The notes under the pieces are model-generated. The model was not told the DNA's origin. It searched no databases and worked only from the letters and a program-made list of their open reading frames with translations. Below, piece by piece: positions 1 to 64,000 of a stretch of 64,000 bases of DNA. Positions within the stretch are counted from its first letter, which is position 1. Each line of letters opens with the position of its first letter. Where the stretch lies: NCBI GenBank assembly GCA_963752915.1, contig CAVVZZ010000013.1, positions 24,954-88,953 on the forward strand, read 5' to 3'. The stretch comes from Ignavibacteriota bacterium. GTDB lineage: Bacteria > Bacteroidota > Ignavibacteria > UBA10030 > UBA6906. Made by a program: the position numbers and the translations under genes.

Positions 1-281
1 TCGAGCTCCCGTTTTGCAGCGGCAAGAGGAGACTCTCCGATATCGATGTATCCTCCGACAGGGGCCAACGCCACACCATCCACAGCATATTTCGTTTGCC
101 GGAAGCAAAGAAATTTCCCGTCACTTGTCAGGACCGCGATATTGATGTAGTCCGGGGTGATGATCCACGGCCAATTTTCAATGGTCCTCCCGTCAGGGAG
201 GAGGAGCGCATGATTTTCTACGGTCACCCACTTGCTGTGTCGATATGCTGTTTCTCGGGAGAGCGTTTTCCACGGTTCCAT
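1..281 (-). CDS. NUDIX hydrolase, N-terminal part (gene continues past the left window edge)
   Basis: Manual minus-strand translation from the ATG at 281: MEPWKTLSRETAYRHSKWVTVENHALLLPDGRTIENWPWIITPDYINIAVLTSDGKFLCFRQTKYAVDGVALAPVGGYIDIGESPLAAAKRELE. The end matches the start of the Nudix box (G-x5-E-x7-REL). It is missing from the ORF track because the window truncates it. Confidence 0.6.
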   Translation of the reverse strand, partial: MEPWKTLSRETAYRHSKWVTVENHALLLPDGRTIENWPWIITPDYINIAVLTSDGKFLCFRQTKYAVDGVALAPVGGYIDIGESPLAAAKREL

Positions 282-318
282 AACGTTCCTTTGGTAGTTG
301 CCTTTCGAGAATGCTTCC

Positions 319-2202
319 TTACCGTTCCTTGATCTCCGATGGGTCTTGCAGGATGTGGAAGGCGATGAACGATCGGTGCCCCTCAGCATGGTAGACGCGT
401 TGCGTAGCCGTGCGCATTGCGTTCGCGTCCGACACGTGCGGCGAGATGAACTGTTGCGGATTGCGTTCGACCAGCGGGTACCAGCTGCATTGCACCTGGA
501 CCATCAGGCGGTGACCGGGAAGAATGGAATGGTTGATGTCCTGCATGGTGAAGACAATGTCGGTCGGCTTCCCGGGGGTCATGGGTGTGGGATGGACGAA
601 TCCATTCCGAAAACGCGAGGGCATCACGTCGCCCCGCAGGAGCATCTGATATCCGGTCATACGGAATTCCGCCGATCGATCGTCGGCATTGGTTGAGGAA
701 TCCGGGTAGACATCGATCAATTTGACCACCCAATCGCAATCGGTTCCGGTCGTACTTACGGAAAGGTGGACTTCGAGGGGTCCGACGATGGTCATCGGGT
801 GATTGAGGGGAGGTGTCTGATATACGAGGACGTCGGGTCCGCGCCCCGCGAACCGTTGATCCGCAACCATAAACTCTGCTGCACGCCAATTGCGGATTGC
901 GGGATCATACGGAACCGGCCGATTCGGATCGCTGATGAACTCGTCGTTTCCCGAAGTCTTGGACGACGGGGAAGTCGTGAGATGGCCTGCATGTTCGAGA
1001 TAGACCGTCAACGGCCGTGCCGTGGGGGGTGGCCAGGCGTCGTAGGTACGCCAGACGTTCGATCCGGTTTCGAACATCCAACGATTGGGGCTAAAGGCGA
1101 CTGAGCTGTCCTTCAGGAACCGAACAAAGAACGGAAGTTCGATGCTATCGCGGAAGAACTGGGCGGTCTTCTGGCCGAAAGTGACGTTTCCGAGATTCTC
1201 CCCGTTCTGCCATTCCCAGCCGCCGTGGGACCACGGTCCCATGATGAACGACACCGAGGATTGCGGGTTCAGTTTCAGGATCGACCTGTACGTCGCAAGC
1301 GTTCCGTAAAGATCTTCGGCATCGAACCATCCACCGACAACGAGAATTGCCGGCGGCATGTGCGAGAGATGGGGGAGGATATTCCGTTCGGTCCAGTACC
1401 TGTCGTAAGTGTTGTGGACCATCATGGAATCCCAGAACGGCATCTCCCCGTCGCAGTACCGTTTGTTGAGCCCGGCGGGCGTGCCCGACTGGAGGAAAAA
1501 TGCATAGGCATCCGGAGTATGGAACGTGTACCCTTCCGGTCCAGTTGTCGTCGGATGGTCGTGGATCCTGTCGAACCCTGAAGAGAATCGGAAGTTGTCG
1601 AGGAGAAAGAAAGCGCCGTTATGGTGGACATCGTCGCCGATGAACCAGTCAGCGATCGGCGCCTGCGGCGAAATTGCCTTCAAGGCCGAATGGGCATCGA
1701 TGGAACCCGCGGAGGTGTAGAACCCGGGATAAGACACTCCCCACATGCCAACCCGACCATTATTGCGAGGAACGTTTCTGATCAACCAATCAATCGTATC
1801 GTAGGTATCGGAGCTTTCATCGATGTCGCTGGATGACGTCTTCGTTGGGCGGTGCGGGGTCATGTTCACGAACATGCCTTCAGACATGTACTGTCCCCGG
1901 ACGTCTTGCTCGACGAAAATGAATTCCTCGCGGACAAAACCTCTCGACGGACCGAGTGCAGAAGGATAGGCATCAGCACCGTATGGTCCGCATCCATACG
2001 GCGTTCGGGTGAGCAGAATGGGGTAGGACCGGGAAGTATCCCTCGGCGAGTAGACGACTGTGTATAGAGTACACGAGTCTCTCATCGGAATCATGTACAC
2101 ACTCTTCGCATACATCTGCTTAATGGGCTCGGCTTCCTGCGCAACCCCCTGGGAAAGTGAGATGGCAGCCAGCGTCAGAACCAGAAAGAGAGCTCGTTTC
2201 AT
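319..2202 (-). CDS. CocE/NonD family hydrolase (S15 X-Pro dipeptidyl-peptidase-like), secreted
   Basis: ORF 319..2295. The likely start is the internal ATG at 2202 (MKRALFLVLTLAAISLSQGVAQ signal peptide). Serine nucleophile motif GMWGVSYPGFY. Length and C-terminal beta-sandwich region are typical of the S15/CocE family. Confidence 0.75.
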   Translation of the reverse strand: MKRALFLVLTLAAISLSQGVAQEAEPIKQMYAKSVYMIPMRDSCTLYTVVYSPRDTSRSYPILLTRTPYGCGPYGADAYPSALGPSRGFVREEFIFVEQDVRGQYMSEGMFVNMTPHRPTKTSSSDIDESSDTYDTIDWLIRNVPRNNGRVGMWGVSYPGFYTSAGSIDAHSALKAISPQAPIADWFIGDDVHHNGAFFLLDNFRFSSGFDRIHDHPTTTGPEGYTFHTPDAYAFFLQSGTPAGLNKRYCDGEMPFWDSMMVHNTYDRYWTERNILPHLSHMPPAILVVGGWFDAEDLYGTLATYRSILKLNPQSSVSFIMGPWSHGGWEWQNGENLGNVTFGQKTAQFFRDSIELPFFVRFLKDSSVAFSPNRWMFETGSNVWRTYDAWPPPTARPLTVYLEHAGHLTTSPSSKTSGNDEFISDPNRPVPYDPAIRNWRAAEFMVADQRFAGRGPDVLVYQTPPLNHPMTIVGPLEVHLSVSTTGTDCDWVVKLIDVYPDSSTNADDRSAEFRMTGYQMLLRGDVMPSRFRNGFVHPTPMTPGKPTDIVFTMQDINHSILPGHRLMVQVQCSWYPLVERNPQQFISPHVSDANAMRTATQRVYHAEGHRSFIAFHILQDPSEIKER

Positions 2203-2871
2203 CGAAAACCCCTCATTTGTGCAGAAGTTCGCCATTTCCCAAACAAATAGCGAATTCCTTCGGGTTGGGCTTGCGTCATTTACAGATTTTCGCAATATTG
2301 GCAGAGACGGGTTTCACTACGATCCACAAAGTCACCCTTTGTCATTTTCTAGCAATTGCTATGGCAAACGACCCAAAGATCTTTCCTGATCGATCCGCAT
2401 ATGCCGGCGGTAGCGGCACCCCGTCCTCTCACCTCTCAGCTTCTTTCCATCTCTGCGTTCACGATTTTTCCATCGACTGCGTCGCGTGTCCGGACTACGA
2501 CGAATGTCCGTATCCGGATCGGTCATCGTCGCTCATGTCGATCGTCGTGCCCGCGGCGGTAACCTTGTTGTCCGGCCTTGCTCTCCTGACATTCTTCCTA
2601 TTGGTTCGTTGAAGGTAGATGTTCTGACGGTGCAATGTCTTCTCATCCGGCTTATTGGATTTGACCCGCGCGGCGTGACTGCGGTTTCGCTATTGGGAGG
2701 GACCATGAACATTCGAATATCTGTCATGCAATGATCCTTTTTTCCTGATTGGTTGCTCATGCTCCGAAATGCACGCCAACATCTCAGGATTTGTGGGTCG
2801 GACGCCGCGTGATGCAATTATCGATATTCAAAGATGATGGGAGAGGCTGATTTTTTGCGCGAGAACCTCTC

Positions 2872-5751
2872 ATGAACATATCCCGAATTGCCCTCCTCGC
2901 TGCACTCTTTTGTGCCCTCGTCACTGTCCTTCACGCCCAGTCCTTGCTCTTTCGCGACTACTCCACACGTGACGGCCTCCCGGACAGCCGCATTGCTCCG
3001 ATTCTTCAGGATCATCGCGGATACCTTTGGCTCGGAGCCCAAGCAGGGTTGGCGCGCTATGACGGGCATGAATTTGTGACGTTCGGTCCGGCGCATGATA
3101 TCCCGGGAATCTTCGGACGGTCAATCATGGAGGACCGCTTCGGAGCAATCTGGTTTGCGTGTTCGGGATTTCGGGCCGGGCGTGTAACTCGCTACTGGAG
3201 CGATTCGGTTCTCACGATTGATCACTCCAACGGATTGAAGGGGTTACAGCCGTTCGATGTGGTGGATGGGATGAAGAACGACGTGTGGGTTGGCACAGAC
3301 GCGGGAATCGAATGGATCCGATTCCTTGACTCGGCACGATCGCGCTGGACTGTCGACACGTGGAGAGACACAAGTCTGATGGCGTTGTACAGGACGAGGA
3401 ATGGTGTGTTGTATTTTGCCGATGGGAACGGCCTATTCAAAGTCGTGGACGAACATCCAGTCTGCGTGTTCGCGACGGGGCGCAACGACTGGCGCTGGCA
3501 TGTTCGGCCCTACTCATTTTTCGAACAGCCTGACGGTGAGCTCCTTTTTGGGGGCTTCCATGAGGCGTACCTCCTTCGCAACGATACGGTGTGGCGTTTC
3601 GGTTCGGCTAACGGAGTTCCCAGGGGGGGAGTCTGGTGTTTTCAAGAAGATGTGGATGGCTCACTGTATGCCGGGACGATGGATGGACTCTATCGTGTAG
3701 CGCTTTCGCGGTCGGGTCCCGGGTTCATTAAGGTTCCCTCATTCGGCGACGCGATCATTTACGATATGTGTCTCGACGCGGAAGGGAATCTGTGGCTGGC
3801 AAGCTCGCCGGGACTTCGTCGGCTCCTCCGCATTGCAGAAGTTGTGCCATTTCGCAGGAGCGCGGACCTGGCGCATGTCGGACTGGGTCCGCTTGCCTTT
3901 GACGGGAACGGATCGCTCTATCTTGGCTCACGGAACAGCGGGGTGTATGTTTTGAATGGAGAGAACCTTTCGCATATGGTTCCTCCCCAGCCTTTCAGCG
4001 GGCGTACCGTCAGTGCCCTCCTGCCGCGGTCGAACGGCGATGTGTTCGTGGGACTGTGGAGGGGCGGCCTTCTGCTCCGACATTCCGACAGGATGACAGT
4101 CTACACCGTTCGCGACGGTCTGCCGTCGGACAATGTCCACGCGCTGGAAGAATCGCACCGAATCATCGTCGGAACGGCGGCGGGGCTGGCGACGATCGAG
4201 AGCGAGGGAGTCATGCGCATGGTCCGCACGGACGCCGGGGAACCGACGGTGTTCGACATCACCAAAGGTCGGGATGACACCATCTGGGTCGGAACCAGCG
4301 ACGGGGTGAATGTCTATCGTGATGAACCGGACTCGCTTGACCAGGTTGCGCCCCCCTTGTCAGTCCGACCGCTCTCGGGAATGAACGTCAACGTAGTCTT
4401 CCGTGACGCGGAATCCCGCATCTGGTTTGGGACTGACGGCCATGGCGCATTTTGTACAGTCGGAGACTCCCTCGAACATTTTGGTCGGGACGACGGATTG
4501 ATCGGGGACAGGATCTTTGCGATCGCTCAGGATTCCCTTCGCCATATCTGGTTCGGGACATCCACCGGGCTGAGTTGCTATGATGGGAGATGCTTCCGGA
4601 GTCTCGGGTATGCAGAGGGCTTTGGCGAAATCGGGATGCACGGGATTGCCGTGGAAAAGGACGGGTCTCTCTGGGTGAGCACGTATCCCGGGCTTACTCA
4701 TCTGGAGCCCAGTCCCTTCTTCCGCAGCGATGCTCCGAGGCCGCTCTATCTCACTGCCACCCTTGTGGATGGCAAGCCCGCATCTTCTCAAACCGGGATT
4801 GTTCTTCAGCCGGGCGCAGCCGTGATTTCGTTCCATTTTGCTGCACTCAGCTTTTCGGACGAACGCAATGTCCGGTATCGCTACAAACTTGAGGGATTCG
4901 ACCGTGACTGGTCCGCCCCAACAGCATCGCGGGAAGTCCGCTATACGCACTTGCCACCCGGTTCCTATACGTTTGCGGTTATCGCACGAACCGGTGACGG
5001 AGTATGGAGCGTCCGTCCGGTACAAGAGTCGTTTGTGATACTTCCTCCGGTGTGGGCCCGGTGGTGGTTCCTGATGTCTTCCGGATTGGCGATCGTTCTC
5101 GGCATCTACGCCCTCTACCGGTACCGGTTGGCGAAGATGCTCGAAATCGAAAGAACCCGAAGCAGGATCGCGATGGACCTCCACGACGACATCGGATCTA
5201 CGCTGACGCGCATTTCGGTGATGACCGAGGTGGCAAAGCGGCAGAGTCCAGAGGATGCGCCGGTCCAGGCATATTTAGGTCGCATTGGGGACACTTCGCG
5301 GGACTTGATAGAATCCCTCAGCGACATCGTCTGGTCGGTGGATCCGCGACATGACACTCTTCAGGATGTAGTCCGGAGGATCGTTGAATTCGGGCAGGAA
5401 GTGTGCGACGGACGTTCCGTCATATTTGAGACGGACCTTCATGGATCGTTTGATGCGGTGCGTCTCACCTTGGAACGGCGCCGCGATATTTATCTCTTTT
5501 TCAAAGAAGGGCTTAATAACATTGTGCGGCATTCGAAGGCGACGCATGCACGTGTCAGACTCCAACCCACGGAACGTGGAGCACTTATTGAACTTTTGGA
5601 TGACGGGATTGGCCTGCCACCTGAGCCGGACACCGACCGACATGGTCTTACAAGCCTCAAGGAAAGAGGACAAAGGGCTGGGATAGCCTGTACCATTGAA
5701 AGCACGCCGGGTGAAGGGACGAAGATCTCTCTGGAGATCAAAACAGCATAA
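2872..5751 (+). CDS. Sensor histidine kinase with periplasmic beta-propeller/Y_Y_Y-type region, one TM helix, and HisKA_3 + HATPase_c
   Basis: Signal peptide MNISRIALLAALFCALVTVLHAQ. Long repeat region. TM helix WWFLMSSGLAIVLGIYALYRY. H-box RIAMDLHDDIGSTLTRI, N-box EGLNNIVRHSKA, DDGIGL and TPGEGTKISLEI. Confidence 0.85.
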   Translation: MNISRIALLAALFCALVTVLHAQSLLFRDYSTRDGLPDSRIAPILQDHRGYLWLGAQAGLARYDGHEFVTFGPAHDIPGIFGRSIMEDRFGAIWFACSGFRAGRVTRYWSDSVLTIDHSNGLKGLQPFDVVDGMKNDVWVGTDAGIEWIRFLDSARSRWTVDTWRDTSLMALYRTRNGVLYFADGNGLFKVVDEHPVCVFATGRNDWRWHVRPYSFFEQPDGELLFGGFHEAYLLRNDTVWRFGSANGVPRGGVWCFQEDVDGSLYAGTMDGLYRVALSRSGPGFIKVPSFGDAIIYDMCLDAEGNLWLASSPGLRRLLRIAEVVPFRRSADLAHVGLGPLAFDGNGSLYLGSRNSGVYVLNGENLSHMVPPQPFSGRTVSALLPRSNGDVFVGLWRGGLLLRHSDRMTVYTVRDGLPSDNVHALEESHRIIVGTAAGLATIESEGVMRMVRTDAGEPTVFDITKGRDDTIWVGTSDGVNVYRDEPDSLDQVAPPLSVRPLSGMNVNVVFRDAESRIWFGTDGHGAFCTVGDSLEHFGRDDGLIGDRIFAIAQDSLRHIWFGTSTGLSCYDGRCFRSLGYAEGFGEIGMHGIAVEKDGSLWVSTYPGLTHLEPSPFFRSDAPRPLYLTATLVDGKPASSQTGIVLQPGAAVISFHFAALSFSDERNVRYRYKLEGFDRDWSAPTASREVRYTHLPPGSYTFAVIARTGDGVWSVRPVQESFVILPPVWARWWFLMSSGLAIVLGIYALYRYRLAKMLEIERTRSRIAMDLHDDIGSTLTRISVMTEVAKRQSPEDAPVQAYLGRIGDTSRDLIESLSDIVWSVDPRHDTLQDVVRRIVEFGQEVCDGRSVIFETDLHGSFDAVRLTLERRRDIYLFFKEGLNNIVRHSKATHARVRLQPTERGALIELLDDGIGLPPEPDTDRHGLTSLKERGQRAGIACTIESTPGEGTKISLEIKTA

Positions 5752-5795
5752 ATGTGCGGTTGTGCGACGTTGCTTCTCATCATATATTGGCGTTC

Positions 5796-6440
5796 ATGGG
5801 AAAAACAAACTCAATCCGCGTCGCCCTCATCGAAGATGAGAAGGAAGTCCGTCAGGGGCTCTCGTATATTCTCAATCACACCGAAGGATACACCTGCGTC
5901 GGTCAGTATTGCACCTATGAAGAAGCCTTCGACGCTCTTACCGAGCCTCCGGATGTCCTTCTCTCGGATATCGGCCTCCCCGGTCTGTCCGGCGTCGACG
6001 GCGCTCGCGCCTTCAAGGAACGATTTCCCTCCACGGCGATCGTCATGCTCACGGTCTACCGGGATGATGAGAGGATCTTCCGGTCGATATGGGCCGGTGC
6101 GACCGGCTACATCCTCAAGAAAGAGCCCCCGGGCAGGATTCTAGATGCCATCAGGGAGGTCCACGCCGGCGGCGCAAGCATGTCCTCCGAGACCGCGCGA
6201 CAGGTCCTCGAAGCATTCCGGAAATTGATTCCCGACCGTTCTGGGCCGAACGTCCTGACGAAGCGTGAAGAAGAAATCCTGCAGGAGATTATTCAAGGCA
6301 ACAGTTACAAGAGCATCGCCGATCATCTCTTCCTGAGTGTTCACACGGTGCGGTTTCACATTCGAAGCATCTATGAAAAGCTTCATGTTCATTCAAAGTC
6401 CGAAGCTGTCGCCAAAGCTCTGAAGGACCGCATCTTCTAG
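5796..6440 (+). CDS. NarL/LuxR-family response regulator
   Basis: ORF 5754..6440 with the likely ATG at 5796 (MGKTNSIRVALIEDE). Receiver motifs VLLSDIGLPGLSG. C-terminal LuxR helix-turn-helix LTKREEEILQEIIQGNSYKSIADHLFLSVHTVRFHIRSIYEKL. Immediately follows the kinase gene. Confidence 0.9.
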   Translation: MGKTNSIRVALIEDEKEVRQGLSYILNHTEGYTCVGQYCTYEEAFDALTEPPDVLLSDIGLPGLSGVDGARAFKERFPSTAIVMLTVYRDDERIFRSIWAGATGYILKKEPPGRILDAIREVHAGGASMSSETARQVLEAFRKLIPDRSGPNVLTKREEEILQEIIQGNSYKSIADHLFLSVHTVRFHIRSIYEKLHVHSKSEAVAKALKDRIF

Positions 6441-6594
6441 ATCGACCGGGATCCTGACCCACCCGTTTATGCTGCATATGTGCCCCGCCACCTCCACCCC
6501 CGTCGGAAATTCCATCCCTTTGTGCGATTGTCCCCCTGATTCGCGCCGCCTATATTGCTGCGTGTTTGTATAGCCACCATCGGGAGGGGGATTC

Positions 6595-9222
6595 GTGCTC
6601 ACATCACGCGTCTGTATTCTCGGCGTGCTTCTGCTCGGCATCCGGGTCCAGGGTGCATCGCAGGGTCAGGAAACGAACGGCTACCATATCTTCACGATCA
6701 CCGTGAATACGTCGTCTCCCTCCCAGCTTGTCATCGACCGCGGTCGGTTGGCGTGGATTGACAACGACATCAGCAGCGGGTCGCATTTCCTCAAATTCTA
6801 CTCCGGCGCTGACATTCTCACTCTTGATTCCAATCTGACCAGAGCGCCGATCGCCCTCGGTCGCGATCATCTCGTTTGGAACACCTCCGCGGAGGTCGTC
6901 CGCGCCTATGACATCCTCGATGGGAGCACCTCGGTGCTCGGAGATTCCTACAACCCGGATGGCAGTCAACCGGTCGCGGTCGGCGACGGACTCGCGGCGT
7001 ACGCTCGACGGAAAGCGGGCACTGGAACCAGCATTGACCTTCACAATTTTCAGGAGGGGACCGATACGCTGCTCAGCGCTGCGCTCTGGAACACCCAGCC
7101 GTCGATCCATCAGGGTCAGGTCGCATGGGTGGGATCGGATTCAGCAGGCCTGTCGGCGCGTTCCGAGATCTATCTGTTCGACGGTCGGCCTGCTGCGAAG
7201 ATCAGCGGCGGTACACATGCGGTCAACAGTCGCCCGATCCTTCGCGATGGGCAAATTGTCTGGTTCTCCACGGATAGCACGGGCGTAGCGGTAATGCTGT
7301 ACACCGGTGATTCGCTTCTTACCATTGCACGATCAAGCAGCGCGTCGAGCGTCGTGACAGGGTATGATGTAAGTGATGGGATCGCCATTGCGGCGGTCAC
7401 CGACACGGTGACGCTCTCGGGGACGCTTCACGTGTACGATGCGGAACACCGTATCCTGACGATTCTGGCCGACTCGAACGGTATATGGAGTCCGCACGTC
7501 AGCAACGGCCTGGTCGTCTGGCAATCCGGCATCGGCTCCGGGAGGCAGGCGTTAGGTTACGATCTGCGCACCGCAACGACGGAAACCCTCGGCGCGGCGG
7601 AGAACCCTGTGATCGATGAAGATATGGTCGCCTGGACGTTCGGCGATGCGGTGGAACTGAGGCGCCTGGTGTCATACCGGCAGCTTACCACCGACGGGAT
7701 GAACGGATGGGAACAAACGAAATTCAAAACCATCGACAGCAACCGCGTCATCTGGGGGAACTTCGCCAACGATCAGCATATGCGCATGTTCGCCTGGGAC
7801 GGAGCTTCCGCGAACCGGTTGAGTGACTCTGCCGGAACACGGGATCTTGTCATGGCCAACGACGGGTACGCGGTATGGCGCCTGAATGCAGACTCCCTCT
7901 TTTACTACGACTGGGTCCACCCGCCGGTGAAATTTCTTGACTCCGTACAGTCGGAGAATGCATACACGGCGGGGGGTGCGGTCAGCTTCTTCGGGGCGAA
8001 GCTCACCGTTCCTGATCCCGTCAAGTACCCGTGGCTCTATGACATCGAAACGAATCGGCTCACGCAGCTGAGCACAGACAGCAGCAACGCGGGAAACGTT
8101 CTGTGCGATGGCGCCACCGCATGTTGGGAGAATCTCACCACCCAGCGGTTGTTATTCTACGACGGCGCGGTGACGACCACGATCAGCGATTCCGCCATTG
8201 TCGGGGACTACGTGTATCGCCACGGGCTCATCGTCTGGACGCAAATACGAGACGGCGTCGCGCAGGTCTTTGCCTACGACGTTGCGCAAAAGGCCGAGGT
8301 CCAGGTGACCACAGGCGGAACGGACAAGTATCGACCGGTGACCGACGGGACTGCGGTCTTCTGGTTCGAGAATGCCGTATTCAATGTGACGTACATCGAT
8401 GCTGATCTCGTCTATGTGAGTCACCTCGGCGCGACACCCGCCCGAATCCACCACGTGCCTTCACGCAGCATCTTCTGGAAGTGGATGAGCGAAGGGAAAT
8501 TCGCGTGGGTCTCCAACGGCAACGTTGCCGTCTTCGATGGAAACGTCATCAGTGAAATCGCGGAAGGGTCGAGCTTCTTCCTCAACGATGCACACACGGA
8601 CAAAGGGTACGTCGAATGGAGAAGGATGCTCCCTCCGCCCGCCCAGGACAGCGGGAACATCTATCTTGGCGCCCTCGTCCCTCACGTGGCGTTCGATGCA
8701 AAGGATATCACGGGCGTCGCGCCCCTCCCGGTGACGTTCACGAACCGATCATGGGAGGGGGATCGAACATACCTGTGGAATTTCGGGGACGGGACGTCGA
8801 GCACGGAAAAGGACCCGGCCCACACGTATATGCACCCCGGGGTGTACAGCGTCATGCTCACGGTAAGCGGTCTCAGCTCCACCGTTTCTGAAAGAAAATA
8901 CGCCCTTGTCAGGGTGGGCTCTGCGACATCGGTGGCATCGTCACGCATTACCCTCCCCTCCAGGGTTGAGCTCTATCAGAACTATCCGAACCCGTTTAAC
9001 CCCACGACGGGGATCAGGTATCAGCTGTCAGGGAACAGTACCGTACAGATCGTGGTGTACGATATCCTGGGGCGTGAAGTGGCTGTGCTTGTGCACGAGA
9101 AGCAATCAACGGGAACCCACGAAGTACGGTTCGATGGCAGCCGGCTTTCGTCGGGAGTGTATTTCTATGCACTCAGGACCGGAGCGGGACGGATTGTCCG
9201 TTCGATGATTCTCGTGAAGTAG
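6595..9222 (+). CDS. Secreted repeat protein with PKD domain and T9SS C-terminal sorting domain
   Basis: GTG start preceded by GGGAGG. Signal peptide. PKD motif VTFTNRSWEGDRTYLWNFGDGTSSTEKDPAHTYMHPGVYSVMLTV. C-terminal sorting domain (CTD) LYQNYPNPFNPTTGIRYQL...VVYDILGREVAVLV...GVYFYALRTG...MILVK. Confidence 0.8.
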   Translation: MLTSRVCILGVLLLGIRVQGASQGQETNGYHIFTITVNTSSPSQLVIDRGRLAWIDNDISSGSHFLKFYSGADILTLDSNLTRAPIALGRDHLVWNTSAEVVRAYDILDGSTSVLGDSYNPDGSQPVAVGDGLAAYARRKAGTGTSIDLHNFQEGTDTLLSAALWNTQPSIHQGQVAWVGSDSAGLSARSEIYLFDGRPAAKISGGTHAVNSRPILRDGQIVWFSTDSTGVAVMLYTGDSLLTIARSSSASSVVTGYDVSDGIAIAAVTDTVTLSGTLHVYDAEHRILTILADSNGIWSPHVSNGLVVWQSGIGSGRQALGYDLRTATTETLGAAENPVIDEDMVAWTFGDAVELRRLVSYRQLTTDGMNGWEQTKFKTIDSNRVIWGNFANDQHMRMFAWDGASANRLSDSAGTRDLVMANDGYAVWRLNADSLFYYDWVHPPVKFLDSVQSENAYTAGGAVSFFGAKLTVPDPVKYPWLYDIETNRLTQLSTDSSNAGNVLCDGATACWENLTTQRLLFYDGAVTTTISDSAIVGDYVYRHGLIVWTQIRDGVAQVFAYDVAQKAEVQVTTGGTDKYRPVTDGTAVFWFENAVFNVTYIDADLVYVSHLGATPARIHHVPSRSIFWKWMSEGKFAWVSNGNVAVFDGNVISEIAEGSSFFLNDAHTDKGYVEWRRMLPPPAQDSGNIYLGALVPHVAFDAKDITGVAPLPVTFTNRSWEGDRTYLWNFGDGTSSTEKDPAHTYMHPGVYSVMLTVSGLSSTVSERKYALVRVGSATSVASSRITLPSRVELYQNYPNPFNPTTGIRYQLSGNSTVQIVVYDILGREVAVLVHEKQSTGTHEVRFDGSRLSSGVYFYALRTGAGRIVRSMILVK

Positions 9223-9276
9223 TCTGGGCGCCATGATCCATCACGTCCTTTGCAATTGAAGCTCACGAGGAGGCCG

Positions 9277-12200
9277 ATGGCACGTCTTCGACGAATGGTG
9301 CAGATCATGCTCGCCATAGCGTCTGCATCCACGCTGTCCTACGCCCAGACAAACGGCGCCGTCTCACCCACATGGTTCCTTCCTGCCCAAAGGGTTTCCC
9401 GGGACGTTCCAGGTTTACCCGGATGGAGACAGGGCGTGAATTCGCGTTCCGGTCGCGCGACGGCAACGTTGCGATCCTCCCCGTCCTCGCGGCCGCTGGA
9501 AACACTTGTGGTCACCACGGTCGCAGACACGGGGCAAGGGTCTCTGCGTCAGGCCATTCTCATTGCCGATACTCTCCTTGGCGTTGATCTCATCACCTTC
9601 AATATCCCCGGGACCGGCGTTCACACGATTGCCCCGCTCTCGAAGCTCCCAAATATCACAGATCCTTTGCTCATCGACGCGACGTCGCAGCCAGGTTTCA
9701 CCGGAACTCCGCTGATTGTGCTGGACGGCTCCAATATCACCGGTGTCGATCTCCTGGACGTGTTCGCGAACGAGTGCGTGATCAACGGCATGGCGTTCGA
9801 AAGCGTGCGGGCTGGAACCGCCGTGGTTCTGTACGGGGACGGCAATACCATCGTGGGGAGTTATTTCGGTTTGGAACCCACGGGAGCAACGGCTTCAGTC
9901 ATAGACTACAATGGTATCGTCATCTATGGCGCGTTCAACAGGATCGGGGGAACTCAAAGCCAGAACAGAAACTGCTTTGCGGGGACCTCACTGCCAGCCG
10001 TCGCCCTTAGTGGGATTGACGCCCTCGGCAACGTCATCGATGGGAATTATATCGGAACCGATGCATCCGGGGCCGTGAGGGTTGGAACCCAAACCGAGTC
10101 GATTATTCTGGCCAATTGGGCGTCGGGTGATACTATCGGAGGACTCGCCACTGGTGCCGGAAACGTCTGTTCCGGCTCCGCACACGCCTCGGGAATAACC
10201 ATAATCGGACCGGCGTCTGATGACAATGTCATACAGGGAAACCGGATCGGGACGGACACTTACGGGATGGCAGCAATCGGAAATGCCGGGAACGGAATTT
10301 TCGTGAGCGGTGCATATGGCACTGTGATCGGGTCTCTGACCATTTTTGGCGGCAATCTGATTTGTGGGAATGGTGGGACAAAGTATCCGGCGGTGTTTGT
10401 CGACAGCACTGCTTCCCACACGCAGATCCTCGGGAACCGGATCGGCATCGGGTACAACGGTCTGACATCGATTCCAAACTATGAAGGAATCCTTCTCAAC
10501 GGATCCCACGACAACCTTCTAGGAGGAAATGTCATCTCCGGCAATACCCTCCATGGTGTCATCATCCGCAACGCAGGGGCGACTGGAAACACGCTGAAAG
10601 CGAATCTGATCGGTGTCTCCGCCTTCGCCAATGTACCCATCGGGAACAACGGCCATGGGGTTCTGCTCGCCGCATCCGACAACGTGATTGGGGGACCGAA
10701 CCCCGGGGATGCAAATACCATCGCCTTCAATTTCGGTGCGGGGATATCGGTCGACAGCGGGGAACGTAATCTCATCACCCAGAATGAAATTTATTCGAAC
10801 TACGGCCTCGGGATCAATCTTGCCCCGGCCGGGGTGAACCCCAATGATACATTGGACGCGGACACAGGCGCGAACCAGATGCAAAACTACCCCGAGCTCG
10901 ACACACTGAAACGGCACGGGACCTCGATCGATGTCAGTGGCCGGCTTGTCTCCGCACCGGACGGTGTTTACACCGTAGAGTTCTTTGCAGACTCCGGGGA
11001 CGTGTCACACTACGGGCAAGGGCGGGGGTATCTCGGCTCCGCAACGATTCCGACGGGACCATCCGGTGTGGCAAGCTTCAAGGTCACCCTCCCGGCCTCC
11101 ATCTCCCCGCAGGAAGTCGTCACTGCGACCGCCACCGATGCGAACGGCAATACGTCCGAATTTTCCCGGGACATCGGGAGAGACTACGTGGTCACGAATC
11201 CGCCTCGCGGGAAGCTCTGGGTTGTCGGAGATCGGGACACCATCAGGTGGGAATCCTCGGACACAGGCCACGTGCACATTGCATTCAGCTCGGACACAGG
11301 ATATACGTATCACACCATCACGGCAGACACGAGCGGTGCGGCACATGAATTCCCGTGGATCGTGGAGAAGGCCCGTTCGACCCGGTGCAGGATCCGCGTT
11401 ACCTCTGTTGATGACCCGACGATGTCGGGAGAGAGCGAGTTCTTCAAAGTGAAGGGTGTCGAATTGACCCGCTACACCGCCGACAGTTCCTACGAGGCAT
11501 TTGACCCTGCCATCCACGGTTGGAGCTTTGCGAATGCTGCGAATATTATGTGGGCGCCGAAATGGTATGCCCGATTCAACTATGCAACGCGGACCGACCC
11601 CAACACCGCCCTTCCGTATCCCGGAGCGTGGAGCAACGCCCCCATCAACGCCAAAAGTGCGGACTTTCCGGACTGGCCGCTCTATGTCTCAGCGTTTGGC
11701 ACAAACCAGTGTTACATTGCGACCCCCGCCGGATTATCGTATCGCCCGTCCGCCGTGGCCTTCTGGACGGCGCTCAAAGGTTCGTGGGGTGGGTCCTGTT
11801 ATGGGTTCGCGGTCTCAAGCTTGATGGCTTTCGATGACCCTGCGTCGTTCCTCGTCAATGAAACAGAGATGCCTCCGTTCCTGAACCTGTACTCCCTCGC
11901 TGCGGACACAGTCCACCACCTTCAAAATGTCGTGAGCAGAATGTGGATTTACACGGCAGCGCGCATCAACAAAGTCCAGTCCGACACTCACGCGCAGGAT
12001 CCCCTCAGCACCATACTGGACACCCTGCGTGATTCGTTTCTTGGTGATACCCGGGACGACAGGATTATCTCCTTCTGGGATGCAAAGGGCGGTGGGCACA
12101 GCCTTGCTCCCTACAAGATTGAAAAGGATTCGTTACGTCCGAACATCCGGTATCTCTATCTCTATGACTCCAATGTGCCGGGGGGAGAGAATGACCGTGT

Positions 12201-13485
12201 CGTCATGGATATTGTGAACGACACATGGACGTTTGCGCCGCTTGGCTGGGGGAACACGAAACATTTTGTGCTCTCGAGGCCCGTGAGCACGAATCTGGGT
12301 CAGGCCCAATTTCCAAGGGTTAGTCCAGAGGCGGGGCGGCACCTTGCCGCTCTCGCGGGGAACGGCAATCAATTCTCCGTGTACATCCCGGAGGGGGCCT
12401 CCGTCCTCGTGACAGCTCCGAACGGCGGACATATTCAGTATGCCGACTCGATTGAGGCGGATAGCATCCCGGGTGCGAGTCTGATCATTCCGCCCACAGG
12501 AGGTTTCTCCCTGCCGATCGGATTCACCCTACCCGCCGGCAAATACACAGTCCAATTGACTCGGTGCCCGGATTCCACGGGGCGCGTTTTCCTCTTTTCC
12601 GATTCTGCAGTCTACAGCTGGTACCGCACAGGGGAGGATCCACAGCAAATCGATATTGTCAAATACGACGGAGGGTTGACATACGCGAATCCGGGCACTG
12701 GCGACCGGGGCGTCGGCTTTCGATGCATTCTGCCCGAGCAAAACAGAGAACGCGAAGTTGATCTTTCCGGCCTCGATGTCGGCGGAAACGATAGCGTCCG
12801 CATCAGGATCGGCGGGGACGGTTCCTGCGATGTGACGACGCATGGGATGGGGCAATCGTACGACCTGGTGCTGAACAATGTTTCGACCCTCGGGTCGTCC
12901 AGCTTTGCGCACGTTCAGGTTGCCCTTCAGCAGAATTCCACACACCACATACTCCCCGACTGGAGCAACCTGCAGGCAGCGTCGGTCAAGATTCTTGTTG
13001 ATCGCGGGAATACGGGTTCCTTCTCCGATTCCCTTCTGCTGAACAACCAGGCGACTGGTATCGGTGAGCCAGGGAGCAATCCCGGATCGCCAACTGAATT
13101 CATTCTTTTCCAGAACTACCCGAACCCGTTCAATCCGACGACGACTATTCAGTTCGTCGTGGGAGGAGTCGTCGCCCCGAGCGGAGCGTTTCGCAGCGGA
13201 GCCGAAGGGCCAACAACAGCTATCAGTGGATCCGTCCCGCCGAAGGCGGGACGAGACCTCGTCTCGAACTCCGTTCGAGACGGGCAGTGGACAGGGGACA
13301 GTTGGGTGAGTCTGGTTGTGTATGACGTTCTGGGGCGCCAGGTGGCAACGCTGGCAAATGGCCGATATCCAGCGGGGAGATACTCGTTTACCTTCGACGG
13401 AGCAAACCTGGCAAGTGGGGTGTACTTCTATCGCTTGACTGCGGGGTCATTTCCCGCGGTTCGGAAGATGCTCTTAGTTCGTTGA
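9277..13485 (+). CDS. Large secreted parallel beta-helix protein with a possible cysteine-peptidase-like middle domain and an interrupted T9SS CTD
   Basis: ORF 9250..13485. The ATG at 9277 follows AGGAGG (MARLRRMVQIMLAIASASTLSYAQ). Many NxxxGN/GI beta-helix repeats. GSWGGSCYGFAVSS ... GGGHSLAPY ... YDSNVPG. The CTD (FQNYPNPFNPTTTIQF ... VVYDVLGRQVATL ... GVYFYRLTAGS...LLVR) is split by an extra segment of roughly 47 aa. Confidence 0.75.
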   Translation: MARLRRMVQIMLAIASASTLSYAQTNGAVSPTWFLPAQRVSRDVPGLPGWRQGVNSRSGRATATLRSSPSSRPLETLVVTTVADTGQGSLRQAILIADTLLGVDLITFNIPGTGVHTIAPLSKLPNITDPLLIDATSQPGFTGTPLIVLDGSNITGVDLLDVFANECVINGMAFESVRAGTAVVLYGDGNTIVGSYFGLEPTGATASVIDYNGIVIYGAFNRIGGTQSQNRNCFAGTSLPAVALSGIDALGNVIDGNYIGTDASGAVRVGTQTESIILANWASGDTIGGLATGAGNVCSGSAHASGITIIGPASDDNVIQGNRIGTDTYGMAAIGNAGNGIFVSGAYGTVIGSLTIFGGNLICGNGGTKYPAVFVDSTASHTQILGNRIGIGYNGLTSIPNYEGILLNGSHDNLLGGNVISGNTLHGVIIRNAGATGNTLKANLIGVSAFANVPIGNNGHGVLLAASDNVIGGPNPGDANTIAFNFGAGISVDSGERNLITQNEIYSNYGLGINLAPAGVNPNDTLDADTGANQMQNYPELDTLKRHGTSIDVSGRLVSAPDGVYTVEFFADSGDVSHYGQGRGYLGSATIPTGPSGVASFKVTLPASISPQEVVTATATDANGNTSEFSRDIGRDYVVTNPPRGKLWVVGDRDTIRWESSDTGHVHIAFSSDTGYTYHTITADTSGAAHEFPWIVEKARSTRCRIRVTSVDDPTMSGESEFFKVKGVELTRYTADSSYEAFDPAIHGWSFANAANIMWAPKWYARFNYATRTDPNTALPYPGAWSNAPINAKSADFPDWPLYVSAFGTNQCYIATPAGLSYRPSAVAFWTALKGSWGGSCYGFAVSSLMAFDDPASFLVNETEMPPFLNLYSLAADTVHHLQNVVSRMWIYTAARINKVQSDTHAQDPLSTILDTLRDSFLGDTRDDRIISFWDAKGGGHSLAPYKIEKDSLRPNIRYLYLYDSNVPGGENDRVVMDIVNDTWTFAPLGWGNTKHFVLSRPVSTNLGQAQFPRVSPEAGRHLAALAGNGNQFSVYIPEGASVLVTAPNGGHIQYADSIEADSIPGASLIIPPTGGFSLPIGFTLPAGKYTVQLTRCPDSTGRVFLFSDSAVYSWYRTGEDPQQIDIVKYDGGLTYANPGTGDRGVGFRCILPEQNREREVDLSGLDVGGNDSVRIRIGGDGSCDVTTHGMGQSYDLVLNNVSTLGSSSFAHVQVALQQNSTHHILPDWSNLQAASVKILVDRGNTGSFSDSLLLNNQATGIGEPGSNPGSPTEFILFQNYPNPFNPTTTIQFVVGGVVAPSGAFRSGAEGPTTAISGSVPPKAGRDLVSNSVRDGQWTGDSWVSLVVYDVLGRQVATLANGRYPAGRYSFTFDGANLASGVYFYRLTAGSFPAVRKMLLVR
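13233..13282 (+). other. Two adjacent perfect stem-loops inside the extra segment of the CTD coding sequence
   Basis: cgtcccgcc-gaa-ggcgggacg (13233..13253, 9-bp stem). cgtctcgaac-tcc-gttcgagacg (13260..13282, 10-bp stem). An overlapping alternative palindrome is cgagac-ctc-gtctcg. Confidence 0.7.
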
Positions 13486-13496
13486 CGGCAGCACGC

Positions 13497-13536
13497 TTTT
13501 TCTCCCCTTCTCTAAGTCTCCCCGTCTCTCCTTCGG
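13497..13536. repeat. Octamer tandem repeat array (core TCTC/GTCTC)
   Basis: TTTTTCTC CCCTTCTC TAAGTCTC CCCGTCTC TCCTTCGG, starting 12 nt after the stop codon at 13483-13485. Confidence 0.7.
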
Positions 13537-13649
13537 CGGGCAAATATTCCTTCACCTTCTGCGCGAACAGCGTGGCGAGCGGTGTGCACTTCCATCGATT
13601 GACGGCTGGCAGTTTCACAGCGACACGGTCGATGTTGGTCATCAAGTAG
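13530..13649 (+). pseudogene. Degenerate duplicate of the last ~35 codons of a T9SS CTD
   Basis: Translation ...SPSAGKYSFTFCANSVASGVHFHRLTAGSFTATRSMLVIK-stop (TAG 13647-13649). It aligns with the end of the upstream gene, YPAGRYSFTFDGANLASGVYFYRLTAGSFPAVRKMLLVR-stop. There is no start codon or upstream CTD part. Confidence 0.65.
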
Positions 13650-13677
13650 GAACTAACTATTCCGGTCAGCATAGTGT

Positions 13678-15879
13678 ATGAAGACGCTTCTCCTGGTGGT
13701 CGTCGGTGCCGGGCTCTGTGCCTGGTCAAGCCGTGTGACGGCGCAGGCATGGGTTCAAACTAATGGGCCGTATGGCGGGAACATACGCTATTGTGCCGCT
13801 GACAGCGAAGGCACCGCATTTGCCGTTTCCTATCCCGAGTTCGGACCCATTGCCCTCTACCGGTCGACCAACGCAGGGGCGGCTTGGACGCCTGTTGACA
13901 TCGTGGCTCCTGCGACGTTCGCCGGCCCGGTGTTCTGCGCCGGCGGCGGGGTCGTCCTCGCTGGTGCAGCCGACGCAATTCATCAACCCTCCATCGCGCG
14001 TTCCTCCGATAACGGAGTAACCTGGACTTTTGTCTCGAACACAATCCTTCCGTCTGCGTTTGCCGCCGACTCCGTTGGAGGTTTCTACTGCACTTCCTCT
14101 GCCAGCTTCGGACAAACGGGTATTTTTCGCTCGACCGATCGTGGCGTCCACTGGACTTCAATCTCTTCAGATATCTCGATCCTGAGCCTGACATCGGTCG
14201 CTTGTTGGAAGAACGGAGTAATTCTTGTTGGCAGCGATTACTCGACGGCGAACTCCGGAGCGGTGTTTCGTTCGACGGACAACGGGGTGCATTGGGATGA
14301 AGCCCTGTCGAACGCCGGAGGGACGGTCGCGGCGTTGTGCACGACAGACTCGGGGACAATTCTTGCAGGAACGATGGGTGGGGGGATCTTTCGATCGACA
14401 GATGATGGGGATTCGTGGAGTAGTGTCAATGAAGGCCTTCAACGTCCGATGGTAAACTGCCTGGTGGTCTCCAGGAGTGAGGTTGTCTTTGCCGGAACAT
14501 CAGACAGGATCTTCCAGTCGACGAACGACGGCATGACCTGGAACCCCTCCAATTCGGGCGTCGCACACTTCATCATTCAATCAATCGCAACAGAGCCACA
14601 AGGTCTTTTGCTCGCCGGCACCGGCATGACGGTCTATCGCTCGACGGATAGCGGGGGGTCCTGGAACGAATCCGCGACCGGTATTGCCGGCACCTCGTGC
14701 ACCGCAATAACGGCCAACTTGGCCGGGACCGTGATTGTCGGAACAAGCAGCGCGGGAGGAGTGTTTCGATCGACCGATCGTGGCGAGACATGGATATCTG
14801 CAGCTTCGGGCGACCTGGTGAACAAGCGGGTCCGTTGTGTTGGAAGCGGGCAGTCCGCCTCGCTTTTCGTCGGAACAACCGCAGACTCGGGTGGGGTCGC
14901 GATGTACCGTTCAACCGATCAGGGGATGACGTGGGAACCTGTCGGTCCTCACATACCGGGGCTCTCGGCGGTGTGTTTTGCAAACGGGCCGGGAGGGGAA
15001 ATATTGTTCGGAACGTCGTCGGGAGACTCTGCACAAGGACTCTATCGTTCTACGGACAACGGAGGGACGTGGCAGGCGCTCCATACAGGATTGTCCAATG
15101 TGTTGTTTGAAGCTTTGGCGATCACTCCCGCAGGAACAATCTATGCGGGGTCGTATGGAGACGTCATTGTTTCGACCGATAGCGGCACCACCTGGAGTGA
15201 TATGTCCAATGGGCTGGCGTATGCACCGGTGAACTGGTTGGCTTCAGATTCTTCCGGGACGGTCATCGCAGCACAGAATCAATTCGGGGCTTATTTCCTG
15301 TCGGGAGGTCAATGGTTGCTGCGTGATCGCGGAGTGTCGGCATATGACGAGGGGTCAATGCTGTGTGTGATATTTGACAGCGCGGGAAACGAGTACGCCG
15401 GGTCCGAAGGCCACGGCGTTTACACTGGCAGGGGAATCTGGGCGCCGATGAATGCCGGTCTGACGGACTCGACAGTCTTCGCTCTTTGTGCAGGTCCGGG
15501 GAACGTTCTGTATGCCGCCACGGGCTCATCTGGCGTGTTTCGGTATGGCAAGGACACGGCAACGTCGATCGATCGCATTCAAACGTCCTCTCCTACTGAT
15601 TTCCGTCTCGAACAAAACTATCCGAACCCGTTCAATCCGTCGACGAGCATTCGATATACGGTAGCAGGGGACAGGGAACAGGGGACAGGGAACAGTGACG
15701 TTCGGCTGGTGGTCTACGACATGCTCGGAAGGGAGGTGGCGGTGCTTGTAAATGGACCTGAGGCTCAAGGGAGCCACGAAGTCTCGTTCGACGGAAGGAA
15801 GCTCTCAAGCGGAGTTTATTTGTATCGATTGACAGCGGGATCATCTACTGCGGTGCGAAAGATGGTATTGGTCAAGTAA
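13678..15879 (+). CDS. BNR/Asp-box repeat (sialidase/Ycf48-like beta-propeller) protein with T9SS CTD
   Basis: Signal peptide MKTLLLVVVGAGLCAWSSRVTAQA. About ten S-x-D-x-G-x-x-W boxes (STDRGVHW, STDNGVHW, STDDGDSW, STNDGMTW ...). CTD EQNYPNPFNPSTSIRY...VVYDMLGREVAVLV...GVYLYRLTAGS...MVLVK. Confidence 0.85.
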   Translation: MKTLLLVVVGAGLCAWSSRVTAQAWVQTNGPYGGNIRYCAADSEGTAFAVSYPEFGPIALYRSTNAGAAWTPVDIVAPATFAGPVFCAGGGVVLAGAADAIHQPSIARSSDNGVTWTFVSNTILPSAFAADSVGGFYCTSSASFGQTGIFRSTDRGVHWTSISSDISILSLTSVACWKNGVILVGSDYSTANSGAVFRSTDNGVHWDEALSNAGGTVAALCTTDSGTILAGTMGGGIFRSTDDGDSWSSVNEGLQRPMVNCLVVSRSEVVFAGTSDRIFQSTNDGMTWNPSNSGVAHFIIQSIATEPQGLLLAGTGMTVYRSTDSGGSWNESATGIAGTSCTAITANLAGTVIVGTSSAGGVFRSTDRGETWISAASGDLVNKRVRCVGSGQSASLFVGTTADSGGVAMYRSTDQGMTWEPVGPHIPGLSAVCFANGPGGEILFGTSSGDSAQGLYRSTDNGGTWQALHTGLSNVLFEALAITPAGTIYAGSYGDVIVSTDSGTTWSDMSNGLAYAPVNWLASDSSGTVIAAQNQFGAYFLSGGQWLLRDRGVSAYDEGSMLCVIFDSAGNEYAGSEGHGVYTGRGIWAPMNAGLTDSTVFALCAGPGNVLYAATGSSGVFRYGKDTATSIDRIQTSSPTDFRLEQNYPNPFNPSTSIRYTVAGDREQGTGNSDVRLVVYDMLGREVAVLVNGPEAQGSHEVSFDGRKLSSGVYLYRLTAGSSTAVRKMVLVK
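15667..15694 (+). repeat. Four GGGRACA heptamers embedded in frame in CTD coding sequence
   Basis: GGGGACA GGGAACA GGGGACA GGGAACA, encoding ...GDREQGTGN... Confidence 0.8.
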
Positions 15880-15887
15880 ACGTTCAC

Positions 15888-15943
15888 ATCGTCTCCAAGT
15901 CCCAAAGTCTCCAGGTCTCCCCTTCTCCCCATCCCCCCTTCTC
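15888..15943. repeat. Octamer tandem repeat array (7 units, core GTCYC/TCTC)
   Basis: ATCGTCTC CAAGTCCC AAAGTCTC CAGGTCTC CCCTTCTC CCCATCCC CCCTTCTC, between the stop at 15877-15879 and the 3' end of tRNA-Arg. Confidence 0.8.
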
Positions 15944-15948
15944 AGTTG

Positions 15949-16020
15949 TGCGCCCAGAGGGATTTGAACCCCCACTGTCAGTTCCGAAGACTGAAGTGCT
16001 ATCCATTACACCATGGGCGC
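15949..16020 (-). tRNA. tRNA-Arg (anticodon TCG)
   Basis: Minus strand GCGCCCA TG GTGT AATGGATA GCAC T TCAGT CTTCGGA ACTGA CAGT GGGGG TTCAAAT CCCTC TGGGCGC A. It folds by hand into a 72-nt cloverleaf. No encoded CCA. Confidence 0.85.
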
Positions 16021-16426
16021 GGCACAGGTCAGTATAGAAAAAACGATCCCGCGAAGCAAGCATGAAACCCATGTCTGCTCATCCCTAAAATCCGGAGATT
16101 ATGGTAGCAATTCAGCTAGGCCACCCCTCGCCGATGAAGAGACTAACCGTGAACAGGATCATCCCGCCTTGACTCACCCGAACCGATACAGTACCTTATA
16201 CTCGGGATGAACCGGAAACTTTCTCTCCCCAGTTCATTGATATCGATGCCCTTTCATCGCGCGATGATAGGGCAATTTTGTTTCTTGAGCCCGAGAATCA
16301 GGCAGATAGTCTGCTTCGCGTGCTCCATCTCAATTCTCTGTCCTTTTTCTCCAGATTCGAGGGCTTTGGGAGTATATACATATTGGAAAAGGTGGGGCGA
16401 ATAAATATTGTCATCGTAACCGCAAG

Positions 16427-19231
16427 ATGATGAGAATCCCTGGCAGAAATCGGTTTCTAGTCCATCTCATAGTGATCGCGATATTCAGTTGTGCCAGAGC
16501 GTCGACGCAGACGATCGTCGTAACTTCGCTGGACGACTCCGGGCCGGGGACGCTGCGCGAATTAGTGGCGAATGCTGGTGACGGTGCAGTGATCATGTTC
16601 GATCCTACCCTCAAGGGAGAAATAGTACTCGAAACTCGAATTTGGATCGAGCATAACCTGACGATTGTCGGACCTCCATCCAGCTCTTTACAAATCGTCG
16701 GTCTCAACTATATACGCCAGTCAAATTCAGCGCCGCTTCTGGGGATCGACACTTTGAAAACAGTGATATTGCGTCGATTAGTTTTGGTTGGCGGAGCCGA
16801 GGGGACGGTGCCGGGTGGGGGCGGAATCTACAACCGGGGGACTCTCTATCTGGATACGTGCGAAGTCTCTGACTGTTCGCTCTACGGATGGCTGACCCCT
16901 GGATTCACAATGCATGGATCAGGCGTATACAATAGCGGCCTCCTGATTGCGAGCGCAAGTCGGTTCTCCAGAAACACTTTCCAGGGGTTATATAATTCAG
17001 GGTCGGCTCAATTGAAGGATTGCACCTTTTCTGGAAACACGGGCATGGGTGCAGGCATTAACAATGTTGGAACACTCGAGGCGCAAGGATGCGCATTCGC
17101 GGGGAACAGCAACACCGCCATCGACCCGCATGATGGAACGACAATACCGGCGCGCGGCGGCGCAATAAGCAACTCGGGAACGGCTGCGCTTGTCAACTGC
17201 ACCTTGAGCGGTAACTCCGCGTTTGTCGTTGAAGGGATTGCTACAGGCCCCGTCGTAGGCTCGTACTATTACTATGCTCCGGCATACGGAGGCGGGATCT
17301 ATAACAGTGCACTGGGGAAACTGAGCCTCGTCTACTGCACCGTAACGGACAACCGTGCAGACTTTCCCGCGATAGATCACGGGAACGCGTCCGACGGCGG
17401 AGGGATATTCAATGACGGCGGCGAACTGAATCTGCTAAACACAATTGTCGCCCGTAACACCGGGGGAGAACCCGCACGGGACATCGCCGGGCGGACAACG
17501 CTAGCAATTCATTCTCTGATCGGCGAACTCGCCTATCCCGACTCGCTTGTTACCCTTCCTTCAAACAACAATCTCTTCGGCAGTCCGGATCAACCGCTGA
17601 ATCCAATGCTCGACGTCTTCGCCGAACACGGGGGGGAAACTCCGGTATGGTCGTTGGCGAGCGGTAGTCCAGCCATTAATGGAGCACTGTCGGTTGATTC
17701 GGTGACGATTGACCAGCGGGGGTACACGCGGACCATTTCAACCGACATCGGTGCGTATGAGCACGATCCGGCGTTTAGCACCATTCCGCAAACAGTCTCA
17801 TTGATTTCTCCCATCACAAATACCACGATCTCGCCGGATACAAGTATTTTCGTTTGGAGCCGGTCAGTCGGAGCGACGTCGTATCGAATTAGCGTTGCGC
17901 TGGATTCACAGTTTGCTTCGGTGGTGGAGGATCTTAGCGGGATTGCGAACCGATCCATACAGACACCTGCGCTTCCCGGGGATGCCCGGTTGTACTGGCG
18001 GGTCAGAGGGACGAGCTCGTTGGGTGACGGCCAATGGAGCGGCGTCGGACCATTTCTTACTGGGCACAAGCTGTTTATTCCTGACTCGATTCAGATTTTA
18101 GGTCCAGACAGCGCGGTGTATCACACGATGTACATAACCTTCCGGTGGCGAACGGCCAGGAATGCTGAGTCGTATCACGTTCGGCTACAACGGTACGATA
18201 GTTATGGAATTCTACAGACAGTGTCTGAAGTCCCGCAATGTCCGGACACAGCAATCACGCTCGGAGTGGCAGTAAGCAATTGGCAGTACCTCCTGACTGT
18301 CTATGGAGCAAACGCAGAAGCGACAGGCAGGACAACGACACTCACAGTTCGGACTGCCGACATTCCGCCACCTGTACCACCGTCGCTGCAGTTTCCGCCT
18401 GACAGCGCACTCGTCCCCACTGCAGTAATCCTGCGCTGGGCTGACTCCCGGCAGAATACCTATGACTCAGGGTTTGAGTTGCAGGCCGTCACCGACACCG
18501 TTGGCGCTGGCACGTATCATATGTGGTCAGGGCATGACCCGGAGTGCGACCCGGGCAGCCGATATTTCTCATTCCCCGTCGGCCAGACATTCTTCTGGAG
18601 GGTCAGGACGAAGGTCGAAGGAAGATCGGGCAACTACTCGCTCTGGAGACGCTTCACTGTCAGTACGGAACAGCTTCAGCCGCCTCGGCTCCTTGCCCCT
18701 CTCAGTGGTACAGAAGCCCTTCAACTGCCGATTACGTTGACCTGGAGTCCTCAGCCTCAGGCGCGCTCGTTCCACGTACAGGTATCAGCTGCAGCCTCAT
18801 TCGATTCACTGGTATTCGATAGAGTTCTTGATGGGTCACAAACGGGATGTACGGTGAGCAACCTCCGCTCGTCCGGAGTGTACTATTGGAAAGTCGTGGT
18901 AACGAGCTCATCCGGCACGGTTGAAGAATCCGCGATTGCGAATTTTGCGATCGAGGGTCTCTCGCCGGCTCAAGTGACACTGGAGCAGAACTATCCGAAC
19001 CCGTTCAATCCGACGACGAGGATACTTTACAGCGTACCTGGCGCAATGCATGTTACACTGAAGCTGTACAACACTCTGGGGGAGGAAGTGCGCACGCTCG
19101 TGAATCAGGATGTCGGCGCGGGGTGGCATGAGGTGGTCGTCGACGCAAAGGGGTTGGCAAGCGGGTTGTATTTCTACAGGCTGAAGACCCCAGGTTTTGT
19201 CCAGACGAGGAGACTGATTTGTGTGCGGTGA
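16427..19231 (+). CDS. Secreted beta-helix (polymorphic-membrane-protein-like GGxIxN repeats) protein with Ig/FN3-like repeats and T9SS CTD
   Basis: Signal peptide. Repeats GGGIYNRG, GGAISNSG, GGGIYNSA, GGGIFNDG. DQRGYTRTISTDIGAYE motif at the end of the helix domain. CTD EQNYPNPFNPTTRILYS...LYNTLGEEVRTLV...GLYFYRLKT...LICVR. Confidence 0.8.
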   Translation: MMRIPGRNRFLVHLIVIAIFSCARASTQTIVVTSLDDSGPGTLRELVANAGDGAVIMFDPTLKGEIVLETRIWIEHNLTIVGPPSSSLQIVGLNYIRQSNSAPLLGIDTLKTVILRRLVLVGGAEGTVPGGGGIYNRGTLYLDTCEVSDCSLYGWLTPGFTMHGSGVYNSGLLIASASRFSRNTFQGLYNSGSAQLKDCTFSGNTGMGAGINNVGTLEAQGCAFAGNSNTAIDPHDGTTIPARGGAISNSGTAALVNCTLSGNSAFVVEGIATGPVVGSYYYYAPAYGGGIYNSALGKLSLVYCTVTDNRADFPAIDHGNASDGGGIFNDGGELNLLNTIVARNTGGEPARDIAGRTTLAIHSLIGELAYPDSLVTLPSNNNLFGSPDQPLNPMLDVFAEHGGETPVWSLASGSPAINGALSVDSVTIDQRGYTRTISTDIGAYEHDPAFSTIPQTVSLISPITNTTISPDTSIFVWSRSVGATSYRISVALDSQFASVVEDLSGIANRSIQTPALPGDARLYWRVRGTSSLGDGQWSGVGPFLTGHKLFIPDSIQILGPDSAVYHTMYITFRWRTARNAESYHVRLQRYDSYGILQTVSEVPQCPDTAITLGVAVSNWQYLLTVYGANAEATGRTTTLTVRTADIPPPVPPSLQFPPDSALVPTAVILRWADSRQNTYDSGFELQAVTDTVGAGTYHMWSGHDPECDPGSRYFSFPVGQTFFWRVRTKVEGRSGNYSLWRRFTVSTEQLQPPRLLAPLSGTEALQLPITLTWSPQPQARSFHVQVSAAASFDSLVFDRVLDGSQTGCTVSNLRSSGVYYWKVVVTSSSGTVEESAIANFAIEGLSPAQVTLEQNYPNPFNPTTRILYSVPGAMHVTLKLYNTLGEEVRTLVNQDVGAGWHEVVVDAKGLASGLYFYRLKTPGFVQTRRLICVR

Positions 19232-19407
19232 GCTGGCAATTGCTAGTGGCGCAAATCACGAGACTCGCTTCACGCCTTCCCTCGGGTAATGGCCGAACCA
19301 ATAAAAGATGGCAGATAGACTTTGCGGTTTGCTCAGATCGGCACACGTTGGTTCCGGAAGACGCTATCTGCAGTTGCCTTGGAAGCTCCTTCAGGCAAGA
19401 TCACCCT

Positions 19408-21504
19408 ATGAAATCAGTTCGACGTTTCTTCTTTGCGGGACTCTTGGTAGCAACCATGATACCCACCACGTATGCCCAGTGGAAACAGACCGGTGGTCCC
19501 CCGGGAGGTGCAGTCATTTGTTTTGCCGTCTCGGGCACTAACCTCATCGCGGGAACTGGTAGCGGCGTATTTCTTTCGACAAACAATGGCACAAATTGGA
19601 CTGCCAGCAATGCGGGGTTGGCGAACCCTTATGTCCGTTCCCTTGTCGCCTCGGGCGAATATCTGTTTGCTGGGATTGGCGACGATGGCGTGTTTCGTTC
19701 GACCGATAACGGGACGAGCTGGACGGCTGTCAATTCAGGGTTGACTTATAGGATTGTGTCCGCGCTTGCCGTCTGCGGCACAAACCTCCTTGCGGGCACA
19801 GATCTCGGTGTGTTCGTTTCGACCAACAACGGCACAAGCTGGGCCGTAACGGAGTTGACGAATATGTCCGTCTCGTCTTTTGCGGTCTCTGGAGCATATC
19901 TCTTTGCCGGGGCTGGCGGCGGCGTGTTTGTTTCCACCGACAACGGGACACGCTGAACCGATACAGGTGGGCTAACGCACACTGGCGTCTTCGCTCTTGC
20001 GGTCTCGAACACAAATCTCTTTGCGGCCATAGATGGTGGCGGCATGATTGTTTCGAGTAACGACGGCGCGAGCTGGGCTAACGCGGGGTTGTCTGGCACT
20101 TATGTTCAATCTCTTGCGGTCTCGGGCACAAGTCTCTTTGCGGGGACTTGGCTTGGCGGGGTTTTTCTTTCGACCGATAGTGGCACTAGCTGGACAGCGG
20201 TCAATGAAGGCTTGCCGCACGTCGATTACAATATCGTATATGCCCTGGCAGTATCCGGGACAAACCTCTTCGCCGGGAATGGCGATGACGGTGTGTTTCG
20301 TTCGACCAACAATGGCACTACCTGGACTGCCGTCAATACTGGGCTGGCGAACACGGATGTCTTGTCTCTTGCCGTATCGGGAGCAAATCTTTTCGCAGGG
20401 ACGATGTGGGACGGCTTGTTTCTTTCGACCAACAATGGCACCAGCTGGTCAGCCGTAAATGAGGGCTTGCTGACTATCCACTATGATTGGACCTATGCCT
20501 TAGCCGTCTCGGGCACAAGTCTCTTCGCGGGCACAGTTGAGAGCGGCGTGTTTGTTTCGACCAACAACGGCACAACCTGGACAAATACAGGCTTGAATGG
20601 CTTTGGGGTCCTGTCTTTTGCCATGTTGGACACAAATTTCTTTGCCGCGACGAATCTCGGCGGCGTGTTTCTTTCCACAAATGGTGGCGCGAGCTGGGAT
20701 GCTGTCAACACGGGTCTGCACTCCTCTCTTGTCATGGCACTAGCCGTTTCGGGCACAAATCTCTTCGCGGCGAGCGGCGGCGTATATCTATCGACCAATA
20801 ATGGCACTAGCTGGACATCCGCCAATACAGGATTGCCAAATAGTACCGTTTTGTCTCTTGCCGTCTCGGGCTCAAACCTCTTTGCGGGGACCCAGCGAGA
20901 CGGTGTGTATCGCTCGACCGACAATGGTTCAAGCTGGACAGCCGTTAACGCGGGGTTGTCAGACCTTTACAACAATTCTGTCTACACTTTCGCTGTATCG
21001 GGGACGCATCTATTCGCCGGGACTGTCGATGGTGTACATCATTCGACCAACAATGGCGCGACCTGGACAGCCGTCAGCGCTGGGTTGACCAACACACCGG
21101 TTCTTGTCCTTGTAGCCTCGGGTGAAAATCTCTTTGCTGGAACTGCTGGCGGAGGCGTCTGGAGACGTCCCTTGTCGGAAATGATTGCTTCGGTGGAGAT
21201 GACATCGGCTCTTCTCCCGACTGACTTCAATCTCGATCAGAACTACCCCAACCCGTTCAATCCGACAACGAGCATTCGATATACGGTAGCAGGGAACAGG
21301 GAACAGGGGACAAGGAACAGTGACGTTCGGCTGGTGGTCTACGACATGCTCGGAAGAGAAGTGGCGGTGCTTGTGAACGGACGCGAAGCCCCCGGGAGCT
21401 ACGAAGTCTCTTTCGACGGCAGCAAGTTGTCAAGCGGTGTCTATTTGTATCGATTGACAGCGGGATCATCCGCGGCAGTGCGGAAGATGATTCTCGTCAA
21501 GTAG
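19408..21504 (+). pseudogene. BNR-like repeat protein with T9SS CTD, interrupted by one in-frame TGA (19954-19956)
   Basis: ORFs 19219..19956 and 20044..21504 are in the same frame. The likely start is the ATG at 19408 (MKSVRRFFFAGLLVATMIPTTYAQ). The repeat unit is GVF.STNNGTSWT..N.GL...V.SLAVSG.NLFAGT. The TGA falls where the repeat has its conserved Trp codon (NGTR-stop-TDTG versus NGTTWTNTG). Confidence 0.65.
21292..21319 (+). repeat. Four GGGRACA-type heptamers embedded in frame in CTD coding sequence
   Basis: GGGAACA GGGAACA GGGGACA AGGAACA, encoding ...GNREQGTRN... Confidence 0.8.
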
Positions 21505-21513
21505 AAGTTCGTT

Positions 21514-21541
21514 GGTAACAGTGAACAGTGAACAGTAAAGA
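21514..21541. repeat. Heptamer tandem repeat
   Basis: GGTAACA GTGAACA GTGAACA GTAAAGA, starting 10 nt after the stop at 21502-21504. Confidence 0.7.
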
Positions 21542-21571
21542 GCTTTGAAGGCGGCGGCCGATGACTATCCC

Positions 21572-21611
21572 ATGGTCCCCAAGTCCCACCGTCCCAAGGT
21601 GACAAAGTCCC
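21572..21611. repeat. Octamer tandem repeat array (core GTCCC)
   Basis: ATGGTCCC CAAGTCCC ACCGTCCC AAGGTGAC AAAGTCCC. The unit CAAGTCCC is identical to one at 15896..15903. Confidence 0.75.
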
Positions 21612-21996
21612 AATGCATACTCTTCCTCCAAAATAATTCTCTGCAAGAGCTGATTCCGCTCTGATTTCCGCATATTCATCCCCTCCCATTTTCTCCAGAT
21701 CGATCGGCATTTCGGATATATACAATTGGAGCTCGAATAGTCTGGGCGGGATCGATCGGCATGGTATTGCCCATCACTTGACAAGCGTCGATTCGTTCCT
21801 CCGCGTGCGCCCCGGTCTGTTCCTCCCTCCGCCGTTCGCATCACTTTAGACGTCGACTGAGATTTAGCTTTTCGCGCCTCATTGGGCTCGTCCAAGTCCG
21901 GAAGGCGCGTGCTGCCGCTACGGCCTCTCCCGGATTCTTCCTGACGATGCGCCATGTGGCCGATATGACGATCAACTCAAGGAAGATCACAGAACC

Positions 21997-23091
21997 ATGG
22001 ATACCACCCAAACCTCAGACGTTTTCCAGACGCCAGTCAGGCAAGGTAACTCTCGGCTCCTTTCGCTGCCGCCAATCCGGGACGTGATTGTCCGTGGTCT
22101 TCGTGCGCAGGCAACACACAACGAAATTAAACAGCTCGTGAACCTCTTCCATAAGGCCGCGATCGCGTACCTCCGCCCAAAGGCGGCAATGTACCAAAGG
22201 ATGATGGACGGCATGACGCTCGAAGAGGTAGCGCTCGATGCGATCGCCGACCTGTTCGAACAGAGGAGCGGGACCGGCTTTCCGAAACTCGCCTCATGGC
22301 TGAACCGCAACATTTCCATCGAAATGATGTCCGACGATGCCCTCTGGGTGGAATTTCGCAGGATCGTCCTGGGAGCGGTCAATCAACACCTCTATCGGTT
22401 GTTCCGCTATGCCGATCCATCGCTATCAAAGATCCTGAGAAATCTCAAGCTTGCGTTGAAGGCGCATCCACACCTTCAACTCCAGGAGATCAACCGCATT
22501 GCGGCGATCGCGCTCAGAAATGCCGACGACGCGCGACGATCGCTCCCCGAAATCCTCCCCGAGTTTCTTGAGGCGGAGTTCCAGGCGCATCCTTCTTCCG
22601 GGAAATCCCTCAAAGCGATGCTTGAGACCGTCGAGACGGTCCTTCAGGACGAAACCGAATATCGTGATGCGGTGACGTTGACGGTCGTTGCCCTGATGTT
22701 CCGCTCGAAGACGGCCAGTCCTCCGGTTGCGGAATCCATCGACCCCTCATGCGAGGACCTCACTGAGGAAGAGATTGTCGGGATGATTGATGGCACCCTT
22801 GACCGGCTTCGCCCTGCCGCGGTCAGGACGTACCTCCTGACCGCCAAGCTGCAGCGGCCACACCTGGAATCTCATCTGTGTGCACTGCGGGAGATTCTCG
22901 TCAATTCCATCGCAAATGGGGGAGATGGCCCTACCACATATCTCCATACGCTCCAGAAACACGTCCCGGGCATTACCAACCATCAGTACCAAACGAGAGA
23001 TCGCCGGATTCTGGAATACCTTGCGCGACAGGCAAGACGGGAGCTTAAATTAATGGTGATGAAAGATCTCGGGATTTCTGCGCTATCGTAA
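21997..23091 (+). CDS. Hypothetical protein with weak sigma-70/ECF region-2-like N-terminus
   Basis: 364-aa ORF with good third-position GC bias. AAGGAAG lies upstream of the ATG. The segment LVNLFHKAAIAYLRPKAAMYQRMMDGMTLEEVALDAIADLFEQ resembles sigma region 2. No clear region 4 helix-turn-helix was recognised. Confidence 0.35.
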   Translation: MDTTQTSDVFQTPVRQGNSRLLSLPPIRDVIVRGLRAQATHNEIKQLVNLFHKAAIAYLRPKAAMYQRMMDGMTLEEVALDAIADLFEQRSGTGFPKLASWLNRNISIEMMSDDALWVEFRRIVLGAVNQHLYRLFRYADPSLSKILRNLKLALKAHPHLQLQEINRIAAIALRNADDARRSLPEILPEFLEAEFQAHPSSGKSLKAMLETVETVLQDETEYRDAVTLTVVALMFRSKTASPPVAESIDPSCEDLTEEEIVGMIDGTLDRLRPAAVRTYLLTAKLQRPHLESHLCALREILVNSIANGGDGPTTYLHTLQKHVPGITNHQYQTRDRRILEYLARQARRELKLMVMKDLGISALS

Positions 23092-23117
23092 ATTGCGACG
23101 ATAGTCAGGTAGAGGAC

Positions 23118-23342
23118 ATGATGCTCCGACACCACTACACAGAAGAACAGCTCGATACCCTTGCCAGGCGCGGAATAGAGGGGGAGGCGGAACTTCATCT
23201 GCGAAAGTGCCTTCGCTGCAGGATCCTGAACGCCATCTTCAAGACGTTTTACATGAATTTTGCAGGCGAACTGAGAAGCCGTCCGCACACCATCGTCGAT
23301 GATTTCGTCGAAGGGAAATCGCGTCGACGACCTCACCGCTGA
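23118..23342 (+). CDS. Small protein with H-x3-C-x2-C (ZAS/zf-HC2 anti-sigma-like) motif
   Basis: 74 aa. HLRKCLRC at residues 27-34 (nt 23196..23219). Located 27 nt downstream of the sigma-like ORF. Confidence 0.35.
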   Translation: MMLRHHYTEEQLDTLARRGIEGEAELHLRKCLRCRILNAIFKTFYMNFAGELRSRPHTIVDDFVEGKSRRRPHR

Positions 23343-23877
23343 TTCCCGGAAAGACGGATCCTTTCCAGTCTCACCATCTCCTTCCGGTCAGCCCTCACAT
23401 TGCTCCGCAGTACAACCGTCCATCCTTGATTCTTACCACACTGTTTGGTATTCTGATGCCGTGGATGCCTCCTATCTTCGGCATCTGCTCTTTCCTGTTC
23501 TCCCTGGCAAAAAAAAGAGTCAGTGTCGCGGACTTCATGCTCCGCCCTGGCTTGCTGGGTGTTCTCCTGAACGATGTAGCCCTGCCTGACACCTTCGGGA
23601 GAATGCCGTGCCGATTGGGGCGACAACCCGGTATCTTTTTCCGGAGCACTGTCGCATCGTGCCGGGTCACCGACGAATTTCTCAAGGAGTGATCGACCGT
23701 TTTTCGGCAGCACACCCATTCTCACCTGTAAAGACGCCGCCCTTTGTCGTTTCCCAGATTTTCTGCTGCCGGAAGACGTCCGCCACTCTGTTCAACCCTT
23801 GTTCTCTGATGCTGGAGGATTGCTTCCCGCCGTCCAGCGAATGCACGATCATTCAATCTGAATTGGAGGGCCTCACG

Positions 23878-24756
23878 ATGGAGTTACCGAACACCTTCGC
23901 ACCGACGGATACGACAGGCCAACCGGCGAGGTCTCAACTCAAATCCAGGCCGGCAGTCGGACTACTCTGGATCTTTTTTCTCCTTGTCGGCCTCGGGAGC
24001 CTCTGCTACTTCATTCTTCTCCAGTTCCCGTTCATCGAGCGACATTTTCCTGGCGGGAATGTGCCGGCTGTCGCGGCCGCGGGGATCATCCTCGTGTTTG
24101 TTCTCCGGCTGATCGATTCAGCGATGGAAGGAAGGCTGTTCCTCGCCCTCGCAAAGATCCTCTTCTGGGGATTCCCGACTGTCGTCGGGACAGCGAAAGC
24201 ACTCCCGCTCTGGTATGAATTCGATCGCATCAAGGGTCTGCATCCCGAGGATTTGACCGACAAGCAGAAGGAACGCCTGGCGTACCTGGACAACTATCTC
24301 CTCGGTCACTATGTCCAGCACGGGTATGAGTCGGATCTGAAATTTAAGCGTCCTTTTTCCAGCTGGATGGTGGCGGAAGTAGTACCGCATTACGAGAATA
24401 ATGTCGAAGCCCTGGCATATTTCGGTGCAGCGTTCCTGATCGTGGTCGTCGGCCTTCGCGGCATCAACTATATCACGAAGGATAATCCCGAACCGATCAT
24501 CCTCAGTCTCTTTGTGGAATTCTCGATCATCGGCCTCCTCGGCCTGCTGAAGTTCTTCAAGCCCGAGCGTTCCGATATCGGAGAAGGAGGACTGCCGACG
24601 GTCCCGTCCATGAGCGATCTGCTGAAGCTCCGGGCCACGGTCGAAAAGTTACTGAACGACCATCAACGACTCTCCACCGATGTGACATCCATCGACAAGG
24701 GACTGCAGGATCTGCGCGGCGGGCTGGATCGCATCGGCGGACCAAAGCGCCAATGA
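23878..24756 (+). CDS. Inner-membrane protein with 5 predicted TM helices. The C-terminal TM hairpin plus coiled-coil tail is reminiscent of GldL/PorL.
   Basis: ATG at 23878, 8 nt after GGAGGG, inside ORF 23608..24756. Hairpin EALAYFGAAFLIVVVGLRGINYI ... PIILSLFVEFSIIGLLGLLKFFKPE, with a membrane-embedded Glu. Tail SMSDLLKLRATVEKLLNDHQRLSTDVTSIDKGLQDLRGGLDRI. Confidence 0.45.
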   Translation: MELPNTFAPTDTTGQPARSQLKSRPAVGLLWIFFLLVGLGSLCYFILLQFPFIERHFPGGNVPAVAAAGIILVFVLRLIDSAMEGRLFLALAKILFWGFPTVVGTAKALPLWYEFDRIKGLHPEDLTDKQKERLAYLDNYLLGHYVQHGYESDLKFKRPFSSWMVAEVVPHYENNVEALAYFGAAFLIVVVGLRGINYITKDNPEPIILSLFVEFSIIGLLGLLKFFKPERSDIGEGGLPTVPSMSDLLKLRATVEKLLNDHQRLSTDVTSIDKGLQDLRGGLDRIGGPKRQ

Positions 24757-24769
24757 AGGGTCGACCCAT

Positions 24770-25408
24770 ATGAAAATCGGAATCTATTTTCTCTTTTACG
24801 TGGCGATGATCCTTGAGCTTCTCACCTTCATCGTCGAACGGGACGAGGCAATCGAGAACGCCTCCTCCAAGGGACGCGACCTGGACACTCTTGCCCAGAA
24901 TCTGGCAGTGGAATACTCCCAACCGCTGATTCTTCATGCCCATAGTCCTTCACCCGTGGCCGGATCCCAGGCCTCCGGAAATCAGCCGGCGGAGATGAAG
25001 GCCTACGTGGCGATCAGCAACCTGTGGTCGACAGCCGAAAAGGACTCGCTGGACGTCACGGTCATTCGCGTCGCCGGGATCGGTGCCAGGTCCCGGGATA
25101 CCTCGCTTCTGCATCGCGGAAAACTCGGCCGATCGATCGGGAAGGACAGCGTGTACATCGATCCGAAGACGTTCGGCTTTTTCTACCTGCGGCGCCAGTC
25201 GCGGGAGATCGCATCGGCGTTCAACGACACGGTGTTCGTCCAGTGTGAGACGGTCCGGTGTCCACCCGGGAATTATCCCGACTCCTTAAAGGGCATGTTA
25301 CTGACGAAACTCAGAGAAGAGTCCGGGCTGGGTCGTTCTCTGATTGTGAAGAGCAACAGCGAATTCATCAACTTTCGTTCAACCGGTACCCGACATCACG
25401 TGGAATAA
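24770..25408 (+). CDS. Bitopic membrane protein (N-terminal TM helix with embedded Glu, periplasmic C-terminal domain), possibly GldM/PorM-like
   Basis: MKIGIYFLFYVAMILELLTFIVERDEA... Starts 14 nt after the previous stop. 212 aa. Confidence 0.35.
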   Translation: MKIGIYFLFYVAMILELLTFIVERDEAIENASSKGRDLDTLAQNLAVEYSQPLILHAHSPSPVAGSQASGNQPAEMKAYVAISNLWSTAEKDSLDVTVIRVAGIGARSRDTSLLHRGKLGRSIGKDSVYIDPKTFGFFYLRRQSREIASAFNDTVFVQCETVRCPPGNYPDSLKGMLLTKLREESGLGRSLIVKSNSEFINFRSTGTRHHVE

Positions 25409-25411
25409 TTC

Positions 25412-26572
25412 ATGGCCCTCACGAATTGTAGGGACACATCTACGGCCGGCCGGAGATCAGCGCTTTCTCTCGCCGTGCTCTGTTCGACTGCGCTTGCCCT
25501 CGTGCTTGTCATGGAGCAGAGCCCTGCGCAGAAAAGCCGCCCCGTCTTTCAGGACAGTATTGACGTGATCGTCGGTACTCCGGTCACAGTGAAAGACCGA
25601 TTGCGGAGCTGGAGCTCCAGCTTTGGGACTCTCCGGTATCAGGTCGCCATCTTCCGGGATCCGAATTTCCGGGATCAGGTGAGCACGAGCACGTGGGAGC
25701 GCGACAAATCGTACCTGAGTGATCCCGGGGCGTACAATATCAAGATTGTCGACACATTGGAGAGCGCTGGAAAGTTCTATCTCCGGCGTGTTGCCCGGGG
25801 GCCGGATGAAATCGGGGAACAACAGGAGGCGACAGCATACTGGGTCCTCAATGCACATTGGCCGTCACTGGCAACAACGCCACATACGGCGTTCGTCTTC
25901 GGCCAATCCGCCATCGTCAACTTCGCAGCGGGGCATCTCAATTATGCGAACTATGGCTATCGCGTGTCCCGATCGAGCGATATGACCCCGGTCCTGTCCG
26001 GCGCCGGCTCCGTCGTGCGCATAGACTCCCTCTGGGGGATCGATGAAGATCTCCAGGATACGGCGTACGTCGTCGAGGGGCTCTATGCCGGGAAGACGTT
26101 CAACTACCGCAACGAATCGACCGATTCCATTGAAACATCTTCGTGGCGCCTGAGCGTATCGATCCCGTCCACGCCGGCCAACGTGTCGCTCTGGGTCCCT
26201 GCGGCGAAGCCCGGCGATCGATTGAACCTTCTCGATGTTTCGTTGCAGACGGGTTGGTTGACCAGCCGGCAGTTCCGGTTCATCTTTGAAACGCCCGTCG
26301 GAACAAGTTCCATCTATGTCCGGCCGCGGACCACGCAACAGATTGTCCGAAGCATCCCGGAGGAGTTTCTCCTTCCCGGAAATCCCGCGACGTGGACGAA
26401 CATGGGGGACTGGAGGATTGCCACCATCAATGTGAACCCGGCATTCCTGCGCGGCTATTCCGCCAAGACTCCTGCCACCGTCTCGCTCAACGTCGAGTTT
26501 CGGGATCAGTGGGGCCGGCAATTCCGGCAGACGTATGCAGCCAAGGTCTTTTCTTCGGAGTATGAGAAATGA
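25412..26572 (+). CDS. Hypothetical signal-anchored/periplasmic protein
   Basis: Starts 3 nt after the previous stop. N-terminus RRSALSLAVLCSTALALVLVM. The remainder is rich in beta-strand-type sequence. No motif recognised. Confidence 0.5.
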   Translation: MALTNCRDTSTAGRRSALSLAVLCSTALALVLVMEQSPAQKSRPVFQDSIDVIVGTPVTVKDRLRSWSSSFGTLRYQVAIFRDPNFRDQVSTSTWERDKSYLSDPGAYNIKIVDTLESAGKFYLRRVARGPDEIGEQQEATAYWVLNAHWPSLATTPHTAFVFGQSAIVNFAAGHLNYANYGYRVSRSSDMTPVLSGAGSVVRIDSLWGIDEDLQDTAYVVEGLYAGKTFNYRNESTDSIETSSWRLSVSIPSTPANVSLWVPAAKPGDRLNLLDVSLQTGWLTSRQFRFIFETPVGTSSIYVRPRTTQQIVRSIPEEFLLPGNPATWTNMGDWRIATINVNPAFLRGYSAKTPATVSLNVEFRDQWGRQFRQTYAAKVFSSEYEK

Positions 26573-28113
26573 GAACGACTCTCCGCCTTTCCCGCCTGAT
26601 CGTCGCTGCAGTTCTTGTTCTCCTGCCGCGATCTGCACCTTCCCAATCGTTCGACTGGGTCTTCTCTCAAATCAAAGACAAGATCGTTCTTGACCCGTCG
26701 TATACCCATCTCTGGAGCACAGATACCCTGCAGAAGTCCGGCGCCCGAATCGCCCCGGGCGGGGTCTTGAAGCGTACGGACGCCAGCGACTTTGTGTTCC
26801 AGAAAAGCCACACGAATCCCCAGGGGACGATTTCGTACGACTACACATACACGCTTATCTATCTGGCAGAAAAATACCGTGCTGCGTTTCGGCCTCTCTT
26901 GATCAGGCAGACCGAAGAGGTGAGCCAGGTCGTCCGGACCCGGTACGGCTCCGGGGATTCCACAGTGAGCAATGACGTCTACGTGAGTTATTACGGTCCG
27001 GAGGACTTCCATGCCTTGAACAGATCGGATCCGGCAACGTACGGAAAGATTCTTCAGTTGATTGCCTCGAAGCCGGGGTACCCCCTCTGGGACCGTCAAA
27101 TCCACAAATCCAATGATTCAAAAGTTTCGACCGGGAACAATGACTACCGGTGGTATGCGGAAGTGAACAGCGGCTATCCTTTCGGGCCTCCTCCGCGAGA
27201 GCAGATCTCTCTTGACATCTCCCCCTACCAGGTGAATTTCTCCGACGCACTCTTCAGTGAAAAGGAGTCATTCGGGGTCAAAGGGTTCGGCCTTGAGGCC
27301 GGTTTTGGGAACAGAGTCCTCAACATGCTTGCCTTTCAGTCCCCGATAATTTCCTGGGGAGGACGGCTCCTTGTGTTCTTTCAGGGGGATTGGAGCAACC
27401 TTGACAGCGCCGGGTTCCTCGATATGCACATCCTCGGCAGGTCCAGGGTGAACACGGAAAAGTTCATCGTGAATTCGAGACTCTACACTGCGGATCCCGT
27501 ATTCTCTCTCGATCCGCCACGGATGAATGTCCAACCAGGGTTCGCGATGGAGATGGCGATCGGAACACGATTCTTCGACGGCCGACTTCCGTTTCTCACC
27601 TTCTTTTTTGGGGGAGGATCCAGGGATTTCTCGAATCCGATGATCACATACGACCGCGGCCTCGAACAGCGGGCGTATTTCAGCACGACGCAATTCGAGG
27701 GCTACCTGAGCTATTTCTGGAGGATGGATCAACGCGGGTACAACAGGATGCGGCTCGATCTTGGAGTCGGTTCTCATGACGTCTGGGACGTCGCATATGA
27801 CTCGCTCCACCGTGTGGTCGGATCGACGGAGACCATGGGCACGAAGAACTTCCAGGTGCTCCTGGGTTTGGACTATTCGCACAACTCCAGCGAAGAGCCG
27901 ACAAGGGACCAGCCCCTGACGGCCTTCGGGGCGCGCCTCAGGTTCTTTGAGAATCGTCTCACGGTGAACCCGTGGATCAAGGTGTTCAGAAGCGGGAGCC
28001 ACGAGGTTCGGCTTGAGTTCTCCGCGATCACCGCGCCCCTCGGACGATCGCTCTATCCCTGGGAGGCGGAGAAGGGGAGCATGATGATCTTACGATATCG
28101 CTACGGGCTGTGA
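26569..28113 (+). CDS. Hypothetical secreted protein, probable outer-membrane beta-barrel in the C-terminal half
   Basis: ATGA overlap with the upstream stop. Signal peptide MRTTLRLSRLIVAAVLVLLPRSAPSQS. Alternating-hydrophobicity strands in the C-terminal ~280 aa. Ends ...MMILRYRYGL. Confidence 0.5.
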   Translation: MRTTLRLSRLIVAAVLVLLPRSAPSQSFDWVFSQIKDKIVLDPSYTHLWSTDTLQKSGARIAPGGVLKRTDASDFVFQKSHTNPQGTISYDYTYTLIYLAEKYRAAFRPLLIRQTEEVSQVVRTRYGSGDSTVSNDVYVSYYGPEDFHALNRSDPATYGKILQLIASKPGYPLWDRQIHKSNDSKVSTGNNDYRWYAEVNSGYPFGPPPREQISLDISPYQVNFSDALFSEKESFGVKGFGLEAGFGNRVLNMLAFQSPIISWGGRLLVFFQGDWSNLDSAGFLDMHILGRSRVNTEKFIVNSRLYTADPVFSLDPPRMNVQPGFAMEMAIGTRFFDGRLPFLTFFFGGGSRDFSNPMITYDRGLEQRAYFSTTQFEGYLSYFWRMDQRGYNRMRLDLGVGSHDVWDVAYDSLHRVVGSTETMGTKNFQVLLGLDYSHNSSEEPTRDQPLTAFGARLRFFENRLTVNPWIKVFRSGSHEVRLEFSAITAPLGRSLYPWEAEKGSMMILRYRYGL

Positions 28114-28119
28114 TGAGAA

Positions 28120-28159
28120 GGGGAGACTGGGGGACGTTGAGACTGTGAGACTCTGGGAT
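28120..28159. repeat. Octamer tandem repeat array (GAGAC core, reverse orientation of the GTCTC family)
   Basis: GGGGAGAC TGGGGGAC GTTGAGAC TGTGAGAC TCTGGGAT, starting 7 nt after the stop at 28111-28113. Confidence 0.75.
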
Positions 28160-28192
28160 AATGAAGCGTATAACCAAGCCCGGTCTCTGACG

Positions 28193-28220
28193 CCTGAAGC
28201 CTGAACCCCGAAGCCTGAAA
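28193..28220. repeat. Heptamer tandem repeat
   Basis: CCTGAAG CCTGAAC CCCGAAG CCTGAAA. Confidence 0.75.
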
Positions 28221-28254
28221 TGGACAACATTCGACAAACAATCTCGGCAGCGCA

Positions 28255-29607
28255 ATGAAGACTCCATTGATGATTCTCCTCCTTCTGGCCGGACTGATCC
28301 CGACGTCAGCCGTTGCGCAACGGCCCGACACGCTCACCCTCGATGACTATGTGTCGATCTACAACAGTCTGGAAAAGAAGACGGACATGTTTGTCAAGGA
28401 ACACTGGACCATCCGGGACCAGGGGTTGATCAGCGAGGTCCTTTTCGAGCTGGTAAATTTCCAGGGGGAGGGGGACAAGGAACTGAACCGTGTTCGACAG
28501 GAGAGCGCCGCCTTTGTCAAGAAAAACGGGGACGGTCTCCTTCGGATCGAGTGCCGAAAGCGCTCGCACGACAATGAAATCGAACGGATGGATTTCTATG
28601 AAATGGGAAACGACGCCCAGCCCATTGCGTCTCTTTCAGACTATGCCTACATCAGATCGCTTCTTGGTTCGGCAACCTATGCGAAGGTGCGGAGCAATCC
28701 GACCACGCACTTTGACTCGCATCAGGGAGAGTCATGCGACCTCTACTTCCACGCGACAAACCCGGAAATGATGCTCTGGTCGACCATGCCCGACAGCTCT
28801 CGCGCGTACAGACTCTCCGCATTCGGCAGGATGGGGGACGATTATCTGGACCTGCCGTTCTGGTTTCAGGGGACCGTCGTTGCAGGTATGCGACTGGGGT
28901 ATATCGACAACATGTCGATCCTCGAGCTTGACCGAGATTACTCGCTCTATAGTCTCTCGGTTGGCGCGGAAATACCAGCCAACTTTTCCGTGATCGGATG
29001 GGAGAACCAGCCGGCGAATTCCCCGTTCAAACAACGGAAGGTTGAAGGGTCGGGAACGGGATTTTATTTGAAGGCGACGTTTACTCCGTGGTCAAAACTG
29101 AATCTCGTAACACAGGAATATCAGGAACACCTGCAATTTGTGGTGGAGGGCTCGGTGGCGCTTCAGGAGAAGAAGTTGTATGCCGCGAGCATCCCCGACA
29201 CGTTCTACAGCGTTCGCAATTACCTCACCCTTGCCGCCTATCTGAAGCATGTGGGGCTGTTTAATTTCGGCGCGGGAATCACGTGGCACGATATTCATCA
29301 GGTGCTTCATTTCACTCCCGAGGGGGAACCGCTCCGTCGGGTCGGCCCGACGACGAACAATCTTCTTCCGTTTCTCGAAGTGGGGATATCGCAGGATGGG
29401 AGCCTCCTCCAGTACGGGATCACGACCCAGGTGAACTACAGTCCGACGGAAAACTACGGCTACTTCGTGGTCCGCACGATTTTGATGCTGGGCAACACGG
29501 TGGGGTTTGATCTGCGGTATTTCAAGGCAATCCGGTCCGATGGTCTCCCTCCCTGGCAGTACGATAATTACATTGCGATCTCTCCCGTGATACGGATCAA
29601 CTTCTGA
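28255..29607 (+). CDS. Hypothetical outer-membrane beta-barrel protein with N-terminal soluble domain
   Basis: Signal peptide MKTPLMILLLLAGLIPTSAVAQ. Amphipathic strands in the C-terminal ~280 aa. Classic OMP terminus ...IAISPVIRINF. Confidence 0.6.
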   Translation: MKTPLMILLLLAGLIPTSAVAQRPDTLTLDDYVSIYNSLEKKTDMFVKEHWTIRDQGLISEVLFELVNFQGEGDKELNRVRQESAAFVKKNGDGLLRIECRKRSHDNEIERMDFYEMGNDAQPIASLSDYAYIRSLLGSATYAKVRSNPTTHFDSHQGESCDLYFHATNPEMMLWSTMPDSSRAYRLSAFGRMGDDYLDLPFWFQGTVVAGMRLGYIDNMSILELDRDYSLYSLSVGAEIPANFSVIGWENQPANSPFKQRKVEGSGTGFYLKATFTPWSKLNLVTQEYQEHLQFVVEGSVALQEKKLYAASIPDTFYSVRNYLTLAAYLKHVGLFNFGAGITWHDIHQVLHFTPEGEPLRRVGPTTNNLLPFLEVGISQDGSLLQYGITTQVNYSPTENYGYFVVRTILMLGNTVGFDLRYFKAIRSDGLPPWQYDNYIAISPVIRINF

Positions 29608-29682
29608 GAAGAAGGAAAGAGGATAATCTCGTGGGGGGGTAACCGTTTCGCAGGACGGAACGGCGGCAGTGCAGGGATGGGG

Positions 29683-30258
29683 TCAGCGGCGATTCTTCTC
29701 CCGACACTCCGGGCAAATTCCATGCGTGATGCTGACATCGGCATGTGAGCGGATGTATTCCTCCATCTGATGCCACTGACCGTTCTCATCCCGGATCCGT
29801 TTACACCACGCGCAGATCGGCAACAATCCACTCAAACGCTTCACTTCTGCAATGACATCTTCCAGCCGGTGGTTCAAGTTTTTCTGAATGACGAGATGTA
29901 CGTGGAGCGACCCGACAAGGCCCGCGAAGCTGAGAAACAGGCCCACCTCCACCAGGAGATTCCAGCCCTCAACCCATTTGCTCGCACCGGTTCCCGTGTA
30001 CTCTGTCGTCCCCCAAACGACGGCACTGATAATTCCGGCGACGTATCCCCACGGGTTATTGAACCGCCATGTGATGAGAAAGATTGGGATGAGGTAGAAG
30101 AGGAGGAAAGCGACTTCGGTCGGCGCGATGCGGTCGACGAAACCGATGAGTGCAAGAAGCGTGGCCGAGAGCGCAATCGTTGCGAAGGCTGATTGGCGTT
30201 CCACCCACTCTTCGATTGTGACGATCATCACATTCACTTTGGAGAGGAAAGACTTCAT
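29683..30258 (-). CDS. Membrane sensor-like protein (about 4 TM helices) with C-terminal CxxC...CxxC domain
   Basis: ORF 29683..30312. The start is uncertain (ATG at 30258 chosen; the TTG at 30312 and ATG at 30228 are alternatives). C-terminus LLPICAWCKRIRDENGQWHQMEEYIRSHADVSITHGICPECREKNRR. Confidence 0.55.
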   Translation of the reverse strand: MKSFLSKVNVMIVTIEEWVERQSAFATIALSATLLALIGFVDRIAPTEVAFLLFYLIPIFLITWRFNNPWGYVAGIISAVVWGTTEYTGTGASKWVEGWNLLVEVGLFLSFAGLVGSLHVHLVIQKNLNHRLEDVIAEVKRLSGLLPICAWCKRIRDENGQWHQMEEYIRSHADVSITHGICPECREKNRR

Positions 30259-30352
30259 CAATATACAAGGCCGCTCTCCTCTCTCCAAATCGAAAACCGC
30301 CGATCGTTGCAAATTCCGGGGAAAATTGGTATCATTTGTACTGCCGTAAATT

Positions 30353-30426
30353 GCGCCTGTAGCTCAATTGGATAGAGTGCCTGACTACGGATCAGACGGT
30401 TGGGGGTTCGAGTCCCTCCAGGCGCA
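30353..30426 (+). tRNA. tRNA-Arg (anticodon ACG)
   Basis: GCGCCTG TA GCTC AATTGGATA GAGT G CCTGA CTACGGA TCAGA CGGTT GGGGG TTCGAGT CCCTC CAGGCGC A. 74 nt, with one C-A mismatch at the top of the anticodon stem. Confidence 0.85.
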
Positions 30427-30460
30427 CAACGGACCGATTGACAATAGTCTATGGTCAATG

Positions 30461-30495
30461 GACTATCGTCAATCGCGACGGCCGGGCTTTGAACA
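30461..30495 (+). repeat. 35-bp direct repeat, copy 1
   Basis: gactatcgtcaatcgcgacggccgggctttgaaca. Matches 30700..30734 at 30 of 35 positions. Confidence 0.7.
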
Positions 30496-30496
30496 G

Positions 30497-30514
30497 GAGT
30501 CCCTCCAGGCGCAC
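30497..30514 (+). repeat. Duplicate of the 3' end of tRNA-Arg(ACG)
   Basis: gagtccctccaggcgcac is identical to 30410..30427 (the T-arm/acceptor 3' half of the tRNA plus one flanking base). Confidence 0.8.
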
Positions 30515-30598
30515 GAAGATTGAAAATCGAAGATTGAAGATCGAGGATTGGTAATGAATCAACAATCCTCGATCCTCAATCCTCCATCTTCAATTAGT
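30515..30598. repeat. Twelve-unit heptamer array with dyad symmetry
   Basis: GAAGATT GAAAATC GAAGATT GAAGATC GAGGATT GGTAATG AATCAAC AATCCTC GATCCTC AATCCTC CATCTTC AATTAGT. The right half is the approximate reverse complement of the left half. Confidence 0.8.
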
Positions 30599-30699
30599 CC
30601 CAGCCTTCGATCTTCTCTGATTCACACCGCTCTCCGGCCGCTTTGCGGCGGCGGAGTCCGTTCGACTACTGGATGTTCCCGATCGGATCGAGTGCATCT

Positions 30700-30734
30700 G
30701 ACTATCGTCAATCGCTGCAGCCGGGCTCTGAACA
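30700..30734 (+). repeat. 35-bp direct repeat, copy 2
   Basis: gactatcgtcaatcgctgcagccgggctctgaaca. Confidence 0.7.
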
Positions 30735-30813
30735 TTTCCGGCCGACGCAACTGGGATCTTCCAAGAACTAACCAGATGAGTCGGTCTTCGAGGTTGATGT
30801 CGTCCCTGCTCCT

Positions 30814-32227
30814 CTATTTGTTCTCCGGATCCTTCTTCGTGTCTGCATCCGTTTCCTCATCATCTCCCGCCTTGCGATACTTGTTCACGAGGTCTTCGAC
30901 CCTTTTTAAGAAAATAAGAACGAGTCGTATCAAGCCCTTGTCTTTCGGCCGATAGGTGGTTTGTACGTTTTCGAGTTCCTGGCCTATCTCAACCTGAAGC
31001 GACGGGGATTTTGAGATGGAAAGGATTTGCGACGGGTACACGCTCCGGTGCCCGGTCATCAGGAAACTAATGACACAGGCGACGGTCGCATATGGCGCTA
31101 TCTGGGGCCCGAACAATTCCACTGACATGATACTGGCCGCAATCGGCGTATTGGCGGCGCCCGCGAGTACGGCCACCAACCCAATCGCTGCAAAAGTTGC
31201 GGCGTTCAACCCCGTGACATTTGCAAAGAGTGACCCTGCCGTCGTCCCGATGAAGAAGATCGGCGTGACGATGCCACCGCTTCCGCCGAAACTCAACGTG
31301 ATACCGGTAAATACCGGTTTGAGCAGAAACGCGTACCATTCCACATGCTCGCCACGGAGGCACGATTCGATCGTCGTGAGGCCCAGTCCCAGGTAATTGG
31401 CCGAGAACAGCAAGGAGAGTCCCACCAAAACGCTGCCGCCGACGACGCCTTTCAGGGGGGGCCACATCTTCAATCGCGCGGATATTCGATCGCCGAACTT
31501 GAGCATCTCGACAAGGATGATGGAACAAATTCCAAAGAAGATTCCCGACGCCATGACTTTCAGGAGAAATCCCTCGGAGAATACCGGCACCAGGCTGACC
31601 GGTTCATGAAAATACGTCGCCCCAAGGGACGAGGAGATTTGATACGCCGTTATTCCGGCAATGAATGAAGGCAGCAGGACGTCATACAGGATGGCGCCGA
31701 TAAACAGAACCTCAACGCCGAAAATTGAACCGGCGATCGGCGTACCGAAGACCGCGGCGAACCCCGCACTGATCCCGCAAATCACCAGCTTCTTCCGGTC
31801 GTGCTCGTCAAAACGAAGGAGGTCACTCATGAGCTAACGTCAGTCCTGCACCGATCTGAGCACAGGGCCCCTCTTTCCCCGCTGAGCCTCCCAGTGCCAG
31901 GGTGATAATGGTTGCGACCAGTTTTACCGGGACGACGAGGATCGGAATCTTCCCTGCGCGTTTGTGAATTGCCTCGATGACCTTTTCTGTCCCGTGTCCC
32001 TCGGCTTCCGGTGCCAGATACCTTATCAGCAGCGCGCTAACGAAGAGCCCAACGGGAAGCATCACGTACCAATTCGAAAACTGATGGGAGTAGCTCGTTG
32101 ACCACATCAGAATATTCAGGAAGATCGCTGTGGCCCCGCCCACGACAAACCCGGCGACGGAAGCGAGAAACACCCACTTGATGATGCTGAGAAAAAGAAC
32201 TGTCGGCTCTGTGATGCGTCTTCGCAT
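30814..32227 (-). pseudogene. ClC-family voltage-gated chloride channel/antiporter split by a frameshift near 31823-31835
   Basis: ORF 31823..32227 carries GGSAGKEGPCAQIGAG (the GxEGP motif). ORF 30814..31830 continues with DEHDRKKLVICGISAGFAAVFGTPIAGSIFGVEVL and GGSGGIVTPIFFIG (GxFxP-type motif). The two ORFs overlap by 8 nt in different frames. Confidence 0.7.
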
Positions 32228-32254
32228 ATGGTTCCTTTGTTGAATACGTCGCGG

Positions 32255-33082
32255 TCAGAGGTCCCTGTGTTGCGCGTCCGGTGGAATTGGGAAAGCTGCA
32301 ATGGTCGCGAGAAATCGAGCGACCTCTGCCGTGTTCCGAAGTCGCAGAGTTGCCGCCGTGGTTTTCCGTCGCCCGACGACGATTGCCATGGCCGTGCGGG
32401 GAAGGATTCTGAAGGCATCCTCGTCGGTCTGATCGTCCCCGATGTAAACCGTCAGTACGGAGTGCGCAGGACCGAGCCTATTGAGAACCTGTGAAACGGC
32501 ACGGCCCTTGTCCCATTCGACGTTTGGTCGTACCTCGATCACTTTCTTCCCCCTCGTCGTTTTCAACTGCTGCCTGTACGGGCTGACAATGCGGCGAACG
32601 GCCATCGCGATGCGACGGTGAGCTTTGCGGGGAGCGTTTCGAAAATGGACCGAAATGGTGTAGCCCTTGTTTTCCAGAAGCGTTCCACGTATTGATCCCA
32701 GCGAAGGCGTCAGCCGCCGAGTCACCGCACGCATCAAGGGCAAGGCCGCTATCGCTGCAGGATGCACCCAACGATGTCGTCCCGCCGAAATACGGAAACC
32801 GTGATTCGAAATAAAAACGGGGCCACGAAGTCCGACCTTCTCCGAGATGTCGGAATGCGACCTTCCCGTCGCAATGGCCAAGGTCAGACCCGGACGTAGG
32901 AGGAGCGTTCGGAGCAGTGTCTTTACCTGCGGAGGCAGGAGTGCCCTCGACGGCGATTTCTGGATCGGCGCCAGCGTACCATCGAAATCAAGAAAAAGGG
33001 CAATGCCTTTGCTGCGCTGGAGCTTCCTCGCCACGGAGCGGTTAAGGACGCCACGGCTGGAGAACACGTCGGGAGGGGTCAT
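32255..33082 (-). CDS. otsB: Trehalose-6-phosphate phosphatase
   Basis: HAD motifs LFLDFDGTLAPI and YIGDDQTDEDAF. ATGA overlap with the upstream otsA. Confidence 0.85.
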   Translation of the reverse strand: MTPPDVFSSRGVLNRSVARKLQRSKGIALFLDFDGTLAPIQKSPSRALLPPQVKTLLRTLLLRPGLTLAIATGRSHSDISEKVGLRGPVFISNHGFRISAGRHRWVHPAAIAALPLMRAVTRRLTPSLGSIRGTLLENKGYTISVHFRNAPRKAHRRIAMAVRRIVSPYRQQLKTTRGKKVIEVRPNVEWDKGRAVSQVLNRLGPAHSVLTVYIGDDQTDEDAFRILPRTAMAIVVGRRKTTAATLRLRNTAEVARFLATIAAFPIPPDAQHRDL

Positions 33083-35352
33083 GTCGGCTCGCGCAATTGC
33101 TCCGAGGGTTGTTTCGGCAGTCTCAATCGTGACATGGACGAGACGATGTTTCCAGCCCAGCGGTAAACGTTGCGATCCCGAACAACGGCGCGCATCCTCT
33201 GCATCCTTTCCATGCGTTCAGAATGCGGCATAACCACGGCGGAATGGATGGCCTCCGCCACCTCTTCCACATCATAAGGGTTGATGATCAACGCGTCCTG
33301 AAGTTCGCGCGACGCCCCGGTAAACTGACTCAGGATCAGGACGCCGTCTTCATCGTCGCGTGCGGCGATAAACTCCTTTGCGACAAGGTTCATCCCATCG
33401 TGAAGCGAGGTGACCATACAAACCCGGGCGGCCTTGTAGAAGGGTTGAATCGTCTGGTGATCGTGATGCGCCTTAAGAAAGATGATTGGTTTCCAGTCCT
33501 TGATATGAAATCGCCAATTGATCTTGTCGACGGTTTCTTCCACCTCCGCCATCAAATCATGGTATCGCTTGATGTGCGTCCTGCTGGGCGCCCCCAGCTC
33601 CACAAACGTGAATTCCCCGATGTATTTGGGATACTTTTCGAGAAATCGCTCCACGGCCTTGAATCGTTCGACAATCCCCTTGGTATAGTCAACGCGGTCG
33701 ACGCCCACGGCGAGATATGTCGGAAGCGTACCGATCTTACGGAGAACGGCTTCTCGAACCCCCACGGGTTTCGCCGGGGTGTCCAGCGAACTGTCTGCGA
33801 GGCCTGGGAACGCAACGCTGATCGGGAACGGCTTGACGACGGTCCTCGATCCGAGCTTTTCGACGCTGAATTGTTCCCAATTGATCTTGGATTCCAGGAA
33901 GCGATCGACGGTTTCGAGGAAATTGTTGCAGTGGAACTGGATGTGAAACCCGATGAGATCGGCGCCCAGAAGCCCCAGGAGGATCTCCTGCTTCCACGGG
34001 CAGATGCCGAACATCTCCGGGTTCGGCCAGGGGATATGCCAAAAGATTGCGACGCGCGCGTCAGGACGCTTCGATTTGATGAGCAGCGGGAGCAGCGCGA
34101 AATGGTAGTCCTGGACGAGGACGAGCGGCTCGGTCTCATCGGAAATCTGGTCCAGTACGGCCTCGGCAAACTTCTGGTTGACACGCTGGTAATCGACCCA
34201 ATCGTCAAGACGAAAGATTGGTCGCGTATGGGTGATGTGACAGAGCGGCCAAATGCCTTCGTTCGAAAAACCGAAATAATACCCCTCCTCCTCTTCCTTT
34301 GTAATGAAGACCCGTCGGAGAGTGTACCGGGGGTCTTCGGGAGGGACGCGCAGGCATCCCTTCGTATCGGCAAGCTCACGGTCGGCGTCTCCTCCTCCGT
34401 GGGCGATCCACACTCCGCCGCATGCCTGAAGGATCGGATCAATGGCGGTAACAAGTCCGCCGGCAGGAACCATGCATGAGACTGTTCCGCCCTGCCGCAC
34501 ATGCATATACGGCTCGCGATTCGACACCACGATGAGATTCTTCCCGCCCAACTCCTGCCGGACATGTTCCTTCAACCGTTCGGCGGTCCACAGGGATTCC
34601 GCCTCCACGCGCAGTCGTGCTTCCTTCTCCGCGGATGCCCTGGCGGCGGCAAGACTCTTTGCAAGGAGTCGCACCTCCTCGGTCAACGGACCAAGAATAT
34701 CGCCTCTCGCAAACATGGGGGGCTGGCCCGGTTTTCCCATCCGCAAACCCCGCATCCAGGTGGCGACGTTGGCGATAGGTCCGGTGATGCTCCAGCGGAC
34801 GACGACAACTGTGGTCAGAATGAGGACCAATGCGTGTGCGAGAAGACGGATGAAATTCGACTGCCAAATTCCTGTGAGTTGCGCGTCGATATACGAAGCG
34901 TCGTGCTCGATCAGCAAGGCCCCGAGAATCTTCCCATCGAGCTGGAGGGGTGCCGCATAGAAATGTCTCTGTCGGTCGTTCTCCGAAGCCAGGGTCGAGA
35001 TGTTCGCTTCGCGTGAAATGGCTTCGACGACGGGAGGCGGCGTGACGCTGGTATCCAGTGCCATGCCGGGGCTCGCGACGATCAATGCGCCGGTGTTGTC
35101 ATAGACCGCAACGCCGAGCAACCTGTCCCGATTTCCAAAGCGCTCGACAAATTGGTGAAGCCGGTCCGGTGAATTCGCGCTCAGGAGCTCCTTCACCGAT
35201 TCGCGAAGGCCTTGCGCCAAAATGCTTGCACGAACGTCGAGCTCCTGAATCAGGCGATCATTCTCACTCTGCACCTGCAGGTACGAGAATACCGAGGAGA
35301 CGACAGCTGCAGCCAAAACAAGCGAAATGATAAGTCGAAGTGTGATCTTCAT
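33079..35352 (-). CDS. otsA: Trehalose-6-phosphate synthase (GT20) fused to an N-terminal TM / periplasmic sensor-like / TM / HAMP-like region
   Basis: GT20 motifs LIVVSNREPY, WIAHGGGDAD, LVQDYHFALLP, FWHIPWPNPE, GADLIGFH, VGVDRVDYTKGI, VTSLHDGMNLVAKEF, ILSQFTGAS. The N-terminal ~265 aa contain TM1 LRLIISLVLAAAVVSSVF, an extracytoplasmic segment of ~150 aa, TM2 FIRLLAHALVLILTTVVVV, then WSITGPIANVATWMRGL. Confidence 0.85.
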   Translation of the reverse strand: MKITLRLIISLVLAAAVVSSVFSYLQVQSENDRLIQELDVRASILAQGLRESVKELLSANSPDRLHQFVERFGNRDRLLGVAVYDNTGALIVASPGMALDTSVTPPPVVEAISREANISTLASENDRQRHFYAAPLQLDGKILGALLIEHDASYIDAQLTGIWQSNFIRLLAHALVLILTTVVVVRWSITGPIANVATWMRGLRMGKPGQPPMFARGDILGPLTEEVRLLAKSLAAARASAEKEARLRVEAESLWTAERLKEHVRQELGGKNLIVVSNREPYMHVRQGGTVSCMVPAGGLVTAIDPILQACGGVWIAHGGGDADRELADTKGCLRVPPEDPRYTLRRVFITKEEEEGYYFGFSNEGIWPLCHITHTRPIFRLDDWVDYQRVNQKFAEAVLDQISDETEPLVLVQDYHFALLPLLIKSKRPDARVAIFWHIPWPNPEMFGICPWKQEILLGLLGADLIGFHIQFHCNNFLETVDRFLESKINWEQFSVEKLGSRTVVKPFPISVAFPGLADSSLDTPAKPVGVREAVLRKIGTLPTYLAVGVDRVDYTKGIVERFKAVERFLEKYPKYIGEFTFVELGAPSRTHIKRYHDLMAEVEETVDKINWRFHIKDWKPIIFLKAHHDHQTIQPFYKAARVCMVTSLHDGMNLVAKEFIAARDDEDGVLILSQFTGASRELQDALIINPYDVEEVAEAIHSAVVMPHSERMERMQRMRAVVRDRNVYRWAGNIVSSMSRLRLPKQPSEQLREPT

Positions 35353-35403
35353 GCTTCCTGTTCGCTCGGTTGTACCATTCCTTGGTTGCTCCCCAGGCGG
35401 GGG

Positions 35404-36507
35404 TCAGGACAGTGAGGCGGTGGATCTTCTCTGTGTGTTTCCATTCTCCGGGACAGCGTTTCCCTTCACAATGGTCATGGTTGGGAATGCAAAATCGATT
35501 TCCTGTTTTCGAAACGCCGCCAGGATTGCGAAATTGATCGCCTGCTGTATGTCCATGTAGGTATTGAAATCGGGGTCGAGCACGAAATAGACCGTCTCGA
35601 AGATCAGGGCAGAGTCCCCGTACTCTTTAAAGTGTACCCGGTCGAGCCGGGTATGCTCCTGCGACGCAATGGCAGAGCGGATGATCGTGTTGACCGACTG
35701 TAATTTTTCGATGGGCGTGTCGTACGTGACACCGATTGTGAATACGATGCGGCGCTCCGCCATGCGTTTGAAGTTCCGGATGCGGCACTTGAGCAGTTCC
35801 GCGTTCGAAAACACGATTTGTTCCCCGGAAAGGCTGCGGATCCGCGTCGTCTTGATCCCGACATGTTCGATTGAACCGAGGAAATCAGAAGCCACGATGA
35901 AATCTCCGAGCTCGAACGGCTTGTCGAGAATGATCGAGAGAGAAGCAAAAAGGTCGGCAAGGATGTTCTGCGCGGCGAGCGCAACGGCGATTCCCCCGAT
36001 TCCCAAACCCGCAACGAGCGTCGTAACATTGAACCCAAGATTGTCCAGCGCGAGCAGGAGGGTGGACGACCAGAGCACCAGTTTTGCGAAGAAACTGATC
36101 GCCGTGGCGGTTCCTGCCCCGTCATTCGCCCCCGCACCGCCGTGCCCGACGGTTCTCCTGAGCCAGTAATCGATGATCCGATATCCCCAGATGATGCCCT
36201 GGATGAGGACGAAGATGATTGCGGCTTTTTCAATGACGCTCCTGGTCGTGGATGCCAGTCCCAGGATGGAAACACCCAGGTAGAGTGCGATTGCTGCGAG
36301 GGTATACGACCGGGTTTGGGCGATCAACTCAACGATGAGATCGTCGAGCAACGTTTCCGTCTTCCTGGCGTACTCCCCAAAGCGGCGGACCAGGAGGCGC
36401 CGCGCGAGAAGCAGGATCCCTGTGCCGATGACAGCAAACACGACGAGGCCGAACCAGTCTTCGAGGCGGTTGCCGAGATACGTCCCTTCAGGAAAACCCA
36501 TGGACAA
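35404..36507 (-). CDS. Mechanosensitive ion channel, MscS family
   Basis: Several N-terminal TM helices. Core ILADLFASLSIILDKPFELGDFIVASDFLGSIEHVGIKTTRIRSLSGEQIVFSNAEL. Confidence 0.85.
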   Translation of the reverse strand: MSMGFPEGTYLGNRLEDWFGLVVFAVIGTGILLLARRLLVRRFGEYARKTETLLDDLIVELIAQTRSYTLAAIALYLGVSILGLASTTRSVIEKAAIIFVLIQGIIWGYRIIDYWLRRTVGHGGAGANDGAGTATAISFFAKLVLWSSTLLLALDNLGFNVTTLVAGLGIGGIAVALAAQNILADLFASLSIILDKPFELGDFIVASDFLGSIEHVGIKTTRIRSLSGEQIVFSNAELLKCRIRNFKRMAERRIVFTIGVTYDTPIEKLQSVNTIIRSAIASQEHTRLDRVHFKEYGDSALIFETVYFVLDPDFNTYMDIQQAINFAILAAFRKQEIDFAFPTMTIVKGNAVPENGNTQRRSTASLS

Positions 36508-36544
36508 GAACTCGCTTTTGATGTTTCTGCTCTTTCGATTTCTC

Positions 36545-37765
36545 TCAGGTCAAGTGGACGATATCGGCCGGGTGGATCGTCGACAGAAAAAGGAGCATGT
36601 AATCCTTAATATGTCTCGTGATAAGATAGTTGTTCAAGATGTGTTCGTGCCCGTTTTCTCCCAGCCGGGCAGCGAACGAGGGTTCATTGAGTAATTGCTT
36701 GATCCAGTGTGCGGTCCCGTCGATGGAATGCGTCAGGATTCCGGAGTACCGATGGGAGATCTGGAGCGGAATCCCCCCGACCGCTCCGGCGATTACCGGC
36801 CTGCGTTTCCAGAGAGCCTCGGCGACGGTGAGGCCGAATCCCTCCTTTAGGGATTTCTGGAGAATCACCGTCGACCCTCTCTGTAATGCGTTGATGATCA
36901 GATCGCTCGACGGGGGCAGGAAGAGCAGATGGATGTCCGGGTCTTTTGCCGCCTCTGCACGGACCTGTTCCATAATCACCGGTCCTTCCGGGTCGTCCGT
37001 CGCCCCGCCGCCAGCCAGAACGAGCTGGCAGTCCACCCTGCGCCGCGCGCTCCGGTATGCCTTGATGACGCCGACCGGATCTTTCAAATAGTCGAAGCGC
37101 GAAATCTGGGTCACGACAGGACGTGAACGGTCAATGCCGAATTTCTCAAACACCGACTGGATCTCCTCTTCCCGAAGCTCCCGGTTTTTTTCGCTCAACG
37201 GGTCGATCGAAGGAGAAATCAGCACCTGGGGGATTTCCAGCGGACGCGCAAACGCTGGCGCGGAAAAGACTGCGGCATCGTACCGCTTGACATACTCCTC
37301 GATAAAGTACCAGATCTTTCGGTTCGGCCTGGAGAAATCGATATGGCATCTCCATGCCCAGTGACCTTCCTTCCCCCGTCGCGAGGCGATCAGCGCGACG
37401 GGTTGCGGGTCATGGACGAATACCATCTCACTGAAATCCATCTCTTCTGCATTGTCTTTGTTCACGGCGAGAAAATAATCAAGTTCCTCCTCGGAGACAT
37501 CCACGGGTGCGCCGTGGAGCGCGTTGTGGAGTTTCTTTGTGATGACGAAGAACCGTTCGTCGCCCTTGATCACATCCCATCGGGCGCTCACGCCAAGTTC
37601 CTTCATGAGAGGTATCATCCTGCTCAGAATTTCCGCCACGCCTCCCCCGACGGCGGTCGAATTGATATTCTGAATGGTGCGGCCTTTGAGATGGTGTGCT
37701 ATCAACCGCAGGTCATCGATAGCCGCCTGGCCGACGATGGAGGCATACTCCTCAAGCGCGATCAT
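36545..37765 (-). CDS. GT4 glycosyltransferase of the TreT (trehalose glycosyltransferring synthase)-like type
   Basis: N-terminus NINSTAVGGGVAEILSRMIPLMKELGVSARWDVIKGDERFFVITKKLHNALHG resembles TreT as recalled from memory. C-terminal GT-B motif LQKSLKEGFGLTVAEALWK. Confidence 0.6.
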   Translation of the reverse strand: MIALEEYASIVGQAAIDDLRLIAHHLKGRTIQNINSTAVGGGVAEILSRMIPLMKELGVSARWDVIKGDERFFVITKKLHNALHGAPVDVSEEELDYFLAVNKDNAEEMDFSEMVFVHDPQPVALIASRRGKEGHWAWRCHIDFSRPNRKIWYFIEEYVKRYDAAVFSAPAFARPLEIPQVLISPSIDPLSEKNRELREEEIQSVFEKFGIDRSRPVVTQISRFDYLKDPVGVIKAYRSARRRVDCQLVLAGGGATDDPEGPVIMEQVRAEAAKDPDIHLLFLPPSSDLIINALQRGSTVILQKSLKEGFGLTVAEALWKRRPVIAGAVGGIPLQISHRYSGILTHSIDGTAHWIKQLLNEPSFAARLGENGHEHILNNYLITRHIKDYMLLFLSTIHPADIVHLT

Positions 37766-38393
37766 ACTTCCTCACCAGTTTGATAATCGTGTTCCTCAGA
37801 CCTTCCAGGGTGTAGGTATACGGGTCCAGATTCTGGAGGACTTCCGCCAGCTCCTGAAAACCGTTGTCCCGGAACCAGATGGTGAAATCATTTCTGCCAA
37901 GTTCCGGCCTGAGCCGTGCATCGAACATATGATAGTAGAGCGAACTGATGCTCACCTTGCCCAGGACGTCGCAGAACTCCGCCAACGAGGTCGCACTGTA
38001 GGGTGTGGGGAGGGTAAACGTCCGGCATGCCATGAAATGAAATTCCTCCCCCTGAACGCTGTCGACAAAATGGTTGGAGCCTGCGATGTAATGATCGAGT
38101 ACCTGGAGCAGGCGCTCCCGGATTTCCTCAATCGTCTGACATTGTATCACGTCGATACTTGTCAACTGCTCCCCAAGCGGATCGTCGTTGAGAACGTTCG
38201 TCACCCAGTACGCAAAGTCGTTCGGTGGTTCGGGAGAAAGATAGTGGTGCTGCTCAAGAAACCGGTGGGTATGGTAATAGACGGACATTGCAGGAACTTC
38301 GCTGATTCCTTCCGCGAGTTCCGAGGCGTTCCTGGCTTTTCGTCCCAGGAGTAGAGTCTGGTCGTGTTTTGTCGTGAACAAGAACGGAGTCAT
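37752..38393 (-). CDS. Conserved hypothetical protein (DUF5752-like, recalled as a frequent TreT neighbour)
   Basis: 213-aa ORF overlapping the downstream GT4 gene by 14 nt. No catalytic motif recognised. Confidence 0.4.
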   Translation of the reverse strand: MTPFLFTTKHDQTLLLGRKARNASELAEGISEVPAMSVYYHTHRFLEQHHYLSPEPPNDFAYWVTNVLNDDPLGEQLTSIDVIQCQTIEEIRERLLQVLDHYIAGSNHFVDSVQGEEFHFMACRTFTLPTPYSATSLAEFCDVLGKVSISSLYYHMFDARLRPELGRNDFTIWFRDNGFQELAEVLQNLDPYTYTLEGLRNTIIKLVRKYDRA

Positions 38394-39018
38394 CGTTCCC
38401 CCTTCGTCTCACTTCCGCCGTCGCAATCGAAGGCGAGTTGGTGCCGGAAATAAATACGGATCCGGTGACAGAGACTTCCTTTGAAGAATACGCAGTGTCA
38501 GTGCGACTTACGCACAAGGTGGTGAACGGTCCGACGAAAGAGAGCGGGGAAGAATGAGTGTACAGCACATGGGTGCGAATTCGAGGCCAATCCCAGGAGG
38601 GTGGATGGGATGGTGTCCTGCAAAGACTATCTCAGCATGAGGTTGCTCGATGCCTGACCTCACGAGTGGGAGATGCCTGTGACTATTCAAGCCCGGAAGC
38701 GGGAGAGCTGTGTGCGACGACCCGCGACTCCCCACGACTGCAAACGAATGATTCCCGAAGTATTCCTGAGACTTGAGAATCGACGTATTTGCTGTGGTCG
38801 AATACGTGCAGAGAAGGGCGCAAATAACGAGTTTTGAAGTTCGGTTCATTATTCTTCTACAAGCTAGCATTCTAAGGAAGAATGTCAACGAGACAATCAT
38901 ACAAACTCGCGGGAAAGCCCCATCCGGGGAAGAACGACCAATTGATTCTGCCACAAACTCTCAGTATTTTCCGTGCGTCCCTTTCCGTCCCGCTCATATC
39001 ACCACCTCGGTGTCCACC

Positions 39019-41244
39019 ATGTGCCTTTCGTCGGTCCGCAGTCGATCCGTAATCACGAGTCTCATGCTTCTCCTGCTTGTTGGTTCCGCTCCTGCCCAGG
39101 AGAAGAAACCGCTCACGTTTGAGCAGATTTATCGGAACGGAGAACCCCGGCTGACAAAACCGGTCCCCTTTGTTGTGGGGTGGGCTGATGACCAGCATTA
39201 TCTCCTCGCCAAAGGCCGGGGTGAAGGTGTGGTCTCCGTCGATGTGTCCACTGGAACAGAAACCCCGTATCATGATCTTACGCAGTTTAAGTCCATCGTT
39301 GACTCCACCGTGAATTTGAACGCGCCTGCGTCGGCGACCGAAGACTATAGTATTCTCGCTTACGAGAAGGGAGGCGACATCTACCTTCTCGATACCAAGG
39401 CGCGCACCTTCCGCCAGCTCACGAAGACGGCGGCCGAGGAGAAGAACCCTACGGTTTCTCCCGACGGTAAGTATGTCGCCTTCACCCGTGACAATAATCT
39501 CTATGCGATGGCATGCGGTTCCGGAAAGGAAACGCAGCTCACAAAGGATGGCTCCGATGTCGTCTATAATGGTTGGGCCTCGTGGGTCTACTACGAGGAA
39601 ATCCTCGGCCGTCCGTCCCGGTATCGTGCATTCTGGTGGTCGCCCGATAGCCGAACCATCGCGTTCTATCGCTTCGATGATTCACGCGTTCCAGTGTTCG
39701 ATCTGTTCAACGCCGATGAGCAGCACGGTTCAATGGAAAAAACGCGCTATCCCGAGTCCGGCGATCCGAATCCGGAGGTCAGGGTCGGGACAGTCTCGCC
39801 CGATGGCGGAGATGTCCATTGGGCGGATTTCAATCCGGCGGACGACCAGTATTTTGGGATGCCGTTTTGGACCCCGGACAGCAAGTCACTCTGGGTTCAA
39901 TGGATGCCACGGAGCCAGAAGGACCTGAAGATTTATGCTGTCAATCCCTCCACGGGAGCAAAGAAGGAGGTTTACGATGAACGCCAGGCATCATGGGTGG
40001 AGTGGTTTGAAACCATAGGGTTTCTGAAAAACGGCAAAGGGTTCATCCTGAAGTCGGACAAGGACGGATGGATGCATCTCTATTTCTACGCCATGGATGG
40101 GGCCCTTCGAAAGAGACTGACAGAGGGAGATTGGAGTGTCACCGGGGTGGATGCCGTGAATGAACAGCGCGGTGAAGTGTTCTTCTCAGCCCGGAAAGAG
40201 AACTCGACGCGGATCGATCTCTATCGCGTTTCGCTGGAGGGCGCGGACCTCACGCGATTGACGTTCGGAGAATATACGCATTCGGTGAAGGTCTCTCCGA
40301 GCGGAAAGTATTTTGTCGCATCCTATTCCAACGTCTCGACCCCCACGAAGGTTGCGTTGTGTGATCGTGACGGCAAAACCCTCAAAGAATTGGGAGACAG
40401 CAAAACGCCCGCACTGGATGAATATGATGTCGCGAAAACCGAGTTGTTCCGCGTGACGACGCCGGATGGCTTCGCGCTCCCGGTGACCTGGACGCTCCCC
40501 ACCCAGTTCGACCCCCAGAAGAAATATCCCGTTCTTATCTCGATCTACGGCGGACCGAATGCCGGCACGGTTTACGACCGCTGGGGAGGCATTGGCAATC
40601 AATGGCTGGCCGAAGAAGGGGTCATCCAGGTTTCGATGGACCATCGTGGGTCGGGACATTTCGGGAAGAAGGGCGTCGCACTGATGTACCGTTGTCTCGG
40701 GAAATGGGAGATGCAGGACTATAGTGAAGTAGTGAAATGGCTCCGGACAAAACCGTTCGTCGACAGCACGCGTGTCTGCATCACGGGTGGGAGTTATGGA
40801 GGATATGTCACCTGCATGGCGCTGACAGCAGGCGCGGACTATTTCAATTACGGCGTCGCCGATTTCTCGGTCACTGACTGGAAATTGTACGATACCCACT
40901 ACACCGAACGGTACATGGACACGCCGGAAGAAAATCCCGAAGGATACAAAGCCGGTGCCGTGCTGACCTATGTGGACAAATACATAGGCGTGCTCTTGAT
41001 CAATCACGGGACGCTCGACGACAATGTCCACATGCAGAACAGTATCCAACTTCTCAGCGCGCTCGAAAATCTGGGGAAGCACTTCGAATTTATGGCGTAC
41101 CCCAACGAACGACACGGCTGGGGCGGTCCGAAGGCCACATTCCTCCGGAATGAAACGATGAGATTCTATTATCAATACTTGATACGCAAGCCGTTCCCGG
41201 GGGAGCTTTTCAGCAAACCGGGAATCGGCCGCCGACCGTTCTGA
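39019..41244 (+). CDS. Dipeptidyl-peptidase IV family serine peptidase (S9B), secreted
   Basis: ORF 38773..41244 with the likely ATG at 39019 (MCLSSVRSRSVITSLMLLLLVGSAPAQ). Catalytic triad contexts ITGGSYGGYV, HGTLDDNVHMQN, YPNERHGW. Confidence 0.85.
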   Translation: MCLSSVRSRSVITSLMLLLLVGSAPAQEKKPLTFEQIYRNGEPRLTKPVPFVVGWADDQHYLLAKGRGEGVVSVDVSTGTETPYHDLTQFKSIVDSTVNLNAPASATEDYSILAYEKGGDIYLLDTKARTFRQLTKTAAEEKNPTVSPDGKYVAFTRDNNLYAMACGSGKETQLTKDGSDVVYNGWASWVYYEEILGRPSRYRAFWWSPDSRTIAFYRFDDSRVPVFDLFNADEQHGSMEKTRYPESGDPNPEVRVGTVSPDGGDVHWADFNPADDQYFGMPFWTPDSKSLWVQWMPRSQKDLKIYAVNPSTGAKKEVYDERQASWVEWFETIGFLKNGKGFILKSDKDGWMHLYFYAMDGALRKRLTEGDWSVTGVDAVNEQRGEVFFSARKENSTRIDLYRVSLEGADLTRLTFGEYTHSVKVSPSGKYFVASYSNVSTPTKVALCDRDGKTLKELGDSKTPALDEYDVAKTELFRVTTPDGFALPVTWTLPTQFDPQKKYPVLISIYGGPNAGTVYDRWGGIGNQWLAEEGVIQVSMDHRGSGHFGKKGVALMYRCLGKWEMQDYSEVVKWLRTKPFVDSTRVCITGGSYGGYVTCMALTAGADYFNYGVADFSVTDWKLYDTHYTERYMDTPEENPEGYKAGAVLTYVDKYIGVLLINHGTLDDNVHMQNSIQLLSALENLGKHFEFMAYPNERHGWGGPKATFLRNETMRFYYQYLIRKPFPGELFSKPGIGRRPF

Positions 41245-41263
41245 ACTCCACCATGAGAACCTC

Positions 41264-43978
41264 ATGCGCACTCGATTGCCTTCCCTTTTCCTTTTCCTTC
41301 TCGTCATGCCATGGGCTGGGGCGACAGCTGCCGAGCAATCGTTTTCTCTGTCAAACGACAGGGTCACGTGCGTCGTTCGTATCGTTGACGGCGTCCTCGC
41401 GGGCGACCGTCTTGCAGGGGTTCCCCTGTGGCTGAAACGCGAAGGGCAGGGGCAGCCGGTTTCCGTGTCGACGGACGCGTCGTTCGGCGTCGATGTGATG
41501 TACGCCGACTGGCGCGCCCCCGGAAGGCAGAACAACGGCGACAACCCCGTCATCCTCGGGCCGGGGAATTTTCGTTTTGTCTCGAAAGAAGATTCGACAG
41601 CAGACAACGGAACGGAAATCCTGACGCTGTATTTCAAGGGCGTCGACCATTCCATCGATCTGCGTGTACGGTATCGGCTCGACAAGGATGCTCCAACACT
41701 CCGGACGGAGATCGCAGTTCGGGATACTTCCCTCGGGGAACATTTCGTTCGTTGGCTCTGGTCGCGACGCGGGAAGATCGAAGGACAGGCAACGATCGTT
41801 GACCCCGGCGCGTTCGGTCAGCCTGTGGCGATCGTGTTGACTTCGGGCAGCGCCTTCTTCGGACTGGAATTCCCCTCCTCGGAGAACAGCGTCGATTCGA
41901 CTCTCTCTCTCCGGTGCGGACAGGAGATCGGCGAGCGGATCGGGAGGGAATGGATTGCAAGCAATTGGGTCGCAGAGGGACTCGCACCCGATAAGGATGT
42001 CAGGCGTTGGTTCTTCACCTACCTCGATGAGATCCGCGTTGCGCCGCTTCGCCCGTATGTGCTGTATAACTCCTGGTATGATCTTCGCTCGCCCGAGTAT
42101 CCGCACGTCCCGAAGGAAAACATCATGAGCGAGGAGTCGGCGTTGCGCATGGTGTCCCTTCTCCGTGACAATATGGTCCGTAAACACGGGATCCCCCTTG
42201 ATGCGTTTGTCCTCGATGATGGTTGGGACACGTACGAAAGCGATTGGGTCTTGCGGAAAGAACAGTGGCCGCATGGACTCCGGCCGCTGGCCGCTACGTT
42301 GAAAACAATGAACACGAGCCTCGGTCTCTGGCTTGGACCCATCGGCGGCTATTCCTTCCGTTCACGAAGAATCGCGTGGATGCGGAGCCATGGCTATGAA
42401 GTGGTGGGCGACCAGTTGTGCGTTGCCGGAAAACGGTACAGCACGCTGCTCAAGAACCGCGTGACGGACTTCACCAGGAATGACGACGTCGGATACTTTA
42501 AATGGGACGGGATCCAATTTGTCTGCAACCAGCCCGACCACGGACACCCCATCGATGTCTACTCCCGGAGAGCGGCGCTGCAATCGGTGATCGCGATGTG
42601 CCGTTCCGTGCGCGAGGCAAAGCCCTCGGCATTCCTGAACATTACCTCCGGCACGTGGCTGAGTCCCTGGTGGCTGCAATACGCCAATACCATCTGGATG
42701 GACGGGGAAGATTACGGGTACGCCGACGTTCCCTCGATCAGCAAACGTGACGCCGCAATCACGTATCGAGACTTCGTCCTGTACGAAGATTTTCACCTGA
42801 AGGGGTTATGGTTCCCGGTCGCCAATCTCATGACCCACGGGATTATCAAAGGGAAGCTCGAGATGCTGGGGAGTGCAGACGAGCCTCTCGACAAGTTTAC
42901 CGACGATGTCCTGCTCTACGTGGCACGCGGAGTCTCGATGTACGAGCTGTATATCTCTCCCGATATCATGAGCGATGGAGAGTGGACGTCCATTGCACGG
43001 TCGCTTGCATGGGCAAAAGACCGATTCCCGATTCTCATGCATACGGAAATGGTCGGCGGAAATCCTCTTCAACGACAGGCCTATGGCTATGCGCACTTCG
43101 ACAGAATGAACGGGATCATCGCAGCAAGGAATCCGGTGGTCGACAGCCAGCGACTGAATGTCGCCCTCACAACAGCGTTGGGTCTTGAAACCGGTGCAGC
43201 CGCCCTTGTGCTCGAACGGGTCTATCCGACCCGGTGGATTGCCCCGAGAACCTATCGCACCGGCGATACCGTCTCCGTCCCCCTTGATGCCTTCGAGACG
43301 GCAGTCTACGAAATGTATCCCCTCAAGAGTGCATCCTGGCCGCTCCTTGCCGGCGTGGTCTTCGGAGAGAGTCCCGGCAGTTCAGGGAAGGATGTTACGC
43401 TGACAACGGCAACAACGGGAAATGAAGTCCGGATCTTGAATCCCGACCGCATTGCGTCGGTTACGGTTGACGGTCACTCGTGTCCCTCCACGGCCATGCT
43501 GCCAATGTCCGCGACGACCTCGGCCGGATTATTGATGCGTGATGCAGCCGTGAAACCGATGAAGAACGGCGTTCAAATCACATCAGCATTCTCGACACAG
43601 GCATCCGCTCTTGCAGTCGCCGTCCTCTTAACGCCTTCGAACACCTCCGGGAAGCAGCCACGACTGGAAGTCCGTGGCCTTGTCGATGGCGTCGCAACTC
43701 CGGCATCGGAGGGAAATCCCGAGGGGATTTCGCACTGGTTCGTCATTCCCGTGAACAATGCCAGTCGGGAAATCGCCATATCATTCTCGGCCTCCGAAGC
43801 ATGGTCCGGAAAGGCCGGCGTGTACGTGATCGGGATGGCTAAGCCCGCCTCGCACACCCTGACCATGAAAACGATTGGCGACATCCGGGAACGCATCCTC
43901 CCGCCGCGTCCCTGGCCGATCGGCGAAGTCCGGGAGACTGCAAAGCTCGGAGAAACACCGCTGACTCTTTATCCCTAA
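41264..43978 (+). CDS. Secreted glycoside hydrolase, alpha-galactosidase-like (clan GH-D TIM barrel)
   Basis: Signal peptide. YNSWYDL, FVLDDGWD, YFKWDG and GTWLSPWW motifs resemble GH36/GH27-type enzymes. The family was not verified. Confidence 0.45.
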   Translation: MRTRLPSLFLFLLVMPWAGATAAEQSFSLSNDRVTCVVRIVDGVLAGDRLAGVPLWLKREGQGQPVSVSTDASFGVDVMYADWRAPGRQNNGDNPVILGPGNFRFVSKEDSTADNGTEILTLYFKGVDHSIDLRVRYRLDKDAPTLRTEIAVRDTSLGEHFVRWLWSRRGKIEGQATIVDPGAFGQPVAIVLTSGSAFFGLEFPSSENSVDSTLSLRCGQEIGERIGREWIASNWVAEGLAPDKDVRRWFFTYLDEIRVAPLRPYVLYNSWYDLRSPEYPHVPKENIMSEESALRMVSLLRDNMVRKHGIPLDAFVLDDGWDTYESDWVLRKEQWPHGLRPLAATLKTMNTSLGLWLGPIGGYSFRSRRIAWMRSHGYEVVGDQLCVAGKRYSTLLKNRVTDFTRNDDVGYFKWDGIQFVCNQPDHGHPIDVYSRRAALQSVIAMCRSVREAKPSAFLNITSGTWLSPWWLQYANTIWMDGEDYGYADVPSISKRDAAITYRDFVLYEDFHLKGLWFPVANLMTHGIIKGKLEMLGSADEPLDKFTDDVLLYVARGVSMYELYISPDIMSDGEWTSIARSLAWAKDRFPILMHTEMVGGNPLQRQAYGYAHFDRMNGIIAARNPVVDSQRLNVALTTALGLETGAAALVLERVYPTRWIAPRTYRTGDTVSVPLDAFETAVYEMYPLKSASWPLLAGVVFGESPGSSGKDVTLTTATTGNEVRILNPDRIASVTVDGHSCPSTAMLPMSATTSAGLLMRDAAVKPMKNGVQITSAFSTQASALAVAVLLTPSNTSGKQPRLEVRGLVDGVATPASEGNPEGISHWFVIPVNNASREIAISFSASEAWSGKAGVYVIGMAKPASHTLTMKTIGDIRERILPPRPWPIGEVRETAKLGETPLTLYP

Positions 43979-44003
43979 CTCGCTCAGTCAAATCAACGAC
44001 GGT

Positions 44004-45197
44004 ATGACCATGACACTCATCCAGGAAAAAGTCGCCCAGGCAAAACAGCTGCTGAAGGAGTTTGACGTTGATTGCTGGCTGACCTTTGTGCGCGAAAGCT
44101 CTCTCAACGGCGACCCGATACTCGCCTTTCTTGTGACGGCAAATGTGACGTGGCACTCCGCGTTCCTCATCACCTCTTCGGGTCGGACCAAAGCGATTGT
44201 CGGATCGCTCGACAAGGCGACGATCGACGACCTCCAGGCCTATGACGATGTCGAAGGATACGTCAAGAGCTTCAAAGAACCGCTCCAGAAGTTTCTTCGC
44301 GAAAATAACCCGCGCAAAATCGCGGTGAATTATTCGACCGGAAGCGAGATTTGCGACGGCCTTACCCATGGGATGTATCTCACCCTCATGGATGTCCTCT
44401 CCGAGATCGGGATGTCGGACCGGGTCTGTTCATCGGAGAAAATCATCTCCGCGCTCCGGCAACGGAAGACGGACGATGAGATCGCTGCGATGAAAGAGGC
44501 GATACTCCTGACGCTCGGGATCTATGACGAAGTCCGGAAGAAAATCAGGCCGGGAATCTCGGAAAAACAACTCGCAGCCTTCATGCAGGACCGTGTGCGC
44601 GCGCTCGGAGTGTCCTTTGCCTGGGATGAAGGGACGTGTCCTTCTGTCTTCACCGGTCCCGACACCGCGGGGGCGCATTATGGTCCCACCGACCGGCTGG
44701 TACAGGAAGGTCACGTTCTGAACATGGACTTCGGCCTTCGTGTCAAGGGGTACTGCTCCGACCTGCAACGGACATACTACGTCGCGAGAAGGGGGGAAAA
44801 AGACGTTCCGCCTGAGGTGATGAAAGGCTTCACGGTCATCCGGAATTCGATCGAAGAGGCAAAGAAAAAGATGCGCCCCGGCGTTCAAGGGCTCGAGATT
44901 GATGCCGCGTCGCGCTCCGTGATCGCCCAGGGCGGGTTTGAGGAATTTCCCCACGCGCTCGGTCATCAGGTCGGCCGGTTTGCCCATGATGGGACAGCAC
45001 TCCTCGGTCCTGCTTGGGAAAAGTATGCCCGGAAGCCGTTCGAAGTATTGGAGGAAGGAATGGTGTTCACTCTCGAACCGCGCCTCACCGTTCCGGGATA
45101 CGGCGTAGTCACCATCGAGGAAATGGTTCAGGTTACTACGAACGGAGCCGCGTACCTGTCGGAACCGCAGGTCGAGCTCTACGTCATTCATTCCTGA
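44004..45197 (+). CDS. M24 family metallopeptidase (Xaa-Pro aminopeptidase/dipeptidase)
   Basis: Metal ligand contexts VLNMDFGLRVKGYCSDLQRTY, HALGHQVG, MVFTLEP, TIEEMV. Confidence 0.8.
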   Translation: MTMTLIQEKVAQAKQLLKEFDVDCWLTFVRESSLNGDPILAFLVTANVTWHSAFLITSSGRTKAIVGSLDKATIDDLQAYDDVEGYVKSFKEPLQKFLRENNPRKIAVNYSTGSEICDGLTHGMYLTLMDVLSEIGMSDRVCSSEKIISALRQRKTDDEIAAMKEAILLTLGIYDEVRKKIRPGISEKQLAAFMQDRVRALGVSFAWDEGTCPSVFTGPDTAGAHYGPTDRLVQEGHVLNMDFGLRVKGYCSDLQRTYYVARRGEKDVPPEVMKGFTVIRNSIEEAKKKMRPGVQGLEIDAASRSVIAQGGFEEFPHALGHQVGRFAHDGTALLGPAWEKYARKPFEVLEEGMVFTLEPRLTVPGYGVVTIEEMVQVTTNGAAYLSEPQVELYVIHS

Positions 45198-45210
45198 ATC
45201 GCAGACCAAA

Positions 45211-46914
45211 ATGAAATTCGCCCTTGTTGTTCTGGCAGCACTGTCCGCGTTCGCCTCGCCCGCATTCTCACAATCCCGAGAGAAGACGTTCACTCATGCT
45301 GACTCTCTTCGGGGAGGATGGACGCCATTTCGATGGTGCTACGATGTCACGTACTATCACCTGGATGTCCGGATTGACCCTTCTGCAAAAACAGTAAACG
45401 GCTCGAACGAGATTCGATTCAGGGTGCTGGAGGACTGCACCACATTGCAGATCGACCTGTTCAAAAACATGGATCTCGACAGTGTCGTATTGGACGGGGC
45501 CGCGCGGTGTAACGTGCGGCGTGATGGCAACGCGATGTTCGTCACAACACCGGCACAACTGCGGAAAGGTGAACGTCATTCGCTCCTCGTCTCCTATGGA
45601 GGAAAGCCCGTCGTGGCCCGGCGTCCGCCGTGGGATGGCGGGTTCATCTGGACGAAGGACAGCACCGGAGGGCCATGGGTGGCCGTGACCTGCGAAGGGA
45701 CGGGGGCAAGCCTCTGGTGGCCCAATAAGGACCATCCTGCCGACGAACCGGACAGCATGCTGATCAGCATCACCGTCCCCCCGGGACTCGAAGACGTCTC
45801 AAACGGGCGGCTGCGTTCGAAGGATGTTCTGCCGGATGGCTGGACCCGGTTCAACTGGTTTGTCAGCTATCCGATCAACAACTATTGCGTGACGGTCAAC
45901 GTTGGCACGTTCGCGCACATCTCCGATACGTACATCAATCGCGATACACTCACCTTGGACTACTACGTTTTGCCGCAGAATCTCGAACGGGCGAAGCGGC
46001 AATTCGTTCAAGTGAAGTCCATGCTCGATGCCTTTGAGTACTCCTTTGGGCCGTATCCATTTATTCGGGATGGCTATAAGCTGGTCGATGCACCCCATAA
46101 TGGGATGGAACACCAGAGTTGTGTGGCGTATGGAAATGGATACACGAATGGGTACAGGGGGGCCGCCTCTTCAGCGGAGGGGCTGACCTTTGATTTTATC
46201 ATTGTCCACGAGAGTGCTCACGAATGGTGGGGGAACAGCGTCACGGCTGCGGACAACGCCGACATGTGGATTCACGAGAGCTTCGGTGCGTATGCGGAGG
46301 CGTTGTTTGTGGAACGGCAGCTCGGCCGGGATGCCTCTCTTCGCTATATCAACGCCAAGAAACAGAACGTGCGGAACAGTGCGCCGATGCAGGGGGTCTA
46401 CGGCGTGAATAACGAGGGGTCTGGCGACATGTATGACAAAGGACAACTTGTTCTGAATACCCTTCGCAGTTCGATTGACAACGACTCACTCTGGTTCTCG
46501 ATCCTCCGCGGGATTCAGACGCGTTTCCGGTACAAGACCATTTCGTATGATTCTCTTGTGTTCTTTATCTCGGAGGCCACCGGAAAGGATTACCGTCCCT
46601 TCTTCGACCAGTACTTCCGTCATTCGGGAATTCCTCGGCTGGATACCTATGTTGCGAAGCGGGGGGATTCGACGTCGGTACGCTATCGATGGACCGGGGT
46701 CGTTCCGGGGTTTTCCATGCCTGTCAGGATCACGACAGGGGACGGAACATGGAGGCAGATCACGCCTACCACGACCTCGCAATACCTGATGCTGGGGCCC
46801 GACGCGGATCCCTGGTCGTTCAAGATTGACGAGGAGAGGTTCTATTGTGATCCCCATATCGTGCGGACGTATCTCGACCCCCACGCACCCTCATCACTCT
46901 TGATGATGTTCTAA
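45211..46914 (+). CDS. M1 family zinc metallopeptidase, secreted
   Basis: Signal peptide MKFALVVLAALSAFASPAFSQ. HESAHEWWGN (HExxH) plus the downstream WIHESFGAY glutamate. Confidence 0.8.
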   Translation: MKFALVVLAALSAFASPAFSQSREKTFTHADSLRGGWTPFRWCYDVTYYHLDVRIDPSAKTVNGSNEIRFRVLEDCTTLQIDLFKNMDLDSVVLDGAARCNVRRDGNAMFVTTPAQLRKGERHSLLVSYGGKPVVARRPPWDGGFIWTKDSTGGPWVAVTCEGTGASLWWPNKDHPADEPDSMLISITVPPGLEDVSNGRLRSKDVLPDGWTRFNWFVSYPINNYCVTVNVGTFAHISDTYINRDTLTLDYYVLPQNLERAKRQFVQVKSMLDAFEYSFGPYPFIRDGYKLVDAPHNGMEHQSCVAYGNGYTNGYRGAASSAEGLTFDFIIVHESAHEWWGNSVTAADNADMWIHESFGAYAEALFVERQLGRDASLRYINAKKQNVRNSAPMQGVYGVNNEGSGDMYDKGQLVLNTLRSSIDNDSLWFSILRGIQTRFRYKTISYDSLVFFISEATGKDYRPFFDQYFRHSGIPRLDTYVAKRGDSTSVRYRWTGVVPGFSMPVRITTGDGTWRQITPTTTSQYLMLGPDADPWSFKIDEERFYCDPHIVRTYLDPHAPSSLLMMF

Positions 46915-46915
46915 C

Positions 46916-47878
46916 ATGCGGATCGTCGTCCTAGATGGTGTCCCTCTCAATCCCGGTGATCTCAGTTGGGATCCGCTGGAGCAGTTCGGTGAATGTGTGA
47001 TCTATGACCGGACGGCATCGGAGGAAGTCGCCAACCGGTGTGCGGGGGCGGAAATCCTGCTCGCCAACAAAACACGAATCGGCGGCGATACCATCGAACA
47101 GGACTCCACACTGCGCTACATCGGCGTTCTCGCAACAGGGTATAACAACATCGACCTCTCCGCTGCGTCGAAACACGGGGTTGTGGTAACGAATGTTCCT
47201 GCCTATGCGACCGATTCCGTCGCGCAGATGGTGTTCGCACACATCTTAAACCTTGCTTCAGGGTTGGCGCACCATGCCGGCTCCGTGCGGGAAGGGGGAT
47301 GGAGTTCCTCGAATGACTGGTCGTACTGGAATACGTCTCTCATCGAGGTGGCGGGACTGACGCTCGGCATTGTGGGTCACGGGAGAATCGGGCAGGCAGT
47401 CGGGCGTCTGGGAAGGGCGTTTGGAATGATCGTCGTGGCCTACGACCCGAACCGCGGCCGGGACCATTCGAACACCGATGTCGAGTACCTTAGTCTCGAC
47501 GAACTCTTCCGTCGGAGCGATGTCGTGACACTCCATTGCCCTCTCACGGAAGAAACCCGGGGGCTCGTGAACCGTGATCGACTCGGCATGATGAAGCCTT
47601 CTGCGGTGCTCATCAATACGAGCCGGGGACCATTGGTCGATGAGGCCGCCCTGGCAGAGGCGCTCCAGAACGATACGATTGCCGGCGCGGGACTCGATGT
47701 GCTGGCGATGGAACCTCCGGCGCCCGCCAACGCGCTTGTCCGTTCTCCGAGGTGTTACATTACGCCGCACATCGCGTGGGCGACCTACGCGGCTCGCAAG
47801 CGACTTCTGGACATCGCGGCCTCGAACATCGCAGCATTTCTCGCCGGTCATCCGACGAACGTCGTCTCTTTACGGTAG
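46916..47878 (+). CDS. D-isomer-specific 2-hydroxyacid dehydrogenase (glycerate dehydrogenase/hydroxypyruvate reductase-like)
   Basis: GIVGHGRIGQAV NAD-binding motif. INTSRGPLVDE, DVLAMEP, TPHIAWAT. Confidence 0.8.
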   Translation: MRIVVLDGVPLNPGDLSWDPLEQFGECVIYDRTASEEVANRCAGAEILLANKTRIGGDTIEQDSTLRYIGVLATGYNNIDLSAASKHGVVVTNVPAYATDSVAQMVFAHILNLASGLAHHAGSVREGGWSSSNDWSYWNTSLIEVAGLTLGIVGHGRIGQAVGRLGRAFGMIVVAYDPNRGRDHSNTDVEYLSLDELFRRSDVVTLHCPLTEETRGLVNRDRLGMMKPSAVLINTSRGPLVDEAALAEALQNDTIAGAGLDVLAMEPPAPANALVRSPRCYITPHIAWATYAARKRLLDIAASNIAAFLAGHPTNVVSLR

Positions 47879-47941
47879 AGCAGGCACCACGTGCTCGTGG
47901 GAGGCCGGTTCACGATCCGATCGACTACAGGGAACCAAACA

Positions 47942-48931
47942 ATGAAGCGGACACTGCTTGTGCTTCTGTCGGTTGTGCTCATGGCAATGCCGGGATTCGG
48001 TCAGCGAATTGCGTTCGTACGGGGGAAGGTCATATACGTCGGAGATCTTGCGGGGAAGGTTTTCAAGAAGAGTGAACGCCTTGGAGGAAACGCCGCGAAG
48101 GCGGATGATCTCCAGCTTTGCAGCGATGGCATGAGCGTTGCGTATACTCTTTCCGTCGACGTGAAGCACCCAAAGGGTTCCGGGAAACCGGACTTTGAAC
48201 GCTATATCGAGCTGTCGCGCCTCGATGGTTCGGAACGAGCGCGCGCGCCGGATACACAGGAACAGAACTCCTTCGGGCCGCGGTGGTCTCCCGACAAGCG
48301 TTTCCTGGCGTTCGACCGGCTCTACCGTTTTTCTGCATCGCAAGATCTCCAGTGGCGGGTAACAATTGCTGGACGGGACCTCAAGGATCCAGCGCCCCTC
48401 CGAAACTCTCTCCTGGACCACGGCTTTTTTGTGTACGCGTGGACTCCGGATGGGCATCTGGCCGTCATGGGGAACGATACGCTGAACGTCCTGGATCGTT
48501 CGGGCGCCCTCGCGGAATCGACGCCTCTCACTCTCGATACATTGGGAGGAACGGCGTTCTCTCCGTCAAGCGCGGACATTCTCAGCTTTTCTCCTGACGG
48601 GCAATCCATGCTCTGGATCCTAACCGGAGCAGACGATGGGAGCAAGAACTTCGCGGCGATCTACGACGAAGAAGACCTTTACGGTATCATGATGCTCTAC
48701 GATCGGACCACGAAAACGCTTCGGAGAATCAGTCCGAAGAGCGTGGCGATGTCCTTCGAGCCCCCGGTGTGGCTTTCGGACGGGAAAACGATTCTCTTCA
48801 CTGCGATTCAGGCGACAAAGCCGCTCCGCAAAGGCGCCCATCCGACGACCGATCTTTTCACCATCAGCATCGACGGTTCGGGTCTGACAGGAATAGCGCC
48901 GGACGCGCACGTCCCGGTCCTGCTCGAGTAA
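47942..48931 (+). CDS. Periplasmic PD40/TolB-like beta-propeller repeat protein
   Basis: ATG at 47942 (MKRTLLVLLSVVLMAMPGFGQ). Repeats RWSPDKRFLAF, FSPDGQSMLW, WLSDGKTILFT. Confidence 0.6.
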   Translation: MKRTLLVLLSVVLMAMPGFGQRIAFVRGKVIYVGDLAGKVFKKSERLGGNAAKADDLQLCSDGMSVAYTLSVDVKHPKGSGKPDFERYIELSRLDGSERARAPDTQEQNSFGPRWSPDKRFLAFDRLYRFSASQDLQWRVTIAGRDLKDPAPLRNSLLDHGFFVYAWTPDGHLAVMGNDTLNVLDRSGALAESTPLTLDTLGGTAFSPSSADILSFSPDGQSMLWILTGADDGSKNFAAIYDEEDLYGIMMLYDRTTKTLRRISPKSVAMSFEPPVWLSDGKTILFTAIQATKPLRKGAHPTTDLFTISIDGSGLTGIAPDAHVPVLLE

Positions 48932-48933
48932 TG

Positions 48934-49746
48934 CTACATGAACCACTTCTTTCCACGGTGGACGACATCGCCGAACGACCGCATGAACTGCAACTCCTCA
49001 GGGGAAAGCGGTCCTTTCTCGAGCGCTGAAAGATTTTCCTCGAGTTCTTTGCACGAGCGCGGAGCCGACAGGCACGCGTGCACCGACGGATTGGAAAGCA
49101 CAAACCGGTAGCAATCGCCGGCGCCGGGAATCTTTTCCTCCTTCGGCCATCCTTTTGGCCTTCTGAGCAGATAGGTCCAACGGGTCGCGGTATACCCCAA
49201 CACACCCGGATTGTGGGGAAGGAGGTGGGGAAAAATATCCTTCTCGGCTCCGGGATGGGCCGCGTTATACCGGACCATCAGAACATCGAGCGAACCTTGA
49301 GCGGCCATCTGCCCGGCAAACGCGCGGTTGTGGCAGGACATCCCGGTGAAACGGATTTTTCCTGACTCCTTCAGTGCCGCAAGTTCATCCTGTGCTTTCT
49401 GAGGGAATTCAGTTCCCTTCATCACACCCAGGAAGAGAAACACATCGATCGTGTCGGTCCGGAATTGTTTTAGCCGGGTTTCGAGCGCCTTCTGCAGGTT
49501 TTGATACGTGAACACATAATTGTATCCGCCCGTCACGAGGACGACTTTCTCTCGTTGCGACGGCGAGAGGCTGCGGATGAACCTGGTCATCTGAGTATCG
49601 ATGCCGAATCCGAAGAACAGGTTGACGCCCGAGTCCAACGCACGGTGCAGGGTGGATTGGCCGGGGCGGTACGTGGCGGAAAGTCCGAGTCGGTGAACCG
49701 TCAAGCCGGTTCTTCCGAGCGATGTCTGTAGGAAGTTGTTTGTCAT
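48934..49746 (-). CDS. Aldo/keto reductase family oxidoreductase
   Basis: N-terminus SLGRTGLTVHRLGLSATY and overall AKR-like layout. Convergent with the previous gene, with a 2-nt gap. Confidence 0.55.
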   Translation of the reverse strand: MTNNFLQTSLGRTGLTVHRLGLSATYRPGQSTLHRALDSGVNLFFGFGIDTQMTRFIRSLSPSQREKVVLVTGGYNYVFTYQNLQKALETRLKQFRTDTIDVFLFLGVMKGTEFPQKAQDELAALKESGKIRFTGMSCHNRAFAGQMAAQGSLDVLMVRYNAAHPGAEKDIFPHLLPHNPGVLGYTATRWTYLLRRPKGWPKEEKIPGAGDCYRFVLSNPSVHACLSAPRSCKELEENLSALEKGPLSPEELQFMRSFGDVVHRGKKWFM

Positions 49747-49794
49747 GGGTCGGGGGATTCTCTCACTATCGCCTAACTATAGGAGGACATCTCA

Positions 49795-49998
49795 ATGGAA
49801 TGGACTATTATCGGGATGAATTTTCTCTATGCCGTTCTTGGACTTGTTCTCATGTTCATCGCGTTCAAGGTCTTCGACTGGCTCACCCCGGAAGTGAGCT
49901 TCGGTGAGGAACTGAAGAAGGGAAATATCGCCGTGGCACTCTTCATTGCGGCGACGTTTCTTTCGATCGCCATCATCATCGGGAAATCTCTGCAATGA
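49795..49998 (+). CDS. DUF350 small membrane protein
   Basis: 67 aa, two TM helices. FDWLTPEVSFGEELKKGNIAVALFIAATFLSIAIII matches the DUF350 pattern from memory. Confidence 0.6.
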   Translation: MEWTIIGMNFLYAVLGLVLMFIAFKVFDWLTPEVSFGEELKKGNIAVALFIAATFLSIAIIIGKSLQ

Positions 49999-50579
49999 GG
50001 ATCACCTCGCGGGTCCTGATGCTGCTCGTGGTTTCCCATCTGGTGGCCTTTTCCCAGCACCATCGGTTTCCGACGCAATACGATGATCATTTCCGCAAAT
50101 ACACCAAACGATATTTCGGGGTCGGGTTCGACTGGCGGGTGTTCAAGGCGCAAGCCGTCGCGGAAAGCAATCTGACGCCGGATGCGTCGAGCCACGTCGG
50201 CGCGTTCGGCCTGATGCAGCTCATGCCGTCGACCTTTCAGGAAATCCGGACCAAGAACCCGGAGTTCGAGCGGATCGACGACCCCCAGTGGAACATCGCT
50301 GCCGGAATCTTCTACAACCGGAAACTCTGGCTGCGTTTCGAGGATCAGGAGAACACGGGGGAACGTCTGCGCTTCACTTTCGGCAGCTACAATGCCGGGC
50401 CGACGAGGATCTTGAAGGCGCAGTCGGTTGCAGTTGACGATAGTCTGGATTGTCACGTCTGGGAAAATGTTGCGACCGTCGCGCCGAAGATCCCGAACTG
50501 GCGGTATAAAGAAACGCTGGGGTATGTCCGGAAGATCGACTCTCTCCACGCCTTACTCCTTCTGCCGGCGAGGCGGTAG
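49995..50579 (+). CDS. Lytic transglycosylase (SLT domain, GH23)
   Basis: AQAVAESNLTPDASSHVGAFGLMQLMPSTF (catalytic Glu-Ser and GLMQ motif) and YNAGP. ATGA overlap with the DUF350 gene. Confidence 0.8.
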   Translation: MRITSRVLMLLVVSHLVAFSQHHRFPTQYDDHFRKYTKRYFGVGFDWRVFKAQAVAESNLTPDASSHVGAFGLMQLMPSTFQEIRTKNPEFERIDDPQWNIAAGIFYNRKLWLRFEDQENTGERLRFTFGSYNAGPTRILKAQSVAVDDSLDCHVWENVATVAPKIPNWRYKETLGYVRKIDSLHALLLLPARR

Positions 50580-50635
50580 TTGTGCCGGAGTTCCCCGGCG
50601 GGTGGCCCGCGAAGGAGACGTCCGCAGGCACACCG

Positions 50636-51835
50636 TCAGACAATGCGGACTCGGATCGTATGTCCAACCTTCTGGAGATCACCGAAGAGGGAATCGTCGT
50701 ATTGCCGGTCGACGTCAGCCACGACGTAGCCGATGAGTTCATTCGTCCTGAGGTACTGGGAGAGGACGTTGACATTGTTCTTCGCGAAGATGCCGTTGAT
50801 CTGCGAAAGCACGCCAGGCACGTTTTGATGGACGTGCATAAGGCGATGGGCATGGGCATCATCCGATTTCGGTGAGCTGACCTTGGGGAAGTTCACGCTG
50901 GTAAAGGTCGTGCCGGTGCGGACATAATCAACGAGTTTGCTTGAAACGAACTCTGCGATATTCTCCTGTGCTTCCTCGGTGCTACCCCCGATGTGGGGAG
51001 TCAGGATCACGTTCGGAAGTCCCTGCAACGGCGAATGGAGCGGTTCGTTGCCGTCGCGCGGCTCCAGGGGAAACACGTCGACGGCCGCCCCGGCGATCTT
51101 CCCGCGCTTGATCGCAGCGGTGAGCGCATCGATATCGACAACATGTCCGCGGCTGAGATTCAGGATGATCGAGCCGTCGTTCATCGCATCGAGTTCCCGA
51201 GGGCCGATCAGATTGGCGTTGTTCGGATTGCCGTCGACGTGAATCGTTACGATCTCAGCGATACTCAGAAGTTCCTGCAATGTCGCGACCCGGGTAGCGT
51301 TGCCGATGGTCAGTTTGTCGACGACATCGTAGTAGAAAACGTTCATGCCCATGGCTTCGGCGAGTGTCGAGACCTGTGACCCGATGTTCCCATAGCCGAT
51401 CACCCCGAGTTTCTTCCCCCGGACCTCCCGCGCATTTCTAGCCGACTTGTCCCACGTCCCGCCATGGGCTTTGACGACTTTGTCGTACAGCCCGCGAATG
51501 AGGAAGATGATTTCCGCGATGACGAGCTCTGCGACGCTCCGCGTATTGCTGAAGGGGGCATTGAATACCGCGACACCGCGAAGGGAAGCGGCATCGAGGT
51601 CGATCTGGTTGGTGCCGATGCAATAGGCGCCGATGGCCAGCAGGTCAGGGGCGTTCGAGAGAATTCGCTTAGTGATGTTCGTGCGGGACCTGATCCCGAG
51701 CACCGATACCCCCTGAAGTGCCTCGATGAGCTCGTCCTCTTTCAATCCCCGACCCTCGATACAATACTCAATTCCGTTCGCCGTCAGAATCGGGAACGCC
51801 TTTGAATGTACATGTTCCAGAAGCAATGCTTTCAT
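50636..51835 (-). CDS. serA: D-3-phosphoglycerate dehydrogenase with C-terminal ACT domain
   Basis: ORF 50636..52009. The real start is the ATG at 51835 (MKALLLEHV). GVIGYGNIGSQV, LNLSRGHVVD, DVFPLEP, TPHIGGST. The upstream part of the ORF is only read-through of a heptamer repeat array. Confidence 0.9.
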   Translation of the reverse strand: MKALLLEHVHSKAFPILTANGIEYCIEGRGLKEDELIEALQGVSVLGIRSRTNITKRILSNAPDLLAIGAYCIGTNQIDLDAASLRGVAVFNAPFSNTRSVAELVIAEIIFLIRGLYDKVVKAHGGTWDKSARNAREVRGKKLGVIGYGNIGSQVSTLAEAMGMNVFYYDVVDKLTIGNATRVATLQELLSIAEIVTIHVDGNPNNANLIGPRELDAMNDGSIILNLSRGHVVDIDALTAAIKRGKIAGAAVDVFPLEPRDGNEPLHSPLQGLPNVILTPHIGGSTEEAQENIAEFVSSKLVDYVRTGTTFTSVNFPKVSSPKSDDAHAHRLMHVHQNVPGVLSQINGIFAKNNVNVLSQYLRTNELIGYVVADVDRQYDDSLFGDLQKVGHTIRVRIV

Positions 51836-51921
51836 AGTGGGATCCTGCACGGTGAGCGGTGGGGTGGAATATATAGCTAGGGAATCAAGAGGGAAGATGC
51901 AAGAGAAGCAAGGAGGGGGCA

Positions 51922-51992
51922 GGGGACAGGGAACAGGGGACAGGGAACAGGGAACAGGGGACAGGCCCGGGACAGGCAGGGGACAGGGCAGA
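51922..51992. repeat. GGGRACA heptamer array
   Basis: GGGGACA GGGAACA GGGGACA GGGAACA GGGAACA GGGGACA GGCCCGG GACAGGC AGGGGAC AGGGCAG. Contains the 19-mer ggggacaggcccgggacag (51957..51975), which recurs at 52067..52085. Confidence 0.85.
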
Positions 51993-52011
51993 CATTGACC
52001 TGAGGTCAAAT

Positions 52012-52047
52012 TCTAGATTTTAGAGTTCAGATTTTAGATTAGATTAG
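52012..52047. repeat. AT-rich heptamer array
   Basis: TCTAGAT TTTAGAG TTCAGAT TTTAGAT TAGATTA. Confidence 0.75.
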
Positions 52048-52078
52048 TCCGGCCGTGGTGAAGACTGGGGACAGGCCC

Positions 52079-52118
52079 GGGACAGTACAGTAAACAGTAG
52101 ACAGTTGACAGTGAGAGA
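52079..52118. repeat. NNNACAG heptamer array
   Basis: GGGACAG TACAG TAAACAG TAGACAG TTGACAG TGAGAGA. Confidence 0.75.
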
Positions 52119-52440
52119 GGTGCTTATCGAAAGTGATTAACCGATATCCAGTCCGATGAATACTGGGATTTTCATCAAGAATTGTGGTGTTTGAAAGATT
52201 CCTTTTAAAGTCATATATTGAGCCCATCTTCAGGGGATCCTGTTCTTTTCCTACTAACCCTTTGATGGTCGGCCGAACAGTCTTCGTTCGTCATCCGGTA
52301 ATCGTCCACACGGCGTGTCCGCCAGAGGCGCAGAGCCACGTCTGCTCCTCCGCAAGAGTCTTCCGCACTTTCGACCCTGATTCCTTCTCAAATCGCGCTC
52401 ATCCGCGACATCCGCTATCGCCACTATCGAAGGCCCTGCC

Positions 52441-53601
52441 ATGAGCGTTTCCCGCTGGTCTGAGTCCTTGCTCGACGAAATGCGCACCCAGGGCGATCCG
52501 CTCGCGGACGAAAGTCTGCATTCGATCATCCATTCCGATGAGGCGGGTGTCGTTCGCTTGCTCTTTCGACAGATGAATGCCAACGATGAAATCCCGCCCG
52601 GGAACGTGTTCCCGGGCCTGGCACATTTCTTCGAAGAGACGAACGCGCTTCCGGCCGGTGTCGACCAGGAGCGGATTCACCGGGGGGAACATGTATTCAT
52701 CCGAAACGTCTACCTTGCCGCGCTCGCACTCCTGACGAAGAGCCTGCCCGAAGGGTATGCCGCACCGAACCTCTCGATCATCCTGAACATCTCCGGCGAG
52801 CTGCGCACGCACACCTTCCGCAGGCTCCTTGCCACTCTTCAAACCGTGATCAATGTATCGTCCTGCCGCGGATTCCAACATGGTGGAAGGGCGGTCATCA
52901 CTGCGCAGAAGCTGCGACTGCTTCACGCAGGGATCCGCCATCTCACGAGAAAATACCGGCCGGATTACGAGCCGCTCTACGGAGTGCCGGTGAATCAGGA
53001 AGACATGCTCGGCACGATCATGGGTTTTTCTCTCCTGGTTCTCCGCGGGCTCCGGACCCTCGGGGCGGGATTGTCGCGCCAGGAGGAAAACGACTTCCTC
53101 TATCTCTGGCTCGTCTTCGCGAGAATGATGGGAGTCTATCCTCACGCGGACCCGGATGACGTCTCCTATATTCCTGCGGACATCGACGATGCCGAGGCGT
53201 TCTACACGCTGTATGAACAGCGTCACTATGTTGATGCCGCCGGGAACCCTGACGGCGTCGCCCTGGGACAAGCGAACCTTGAAATGCTCGAGCAGATGAT
53301 TCCGTTCCCATTTCGCTTTCTTGGCTTTCGATCGATGCCGAGAATCTGCATGCAGGAAATGATGGGACAGGAAGGGATCGTCAGGATTGCGATCGAACCC
53401 CTTCATGGACACGCCATCCTGCGGTGGATCCTGCGACACCTCCACGCATTGATCCGTCCATATATGAGCGTCGCACCCATGGTCGATGGACACCTCGGCA
53501 TGGGCCTGCTCCAGTATTTGATCAACAGGACCTACGGGGGAGAAGTGACATTCAGCGTTCCCATCGATTTGAAAGAACTCAAAGAGATTGACAGCCACTA
53601 G
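52441..53601 (+). CDS. MpaB/DUF2236-family oxygenase-like protein
   Basis: 386-aa ORF with strong third-position GC bias; the antisense 399-aa ORF was rejected. QKLRLLHAGIRHL and FLYLWLVFARMMGV resemble the DUF2236 family from memory. Confidence 0.5.
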   Translation: MSVSRWSESLLDEMRTQGDPLADESLHSIIHSDEAGVVRLLFRQMNANDEIPPGNVFPGLAHFFEETNALPAGVDQERIHRGEHVFIRNVYLAALALLTKSLPEGYAAPNLSIILNISGELRTHTFRRLLATLQTVINVSSCRGFQHGGRAVITAQKLRLLHAGIRHLTRKYRPDYEPLYGVPVNQEDMLGTIMGFSLLVLRGLRTLGAGLSRQEENDFLYLWLVFARMMGVYPHADPDDVSYIPADIDDAEAFYTLYEQRHYVDAAGNPDGVALGQANLEMLEQMIPFPFRFLGFRSMPRICMQEMMGQEGIVRIAIEPLHGHAILRWILRHLHALIRPYMSVAPMVDGHLGMGLLQYLINRTYGGEVTFSVPIDLKELKEIDSH

Positions 53602-53623
53602 TATCTCGGTGAAAGGGTAGAGT

Positions 53624-54301
53624 ATGGAGCAACTGGTGAACCTCAGGGACTACTCGCCATTCGAGCTCGTCCTGTTCGGCGTGGGTTGCTACATGTGGGT
53701 TGTGGTCTATATCCTCTATATCCGGCGCATTGCAAAAGGGGAGAGCATCGGCATGCCCGTCTTTGCCGCGTGCAGCAATTTCGGGTGGGAGATCGTCTGG
53801 GGTGTGATCCCACCGTCGACGGATATGGGCCCGCTCCTTGTCTGGGCCTATCGCGCATGGTTCTTCCTCGACCTGTACATCATCTACGGCGTCTATCGTT
53901 ACGGCTCGGTCCAGATTGTAACCCCCGAGCTGAAGGCGTATTTCAAACCCTTCGTGGTCCTGTCAGTTGTCGGATGGGCGGTCCTCTACTATTTTTTCAA
54001 GTCGGGAGGGTATGACACCCCCATCGGAGCGACCTCCGCGTACATAGCGCAGATGTTCATCTCGGTCCTCTATCTGCTTCTCCTTCTCCGTCGTTCCTCC
54101 GCGGTGGTGGAGCTGACGTCCGTCACCTGGCTGCGCTCGGTCGGGACAGGATTGAATACGATCTTTCTTCTTCACCACTACCCTGGAAAACCCTTTCTCC
54201 TGTCGCTCGGACTGATGTCCCTGGTCATCGATGCGATCTATATTTATCTGACGTTCAGATTCAGGAGGGTCGAGACCAGTGCAATCCCGTCTGCCGTTTG
54301 A
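53624..54301 (+). CDS. Hypothetical polytopic membrane protein (about 6-7 TM helices)
   Basis: 225 aa, hydrophobic throughout. No family motif recognised. Overlaps the GTG start of the next gene by 23 nt. Confidence 0.5.
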   Translation: MEQLVNLRDYSPFELVLFGVGCYMWVVVYILYIRRIAKGESIGMPVFAACSNFGWEIVWGVIPPSTDMGPLLVWAYRAWFFLDLYIIYGVYRYGSVQIVTPELKAYFKPFVVLSVVGWAVLYYFFKSGGYDTPIGATSAYIAQMFISVLYLLLLLRRSSAVVELTSVTWLRSVGTGLNTIFLLHHYPGKPFLLSLGLMSLVIDAIYIYLTFRFRRVETSAIPSAV

Positions 54302-57300
54302 AATCCCCGGATACAGCCCGCCGGAGCAGGTTGCTCGCGGCAACGCATCGCTGATCCTGCGCGCACGACGACTCTCGGACAGCCTGCCCGTGATCATCAA
54401 GACGCCGCTTCCCGGGCGGGAACGGCTCAGCGAAGGAGTGCGCCTCTACCATGAATATGAGCTTCTTCGCCTGATTGACCATCCTGGCATAGTCCGTCCC
54501 GTCAGTCTCGAGACCACCGCCGGCGTCCCGGCGTTGGTGCTCGAGGACTTTGGAGGGATGGGCCTGAATGAATATGTTCGCTCGCACCGGCTTGACGTTT
54601 CCACAGCATTGCGGATCGGGCTTCAGGTCACTCTCGCGCTGTCCCGGATCCATGAGCAGCGAATCGTTCACAAGGATATCAACCCCTCAAATCTGATCAT
54701 CAACCCTGCCACTGAACAGGTCAAGATCACCGACTTTGGGATCGCCTCGCAAATTCCCCGGGAAGTTGCCCTGCACACCGGGCCGCGGGTTCTCGAAGGG
54801 ACACTGGAGTATCTCTCTCCCGAGCAGACAGGTCGCGTGAACAGGGTGATCGACTACCGGGCCGATTTCTACGCGCTTGGCGTGACGCTCTATCAACTCC
54901 TTATCGGATGGCTTCCTTTCCAGTCGTCGGATCCGCTTGAACTCGTCCATGCCCACATTGCGCGAAGTCCCGCGGCCCCCTCGGATCTCAACCCGGGAAT
55001 CCCCAAGGCGGTTTCGGACATCGTGATGAAGCTCCTGTCCAAAAACGCGGACGAACGGTATCAGACCGCATTCGGACTTCAATCCGATCTGGAGGAATGT
55101 CTTCGACGAATCGGCTCCGGCGGACGCATCGACGAGTTTACCCCCGGGTTGAAGGACTTCTCTGAACGTTTTCAACTGCCGCAACGACTGTACGGGAGAG
55201 ACGCGGCCGTCCGTTCGCTTCACGAAGCGTTCGACCGCTCGTGCCGGGAGCGCCCCGTTCTCCTCCTCATCAAAGGACCTGCCGGGATCGGGAAATCCGC
55301 CCTTGTGCGGGAACTGCAGGAGCCCATCCTCCGTCGGCGGGGATTATTTGTCTCCGGGAAATTCGACCAGTTCTCTCATGATATCCCGTACGCACCATTT
55401 GCCCATGCCTTTCGGGAATTGATTGATCACCTCCTTTCCCTTGGGGAACAGCAGCTTGAACACGTGCGGGACTCCCTCCGCGAGTCACTCGGTGCGCTGG
55501 CGGGGGTACTGTGTGCGGTCATTCCGGAGACCGCCGTGATCCTGGGCAAACAGCCTGCGCTGGAAGAGTTGCCCAGGGCAGAATCGGAGAACAGGTTCAA
55601 AAGCGCAATCCTCAGGTTCGTGCAGTCGATCGCAAGCAAGGAACGGCCGCTGGTCGTCTTCATCGATGACGTTCAGTGGGCAGACAACGGGTCCGCGGCG
55701 CTCCTCCAGCTCTTGTTGTCCGATGAGCACATAGAAGGACTCATGGTTATCGCTGCATTGCGGCCTGACGAGACCCCCGCGTCGCATCCTCTGTCTCAGA
55801 CATTCAAAGAACTCCTCGATCGCGGGGTGAGCGTTGAATCCATCGAACTTGCCAAGCTCGCAGAGGAGGATATTCTTTCGCTCGTTGCCGAGACCCTCCG
55901 GTGTCCACTGGAAGCCGCGACGGATCTCGCCTTGATGATCGGGGCCAAGACCGACGGGAATCCATATTTCCTCCTGGAATTTCTGAAGTCGCTCCATGAA
56001 GAGAACCTTCTCCGGTTCGACAGTTCATCGCACGAATGGGTGTGGGATATTGAGGAAATTCGCGAGCGGGGGATCACCGACAACGTTGTCTCGCTGGTCG
56101 CAGGGAAGATCGACAAACTGCCGGAGAAGACCAAGCTGGGACTGCATGTTGCGGCCTGCATCGGCAATAGTTTTGATTTGAACACGTATGCGTTGGTCAC
56201 AGGGCAAACGCATCCCCAGGGTGCGGATGCGCTCTGGCCCGCGGTCCAGGAAGGACTGATCTTCCCGATAGGGGATTCGTACAAATTTGTGCGGGACGGT
56301 CACGATCGCGACAAGGAAGGGTCGTACGTTCCTCCCGCGAACTTCCTGGGCGTCTCGTATCGGTTTTCCCATGACAGGGTTCAACAGGCCGCGTATCTGC
56401 GCGAGTCCGCCGGGCAGCGGGCGAAGACCCATCATCTTATTGCCAGAACGCTGCTTGCCGGCGGGATCGCCGGAGATCCTGGCCAACGCCTCTTCGATAT
56501 TGTGGCGCAGTTTACCCTTGGCAGCGCGGAGATCGACGGAGACCTCGAGCGGCGTCAGGTCATGAAGCTGCAACTCCTCGCAGGGAAGCGCGCCAAAGCC
56601 TCTTCCGCGTACGCTGCGGCGTTCAAGTATGTCACTCAGGGGATTGCGCTCCTCCACGATGAGGATTGGACAACGGAGTACGCCCTGTGTCGAGATCTCA
56701 AACTGGAGGAAGGAGAATGCCTCTACCTGCTCGGCCGCTTTGCTGAAGCGGAACTGGTCTTCGACGGGTGTCTCGGCCGGTTTACTCACGTTGCAGACCG
56801 GGCGCGTGTTCACAGTCTAAAGATCGACCAGTACAGCCATATCAGTGACATCGACAAGGCTCTGAACACCGGGATCGAGGCACTGCGGGAACTTGGCGTC
56901 CGGTTGACGCGCCATCCTTCCCGGCTTGCCCTGATCAAGGAGATGGGCATCGCCCGTCTCCGTGTGCGCACTCGCCCCATCGAAAGCCTGATCGATCTCC
57001 CGGCGATGACCGCGGAAAAGCCGCGCTTTGCCGTCAACCTGCTGATGCGTTTGTTCGGCATCGCATATTCGGAGAGCGAGGAGTTCAGCGCCCTCGTCGT
57101 TTCGAAAATGCTGAACCTGACTCTTCGCTACGGGAACTCCGACGTTTCTTCCTATGCGTACGGGATCTACGGGCTTCTGCTCCGCGCAGGGTTCGGGGCG
57201 CACCAGTCCGCGTATCAGCTGGGACTGCTGGGGGTGAAACTCAGCGAGAAGTTCAACAACTCGCTGCTCCGTGGCAGGTGCAATTTTGTGATGGGGACGC

Positions 57301-59507
57301 TGCATAACCACTGGGTCAATCACGCCAGGTCGAACGCGAACTTCATCCGGACCGCTCATCGGTTCAGCTACGAAACCGGCGACCTCCTCTACGCTTCGTA
57401 TGCGTTGTCACAGCAGGTGATGGCCCTTGTCGTCACCGGTGCTCCGCTGCGCACCGTGGAAGAACAGTCCGCTTCCTGCCTCGAATTCGTCCGGTCGATT
57501 CACCATGACGATATCGCACACTATTTTGTCGTCCCCCTGCAGTACGTCCGGAACCTGTGCGGGAAGACTGCATCGCCGTCATCATTCGGGGACGATGCGT
57601 TCAATGAAACAGCGTACCGCGCATCGCTCGATTCGACCCGGTATACACCCCCGCGGATGTATTATCGTTTTCTCAAGATGGAGTGCCTCTGCATCCGCGG
57701 CCTGTATGACGAGGCGATCGCCGTGGCGCACGAGTCGGAACCGTTCCGGCACGCGTTGATCGGACAGGTTGCGGAATGGGAGTTTACGTTCTTCTACGCC
57801 ATCGCCCTGGCGCGGTCGACGTCGGCAGCGACGGGTGCCCGGAAGACGCTCCGCCGTTTGGAGCGCACCCTTGCGCGATGGGCCGTATACTGCCCGACAA
57901 ACCTCGAAGGCCGACACCTCCTTGTGCAGGCGGAGCTTGATCGACTCGAGGGGAGGACGGAATCGGCGTTGGTGGCATATGACCGAGCCATCCAATCGTC
58001 GCGTGAACAGGGATTCACGCACATCGAAGCTCTTGCGAGCGAATATGCAGGCCGCTTTCATCTGGAACAGGGACGTCAGCGGATTGCCATTGACTATCTT
58101 TCTTCTGCCATGGAAGGATTCAGTCATTGGGGGGCAACCGCCAAGGCGAAGGATCTTCAGCAGGAATTCGCCACGCTCCTTCCGTTGTCTCAGGATACCG
58201 GCGCGACGGGGAAGGGCGGCAGACCATCCCAGACACTGACCGGCGCCTCCGTCCTTTCGCTGGATTTGGTCTCCGTTTTGAAGGCATCGCAGGCCCTTTC
58301 GAGCGAGATCGTGTTGCCCCGCCTGCTTGATCGGATGCTGGAGATTGTCGTGGAAAACGCAGGGGCGGAGCGCGCGGTATTTGTCACGGAGCACAAGACA
58401 TCGCTCATGATCGAAGCAGAGAGAGATATCCGTGCCAAACGGTCGCGCGTCCAGCTTTCCGAGCCGCTGGATGGCTCCCCGCTCGCCTGCGAAGCGATTG
58501 TGCGCTATGTCGCCCGGACACACCAGGATATCGTGATTCACGATGCCAGAGGTGACGGCCGGTTTTCCTCCGACACGTATCTCTCCGCGAATCATCCCAA
58601 ATCCATCCTCTGCACCGCCGTGATGCACCAGGGGAAGCTCGCGGGGATTTTGTATCTCGAAAACAATCTCATCGAAGGGGCATTCACTCCCGATCGCGTG
58701 GAGGTGCTTCGGCTCCTGTCGACGCAGATCGCTGTCTCAATCGAGAATGCGCGCTATCACGAACAAGGGAGAGAGCTTGCGCGAATGCAGGAAGAATTCC
58801 GGCTGGCCGCGACCATCCAGCAGGAACTGCTTCCCCAAACGGCGCCGGAGATTTCGGGGTACTCCATTTGCGGGCGCAACATTCCGGCGCTTGCGGTCGG
58901 AGGGGACTATTTTGATTTCATTCGCATGGATGAGAGCCGTCTTGCCGTGTGCATCGGCGATGTGTCCGGGAAAGGCCTTCCCGCATCGCTCTTGATGGCG
59001 AATCTCCAGGCGACCCTACGGGGACAAACGCTGCTGCGCTCTAGCCCCTCGGAATGCTTGCGGCGCGCCAATCATCTCCTTCATGCAAGCACCAGCCCTG
59101 AGAAGTTTGCGACGCTCTTCTATGCGATTCTCGACACGTCCCTTCACCGGCTCCACTACTGCAATGCAGGACACGAACATCCCCTGCTTCTCCGTGCGGA
59201 TGGAAGCAGCACGCTTTTGGCGAAAGGGGGGATCGGTCTCGGAATGCTGGAAGACTTTGCGTTCGAAGAGGAATCCGTCGACTTTGGACATGGCGATCTT
59301 CTCCTCATGTATACCGACGGAATTACGGAAGCCATGGATCAACGGTTGGAACAATTCGGAAGGGACCGTCTGCTCTCACTCGTCCTGGAATCGCGGAATC
59401 ATATGGCGGAGTCGACAGTGAATGCGGTCATCGCGGCGGTCAACGCGCACAGAAACGACTGGCCCCAATCGGACGATATCACGCTCGTCGCAGTCGAGCG
59501 ATCATAG
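54279..59507 (+). CDS. Multidomain regulator: Ser/Thr protein kinase, AAA/STAND-type ATPase, long helical (TPR-like) region, GAF, and PP2C/SpoIIE phosphatase
   Basis: GTG start about 10 nt after AGGAGGG. Kinase motifs VHKDINPSNLII, ITDFGIAS, LEYLSPEQ. P-loop GPAGIGKSALV and Walker B VVFIDDVQWAD. PP2C motifs GGDYFDF, GDVSGKGLPASLLMA, MYTDGITEA, DDITLVAV. Confidence 0.85.
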   Translation: MQSRLPFEIPGYSPPEQVARGNASLILRARRLSDSLPVIIKTPLPGRERLSEGVRLYHEYELLRLIDHPGIVRPVSLETTAGVPALVLEDFGGMGLNEYVRSHRLDVSTALRIGLQVTLALSRIHEQRIVHKDINPSNLIINPATEQVKITDFGIASQIPREVALHTGPRVLEGTLEYLSPEQTGRVNRVIDYRADFYALGVTLYQLLIGWLPFQSSDPLELVHAHIARSPAAPSDLNPGIPKAVSDIVMKLLSKNADERYQTAFGLQSDLEECLRRIGSGGRIDEFTPGLKDFSERFQLPQRLYGRDAAVRSLHEAFDRSCRERPVLLLIKGPAGIGKSALVRELQEPILRRRGLFVSGKFDQFSHDIPYAPFAHAFRELIDHLLSLGEQQLEHVRDSLRESLGALAGVLCAVIPETAVILGKQPALEELPRAESENRFKSAILRFVQSIASKERPLVVFIDDVQWADNGSAALLQLLLSDEHIEGLMVIAALRPDETPASHPLSQTFKELLDRGVSVESIELAKLAEEDILSLVAETLRCPLEAATDLALMIGAKTDGNPYFLLEFLKSLHEENLLRFDSSSHEWVWDIEEIRERGITDNVVSLVAGKIDKLPEKTKLGLHVAACIGNSFDLNTYALVTGQTHPQGADALWPAVQEGLIFPIGDSYKFVRDGHDRDKEGSYVPPANFLGVSYRFSHDRVQQAAYLRESAGQRAKTHHLIARTLLAGGIAGDPGQRLFDIVAQFTLGSAEIDGDLERRQVMKLQLLAGKRAKASSAYAAAFKYVTQGIALLHDEDWTTEYALCRDLKLEEGECLYLLGRFAEAELVFDGCLGRFTHVADRARVHSLKIDQYSHISDIDKALNTGIEALRELGVRLTRHPSRLALIKEMGIARLRVRTRPIESLIDLPAMTAEKPRFAVNLLMRLFGIAYSESEEFSALVVSKMLNLTLRYGNSDVSSYAYGIYGLLLRAGFGAHQSAYQLGLLGVKLSEKFNNSLLRGRCNFVMGTLHNHWVNHARSNANFIRTAHRFSYETGDLLYASYALSQQVMALVVTGAPLRTVEEQSASCLEFVRSIHHDDIAHYFVVPLQYVRNLCGKTASPSSFGDDAFNETAYRASLDSTRYTPPRMYYRFLKMECLCIRGLYDEAIAVAHESEPFRHALIGQVAEWEFTFFYAIALARSTSAATGARKTLRRLERTLARWAVYCPTNLEGRHLLVQAELDRLEGRTESALVAYDRAIQSSREQGFTHIEALASEYAGRFHLEQGRQRIAIDYLSSAMEGFSHWGATAKAKDLQQEFATLLPLSQDTGATGKGGRPSQTLTGASVLSLDLVSVLKASQALSSEIVLPRLLDRMLEIVVENAGAERAVFVTEHKTSLMIEAERDIRAKRSRVQLSEPLDGSPLACEAIVRYVARTHQDIVIHDARGDGRFSSDTYLSANHPKSILCTAVMHQGKLAGILYLENNLIEGAFTPDRVEVLRLLSTQIAVSIENARYHEQGRELARMQEEFRLAATIQQELLPQTAPEISGYSICGRNIPALAVGGDYFDFIRMDESRLAVCIGDVSGKGLPASLLMANLQATLRGQTLLRSSPSECLRRANHLLHASTSPEKFATLFYAILDTSLHRLHYCNAGHEHPLLLRADGSSTLLAKGGIGLGMLEDFAFEEESVDFGHGDLLLMYTDGITEAMDQRLEQFGRDRLLSLVLESRNHMAESTVNAVIAAVNAHRNDWPQSDDITLVAVERS

Positions 59508-59534
59508 CATGACCGGTTCGAGGTCGTGGACGGC

Positions 59535-61145
59535 CTAGAGCCACAGCCCCAGCTCAAACTGAAACCGGACGCTGTTCATGGTGTTGTCAAGAATGTAGTC
59601 GCCCCGGAGGATGCCGTACCAGCTCCGGGAGAATCGATATTGGGTATCGAGCGAAAATGTCTGCGTCAGATACACTTGATGGAGAACGTCGATTCCGAAT
59701 GCGTAATGGTCATACCGGAGAGTGACATCGAGGTCCCGGAACAGGACACGGTCCAGCTCGACGGTCGCATCGTTCCCCGTCAGGAACGTGCTGATGGCAT
59801 TGGTGTACCGCAGAGTGGCGTTGCATCCCGTCGCGAACACGTCGTATGCCCTCATCGATCCGGAAAGGGTATGAGAAGGGCGCGCATCACCTTGACGGGA
59901 TCGGTATCCTGCCGATCCCGAAAACGCCAGGTCCTTCCAGGGGCGCACTGTCAGGCTCAGCCGGACACCATGCTGCAACGCTTCACTGAACAGGCTGTCC
60001 GGGATGCTCTTCATCGTCTCAAAGAGATAGACGCTGCGCGATTCATCGTAGCTGATGCTTCCCGACAACCACCAGGCATAGGTGTAGTTGAGAAAGAGCG
60101 ACGCGTTGGAAAGACCTGCAGTCGACGTCCTTTGACTATTGTGGATGCCGTTCAACTCGAGGTCTGCATTGCCGAACGCCTGGAATGAAGAACCCAGGAA
60201 GGTCGAGCCCTGGAGGGTCAAAAATTGACGATCGAGATTCCCGTTGAGCGTCTGCCGCGCATACGCGATTGTTCCCTCATAATCGTGGAATGCGCTGTCC
60301 CTCTCCTGGACGCCGACGAACACCGCTGACTTCATCTGGTCCCCGCTGATGCCGAGTGCCGATTGCCCGACAGCACGCCCCGCAATTGCGCCCGCGACGA
60401 CTCCCGATTCACGGACAAGAACCTGACCGCCGTCGAACAGCCCAAGACTCCCGACATATCCGGACACCATCCTGCCGAGCGCAAAACCGAAATGATCCGT
60501 TGGCTGGTCCATCGATAGCCTGAAGTCGTATACGTCGATCCGGGATTTGTTGTTCGTGCCGAATTGGGGGTAGGCATTGGTGAGATCGGTGACGCCACGC
60601 GCGTTAAGCGAGAAATTCATGCCTGTCCCCCCGAGGTCTTCCACGTTCAGCATGGCCGCAACGGAAGGCTCCTGGAGGTTCAGCCGTGAATCCTCCGCGA
60701 GTTCTCCGAAGTATTGGAGGGCGATTCTTCCGCGAATTGTGTTCTCCGTGTGCCGCGTAAAGGAGAGCCCCACCAGGCCTCGATCATTCGACTCTCCTGC
60801 CCGCGCAGTGAGCGAATCTGCCGGCCGGGGGACCTTCAGGACGACCGGTGTTCCCCCTCTCCGGATGACGCCGGCATCGCCGATGTGCATCAGGGAATCG
60901 ACGGACGCGATGCGCGCAAGGGAGGAGTGAGGCGCCACGATGGAAATGATCGCCGTACCGATCTCCGACCCTGATCGAAGGACGGTGACGGTATCGCCGA
61001 CGATGACCCCTTCTTCCGATCCCGAATCGAAGTAGACATGGGTTGATGTGACGAAGGTGACTTTCACCTCCATGCGCGCCGGCGTCTGTGCCCATGCAGT
61101 GCCGCCTGCAACCAGAAGAAGGAAGGAGAGAAAACGGATAGTCAC
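59535..61145 (-). CDS. Probable outer-membrane beta-barrel protein with N-terminal soluble domain, last gene of the multiheme cytochrome operon
   Basis: ORF 59535..61325. The preferred start is the GTG at 61145 (MTIRFLSFLLLVAGGTAWAQ), 10 nt after the upstream stop and preceded by GGGGGA; the ATG at 61202 is an alternative. The remainder is rich in alternating strands. Ends ...VRFQFELGLWL. Confidence 0.55.
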   Translation of the reverse strand: MTIRFLSFLLLVAGGTAWAQTPARMEVKVTFVTSTHVYFDSGSEEGVIVGDTVTVLRSGSEIGTAIISIVAPHSSLARIASVDSLMHIGDAGVIRRGGTPVVLKVPRPADSLTARAGESNDRGLVGLSFTRHTENTIRGRIALQYFGELAEDSRLNLQEPSVAAMLNVEDLGGTGMNFSLNARGVTDLTNAYPQFGTNNKSRIDVYDFRLSMDQPTDHFGFALGRMVSGYVGSLGLFDGGQVLVRESGVVAGAIAGRAVGQSALGISGDQMKSAVFVGVQERDSAFHDYEGTIAYARQTLNGNLDRQFLTLQGSTFLGSSFQAFGNADLELNGIHNSQRTSTAGLSNASLFLNYTYAWWLSGSISYDESRSVYLFETMKSIPDSLFSEALQHGVRLSLTVRPWKDLAFSGSAGYRSRQGDARPSHTLSGSMRAYDVFATGCNATLRYTNAISTFLTGNDATVELDRVLFRDLDVTLRYDHYAFGIDVLHQVYLTQTFSLDTQYRFSRSWYGILRGDYILDNTMNSVRFQFELGLWL

Positions 61146-61155
61146 TGATCCCCCG

Positions 61156-61959
61156 CTATGGCCGTGGATGGCACCGATAGCATGCCGTGCTCTTGTACTC
61201 ATACCCCTCGCGTCCGCTGTGCGTAGCATCAGTCCGCGATTTGGTGTGTTCGTGGCAATAGATGCATTCAAAGTTGGTATAGACCGGCTGTTGGAGGTGG
61301 CAATCGTTGCACGTATTCCAGACACCGGGATGGTGGGTTGATCCCTGGCTGATCGGGAAGAAATTGTCGTGCGGGTAAAACGAGGCGGGCTGCCACGTCA
61401 GCGCACGGTGGCACGTTGCGCACTCGGTGGAGAACCCGGCCTGTTGATGATTGGGGTTCGTCGTTGCAAGATACGCGGCCCGGTGGCACGCCACACATTC
61501 GACCGGAGTCCCACGGAAGCGGTTGTTCGTGTGGCATGCAGTGCACGGCACATTTTCATGAATGCCTCTCGTTGGGAAATCCGTCTTATCGTGGTCGAAG
61601 GAGACCAGCCATGACGATTGATCCGAGGCATGACACAGGGTACAGTCGGTCGAAAACGCGGCGAGGCGATGATCCACCGTCGGAGCCCCGTCGAAATCCT
61701 TGCGATGGCACCCAATGCATTCCATCGTCGTTCCGGCAAACCGCAGATTCCGGTGGCAGGAGACACAATCGACATGCCTGTGGGCTCCGCGGAGGGGGAA
61801 CGACGTCGTGTCGTGATCGAAGGTCGAAGGAATGGAAACCTGGTTCCAGGAGTCGGTTGTGTGACACTCGCTACAGCGCATGGACAGCGGGCCATGGGGC
61901 GACACCTGGGCAGAGAGCGCGAGAGGCCAGAGGGAGAGGAGAACAAGGGCCTTGAGCAT
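61156..61959 (-). CDS. Decaheme c-type cytochrome, secreted
   Basis: Signal peptide MLKALVLLSLWPLALSAQ. Ten CxxCH motifs: CSECH, CVSCH, CIGCH, CTLCH, CTACH, CVACH, CATCH, CNDCH, CIYCH, CYRCH. Confidence 0.9.
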   Translation of the reverse strand: MLKALVLLSLWPLALSAQVSPHGPLSMRCSECHTTDSWNQVSIPSTFDHDTTSFPLRGAHRHVDCVSCHRNLRFAGTTMECIGCHRKDFDGAPTVDHRLAAFSTDCTLCHASDQSSWLVSFDHDKTDFPTRGIHENVPCTACHTNNRFRGTPVECVACHRAAYLATTNPNHQQAGFSTECATCHRALTWQPASFYPHDNFFPISQGSTHHPGVWNTCNDCHLQQPVYTNFECIYCHEHTKSRTDATHSGREGYEYKSTACYRCHPRP

Positions 61960-62002
61960 CAATGGAGACCTGTAATCAGTCGATCAGTGTGAGTGGATTT
62001 GA

Positions 62003-63646
62003 CTACCTGAGACTCTTGGTGTTTGGCGCGGTTCCATGACAATCTTCGCACTTGATCCCCAGCGGCTTGTATCGGACCACGCTTTTCCCGCCGATGGTCT
62101 CCGACGTATGACATTGCGCGCAGGCCACGGCCTCATGCTTGCCGGTCAGCGGGAACCGTGTCTTCGAATGATCAAGCGTTGAATTCTTCCAGGAGACGGC
62201 GGTGTGGCACGGTTCACACCGTGTCTTTCCATCGACGGCGAACTGGCCGGCATGCGGTTCGTCCTTCTGATGGCAGTCGGCACAGACCATCGTCAATCCG
62301 GCGTAACGTACGACCGTCGCCTTCACGTGACATTGATCGCAGGAGGTGGACTTGTGTTTGCCATCGAGAGGAAATTTCGTCCTGCCGTGATCGAACAGGA
62401 GATCGCTCCAGGCGCTGGTCTTGTGGCACCCCTCGCACGCGGCCGGTCGATTGCTGAACTGTCCGCCATGAATGTCTTTGTGGCACGTGAGGCACGTGAT
62501 GGACCCTTCCCATTGAAACCGTCGCGTGCTTTTTGCTTTCACTGCATTGGCAACATGGCACGCGACACAGGGCGTCGCAACATGGGCGCCGGTCAACACG
62601 AACGGAGATTTCGCGTGGTCTTCGACCGTATACGTGACGAGCGTGAAACTCTGCTCGTTATGACACGATTCGCATCGGCCTTTGTCCTGCCGGTGGGCGA
62701 ATTGTCCGGCATGTGCGTCTGCATGACAGTCCGCGCATGCCTGGAACCGCGTAACGTGGAACCCCAGTTCGCCGCTCGCATTGCGTTCGCGCGGAGATTT
62801 CGCGTGGCAGGACGCGCACTGCAGCTTCGCGTGCGCTCCCAGCAACGGGAACCGGGTCCGGGCATGGTCGAACTCCTTTCCCGAGACCTGCTGCCATGCC
62901 AGGGTCGTGTGACAGGCCGTGCATGGCTGCGTGAATTTCCCGCGGTGCGGATCCTGGTGACAGTCGTTGCATGTCGAGAATGCAAGACCACGGTAGACAA
63001 CCGCATCCGTGTTCGGGATATTCCTGTTGTGACACGAGGCGCATTCCAATTTCGCATGTTTTCCCGTCAAGGGATAGCGGGACCGGTCATGAGAAAACTT
63101 CGACGCAGGCTTCCATCCGTTCTCGGTGTGGCACTGATCGCACGTGCTGGTGAATTGCCCCCGGTGCTGATCGGTATGGCAATCCTTGCACACTCTCTCC
63201 AGCCCCATGTAGGTCGTGTGACGTTTGTCGAGGAGCAAGCGGATATCGGCAGCCGTAATTCTGCTCCGGACATGACATGAATCGCATGAAACGCCCGCGT
63301 GCTTGCCGATAAGAGGGTACCCTGTGGTGTTGTGATCGAATTTCGACCGATCAAAATGGATGATGCTGAAATCCCTTCCGTGATGTTCACTGTGACAGGT
63401 GGCACACGGCTGGGCGGTCACTGTGGCATGATAGCCTTTTCGTGCCTGTACCCGTGTAGAGATCTCCGTATGGCACGAGAGGCAACGATCGTTCGAAATC
63501 GTTTTTCCGATTGTGTGGCACTTCGTGCAGTTTTGCACCCCTTCAAGGTTCGCATGTGCGCTCGTCAATTCTCCCGGAGAGATCTGACAAAAGGACACCA
63601 GCGGAATCATGCAAAGCGTCATGAAGGCTATCAGTGGTCGAATCAT
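62003..63646 (-). CDS. Multiheme c-type cytochrome with 20 CxxCH motifs, built from repeated cytochrome c7-like modules
   Basis: ORF 62003..63712 with the likely ATG at 63646 (MIRPLIAFMTLCMIPLVSFCQ). Twenty CxxCH motifs counted by hand. Recurrent module CxxCH...H.G.F...CxxCH...W...FDH..T.FPL.G.H....CxxCH. Confidence 0.9.
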   Translation of the reverse strand: MIRPLIAFMTLCMIPLVSFCQISPGELTSAHANLEGVQNCTKCHTIGKTISNDRCLSCHTEISTRVQARKGYHATVTAQPCATCHSEHHGRDFSIIHFDRSKFDHNTTGYPLIGKHAGVSCDSCHVRSRITAADIRLLLDKRHTTYMGLERVCKDCHTDQHRGQFTSTCDQCHTENGWKPASKFSHDRSRYPLTGKHAKLECASCHNRNIPNTDAVVYRGLAFSTCNDCHQDPHRGKFTQPCTACHTTLAWQQVSGKEFDHARTRFPLLGAHAKLQCASCHAKSPRERNASGELGFHVTRFQACADCHADAHAGQFAHRQDKGRCESCHNEQSFTLVTYTVEDHAKSPFVLTGAHVATPCVACHVANAVKAKSTRRFQWEGSITCLTCHKDIHGGQFSNRPAACEGCHKTSAWSDLLFDHGRTKFPLDGKHKSTSCDQCHVKATVVRYAGLTMVCADCHQKDEPHAGQFAVDGKTRCEPCHTAVSWKNSTLDHSKTRFPLTGKHEAVACAQCHTSETIGGKSVVRYKPLGIKCEDCHGTAPNTKSLR

Positions 63647-64000
63647 GGCTGAGGCGTTATAACTCCTTTCGGACGAACGTGTCGAACCGGATCCGCGCCG
63701 CTGTAGTTCCAATGGATCACGCGCTCAGAGCCCCCGATATTCGGCAATGAGGAAAGGTCCCCTGAATTCCCGGATTAGTGCAAGATCATTGAAATGATAG
63801 AGTATGACACGCAGTGTGTCTTGAAAATCGGTGTGAAAGTGTACTTGCGGTAGCGAAGAAGGCTCTTTTCAGTAACCCTTACAAGTATATCCCGTGGGGC
63901 GGGGTAACGTCTCTAATAGAGCGAATTTGGATTTGAGATGCAAATCTCGACGGGGTTCCCTACATTTGTCCATTCACTCATCGAAATTGCCCAATCACGC

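Follow-up and report, generated by a model that had tools for sequence, protein, structure and literature searches.

Why does a tandem repeat with a seven-nucleotide unit lie in frame within the sorting domain of a predicted secreted protein? The question is raised by gene 3 of the window, the 64,000-nucleotide stretch of DNA analysed here, whose source organism is an uncultured soil bacterium. A preliminary description of the window offered two answers: a slipped-strand switch acting on secretion, or repeat invasion of a surface loop that tolerates it. Taken together, the data favour the second. The tract is probably a tolerated heptanucleotide microsatellite in a permissive loop of the C-terminal sorting domain (CTD), with slow turnover and spread by CTD gene conversion.

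The tract and the domain that holds it

The focal gene, its paralogue and the other CTDs of the window are:

13678-15879, plus strand: gene 3, a 733-aa BNR/sortilin-like (F510_1955-like) predicted T9SS cargo protein with a type A CTD at about 15616-15879
15667-15694, plus strand: GGGRACA x4 tract, encoding GDREQGTGN inside the 14-aa beta1-beta2 loop of the gene 3 CTD, as placed by an AF2 model
20044-21504, plus strand: gene 5, a 486-aa BNR-repeat predicted T9SS cargo protein with a type A CTD
21292-21319, plus strand: paralogous tract, GGGAACA GGGAACA GGGGACA AGGAACA, encoding GNREQGTRN in the gene 5 CTD loop
9011-9038, plus strand: four CAG-phased heptamers in the gene 1 CTD (ORF 6595-9222), GGATCAG GTATCAG CTGTCAG GGAACAG
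13165-13310, plus strand: insert in the gene 2 CTD (ORF 9250-13485), about 43 aa (129 nt) long and in frame, at the beta1-beta2 loop
18989-19231, plus strand: gene 4 CTD (ORF 16427-19231), with a canonical 7-aa loop free of heptamer phasing, the internal control

The gene 3 tract reads GGGGACA GGGAACA GGGGACA GGGAACA: four GGGRACA units in frame, as the preliminary description had it. TRF resolves it either as 4.4 copies of period 7 at 87% match or as 2.2 copies of period 14 at 100% match. Across the window GGGRACA occurs 45 times, as compared to 20.9 +/- 4.5 in dinucleotide shuffles.

The heptamer had also been described at the homologous position of four CTDs. All four tracts do lie, in frame, between ...IRY/IQF (beta1) and V.L.VYD.LGR (beta2), and the peptides AGDREQGTGNSD, AGNREQGTRNSD and SGNST are encoded as they had been written. 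The unit counts hold less evenly. In gene 1, the single unit at 9031-9037 (GGGAACA) stands; it is the last of the four CAG-phased heptamers, which encode beta1 and the canonical 7-aa loop. In gene 5, three of the four units claimed at 21292-21319 are GGGRACA and the fourth, AGGAACA, is imperfect. In gene 2, where two units were claimed at 13287-13300, GGGGACA is perfect, GTGGACA is not, and a degenerate ACGGGCA directly precedes them. These three heptamers (ACGGGCA GTGGACA GGGGACA) form the 3′ end of the gene 2 insert, the rest of which includes a REP-like segment (GCCCCGAGCGGAGC...CGAAGGGCC) as well as two perfect hairpins, at 13233-13253 and 13260-13282. No second copy of the insert was found in the window or in any retrieved locus; peptide modules of a similar kind (VVAPSG..VEGP, SGRDLVS..GRDGQ) are seen again in the loops of homologous CTDs and in the relative locus L207.

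The C-termini of the cargo proteins are predicted to be T9SS type A sorting domains on the basis of profile score, C-terminal position and an Ig-like fold. All five cargo proteins of the window exceed the curated TIGR04183 cut-off (23 bits) and four exceed that of PF18962 (27 bits), the CTD of ORF 9250-13485 falling below the latter at 22 bits. The gene 3 CTD, at residues 648-730 of 733, scores 36.7 bits with TIGR04183 and 33.6 bits with PF18962; the gene 5 CTD scores 38.9 and 37.3 bits, respectively. The AF2 model of the gene 3 CTD has seven strands and a mean pLDDT of 83.7. Foldseek matches it to Ig-like sandwiches, including the CTD of mirolase (8qb1_A, TMt 0.57) and that of NucA in a T9SS complex (8glk_D, TMt 0.66). 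No T9SS core genes were found within the 64-kb window.

It had been suggested that modelling would map the tract to a loop. In the AF2 model, it falls in the beta1-beta2 hairpin loop: residues 30-38 (AGDREQGTG) connect the strand at 22-29 to the strand at 39-47, with a loop pLDDT of about 67 as compared to at least 87 in the adjoining blocks.

Heptamer arrays in the window and in related sorting domains

Tandem arrays of heptamers are not confined to the CTDs. Period 7 or 14 accounts for 9 of the 11 tandem arrays that TRF detects in the window, against 0.2 expected from dinucleotide shuffles. Seven of the nine are intergenic, and one of these has the GGGRACA unit. The arrays outside the CTDs include:

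21517-21536, plus strand: AACAGTG x2.9 array, beginning 13 nt past the gene 5 stop codon
28187-28219, plus strand: CTGAAGC x4.7 array, intergenic
30514-30594, plus strand: inverted array pair, GAAGATT x5 facing CAATCCT x4.6, with a hairpin possible
51914-51965, plus strand: GGGRACA x7.4 array, intergenic, 76-128 nt upstream of serA (50636-51838, minus strand)
52010-52112, plus strand: ATTTTAG x4.4 and ACAGTAG x3.7 arrays, intergenic

The sharing of one unit by the array upstream of serA and the CTD tracts, part of the preliminary description, is thereby confirmed. The inverted pair lies downstream of tRNA-Arg(ACG) and a duplicated tRNA 3′ end. Similar arrays are present in the relatives L202, L084, L093 and L207. 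The window fits the pattern of heptanucleotide LSSR/STRR-like repeats: many arrays per genome, far above chance, mostly intergenic.

Related CTDs place the loop of gene 3 in a wider series. Among the 120 best CTD homologues, a sample biased towards query-like loops, 32 have a 7-aa loop, 37 a 14-aa loop and 5 a loop of 20-21 aa. Loop peptides with the pattern G-x-R-x-Q-G-x-G correspond to GGGNNCA translated in three frames. In a wider Ignavibacteriota/Bacteroidota sample, 125 of 155 CTDs have a 7-aa loop, and the beta1-beta2 loop holds all of the length variation. In the clade to which the window belongs, the segment from NPFNP to beta2 contains three or more CAG spaced exactly 7 nt apart in 13 of 15 CTDs. 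The heptamers differ among loci: GGGNNCA x7 in a 21-aa loop (L205), AGCAGGT x7 (L204) and TCAGANN x5-6 (L203). These loop lengths and the clade-wide phasing support the surface loop that tolerates repeat invasion, and extend it far beyond the four sites for which it was put forward. A neighbour-joining test of one insertion against many gave 21 state changes versus 29.8 in shuffles, a weak result from 74 columns. A lag-7 autocorrelation in canonical Ignavibacteriota CTDs (0.33 versus 0.20-0.27) was set aside as confounded by homology.

Could selection on the protein alone account for these loops? In that case a glycine-rich, hydrophilic 14-aa loop would be favoured, and the periodicity would be a by-product of ordinary 21-nt in-frame duplication. 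Loops of the G-x-R-x-Q-G-x-G type with 14 aa are indeed common among homologues, and the loop length is a multiple of 21 nt. However, 21-nt duplication predicts period 21, and the period observed is 7 or 14; the GGGRACA unit also builds intergenic arrays; unrelated heptamers with unrelated peptides fill the same CTD loop; and the only codons used for Arg and Gln are AGG and CAG, respectively, as the heptamer requires. We consider this explanation very improbable.

Orthologous and paralogous tracts indicate how the array behaves over time. The comparison with orthologues that had been suggested is provided by L208, where the passenger domain has 55-74% DNA identity (about 30% DNA divergence) and the tract keeps four units at the same place, with no change in copy number. 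Every L208 unit has a T where the window has an A. This implies concerted turnover of the units at a retained copy number: the array is not inert, and units must be gained and lost at some rate. L201 has four decayed units. In metagenomic contigs, the pattern TTCAATCC..CAGGGNNCAGGGNNCAG returned 124 matches, 12 of them CTDs; nine or ten of these 12 have four units, and in the other two or three the array occupies a differently sized beta1/loop segment. Most matches to the pattern are the tRNA-Thr(GGT)/tRNA-Gly(TCC) spacer of other soil bacteria. A scan of genome contigs found no close orthologue, the best match being 32% identical.

Within the window, gene 5 and gene 3 can be aligned at the DNA level across the CTD only. 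The feature of interest is:

15643-15731, plus strand: 89-nt block, near-identical to 21268-21356, with just two differences, both within the tract

The flanks of this block differ at about 22% of sites (Fisher p = 1.8e-5). The block is probably a recent gene-conversion patch, as judged from the sequence, that carried the tract between the two CTDs.

The position of the tract at the centre of this patch is also what might be expected of a nucleic-acid signal, in which a phased CAGGG/CAG array is kept for a function in DNA or mRNA. The CAGGG core is conserved across three reading frames and could instead reflect such a function; 13 of 15 clade CTDs retain the CAG phase, with variation at the other four positions; and CTD class is decoupled from passenger-domain phylogeny (L206 versus L208). 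The gene 3 tract is, in addition, a canonical four-G-tract quadruplex motif, with a ViennaRNA energy of -17.6 kcal/mol when G4 energies are included versus -8.2 without them. The gene 5 tract, however, has three G-tracts only and no predicted G4, and quadruplex motifs number 4 in the window versus 3.5 in shuffles. Many loop arrays cannot form a G4 (ACAGTGN, TCAGAAT, AGCAGGT), and gene 4 and most Ignavibacteriota CTDs have no array at all. A signal of this kind therefore seems improbable. Its candidate forms are equally doubtful: a G-quadruplex or an array bound by protein, either of which would stall transcription or translation where the CTD begins, or a sequence that promotes recombinational exchange of CTD cassettes.

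Unit number, reading frame and secretion

As seven is not a multiple of three, only three-unit changes (21 nt, 7 aa) leave the CTD intact. The frame of gene 3 is kept at 1, 4 or 7 GGGRACA units. With 2 or 5 units, a TGA follows immediately 3′ of the tract; with 3 or 6, a stop follows 20 codons further on. Under this three-unit filter, surviving alleles have 1, 4 or 7 units and loops of 7, 14 or 21 aa. The geometry on which the proposed switch was built is thus correct: going from one to four units keeps the frame, and a single-unit change truncates the CTD.

In the switch reading, the tract would be a contingency locus at which adding or removing one unit puts everything after beta1 out of frame, so that the C-terminal strands that hold the T9SS signal are lost. 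The T9SS signal sits in the last two strands of the CTD, about 22 residues (PMC5445135), and unit counts of 2, 3, 5 or 6 truncate the protein at the tract or at most 20 codons after it. The gene 3 tract is a non-triplet repeat inside an ORF, and the targets are surface or secreted proteins of a multigene family, like those of classical phasomes. The concerted difference between orthologues, together with a 7-unit allele, indicates that units are gained and lost over evolutionary time, and the CTDs of L207 are interrupted within heptamer units.

The tract itself argues against hypermutability. Proven contingency loci usually carry many more than three perfect units. A published PhasomeIt screen required at least three repeats for units of 6-9 nt (PMC5953494). 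The gene 3 tract has only four units, in which G and A alternate so that no run of three or more identical units exists: the longest stretch of identical units is one in gene 3 and two in gene 5, whose tract is even less perfect. Read as a 14-mer, the gene 3 tract has 2.2 copies, and it falls short of three perfect units in either register. Four units are shared by the paralogue, L201, L208 and the nine or ten metagenomic CTDs, and the units have diverged through point substitution, the signature of an old, stable tract.

The survey of CTDs points in the same direction. Of 149 CTDs scanned, 144 are in frame and none is broken by gain or loss of a unit; the disruptions are nonsense codons and a homopolymer indel of 1 nt, in MAGs derived from Nanopore data. 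The organism was found only in Logan contigs from soil metagenomes; those from four samples, covering three arrays, have no indels and no length variant, at a depth of 2-4x that is too shallow to reveal heterogeneity. Two CTD-only ORFs, P0003 and P0108, overlap their upstream genes; both come from Nanopore assemblies, and the frame break of L201 is upstream of the CTD and not at the tract. A literature search found nothing on repeats or phase variation in T9SS CTDs.

Of the proposed slipped-strand switch, then, the frame geometry stands, and the short, imperfect repeat, the conserved copy number of four and the lack of unit-broken CTDs (0 of 149) speak against it. We regard a contingency locus as unlikely, and the same holds for its proposed consequence, cargo that is reversibly secreted or retained (periplasmic or degraded). 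We likewise give little credence to a bolder version, in which the sorting domain of this soil clade would open with a dedicated hypermutable cassette, its phased array stochastically switching individual cargo between secreted and non-secreted states. Slippage of units, or homogenisation of units that contain stops (CAGTAGA/CAGTGAA), would be its means, with promotion of CTD-module exchange as a further effect; these are no more probable.

The tolerated microsatellite therefore remains the favoured reading, and its steps may be set out as follows. The tract would be a CAGNNNN / GGGNNCA-type heptanucleotide microsatellite of the kind abundant in the intergenic DNA of this genome, fixed in frame at the beta1-beta2 hairpin loop, which may be the sole length-tolerant part of the type A sorting domain. 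The array would turn over slowly, presumably by slippage or intra-array conversion, and would be copied among cargo genes by gene conversion or CTD-module exchange. The GDREQGT insert would be a hydrophilic, glycine-rich passenger of the DNA repeat, presumably neutral, and CTDs with 14-aa loops would continue to be competent for T9SS secretion.

If this reading is correct, the sorting domain has a single highly permissive site that can accommodate 7 to over 40 additional residues encoded by repeats of arbitrary sequence. Such a site would be useful for annotation (the CTD with the 43-aa insert reaches only 22 bits, versus the PF18962 cut-off of 27) and for the engineering of T9SS tags. It would add a clear case of non-triplet microsatellites that survive within coding sequence, under a filter that passes only multiples of three units and with concerted unit evolution, and draw attention to a clade whose large secreted-protein family is shaped by heptamer arrays and REP-like hairpins. 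If the switch were true, contingency loci would extend from host-adapted pathogens to soil bacteria, and from expression to secretion competence.

Relation to known repeat systems and sorting domains

One close comparison is with SSR contingency loci, such as the CTCTT repeats of Neisseria opa and, in the PhasomeIt catalogue, heptanucleotide CATTTCT tracts (PMC5953494). As in those loci, a non-triplet unit lies within the ORF of a surface or secreted protein of a multigene family, and a one-unit change shifts the frame. In contrast to them, just four imperfect units are present here, with a copy number conserved in paralogues and diverged orthologues, and the tract lies near the 3′ end, where it would hit the sorting signal and not translation of the mature protein.

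The arrays also resemble heptanucleotide simple-sequence repeats. Cyanobacterial STRR are a heptanucleotide repeat family, and we know of no STRR unit (STRR1-3) that equals a unit of the window. Long simple-sequence repeats with heptanucleotide units were described by Mrazek et al. 2007, in the summary given in PMC4679880, and TAACTGA arrays are reported from Beggiatoaceae, Cyanobacteria and Bacteroidetes (PMC4679880). None of the window units (GGGRACA, AACAGTG, ACAGTAG, ATTTTAG, CTGAAGC, GAAGATT) is TAACTGA. The likeness lies in the many short, mostly intergenic arrays, the several units per genome and the occasional arrays in ORFs at the periphery of proteins (PMC4679880). The differences are: the units, which here are CAGNNNN / GGGNNCA; the recurrent in-frame occupation of one defined structural position of one domain; and the fact that, in most of the clade's CTDs, the arrays encode beta1 together with a loop of canonical length.

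Rickettsia palindromic elements are in-frame insertions in protein-coding genes (PMC10969869). They share with the present case the in-frame tolerance of intergenic-type repeat DNA at surface positions compatible with the fold, and the 129-nt hairpin insert of gene 2 is the closest parallel. The focal tract, unlike these elements, is a microsatellite and not a palindromic mobile element, with no terminal repeats or target-site duplication.

Finally, the domain itself is like the T9SS type A CTDs known from the RgpB and PorZ structures (PMC5445135) in its profile match, its C-terminal position and its predicted seven-strand Ig-like sandwich. It is unlike them in its beta1-beta2 loop, which here is doubled in length by repeat DNA.

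Cargo genes and their heptamer tracts

Downstream of a hybrid sensor kinase, five consecutive plus-strand ORFs (6595 to 21504) encode PKD, NosD/beta-helix and BNR/sortilin-like passenger domains, each followed by a C-terminal sorting domain (CTD). All five CTDs match profile TIGR04183 above its cut-off.

Cargo genes of the window
6595-9222, plus strand: gene 1, with a C-terminal T9SS type A sorting domain
9250-13485, plus strand: gene 2, with a C-terminal T9SS type A sorting domain
13678-15879, plus strand: gene 3, with a C-terminal T9SS type A sorting domain
16427-19231, plus strand: gene 4, with a C-terminal T9SS type A sorting domain
20044-21504, plus strand: gene 5, with a C-terminal T9SS type A sorting domain

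C/T-rich 8-nt and 16-nt periodic repeats (15891-15943; GTCTCCAA, TCTCCCCT) separate the gene 3 stop from a minus-strand tRNA-Arg(TCG) at 15948-16020; their TCTCCCC.. part is also kept in two related loci, L206 and L208. Genes 4 and 5 (16427-21504), beyond this tRNA, have no counterparts in the syntenic L206 locus, so either the relative lost them or they were inserted beside the tRNA.

The preliminary description placed GGGRACA heptamers at one homologous position of four CTDs. All four sites are indeed in frame, between the NYPNPFNP...IRY and V.L.VYD.LGR segments, but the copy numbers hold only in part. The four units of gene 3 are as described (15667-15694: GGGGACA GGGAACA GGGGACA GGGAACA); Tandem Repeats Finder (TRF) resolves them as period 7 (4.4 copies, 87% match) or period 14 (2.2 copies, 100% match). 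In gene 5 (21292-21319: GGGAACA GGGAACA GGGGACA AGGAACA), three units are perfect and the fourth is imperfect. At 13287-13300 (GTGGACA GGGGACA), only the second of two reported units fits the pattern. Gene 1 has its single GGGRACA at 9031-9037, but its CTD really contains four CAG-phased units. Across the window GGGRACA occurs 45 times, against 20.9 +/- 4.5 in dinucleotide-preserving shuffles.

Loop position and reading frame

The C-terminal 100 residues of gene 3 were modelled with AlphaFold2, using 105 aligned CTDs as input, and form seven strands in the model (mean pLDDT 83.7, pTM 0.75). Consistent with the earlier suggestion of a loop, this model places the tract in the beta1-beta2 hairpin: the repeat-encoded AGDREQGTG (residues 30-38) connects beta1 (residues 22-29, STSIRYTV) to beta2 (residues 39-47, NSDVRLVVY). 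The loop has the lowest pLDDT within the CTD proper (block mean 67; adjacent blocks at least 87), and only the N-terminal linker before NYPNPFNP falls below it (62-63). Foldseek matches the model to Ig-like sandwiches, among them two solved T9SS CTDs, 8qb1_A and 8glk_D; a profile search of PDB sequences gave weak matches to 8glj_D and the RgpB CTD 5hfs.

In the gene 3 tract, the frame is kept with 1, 4 or 7 units. With 2 or 5 units, translation meets a TGA within CAGTGAC just 3' of the tract; with 3 or 6, it stops 20 codons further on. The claim that going from one to four units is silent for the frame, while a single-unit change shifts it, is thus arithmetically correct. As the final two CTD strands, approximately 22 residues, carry the T9SS export signal (PMC5445135), a frameshift after beta1 would remove it, as had also been proposed.

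Repeat DNA in the loop and in the genome

The loop measures 7 aa in 125 of 155 CTDs from the window and 80 Ignavibacteriota, Bacteroidota and Chlorobiota loci; taxon names of relatives, here and below (also KSB1 and Chlorobiaceae), are depositors' labels. Of the 120 homologues that best match the gene 3 CTD in the database, a query-biased sample, 32 have a loop of 7 aa, 37 one of 14 aa and 5 one of 20-21 aa, with others reaching 33 aa. The window lies in an 865-kb contig, and its own proteins are listed as P0121 and P0241. The commonest 14-aa loop peptides, G-x-R-[DGE]-Q-G-x-G, represent GGGNNCA read through three frames in turn, and locus L205 carries the predicted 7-unit in-frame allele (GGGNNCA x7, 21-aa loop). 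Unrelated units occupy the same loop elsewhere: AGCAGGT x7 in L204 and TCAGANN x5-6 in L203. In the closest clade (the window, L201, L202, L206 and L207, all approximately 57% GC), 13 of 15 CTDs show three or more CAG triplets spaced exactly 7 nt apart in the stretch from NPFNP to beta2; in the nine with five, (NNNNCAG)x5 encodes beta1 and a canonical-length loop (e.g. KTVISGQWTVDS).

Longer loop inserts elsewhere are encoded by hairpins rather than heptamers (CCCCTCCCGGGAGGGG, GTCATTGCGAG..GCAATC, GCCCTGAGCGGAGTCGAAGGGC). Gene 2 (CTD region 13165-13310) has a 129-nt in-frame insert at this loop, with two perfect hairpins (9-bp and 10-bp stems, 3-nt loops) and a REP-like segment, GCCCCGAGCGGAGC GTTTCGC AGCGGAGCCGAAGGGCC. 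Because of this insert, its CTD scores 22 bits against the PF18962 cut-off of 27, which the other four CTDs exceed. Peptide modules akin to those of the insert (VVAPSG..VEGP, SGRDLVS..GRDGQ) are also seen in L207 and in the CTD loops of other organisms. Judged from these sequences, the CTD loop appears to be a general sink for repeat DNA. Selection on the protein alone is highly improbable as the origin of the tract, being contradicted both by its period-7 structure and by the unrelated heptamers at one loop site.

L203 (307-711) and L204 (1501-1917) contain ORFs of 134-138 aa with little beyond a CTD with a heptamer-encoded loop, and with upstream neighbours on the opposite strand; these may be stand-alone CTD proteins or remnants.

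At a TRF score of at least 38, the whole window contains 11 tandem arrays. Nine of them have a period of 7 or 14, against 0.2 in dinucleotide shuffles. The two CTD tracts are the only coding ones of the nine.

Intergenic heptamer arrays of the window
51914-51965: GGGRACA x7.4, 76-128 nt upstream of serA, the same heptamer as previously described there
Just past the 51914-51965 array: ATTTTAG and ACAGTAG arrays
Starting 13 nt past the gene 5 stop: AACAGTG array
28187: CTGAAGC array
30514-30594: inverted array pair, GAAGATT facing CAATCCT

Comparable arrays occur in relatives (ATTTTAG and its inverse in L202; CACTGTT in L084). The tract is one member of a heptamer family found genome-wide. For many prokaryotes, heptanucleotides are reported to be the commonest class of long simple-sequence repeats (Mrazek et al. 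2007, cited from PMC4679880), and intragenic heptamer arrays persist at the protein periphery (PMC4679880). A signal at the DNA or RNA level, for example a G-quadruplex or a recombination signal, is an unlikely explanation: a G-quadruplex is predicted for the gene 3 tract but not for its gene 5 counterpart, and the window has as many such motifs as expected by chance.

Other arrays adjoin CTD genes or tRNAs. Right after the stop of a CTD gene in L207 (11955-11999), a GGGRACA array (GGGGACAAGGGACAGGGGACAGGGAACAG), of the same unit as the window's in-frame tract, is followed by AACAGT(G) units. In the window, the 3' end of tRNA-Arg(ACG) (30353-30427) occurs again past the gene (GAGTCCCTCCAGGCGCA at 30410 and 30497), and a 16-nt direct repeat (30461 and 30700) shares the 30353-30730 region with the inverted arrays. 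In L206, this tRNA precedes three tandem repeats of approximately 330 bp, and every repeat closes with the tRNA 3' end plus inverted TTGTCAN/NTGACAA heptamers. Both sets resemble integration scars or repeat units linked to tRNAs. In many peat/soil contigs (L081-L200; e.g. L081 789-849, L087 2651-2710), GGGNNCA arrays, often with an inverted partner, fill the tRNA-Thr(GGT)/tRNA-Gly(TCC) spacer of a Thr-Tyr-Thr-Gly cluster; they translate as ..RDQGSGIRDQ.. then ..LIPDP*SLTPD...

Unit turnover, CTD exchange and copy number

The orthologue of gene 3 in L208 (GCA_035506075.1, labelled Bacteroidota; 64% protein identity) is 55-74% identical in DNA across the passenger domain and 76-81% across the CTD. 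At the tract position it too has four units (GGGGTCA GGAGTCA GGGTTCA GGCGTCA), with T at unit position 5 in 4/4 versus A in 4/4 window units. Copy number is thus conserved, but the units changed in concert, which requires some past unit turnover or conversion. The GH10 xylanase CTD of L201 has four decayed A-type units.

L206 is a closer relative (DPP-IV 87% identical, gene 3 orthologue 77%). Its 3257-12181 is syntenic with window 6595-15879: a sensor kinase and a response regulator lead into PKD, NosD and BNR cargo genes, with tRNA-Arg after them. In L206, each of the three orthologous cargo genes carries another CTD class (TTVISGQWT.., (NNNNCAG)x5), while the more distant L208 orthologue retains the window's class. 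The CTD class thus does not follow the phylogeny of the passenger domains, implying that CTD modules have been exchanged between cargo genes. Within the window, genes 3 and 5 align across the CTD only. An 89-nt block (15643-15731 in gene 3) has two differences, both inside the tract, whereas in its flanks 22% of sites are different (Fisher p = 1.8e-5); this is probably a recent gene-conversion patch.

The preliminary description read the tract as a phase-variation switch on secretion competence through gain or loss of single units. The geometry stands, the target class fits and there is evidence of unit turnover. However, the units alternate, so no three identical heptamers occur in succession; the screening cut-off for 6-9-nt units is three repeats, a permissive one, and proven heptamer loci have 3-26 copies (PMC5953494). 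Four units also recur in the paralogue, L201, L208 and 9-10 of 12 metagenomic CTDs from a pattern scan; in the other 2-3, the array lies in a differently sized beta1/loop segment (at canonical length in L093/L200, which share one sequence; in a longer loop in L162). Across all retrieved DNA, none of 149 CTDs with an intact beta2-to-end module is broken by unit gain or loss, and 144 are in frame with NPFNP. Among the 149, one CTD (L072) has lost 1 nt from a G-run within a hairpin insert and one (L207) has an in-frame TAG inside a CAGTAGA unit; both come from Nanopore-derived MAGs. The L106 CTD, from the pattern scan, is broken by two 1-nt indels, both outside the tract. Public reads (Logan contigs, 2-4x, a depth too low for minor alleles) contain no tract length variants; one contig spans 21232-21353 without gaps. 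We consider a switch improbable.

In L207 (5265-5520, 9466-9700, 11660-11960), also a Nanopore-derived MAG, three of four syntenic-cluster CTDs are disrupted: by an in-frame TAG in a CAGTAGA unit, by a TGA in a CAGTGAA unit plus indels, and by a late 1-nt frameshift. Genuine pseudogenes, unit variants that contain a stop, or errors in the Nanopore consensus could each account for this.

The reading we favour, and consider reasonably likely, is a tolerated heptamer microsatellite. The permissive beta1-beta2 loop would accommodate the array, which would evolve slowly with survivors limited to 1 + 3n units, and CTD gene conversion would spread it among cargo genes. Tolerance by a surface loop, the alternative raised earlier, is the best-supported mechanism, with various heptamers at one modelled loop. 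We infer that the insert is neutral and that tract-bearing CTDs are competent for secretion in this uncultured organism.

A literature search found no paper on repeat arrays in T9SS CTD loops. The nearest published parallels are the heptanucleotide LSSR/TAACTGA arrays (PMC4679880), the SSR phasomes (PMC5953494) and the palindromic elements inserted in frame in Rickettsia genes (PMC10969869).

What the first reader, a model, noticed from the sequence alone, without database searches (positions are those of the whole stretch)
15888..15943. Family of 8-bp tandem repeat arrays (core GTCYC) placed just after stop codons
Four loci carry 4-7 head-to-tail octamers sharing a GTCTC/GTCCC core with variable flanking triplets. 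They are 13497..13536, 15888..15943, 21572..21611 and, in reverse orientation (GAGAC), 28120..28159. Identical units recur between loci: CCCTTCTC at 13505 and 15920, and CAAGTCCC at 15896 and 21580. Each array lies shortly downstream of the stop codon of a secreted or outer-membrane protein gene: three begin within about 12 nt, and the array at 21572 is about 70 nt away, behind a heptamer array. One abuts tRNA-Arg. One sits inside the putative envelope operon, between genes 4 and 5. They are too short and spacer-less to be CRISPR and have no hairpin potential like REP elements. The closest known analogue is the STRR heptamer repeats of heterocystous cyanobacteria, whose function is still unclear. 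I do not know of such arrays in T9SS-bearing lineages.
Basis: seen in the sequence. Interest (0 to 1): 0.65.

Follow-up and report, generated by a model that had tools for sequence, protein, structure and literature searches.

The report
Short 8-base tandem repeats after genes
The four arrays are real, but they are the 8-base members of a lineage-specific bloom of 7-8-base simple tandem repeats, like the STRR repeats of cyanobacteria, that fills the non-coding gaps of this soil bacterium's genome. They are not a device of secretion-system genes, and their function is still unproven.

Summary
Exactly four loci carry 4-7 head-to-tail octamers of the form (A/C)3-K-T-C-Y-C: 11 pattern matches against 0.02-0.09 expected. 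Independent short-read contigs reproduce two of them exactly.

- The octamers are a minority class. The window also holds nine or more heptamer arrays. Eleven of 13 arrays lie in the 8% of the window that is non-coding; two lie inside T9SS C-terminal-domain loops.
- GTCYC-core octamer arrays occur in Bacteroidota, Ignavibacteria, Cyanobacteria, Planctomycetota, Acidobacteriota and other phyla, so they are not new to T9SS-bearing lineages.
- Distant relatives with the same T9SS gene triad have no arrays.
- Close relatives show fast turnover: arrays are absent, half conserved, or replaced by another unit at the same site.
- A1 sits at a rearrangement junction, in front of the displaced ancestral 3' end of its gene.

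Best reading: STRR-type long simple-sequence repeats made by slippage and recombination, surviving where DNA is least constrained. For A1-A3 the transcribed strand is C-rich, G-poor and unstructured, which resembles a Rho loading site. That is inferred, not shown. The invariant T-C-x-C core with free spacers is not explained.

Verdict: a new variant of a known, poorly understood kind. Interest is moderate.

The parts
13497..13536 (+). A1: octamer array with 4 clear units plus a decayed fifth. C-rich on the sense strand, 11 nt after the stop of T9SS gene 9250-13485. It lies directly in front of the displaced ancestral 3' end of that gene.
15888..15943 (+). A2, the array of the finding: 7 octamers. 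It starts 8 nt after the stop of BNR/sortilin T9SS gene 13678-15879 and ends 4 nt from the 3' end of the convergent tRNA-Arg(tcg). It is the joint highest C>G peak on the plus strand of the whole window.
21564..21611 (+). A3: 6 octamers, one broken (GTGAC). It begins 59 nt after the stop of BNR paralogue 20044-21504, behind a heptamer array. It is the only one of the four with a canonical G-quadruplex motif, on the minus strand.
28115..28162 (-). A4: 6 octamers in the opposite orientation (GRGA(C)NNN on the plus strand). It starts 2 nt after the stop of the 514-aa gene 26569-28113 and lies 93 nt before the start of the 450-aa gene at 28255.
21509..21548 (+). Heptamer array (AACAGTG) between the stop at 21504 and A3.
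28184..28221 (+). Heptamer array (CTGAAGC) about 35 nt before the start of gene 28255. The same unit stands at the same site in L124.
15659..15701 (+). Heptamer array (CAGGGGA/CAGGGAA, i.e. a GRGAC core with a 2-nt spacer) inside the coding sequence, in the beta1-beta2 loop of the T9SS C-terminal domain of gene 13678-15879.
21277..21324 (+). The same kind of heptamer array in the C-terminal-domain loop of gene 20044-21504.
30447..30596 (+). Three heptamer arrays (ATGGTCA-like, GAAGATT, CAATCCT) downstream of tRNA-Arg(acg).
51904..52116 (+). Cluster of heptamer arrays (CAGGGGA, ATTTTAG, ACAGTAG) in the divergent serA/MPAB promoter region. It is inserted between sequence blocks that are conserved in relatives.
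13545..13649 (+). Untranslated remnant: the ancestral last 34 codons plus stop of gene 9250-13485.
15948..16020 (-). tRNA-Arg(tcg), whose 3' end abuts A2.

Best explanation
The four arrays are non-coding simple-sequence repeats of an 8-nt unit, (A/C)3-K-T-C-Y-C. They are the octamer class of a lineage-specific bloom of 7-8-nt tandem repeats, STRR-type 'long SSRs'.

How they arise and persist (inferred from the comparisons):
- They arise, grow, shrink and are replaced by slipped-strand mispairing and illegitimate recombination.
- They persist where the DNA of a compact genome is least constrained. That is the first tens of nucleotides after a stop codon or tRNA end, the middle of promoter gaps, and one tolerant protein loop.
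- They are not a component of T9SS genes.

Likely side effect (inferred, untested): where the C-rich strand is transcribed (A1-A3), the array gives a G-poor, YC-rich RNA tract with no secondary structure. No hairpin terminator is found after these genes. Such a tract is what Rho uses as an entry site in E. coli, so these arrays probably help to end or insulate the upstream transcript.

The cause of the invariant T-C-x-C core is not known.
For: Shown:
- Periods 7 and 8 alone exceed simulation: 9 against 0.07 and 1 against 0.05. Periods 4-6 and 9-12 are at background.
- 11 of 13 arrays lie in the 8.1% of the window that is non-coding, P = 7e-11.
- Turnover among relatives:
  - A1 is absent from L121, where the intergenic gap is 25 nt.
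  - Only the tRNA-proximal 17 nt of A2 are kept in L121.
  - The site of A4 holds a purine-rich array in 4 of 4 genomes, but as octamers, 6-8-mers or GGAGTAG heptamers.
  - About 270 nt of arrays upstream of serA are reduced to about 55 nt in L127 and absent in L128 and L129, between conserved flanks.
- L125 and L126 have the same gene triad and GC content and no arrays in 44 kb.
- A1 sits at a rearrangement junction. 13545-13649 matches the end of the L121 orthologue at 82/105 nt, against 62/105 for the gene's present end.
- Heptamer arrays in the C-terminal-domain loop add exactly 7 aa, which is 3 units. In L122 they break two genes, one by frameshift and one by an in-frame TAG. They behave as mutational baggage.
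- The same kind of array is found in many phyla.

For the Rho idea:
- A2 is the joint top C>G peak of the 64 kb.
- C>G bubbles are 105, 154 and 167 nt long. In E. coli, all templates tested in vitro with bubbles above 78 bp terminated with Rho (PMC6144790).
- The arrays are unstructured.
- Terminator-like hairpins are not above background: 15 against 16.2.
- A relative encodes Rho.
Against: - Adjacent units differ almost only at positions 1-3 (33 of 48 mismatches), and only twice at T5, C6 and C8. The permutation gives P < 5e-6. Simple decay of a once-perfect repeat does not predict this. It points to selection on the core or to a sequence-specific copying process. The register was chosen by the core, so this is partly ascertainment.
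- An array has persisted at the A4 site in 4 of 4 genomes despite change of unit. This could mean selection for a property rather than neutrality.
- Against the Rho side effect:
  - A4 has the G-rich strand in the transcript.
  - Across phyla, G-rich-sense arrays after stops are the commoner case, 34 against 21.
  - In L055 the array lies between the stop and a normal hairpin terminator. In L031 it lies after one.
  - Neighbouring heptamers such as AACAGTG are not C-rich.
- No RNA data exist for this organism.
Confidence: 0.6

Rival explanations
1. The C-rich arrays are selected Rho-dependent terminators. They act as dedicated rut sites that replace hairpin terminators after T9SS cargo genes.
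For: - A1-A3 have the C-rich strand in the sense of the upstream gene, 8-67 nt after the stop.
- They give top C>G peaks and bubbles of 105-167 nt.
- Each unit carries two YC dimers, and there is no structure.
- There is no excess of hairpin terminators.
- Three more C-rich-sense octamer arrays occur in L122.
- Rut criteria are taken from PMC6144790.
Against: - A4 and its three orthologous arrays are in the wrong orientation.
- G-rich-sense is the majority across phyla.
- Arrays coexist with hairpin terminators in L031 and L055.
- A1 and most of A2 are absent from the close relative L121.
- Heptamer arrays at the same positions are not C-rich.
Confidence: 0.2
2. They are G-quadruplex or i-motif forming regulatory repeats, as proposed for the G-rich heptamers of Xanthomonas and Nostoc.
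For: - Three of the four canonical G4 motifs of the whole window lie in repeat arrays: 15667-15690, 51915-51939 and 21569-21595.
- A4, and A2 relative to the tRNA, follow the published rule of the G-rich strand in sense within 50 bp after the gene end (PMC4692102).
- The cross-phylum loci show the same asymmetry: 20 of 34 arrays within 35 nt of the stop against 5 of 34 near the start, P = 3e-4.
Against: - Only A3 of the four octamer arrays has a canonical G4 motif.
- GTCTC/GAGAC units have no G-run.
- A1 has only two G3 tracts.
Confidence: 0.1
3. They are landing pads for a protein that binds single-stranded nucleic acid with a 7-8-nt footprint, such as a cold-shock-domain, KH or S1 protein. 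The protein would recognise the phased T-C-Y-C core.
For: - The core is invariant and the spacers vary.
- Period-8 arrays not chosen by my pattern still carry GTCYC/GRGAC in 15 of 56 consensus units, against 3.9% expected. TCYC is in 30 of 56 against 13%.
- Second flanking units vary least at T, C and C (chi-square P = 0.017).
- Csp, S1 and CsrA were proposed as binders for heptamer repeats in PMC4679880.
Against: - No candidate protein is known.
- Both orientations occur.
- Unit sequence and period change at one site among close relatives.
- The arrays surveyed may be relatives of the selected arrays in the same loci, so they are not independent.
Confidence: 0.1
4. They are mediators or scars of recombination that swaps the 3' ends of T9SS genes. 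A G-rich array in the C-terminal-domain loop and a C-rich array after the stop bracket the last 60 or so codons as a cassette.
For: - A1 lies exactly between the present 3' end and the displaced ancestral 3' end.
- A3 lies at the right edge of a 5.6-kb segment missing in L121.
- A2 coincides with an indel of about 220 nt against L121.
- All three genes followed by A1-A3 carry a GRGAC-type array 187-248 nt upstream.
- The same stop, heptamer, octamer order occurs at an unrelated T9SS gene in L122.
- A role in rearrangement was suggested in PMC4679880.
Against: - This rests on three junctions.
- Junctions and arrays both collect in non-coding DNA anyway.
- The pairing energy of the bracketing arrays is only in the top 2-20% of background.
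- L122 c and d have direct, not inverted, arrangements.
Confidence: 0.12
5. It is a chance low-complexity sequence or an assembly artefact.
For: None.
Against: - 11 matches against 0.02 and 0.09 expected.
- Identical sequence is present in independent runs.
- Related arrays exist in relatives.
Confidence: 0.01

Closest known systems
STRR (short tandemly repeated repetitive) heptamers of heterocystous cyanobacteria (Mazel et al. 1990, from my own knowledge; mentioned in PMC4692102)
   Same: - Head-to-tail short units without spacers.
- Mostly intergenic, with many loci per genome.
- Different unit families stand side by side.
- STRR1 CCCCAGT in another register is GTCCCCA, the same core.
- The window also holds ACAGT- and TGGTCA-type heptamers like STRR3 and STRR2.
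- Function is unknown.
   Different: - The unit is 8 nt.
- The units are degenerate, with free spacers and a fixed T-C-Y-C core.
- The host is a soil MAG whose nearest named relatives are Bacteroidota and Ignavibacteriae MAGs.
G-rich heptamer SSRs GGGAATC (Xanthomonas) and GGGGA(C/T)T (Nostoc), Rehm et al. 2015, PMC4692102
   Same: - Intergenic, and hugging the stop codon.
- Rare between divergent genes.
- Both strands occur.
- The G-rich-sense-after-stop rule fits A4 and the A2/tRNA pair.
   Different: - Only one of the four octamer arrays can form a canonical G4.
- A1 and A3 break the orientation rule.
TAACTGA direct repeats of Beggiatoaceae, Cyanobacteria and five Bacteroidetes, MacGregor 2015, PMC4679880
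   Same: - Heptamer-scale tandem repeats shared by distant phyla, including Bacteroidetes.
- Mixed with other heptamer arrays.
- Absent from close relatives at the same site.
- A link to rearrangement was suspected.
   Different: - Those are mostly just upstream of start codons in forward orientation.
- They have a different unit and perfect copies.
Rho utilisation (rut) sites, and polypyrimidine repeats that work as artificial Rho terminators (Guerin et al. 1998, from my own knowledge)
   Same: C-rich, G-poor, unstructured, YC-rich tracts downstream of a stop codon (A1-A3).
   Different: - Natural rut sites are not tandem repeats.
- A4 is inverted.
- Nothing has been tested here.
Contingency-locus SSRs (phase variation) of Haemophilus and Neisseria
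   Same: The heptamer arrays inside the C-terminal-domain coding sequence could switch the frame by one unit (7 = 1 mod 3). L122 has one such gene out of frame.
   Different: - The four octamer arrays are outside coding sequence.
- The units are few and imperfect.
- No copy-number polymorphism was seen, though depth was low.

Membership tests
STRR-type long simple-sequence repeats | Head-to-tail copies of a short unit without unique spacers | tested here: met
STRR-type long simple-sequence repeats | Unit of 7 nt | tested here: not met
   The four arrays have period 8. The neighbouring arrays have period 7.
STRR-type long simple-sequence repeats | Many dispersed, mostly intergenic loci, with different unit families adjacent to each other | tested here: met
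   13 arrays in 64 kb, 11 of them non-coding. Mosaics at 21509-21611, 28115-28221, 30447-30596 and 51904-52116.
STRR-type long simple-sequence repeats | Host is a heterocystous cyanobacterium | tested here: not met
   The nearest named relatives are Bacteroidota and Ignavibacteriae MAGs, and T9SS sorting domains are present.
G-quadruplex-forming SSR (Rehm et al. 2015) | Four or more G3+ tracts with short loops | tested here: not met
   Only A3 has a canonical motif. A1, A2 and A4 do not.
G-quadruplex-forming SSR (Rehm et al. 2015) | G-rich strand in sense within 50 bp after the stop, or antisense within 50 bp before a start | tested here: inconclusive
   A4 and A2 (relative to the tRNA) fit. 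A1 and A3 do not.
Rho utilisation site | C>G bubble of about 78 nt or more on the non-template strand, YC dimers, little structure | tested here: met
   A1-A3 have bubbles of 105, 154 and 167 nt, and A2 folds at -0.8 kcal/mol. A4 meets this only on the antisense strand.
Rho utilisation site | Rho-dependent 3' ends downstream | not testable with these tools
   No RNA runs hold the window or the Melioribacter locus.
Intrinsic terminator | GC-rich hairpin followed by a U tract | tested here: not met
CRISPR array | Repeats of 23-50 nt separated by unique spacers of similar length | tested here: not met
   The units are 8 nt and contiguous.
REP/BIME elements | Imperfect palindrome able to form a stem-loop | tested here: not met
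   Fold energies are no better than shuffles on either strand. The one weak exception is the minus strand of A4, z = -2.0 at only -2.8 kcal/mol.
FtsK/SpoIIIE orienting octamers (KOPS GGGNAGGG; SRS GAGAAGGG, from my own knowledge) | Dispersed copies with strong strand polarity | tested here: not met
   GAGAAGGG occurs 6 times on plus and 4 on minus; GGGNAGGG 7 and 3. Arrays of both orientations lie within 13 kb.
Phase-variation SSR | Repeat in the coding sequence or promoter, with copy-number polymorphism in the population | tested here: inconclusive
   The four arrays are outside coding sequence. No length variants were seen in low-depth contigs. The C-terminal-domain-loop heptamers are a separate case.

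The most novel reading that the evidence does not exclude
The phased GTCYC/GRGAC core recurs at 7-8-nt spacing next to gene ends in Bacteroidota, Cyanobacteria, Planctomycetota, Acidobacteria and other phyla. It could be the cis element of an undescribed, widely shared system. One possibility is a protein, or Rho itself, that reads the phased core to set 3' ends or to insulate genes. Another is a sequence-specific copying activity that makes the arrays. In this lineage the matching heptamer arrays inside T9SS C-terminal domains would then work as frame switches that turn secretion of single cargo proteins on and off.
Probability: 0.12. Interest if true: 0.75.

Novelty: new variant of a known kind. 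Interest (0 to 1): 0.4.

Why it matters
Tandem repeats of 6-9 nt in bacteria are common in some phyla, yet they have hardly been studied and have no accepted function.

This locus adds three things:
- An 8-nt class with a fixed T-C-Y-C core and free spacers. The cross-phylum scan found the same class well beyond cyanobacteria.
- Direct comparative evidence of how fast such arrays appear, change unit and vanish at fixed sites, and that they sit at rearrangement junctions.
- Repeats inside the T9SS sorting domain that lengthen a loop by exactly three units and break the gene in a relative.

If the core proves to be read by a factor, it would open the long-standing STRR question to experiment. 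If not, the arrays are a useful marker of genome dynamics, and a warning for gene callers: spurious ORFs and split T9SS genes.

Tried and rejected
- Exact look-up of window proteins in the contig collection found nothing. One relative was also not on record.
- RNA runs for the window and for the Melioribacter locus: none. Transcript ends could not be examined.
- Rfam: only the two tRNAs.
- Hairpin or terminator role: no structure, and no excess of terminator-like sites.
- Long-range pairing of the G-rich C-terminal-domain-loop array with the C-rich array after the stop. It appears in the MFE and centroid fold of 15650-15950, but the fold is no more stable than shuffles (z = +1.26). Duplex energies are only in the top 2-20% of background. 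I kept this as an idea, not a finding.
- G-quadruplex as the general explanation: 1 of 4 arrays.
- KOPS/SRS-like polar octamers, because the unit GAGAAGGG equals the B. subtilis SRS as I recall it: no strand polarity.
- ORF 21497-21955 on the minus strand, which would make A3 coding. It has no family hit, and the region aligns to non-coding DNA upstream of the orthologous gene in L121. I treated it as spurious.
- Copy-number polymorphism: none seen, but the depth was only 2-7x, in contigs. A contig in X1 with 34/37 identity to 15907-15943 in other flanks shows a similar array elsewhere, not a variant of this one.
- My cross-phylum context counts use crude ORF calls. So these numbers are indicative, not frequencies.

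Full report
**1. The observation**

Reading the four places shows head-to-tail octamers that share a register.
- A1, 13497-13528: TTTTTCTC CCCTTCTC TAAGTCTC CCCGTCTC.
- A2, 15888-15943: ATCGTCTC CAAGTCCC AAAGTCTC CAGGTCTC CCCTTCTC CCCATCCC CCCTTCTC.
- A3, 21564-21611: ACTATCCC ATGGTCCC CAAGTCCC ACCGTCCC AAGGTGAC AAAGTCCC.
- A4, minus strand of 28115-28162: ATTATCCC AGAGTCTC ACAGTCTC AACGTCCC CCAGTCTC CCCTTCTC.

GTCYC(N3) x4 with up to 2 mismatches matches 11 times against 0.02 in shuffles. TCYC(N4) x4 with up to 1 mismatch matches 11 times against 0.09, and only at these four loci.

In 21 units, T5 and C8 never vary and C6 varies once. Position 7 is T or C in 20 units, and position 4 is G in 15. 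Positions 1-3 are almost only A or C.

Logan contigs of other soil-metagenome runs reproduce 13464-13677, 15791-15953 and 15891-16041 without a difference. So the arrays are not assembly artefacts. No length variant was seen, at low depth.

The arrays do not fold. A2 as RNA has -0.8 kcal/mol, like its shuffles. Rfam finds only the two tRNAs.

**2. The surroundings**

- The genes ending in front of A1, A2 and A3 carry a T9SS sorting domain (NosD/beta-helix, and two BNR/sortilin paralogues).
- A2 is squeezed between the stop at 15879 and the 3' end of the convergent tRNA-Arg(tcg) at 15948.
- A4 follows the stop of a 514-aa gene with no family hit and precedes a 450-aa gene.
- In A1-A3 the C-rich strand is the sense strand of the upstream gene. 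In A4 it is the G-rich strand. A2 read from the tRNA is also G-rich. A2 (from the tRNA end) and A4 both begin with the unit GAGAAGGG, 2-4 nt after the gene end.

**3. The octamers are the smaller part of a wider phenomenon**

TRF and a self-similarity scan find heptamer arrays at 15659-15701, 21277-21324, 21509-21548, 28184-28221, 30447-30596 (three arrays) and 51904-52116 (three arrays).

Against first-order Markov simulations only periods 7 (9 against 0.07) and 8 (1 against 0.05) are in excess. Periods 4-6 and 9-12 are at background.

Eleven of 13 arrays lie in the 8.1% of the window outside my gene list, P = 7e-11. The other two lie inside coding sequence, in the same loop of two T9SS C-terminal domains.

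The CAGGGGA heptamers are the same GRGAC core with a 2-nt spacer. Others (ACAGTxx, TGGTCAA) resemble STRR3 and STRR2 of Calothrix as I remember them.

**4. Relatives**

The window comes from a soil-metagenome MAG on an 865-kb contig. Its nearest named relatives are Bacteroidota and Ignavibacteriae MAGs.

L121 is syntenic, with the BNR protein 77% identical.
- The NosD and BNR genes are 25 nt apart, with no A1.
- About 220 nt of unrelated sequence follow the BNR stop. Only the tRNA-proximal CTCCCCATCCCCCCTTC of A2 is kept.
- The A4 site holds GTTGAGAC TGTGAGAC (identical to the window) flanked by other xxxxxGAC units.

Two metagenome contigs whose 514-aa protein is 80-82% identical have other arrays at the same site directly after the stop. 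L123 has GGGGAT/GGGAGAG units of 6-8 nt. L124 has GGAGTAG heptamers.

Upstream of serA, about 270 nt of arrays stand between two blocks that are conserved in L127, L128 and L129. L127 has about 55 nt there. L128 and L129 have no array.

L122 (56% identity) is packed with arrays.
- Three are C-rich-sense octamer arrays. One of them has the order stop, heptamers, octamers behind an unrelated T9SS gene, as at A3. Another stands behind an ABC-type gene.

L125 and L126 carry the same PKD/NosD/BNR triad at the same GC content. They have no 7- or 8-nt array in 44 kb.

So the arrays are lineage-specific, turn over fast, and are not tied to T9SS genes.

**5. Junctions**

- 13545-13649, just behind A1, reads YSFTFCANSVASGVHFHRLTAGSFTATRSMLVIK*. 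It matches the end of the L121 orthologue at 27/35 aa and 82/105 nt. It matches the present end of its own gene at only 62/105 nt. So it is the ancestral 3' end, displaced by a new C-terminal-domain end plus stop plus A1.
- A3 lies at the right edge of a 5.6-kb segment (16021-21612) that L121 lacks.
- A2 coincides with the indel against L121.

This is three cases only. It agrees with a remark in PMC4679880 that such repeats may go with rearrangements.

**6. Other phyla**

- The loci come from Cyanobacteria, Bacteroidota (Saprospirales, Bacteroidales, Cytophagales), Ignavibacteriota, Planctomycetota, Acidobacteriota, Gemmatimonadota, Chloroflexota, Verrucomicrobiota and actinomycetes.
- The Melioribacter locus L031 shares the 23-mer GTCTCCAAGTCCCAAAGTCTCCA with A2.

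With crude ORF calls, most arrays are intergenic.
- Between co-directional genes, the G-rich-sense case is commoner (34 against 21).
- G-rich-sense arrays hug the stop: 20 of 34 lie within 35 nt, against 5 of 34 within 35 nt of the next start, P = 3e-4.
- This is the rule published for G-rich heptamers in Xanthomonas and Nostoc (PMC4692102).

In these loci, arrays not chosen by my pattern have mainly periods 7 (97) and 8 (56). Of the period-8 consensus units, 27% hold GTCYC/GRGAC against 3.9% expected.

In L055 the array lies between the stop and a normal hairpin terminator. In L031 it lies behind one.

**7. Mechanism**

Shown:
- It is a repeat family with a strong excess of periods 7 and 8.
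- It is confined to non-coding DNA and one tolerant loop.
- It is unstructured, turns over fast, is lineage-specific, and occurs at junctions.

Inferred: origin by slippage and recombination, and survival where constraint is lowest. In a compact genome that is the stretch just after a gene end, because promoters and leaders occupy the far side of a gap.

Inferred for A1-A3: the transcript carries a G-poor, YC-rich, unstructured tract.
- A2 is the joint top C>G peak of the window.
- The C>G bubbles are 105-167 nt long.
- Terminator-like hairpins are not in excess.
- By the E. coli criteria of PMC6144790 this is what a Rho entry site looks like, and a relative encodes Rho.

I rate this only as a likely side effect, because of A4, the cross-phylum orientation, the coexistence with hairpin terminators, and the non-C-rich heptamers at the same positions.

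Not explained: adjacent units differ at positions 1-3 in 33 of 48 mismatches, and at T5, C6 and C8 in only 2 (P < 5e-6). The register was defined by the core, so part of this is ascertainment. Unselected second flanking units in other phyla show the same trend only weakly (P = 0.017).

**8. Comparison with what is known**

The arrays work like, and largely are, STRR-type long SSRs. They fail the letter of the STRR definition on unit length and host.
- They are not G4 repeats as a class (1 of 4).
- They are not terminators, CRISPR or REP.
- They are not KOPS/SRS-like polar octamers, despite the unit GAGAAGGG.

**9. Verdict**

The link to T9SS genes and the claimed absence from such lineages do not hold.

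It is a new variant of a known but poorly understood kind, and the interest is moderate. What would raise it is proof that the phased core is read by a factor, or that the repeats in the C-terminal-domain loop switch secretion on and off.

Noticed in passing
window 15659-15701, 21277-21324 and about 13277-13310; L121 5666-5702, 9759-9794, 11971-12002; L122 5290-5329, 9491-9531, 11750-11775, 20005-20033: Heptamer arrays lie inside the coding sequence of T9SS C-terminal domains, always in the loop between the first two strands. That loop is 7 aa (three units) longer than in array-free domains of L125, L126 and window gene 16427-19231. In L122 two genes are broken exactly there. One is by frameshift, with a stop at 5310-5312 and the rest of the domain in another frame. 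The other is by an in-frame TAG of the unit ACAGTAG at 11765. This could be decay or a frame switch for secretion.
   Followed up: partly
window 13545-13649: An untranslated copy of the last 34 codons plus stop of a T9SS domain stands behind A1. It is the ancestral end of gene 9250-13485: 82/105 nt to the L121 orthologue against 62/105 to the present end.
   Followed up: yes
window 30405-30428 and 30497-30514; 30461-30495 and 30698-30733; L121 21468-22131: The 3' end of tRNA-Arg(acg), GAGTCCCTCCAGGCGCAC, is repeated about 90 nt downstream. A block of about 35 nt recurs 237 nt further on. In L121 the same place holds a 283-bp unit repeated 2.3 times that starts with the tRNA end and contains heptamers. 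It looks like repeated integration or duplication at the tRNA.
   Followed up: no
window 16330-16390 and 21680-21750; L121 about 12775-12830: A conserved block TTTTCTCCAGAT...(A/T)ATATACA stands upstream of genes 16427 and 21997 and once in L121. The 5.6 kb between the two window copies (a beta-helix T9SS gene, a 245-aa gene and the BNR paralogue) is missing in L121. This is probably a duplicated promoter region.
   Followed up: partly
window 51836-52440: The gap between serA (minus strand) and the MPAB-family gene (plus strand, 52441-53601) is a divergent promoter region. About 270 nt of repeat arrays are inserted there between blocks conserved in L127, L128 and L129. GGGGACAGGCCCGGGACAG occurs twice, at 51958 and 52067.
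   Followed up: yes
L122 11956-12037 and 12091-12152: Heptamer arrays (GACAGTA)n and their reverse complement (TACTGTC)n face each other between convergent genes. They would form a long imperfect hairpin. Paired inverted arrays were also reported in Xanthomonas (PMC4692102).
   Followed up: no
window 21497-21955 minus strand; L122 2659-2847 minus strand: ORFs that run through repeat arrays have no family hit and are probably spurious. One of them was called as a gene in the public record.
   Followed up: partly
window 28111-28116: The 514-aa gene ends in two stop codons in tandem, TGA TGA. The second overlaps the first unit of A4.
   Followed up: no
L129 13196-13286: A long heptamer array (CTGCCTT/CTGCCTA/CTGCTTA, about 12 units) lies between convergent genes in a relative at 79% serA identity that otherwise has few arrays.
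   Followed up: no
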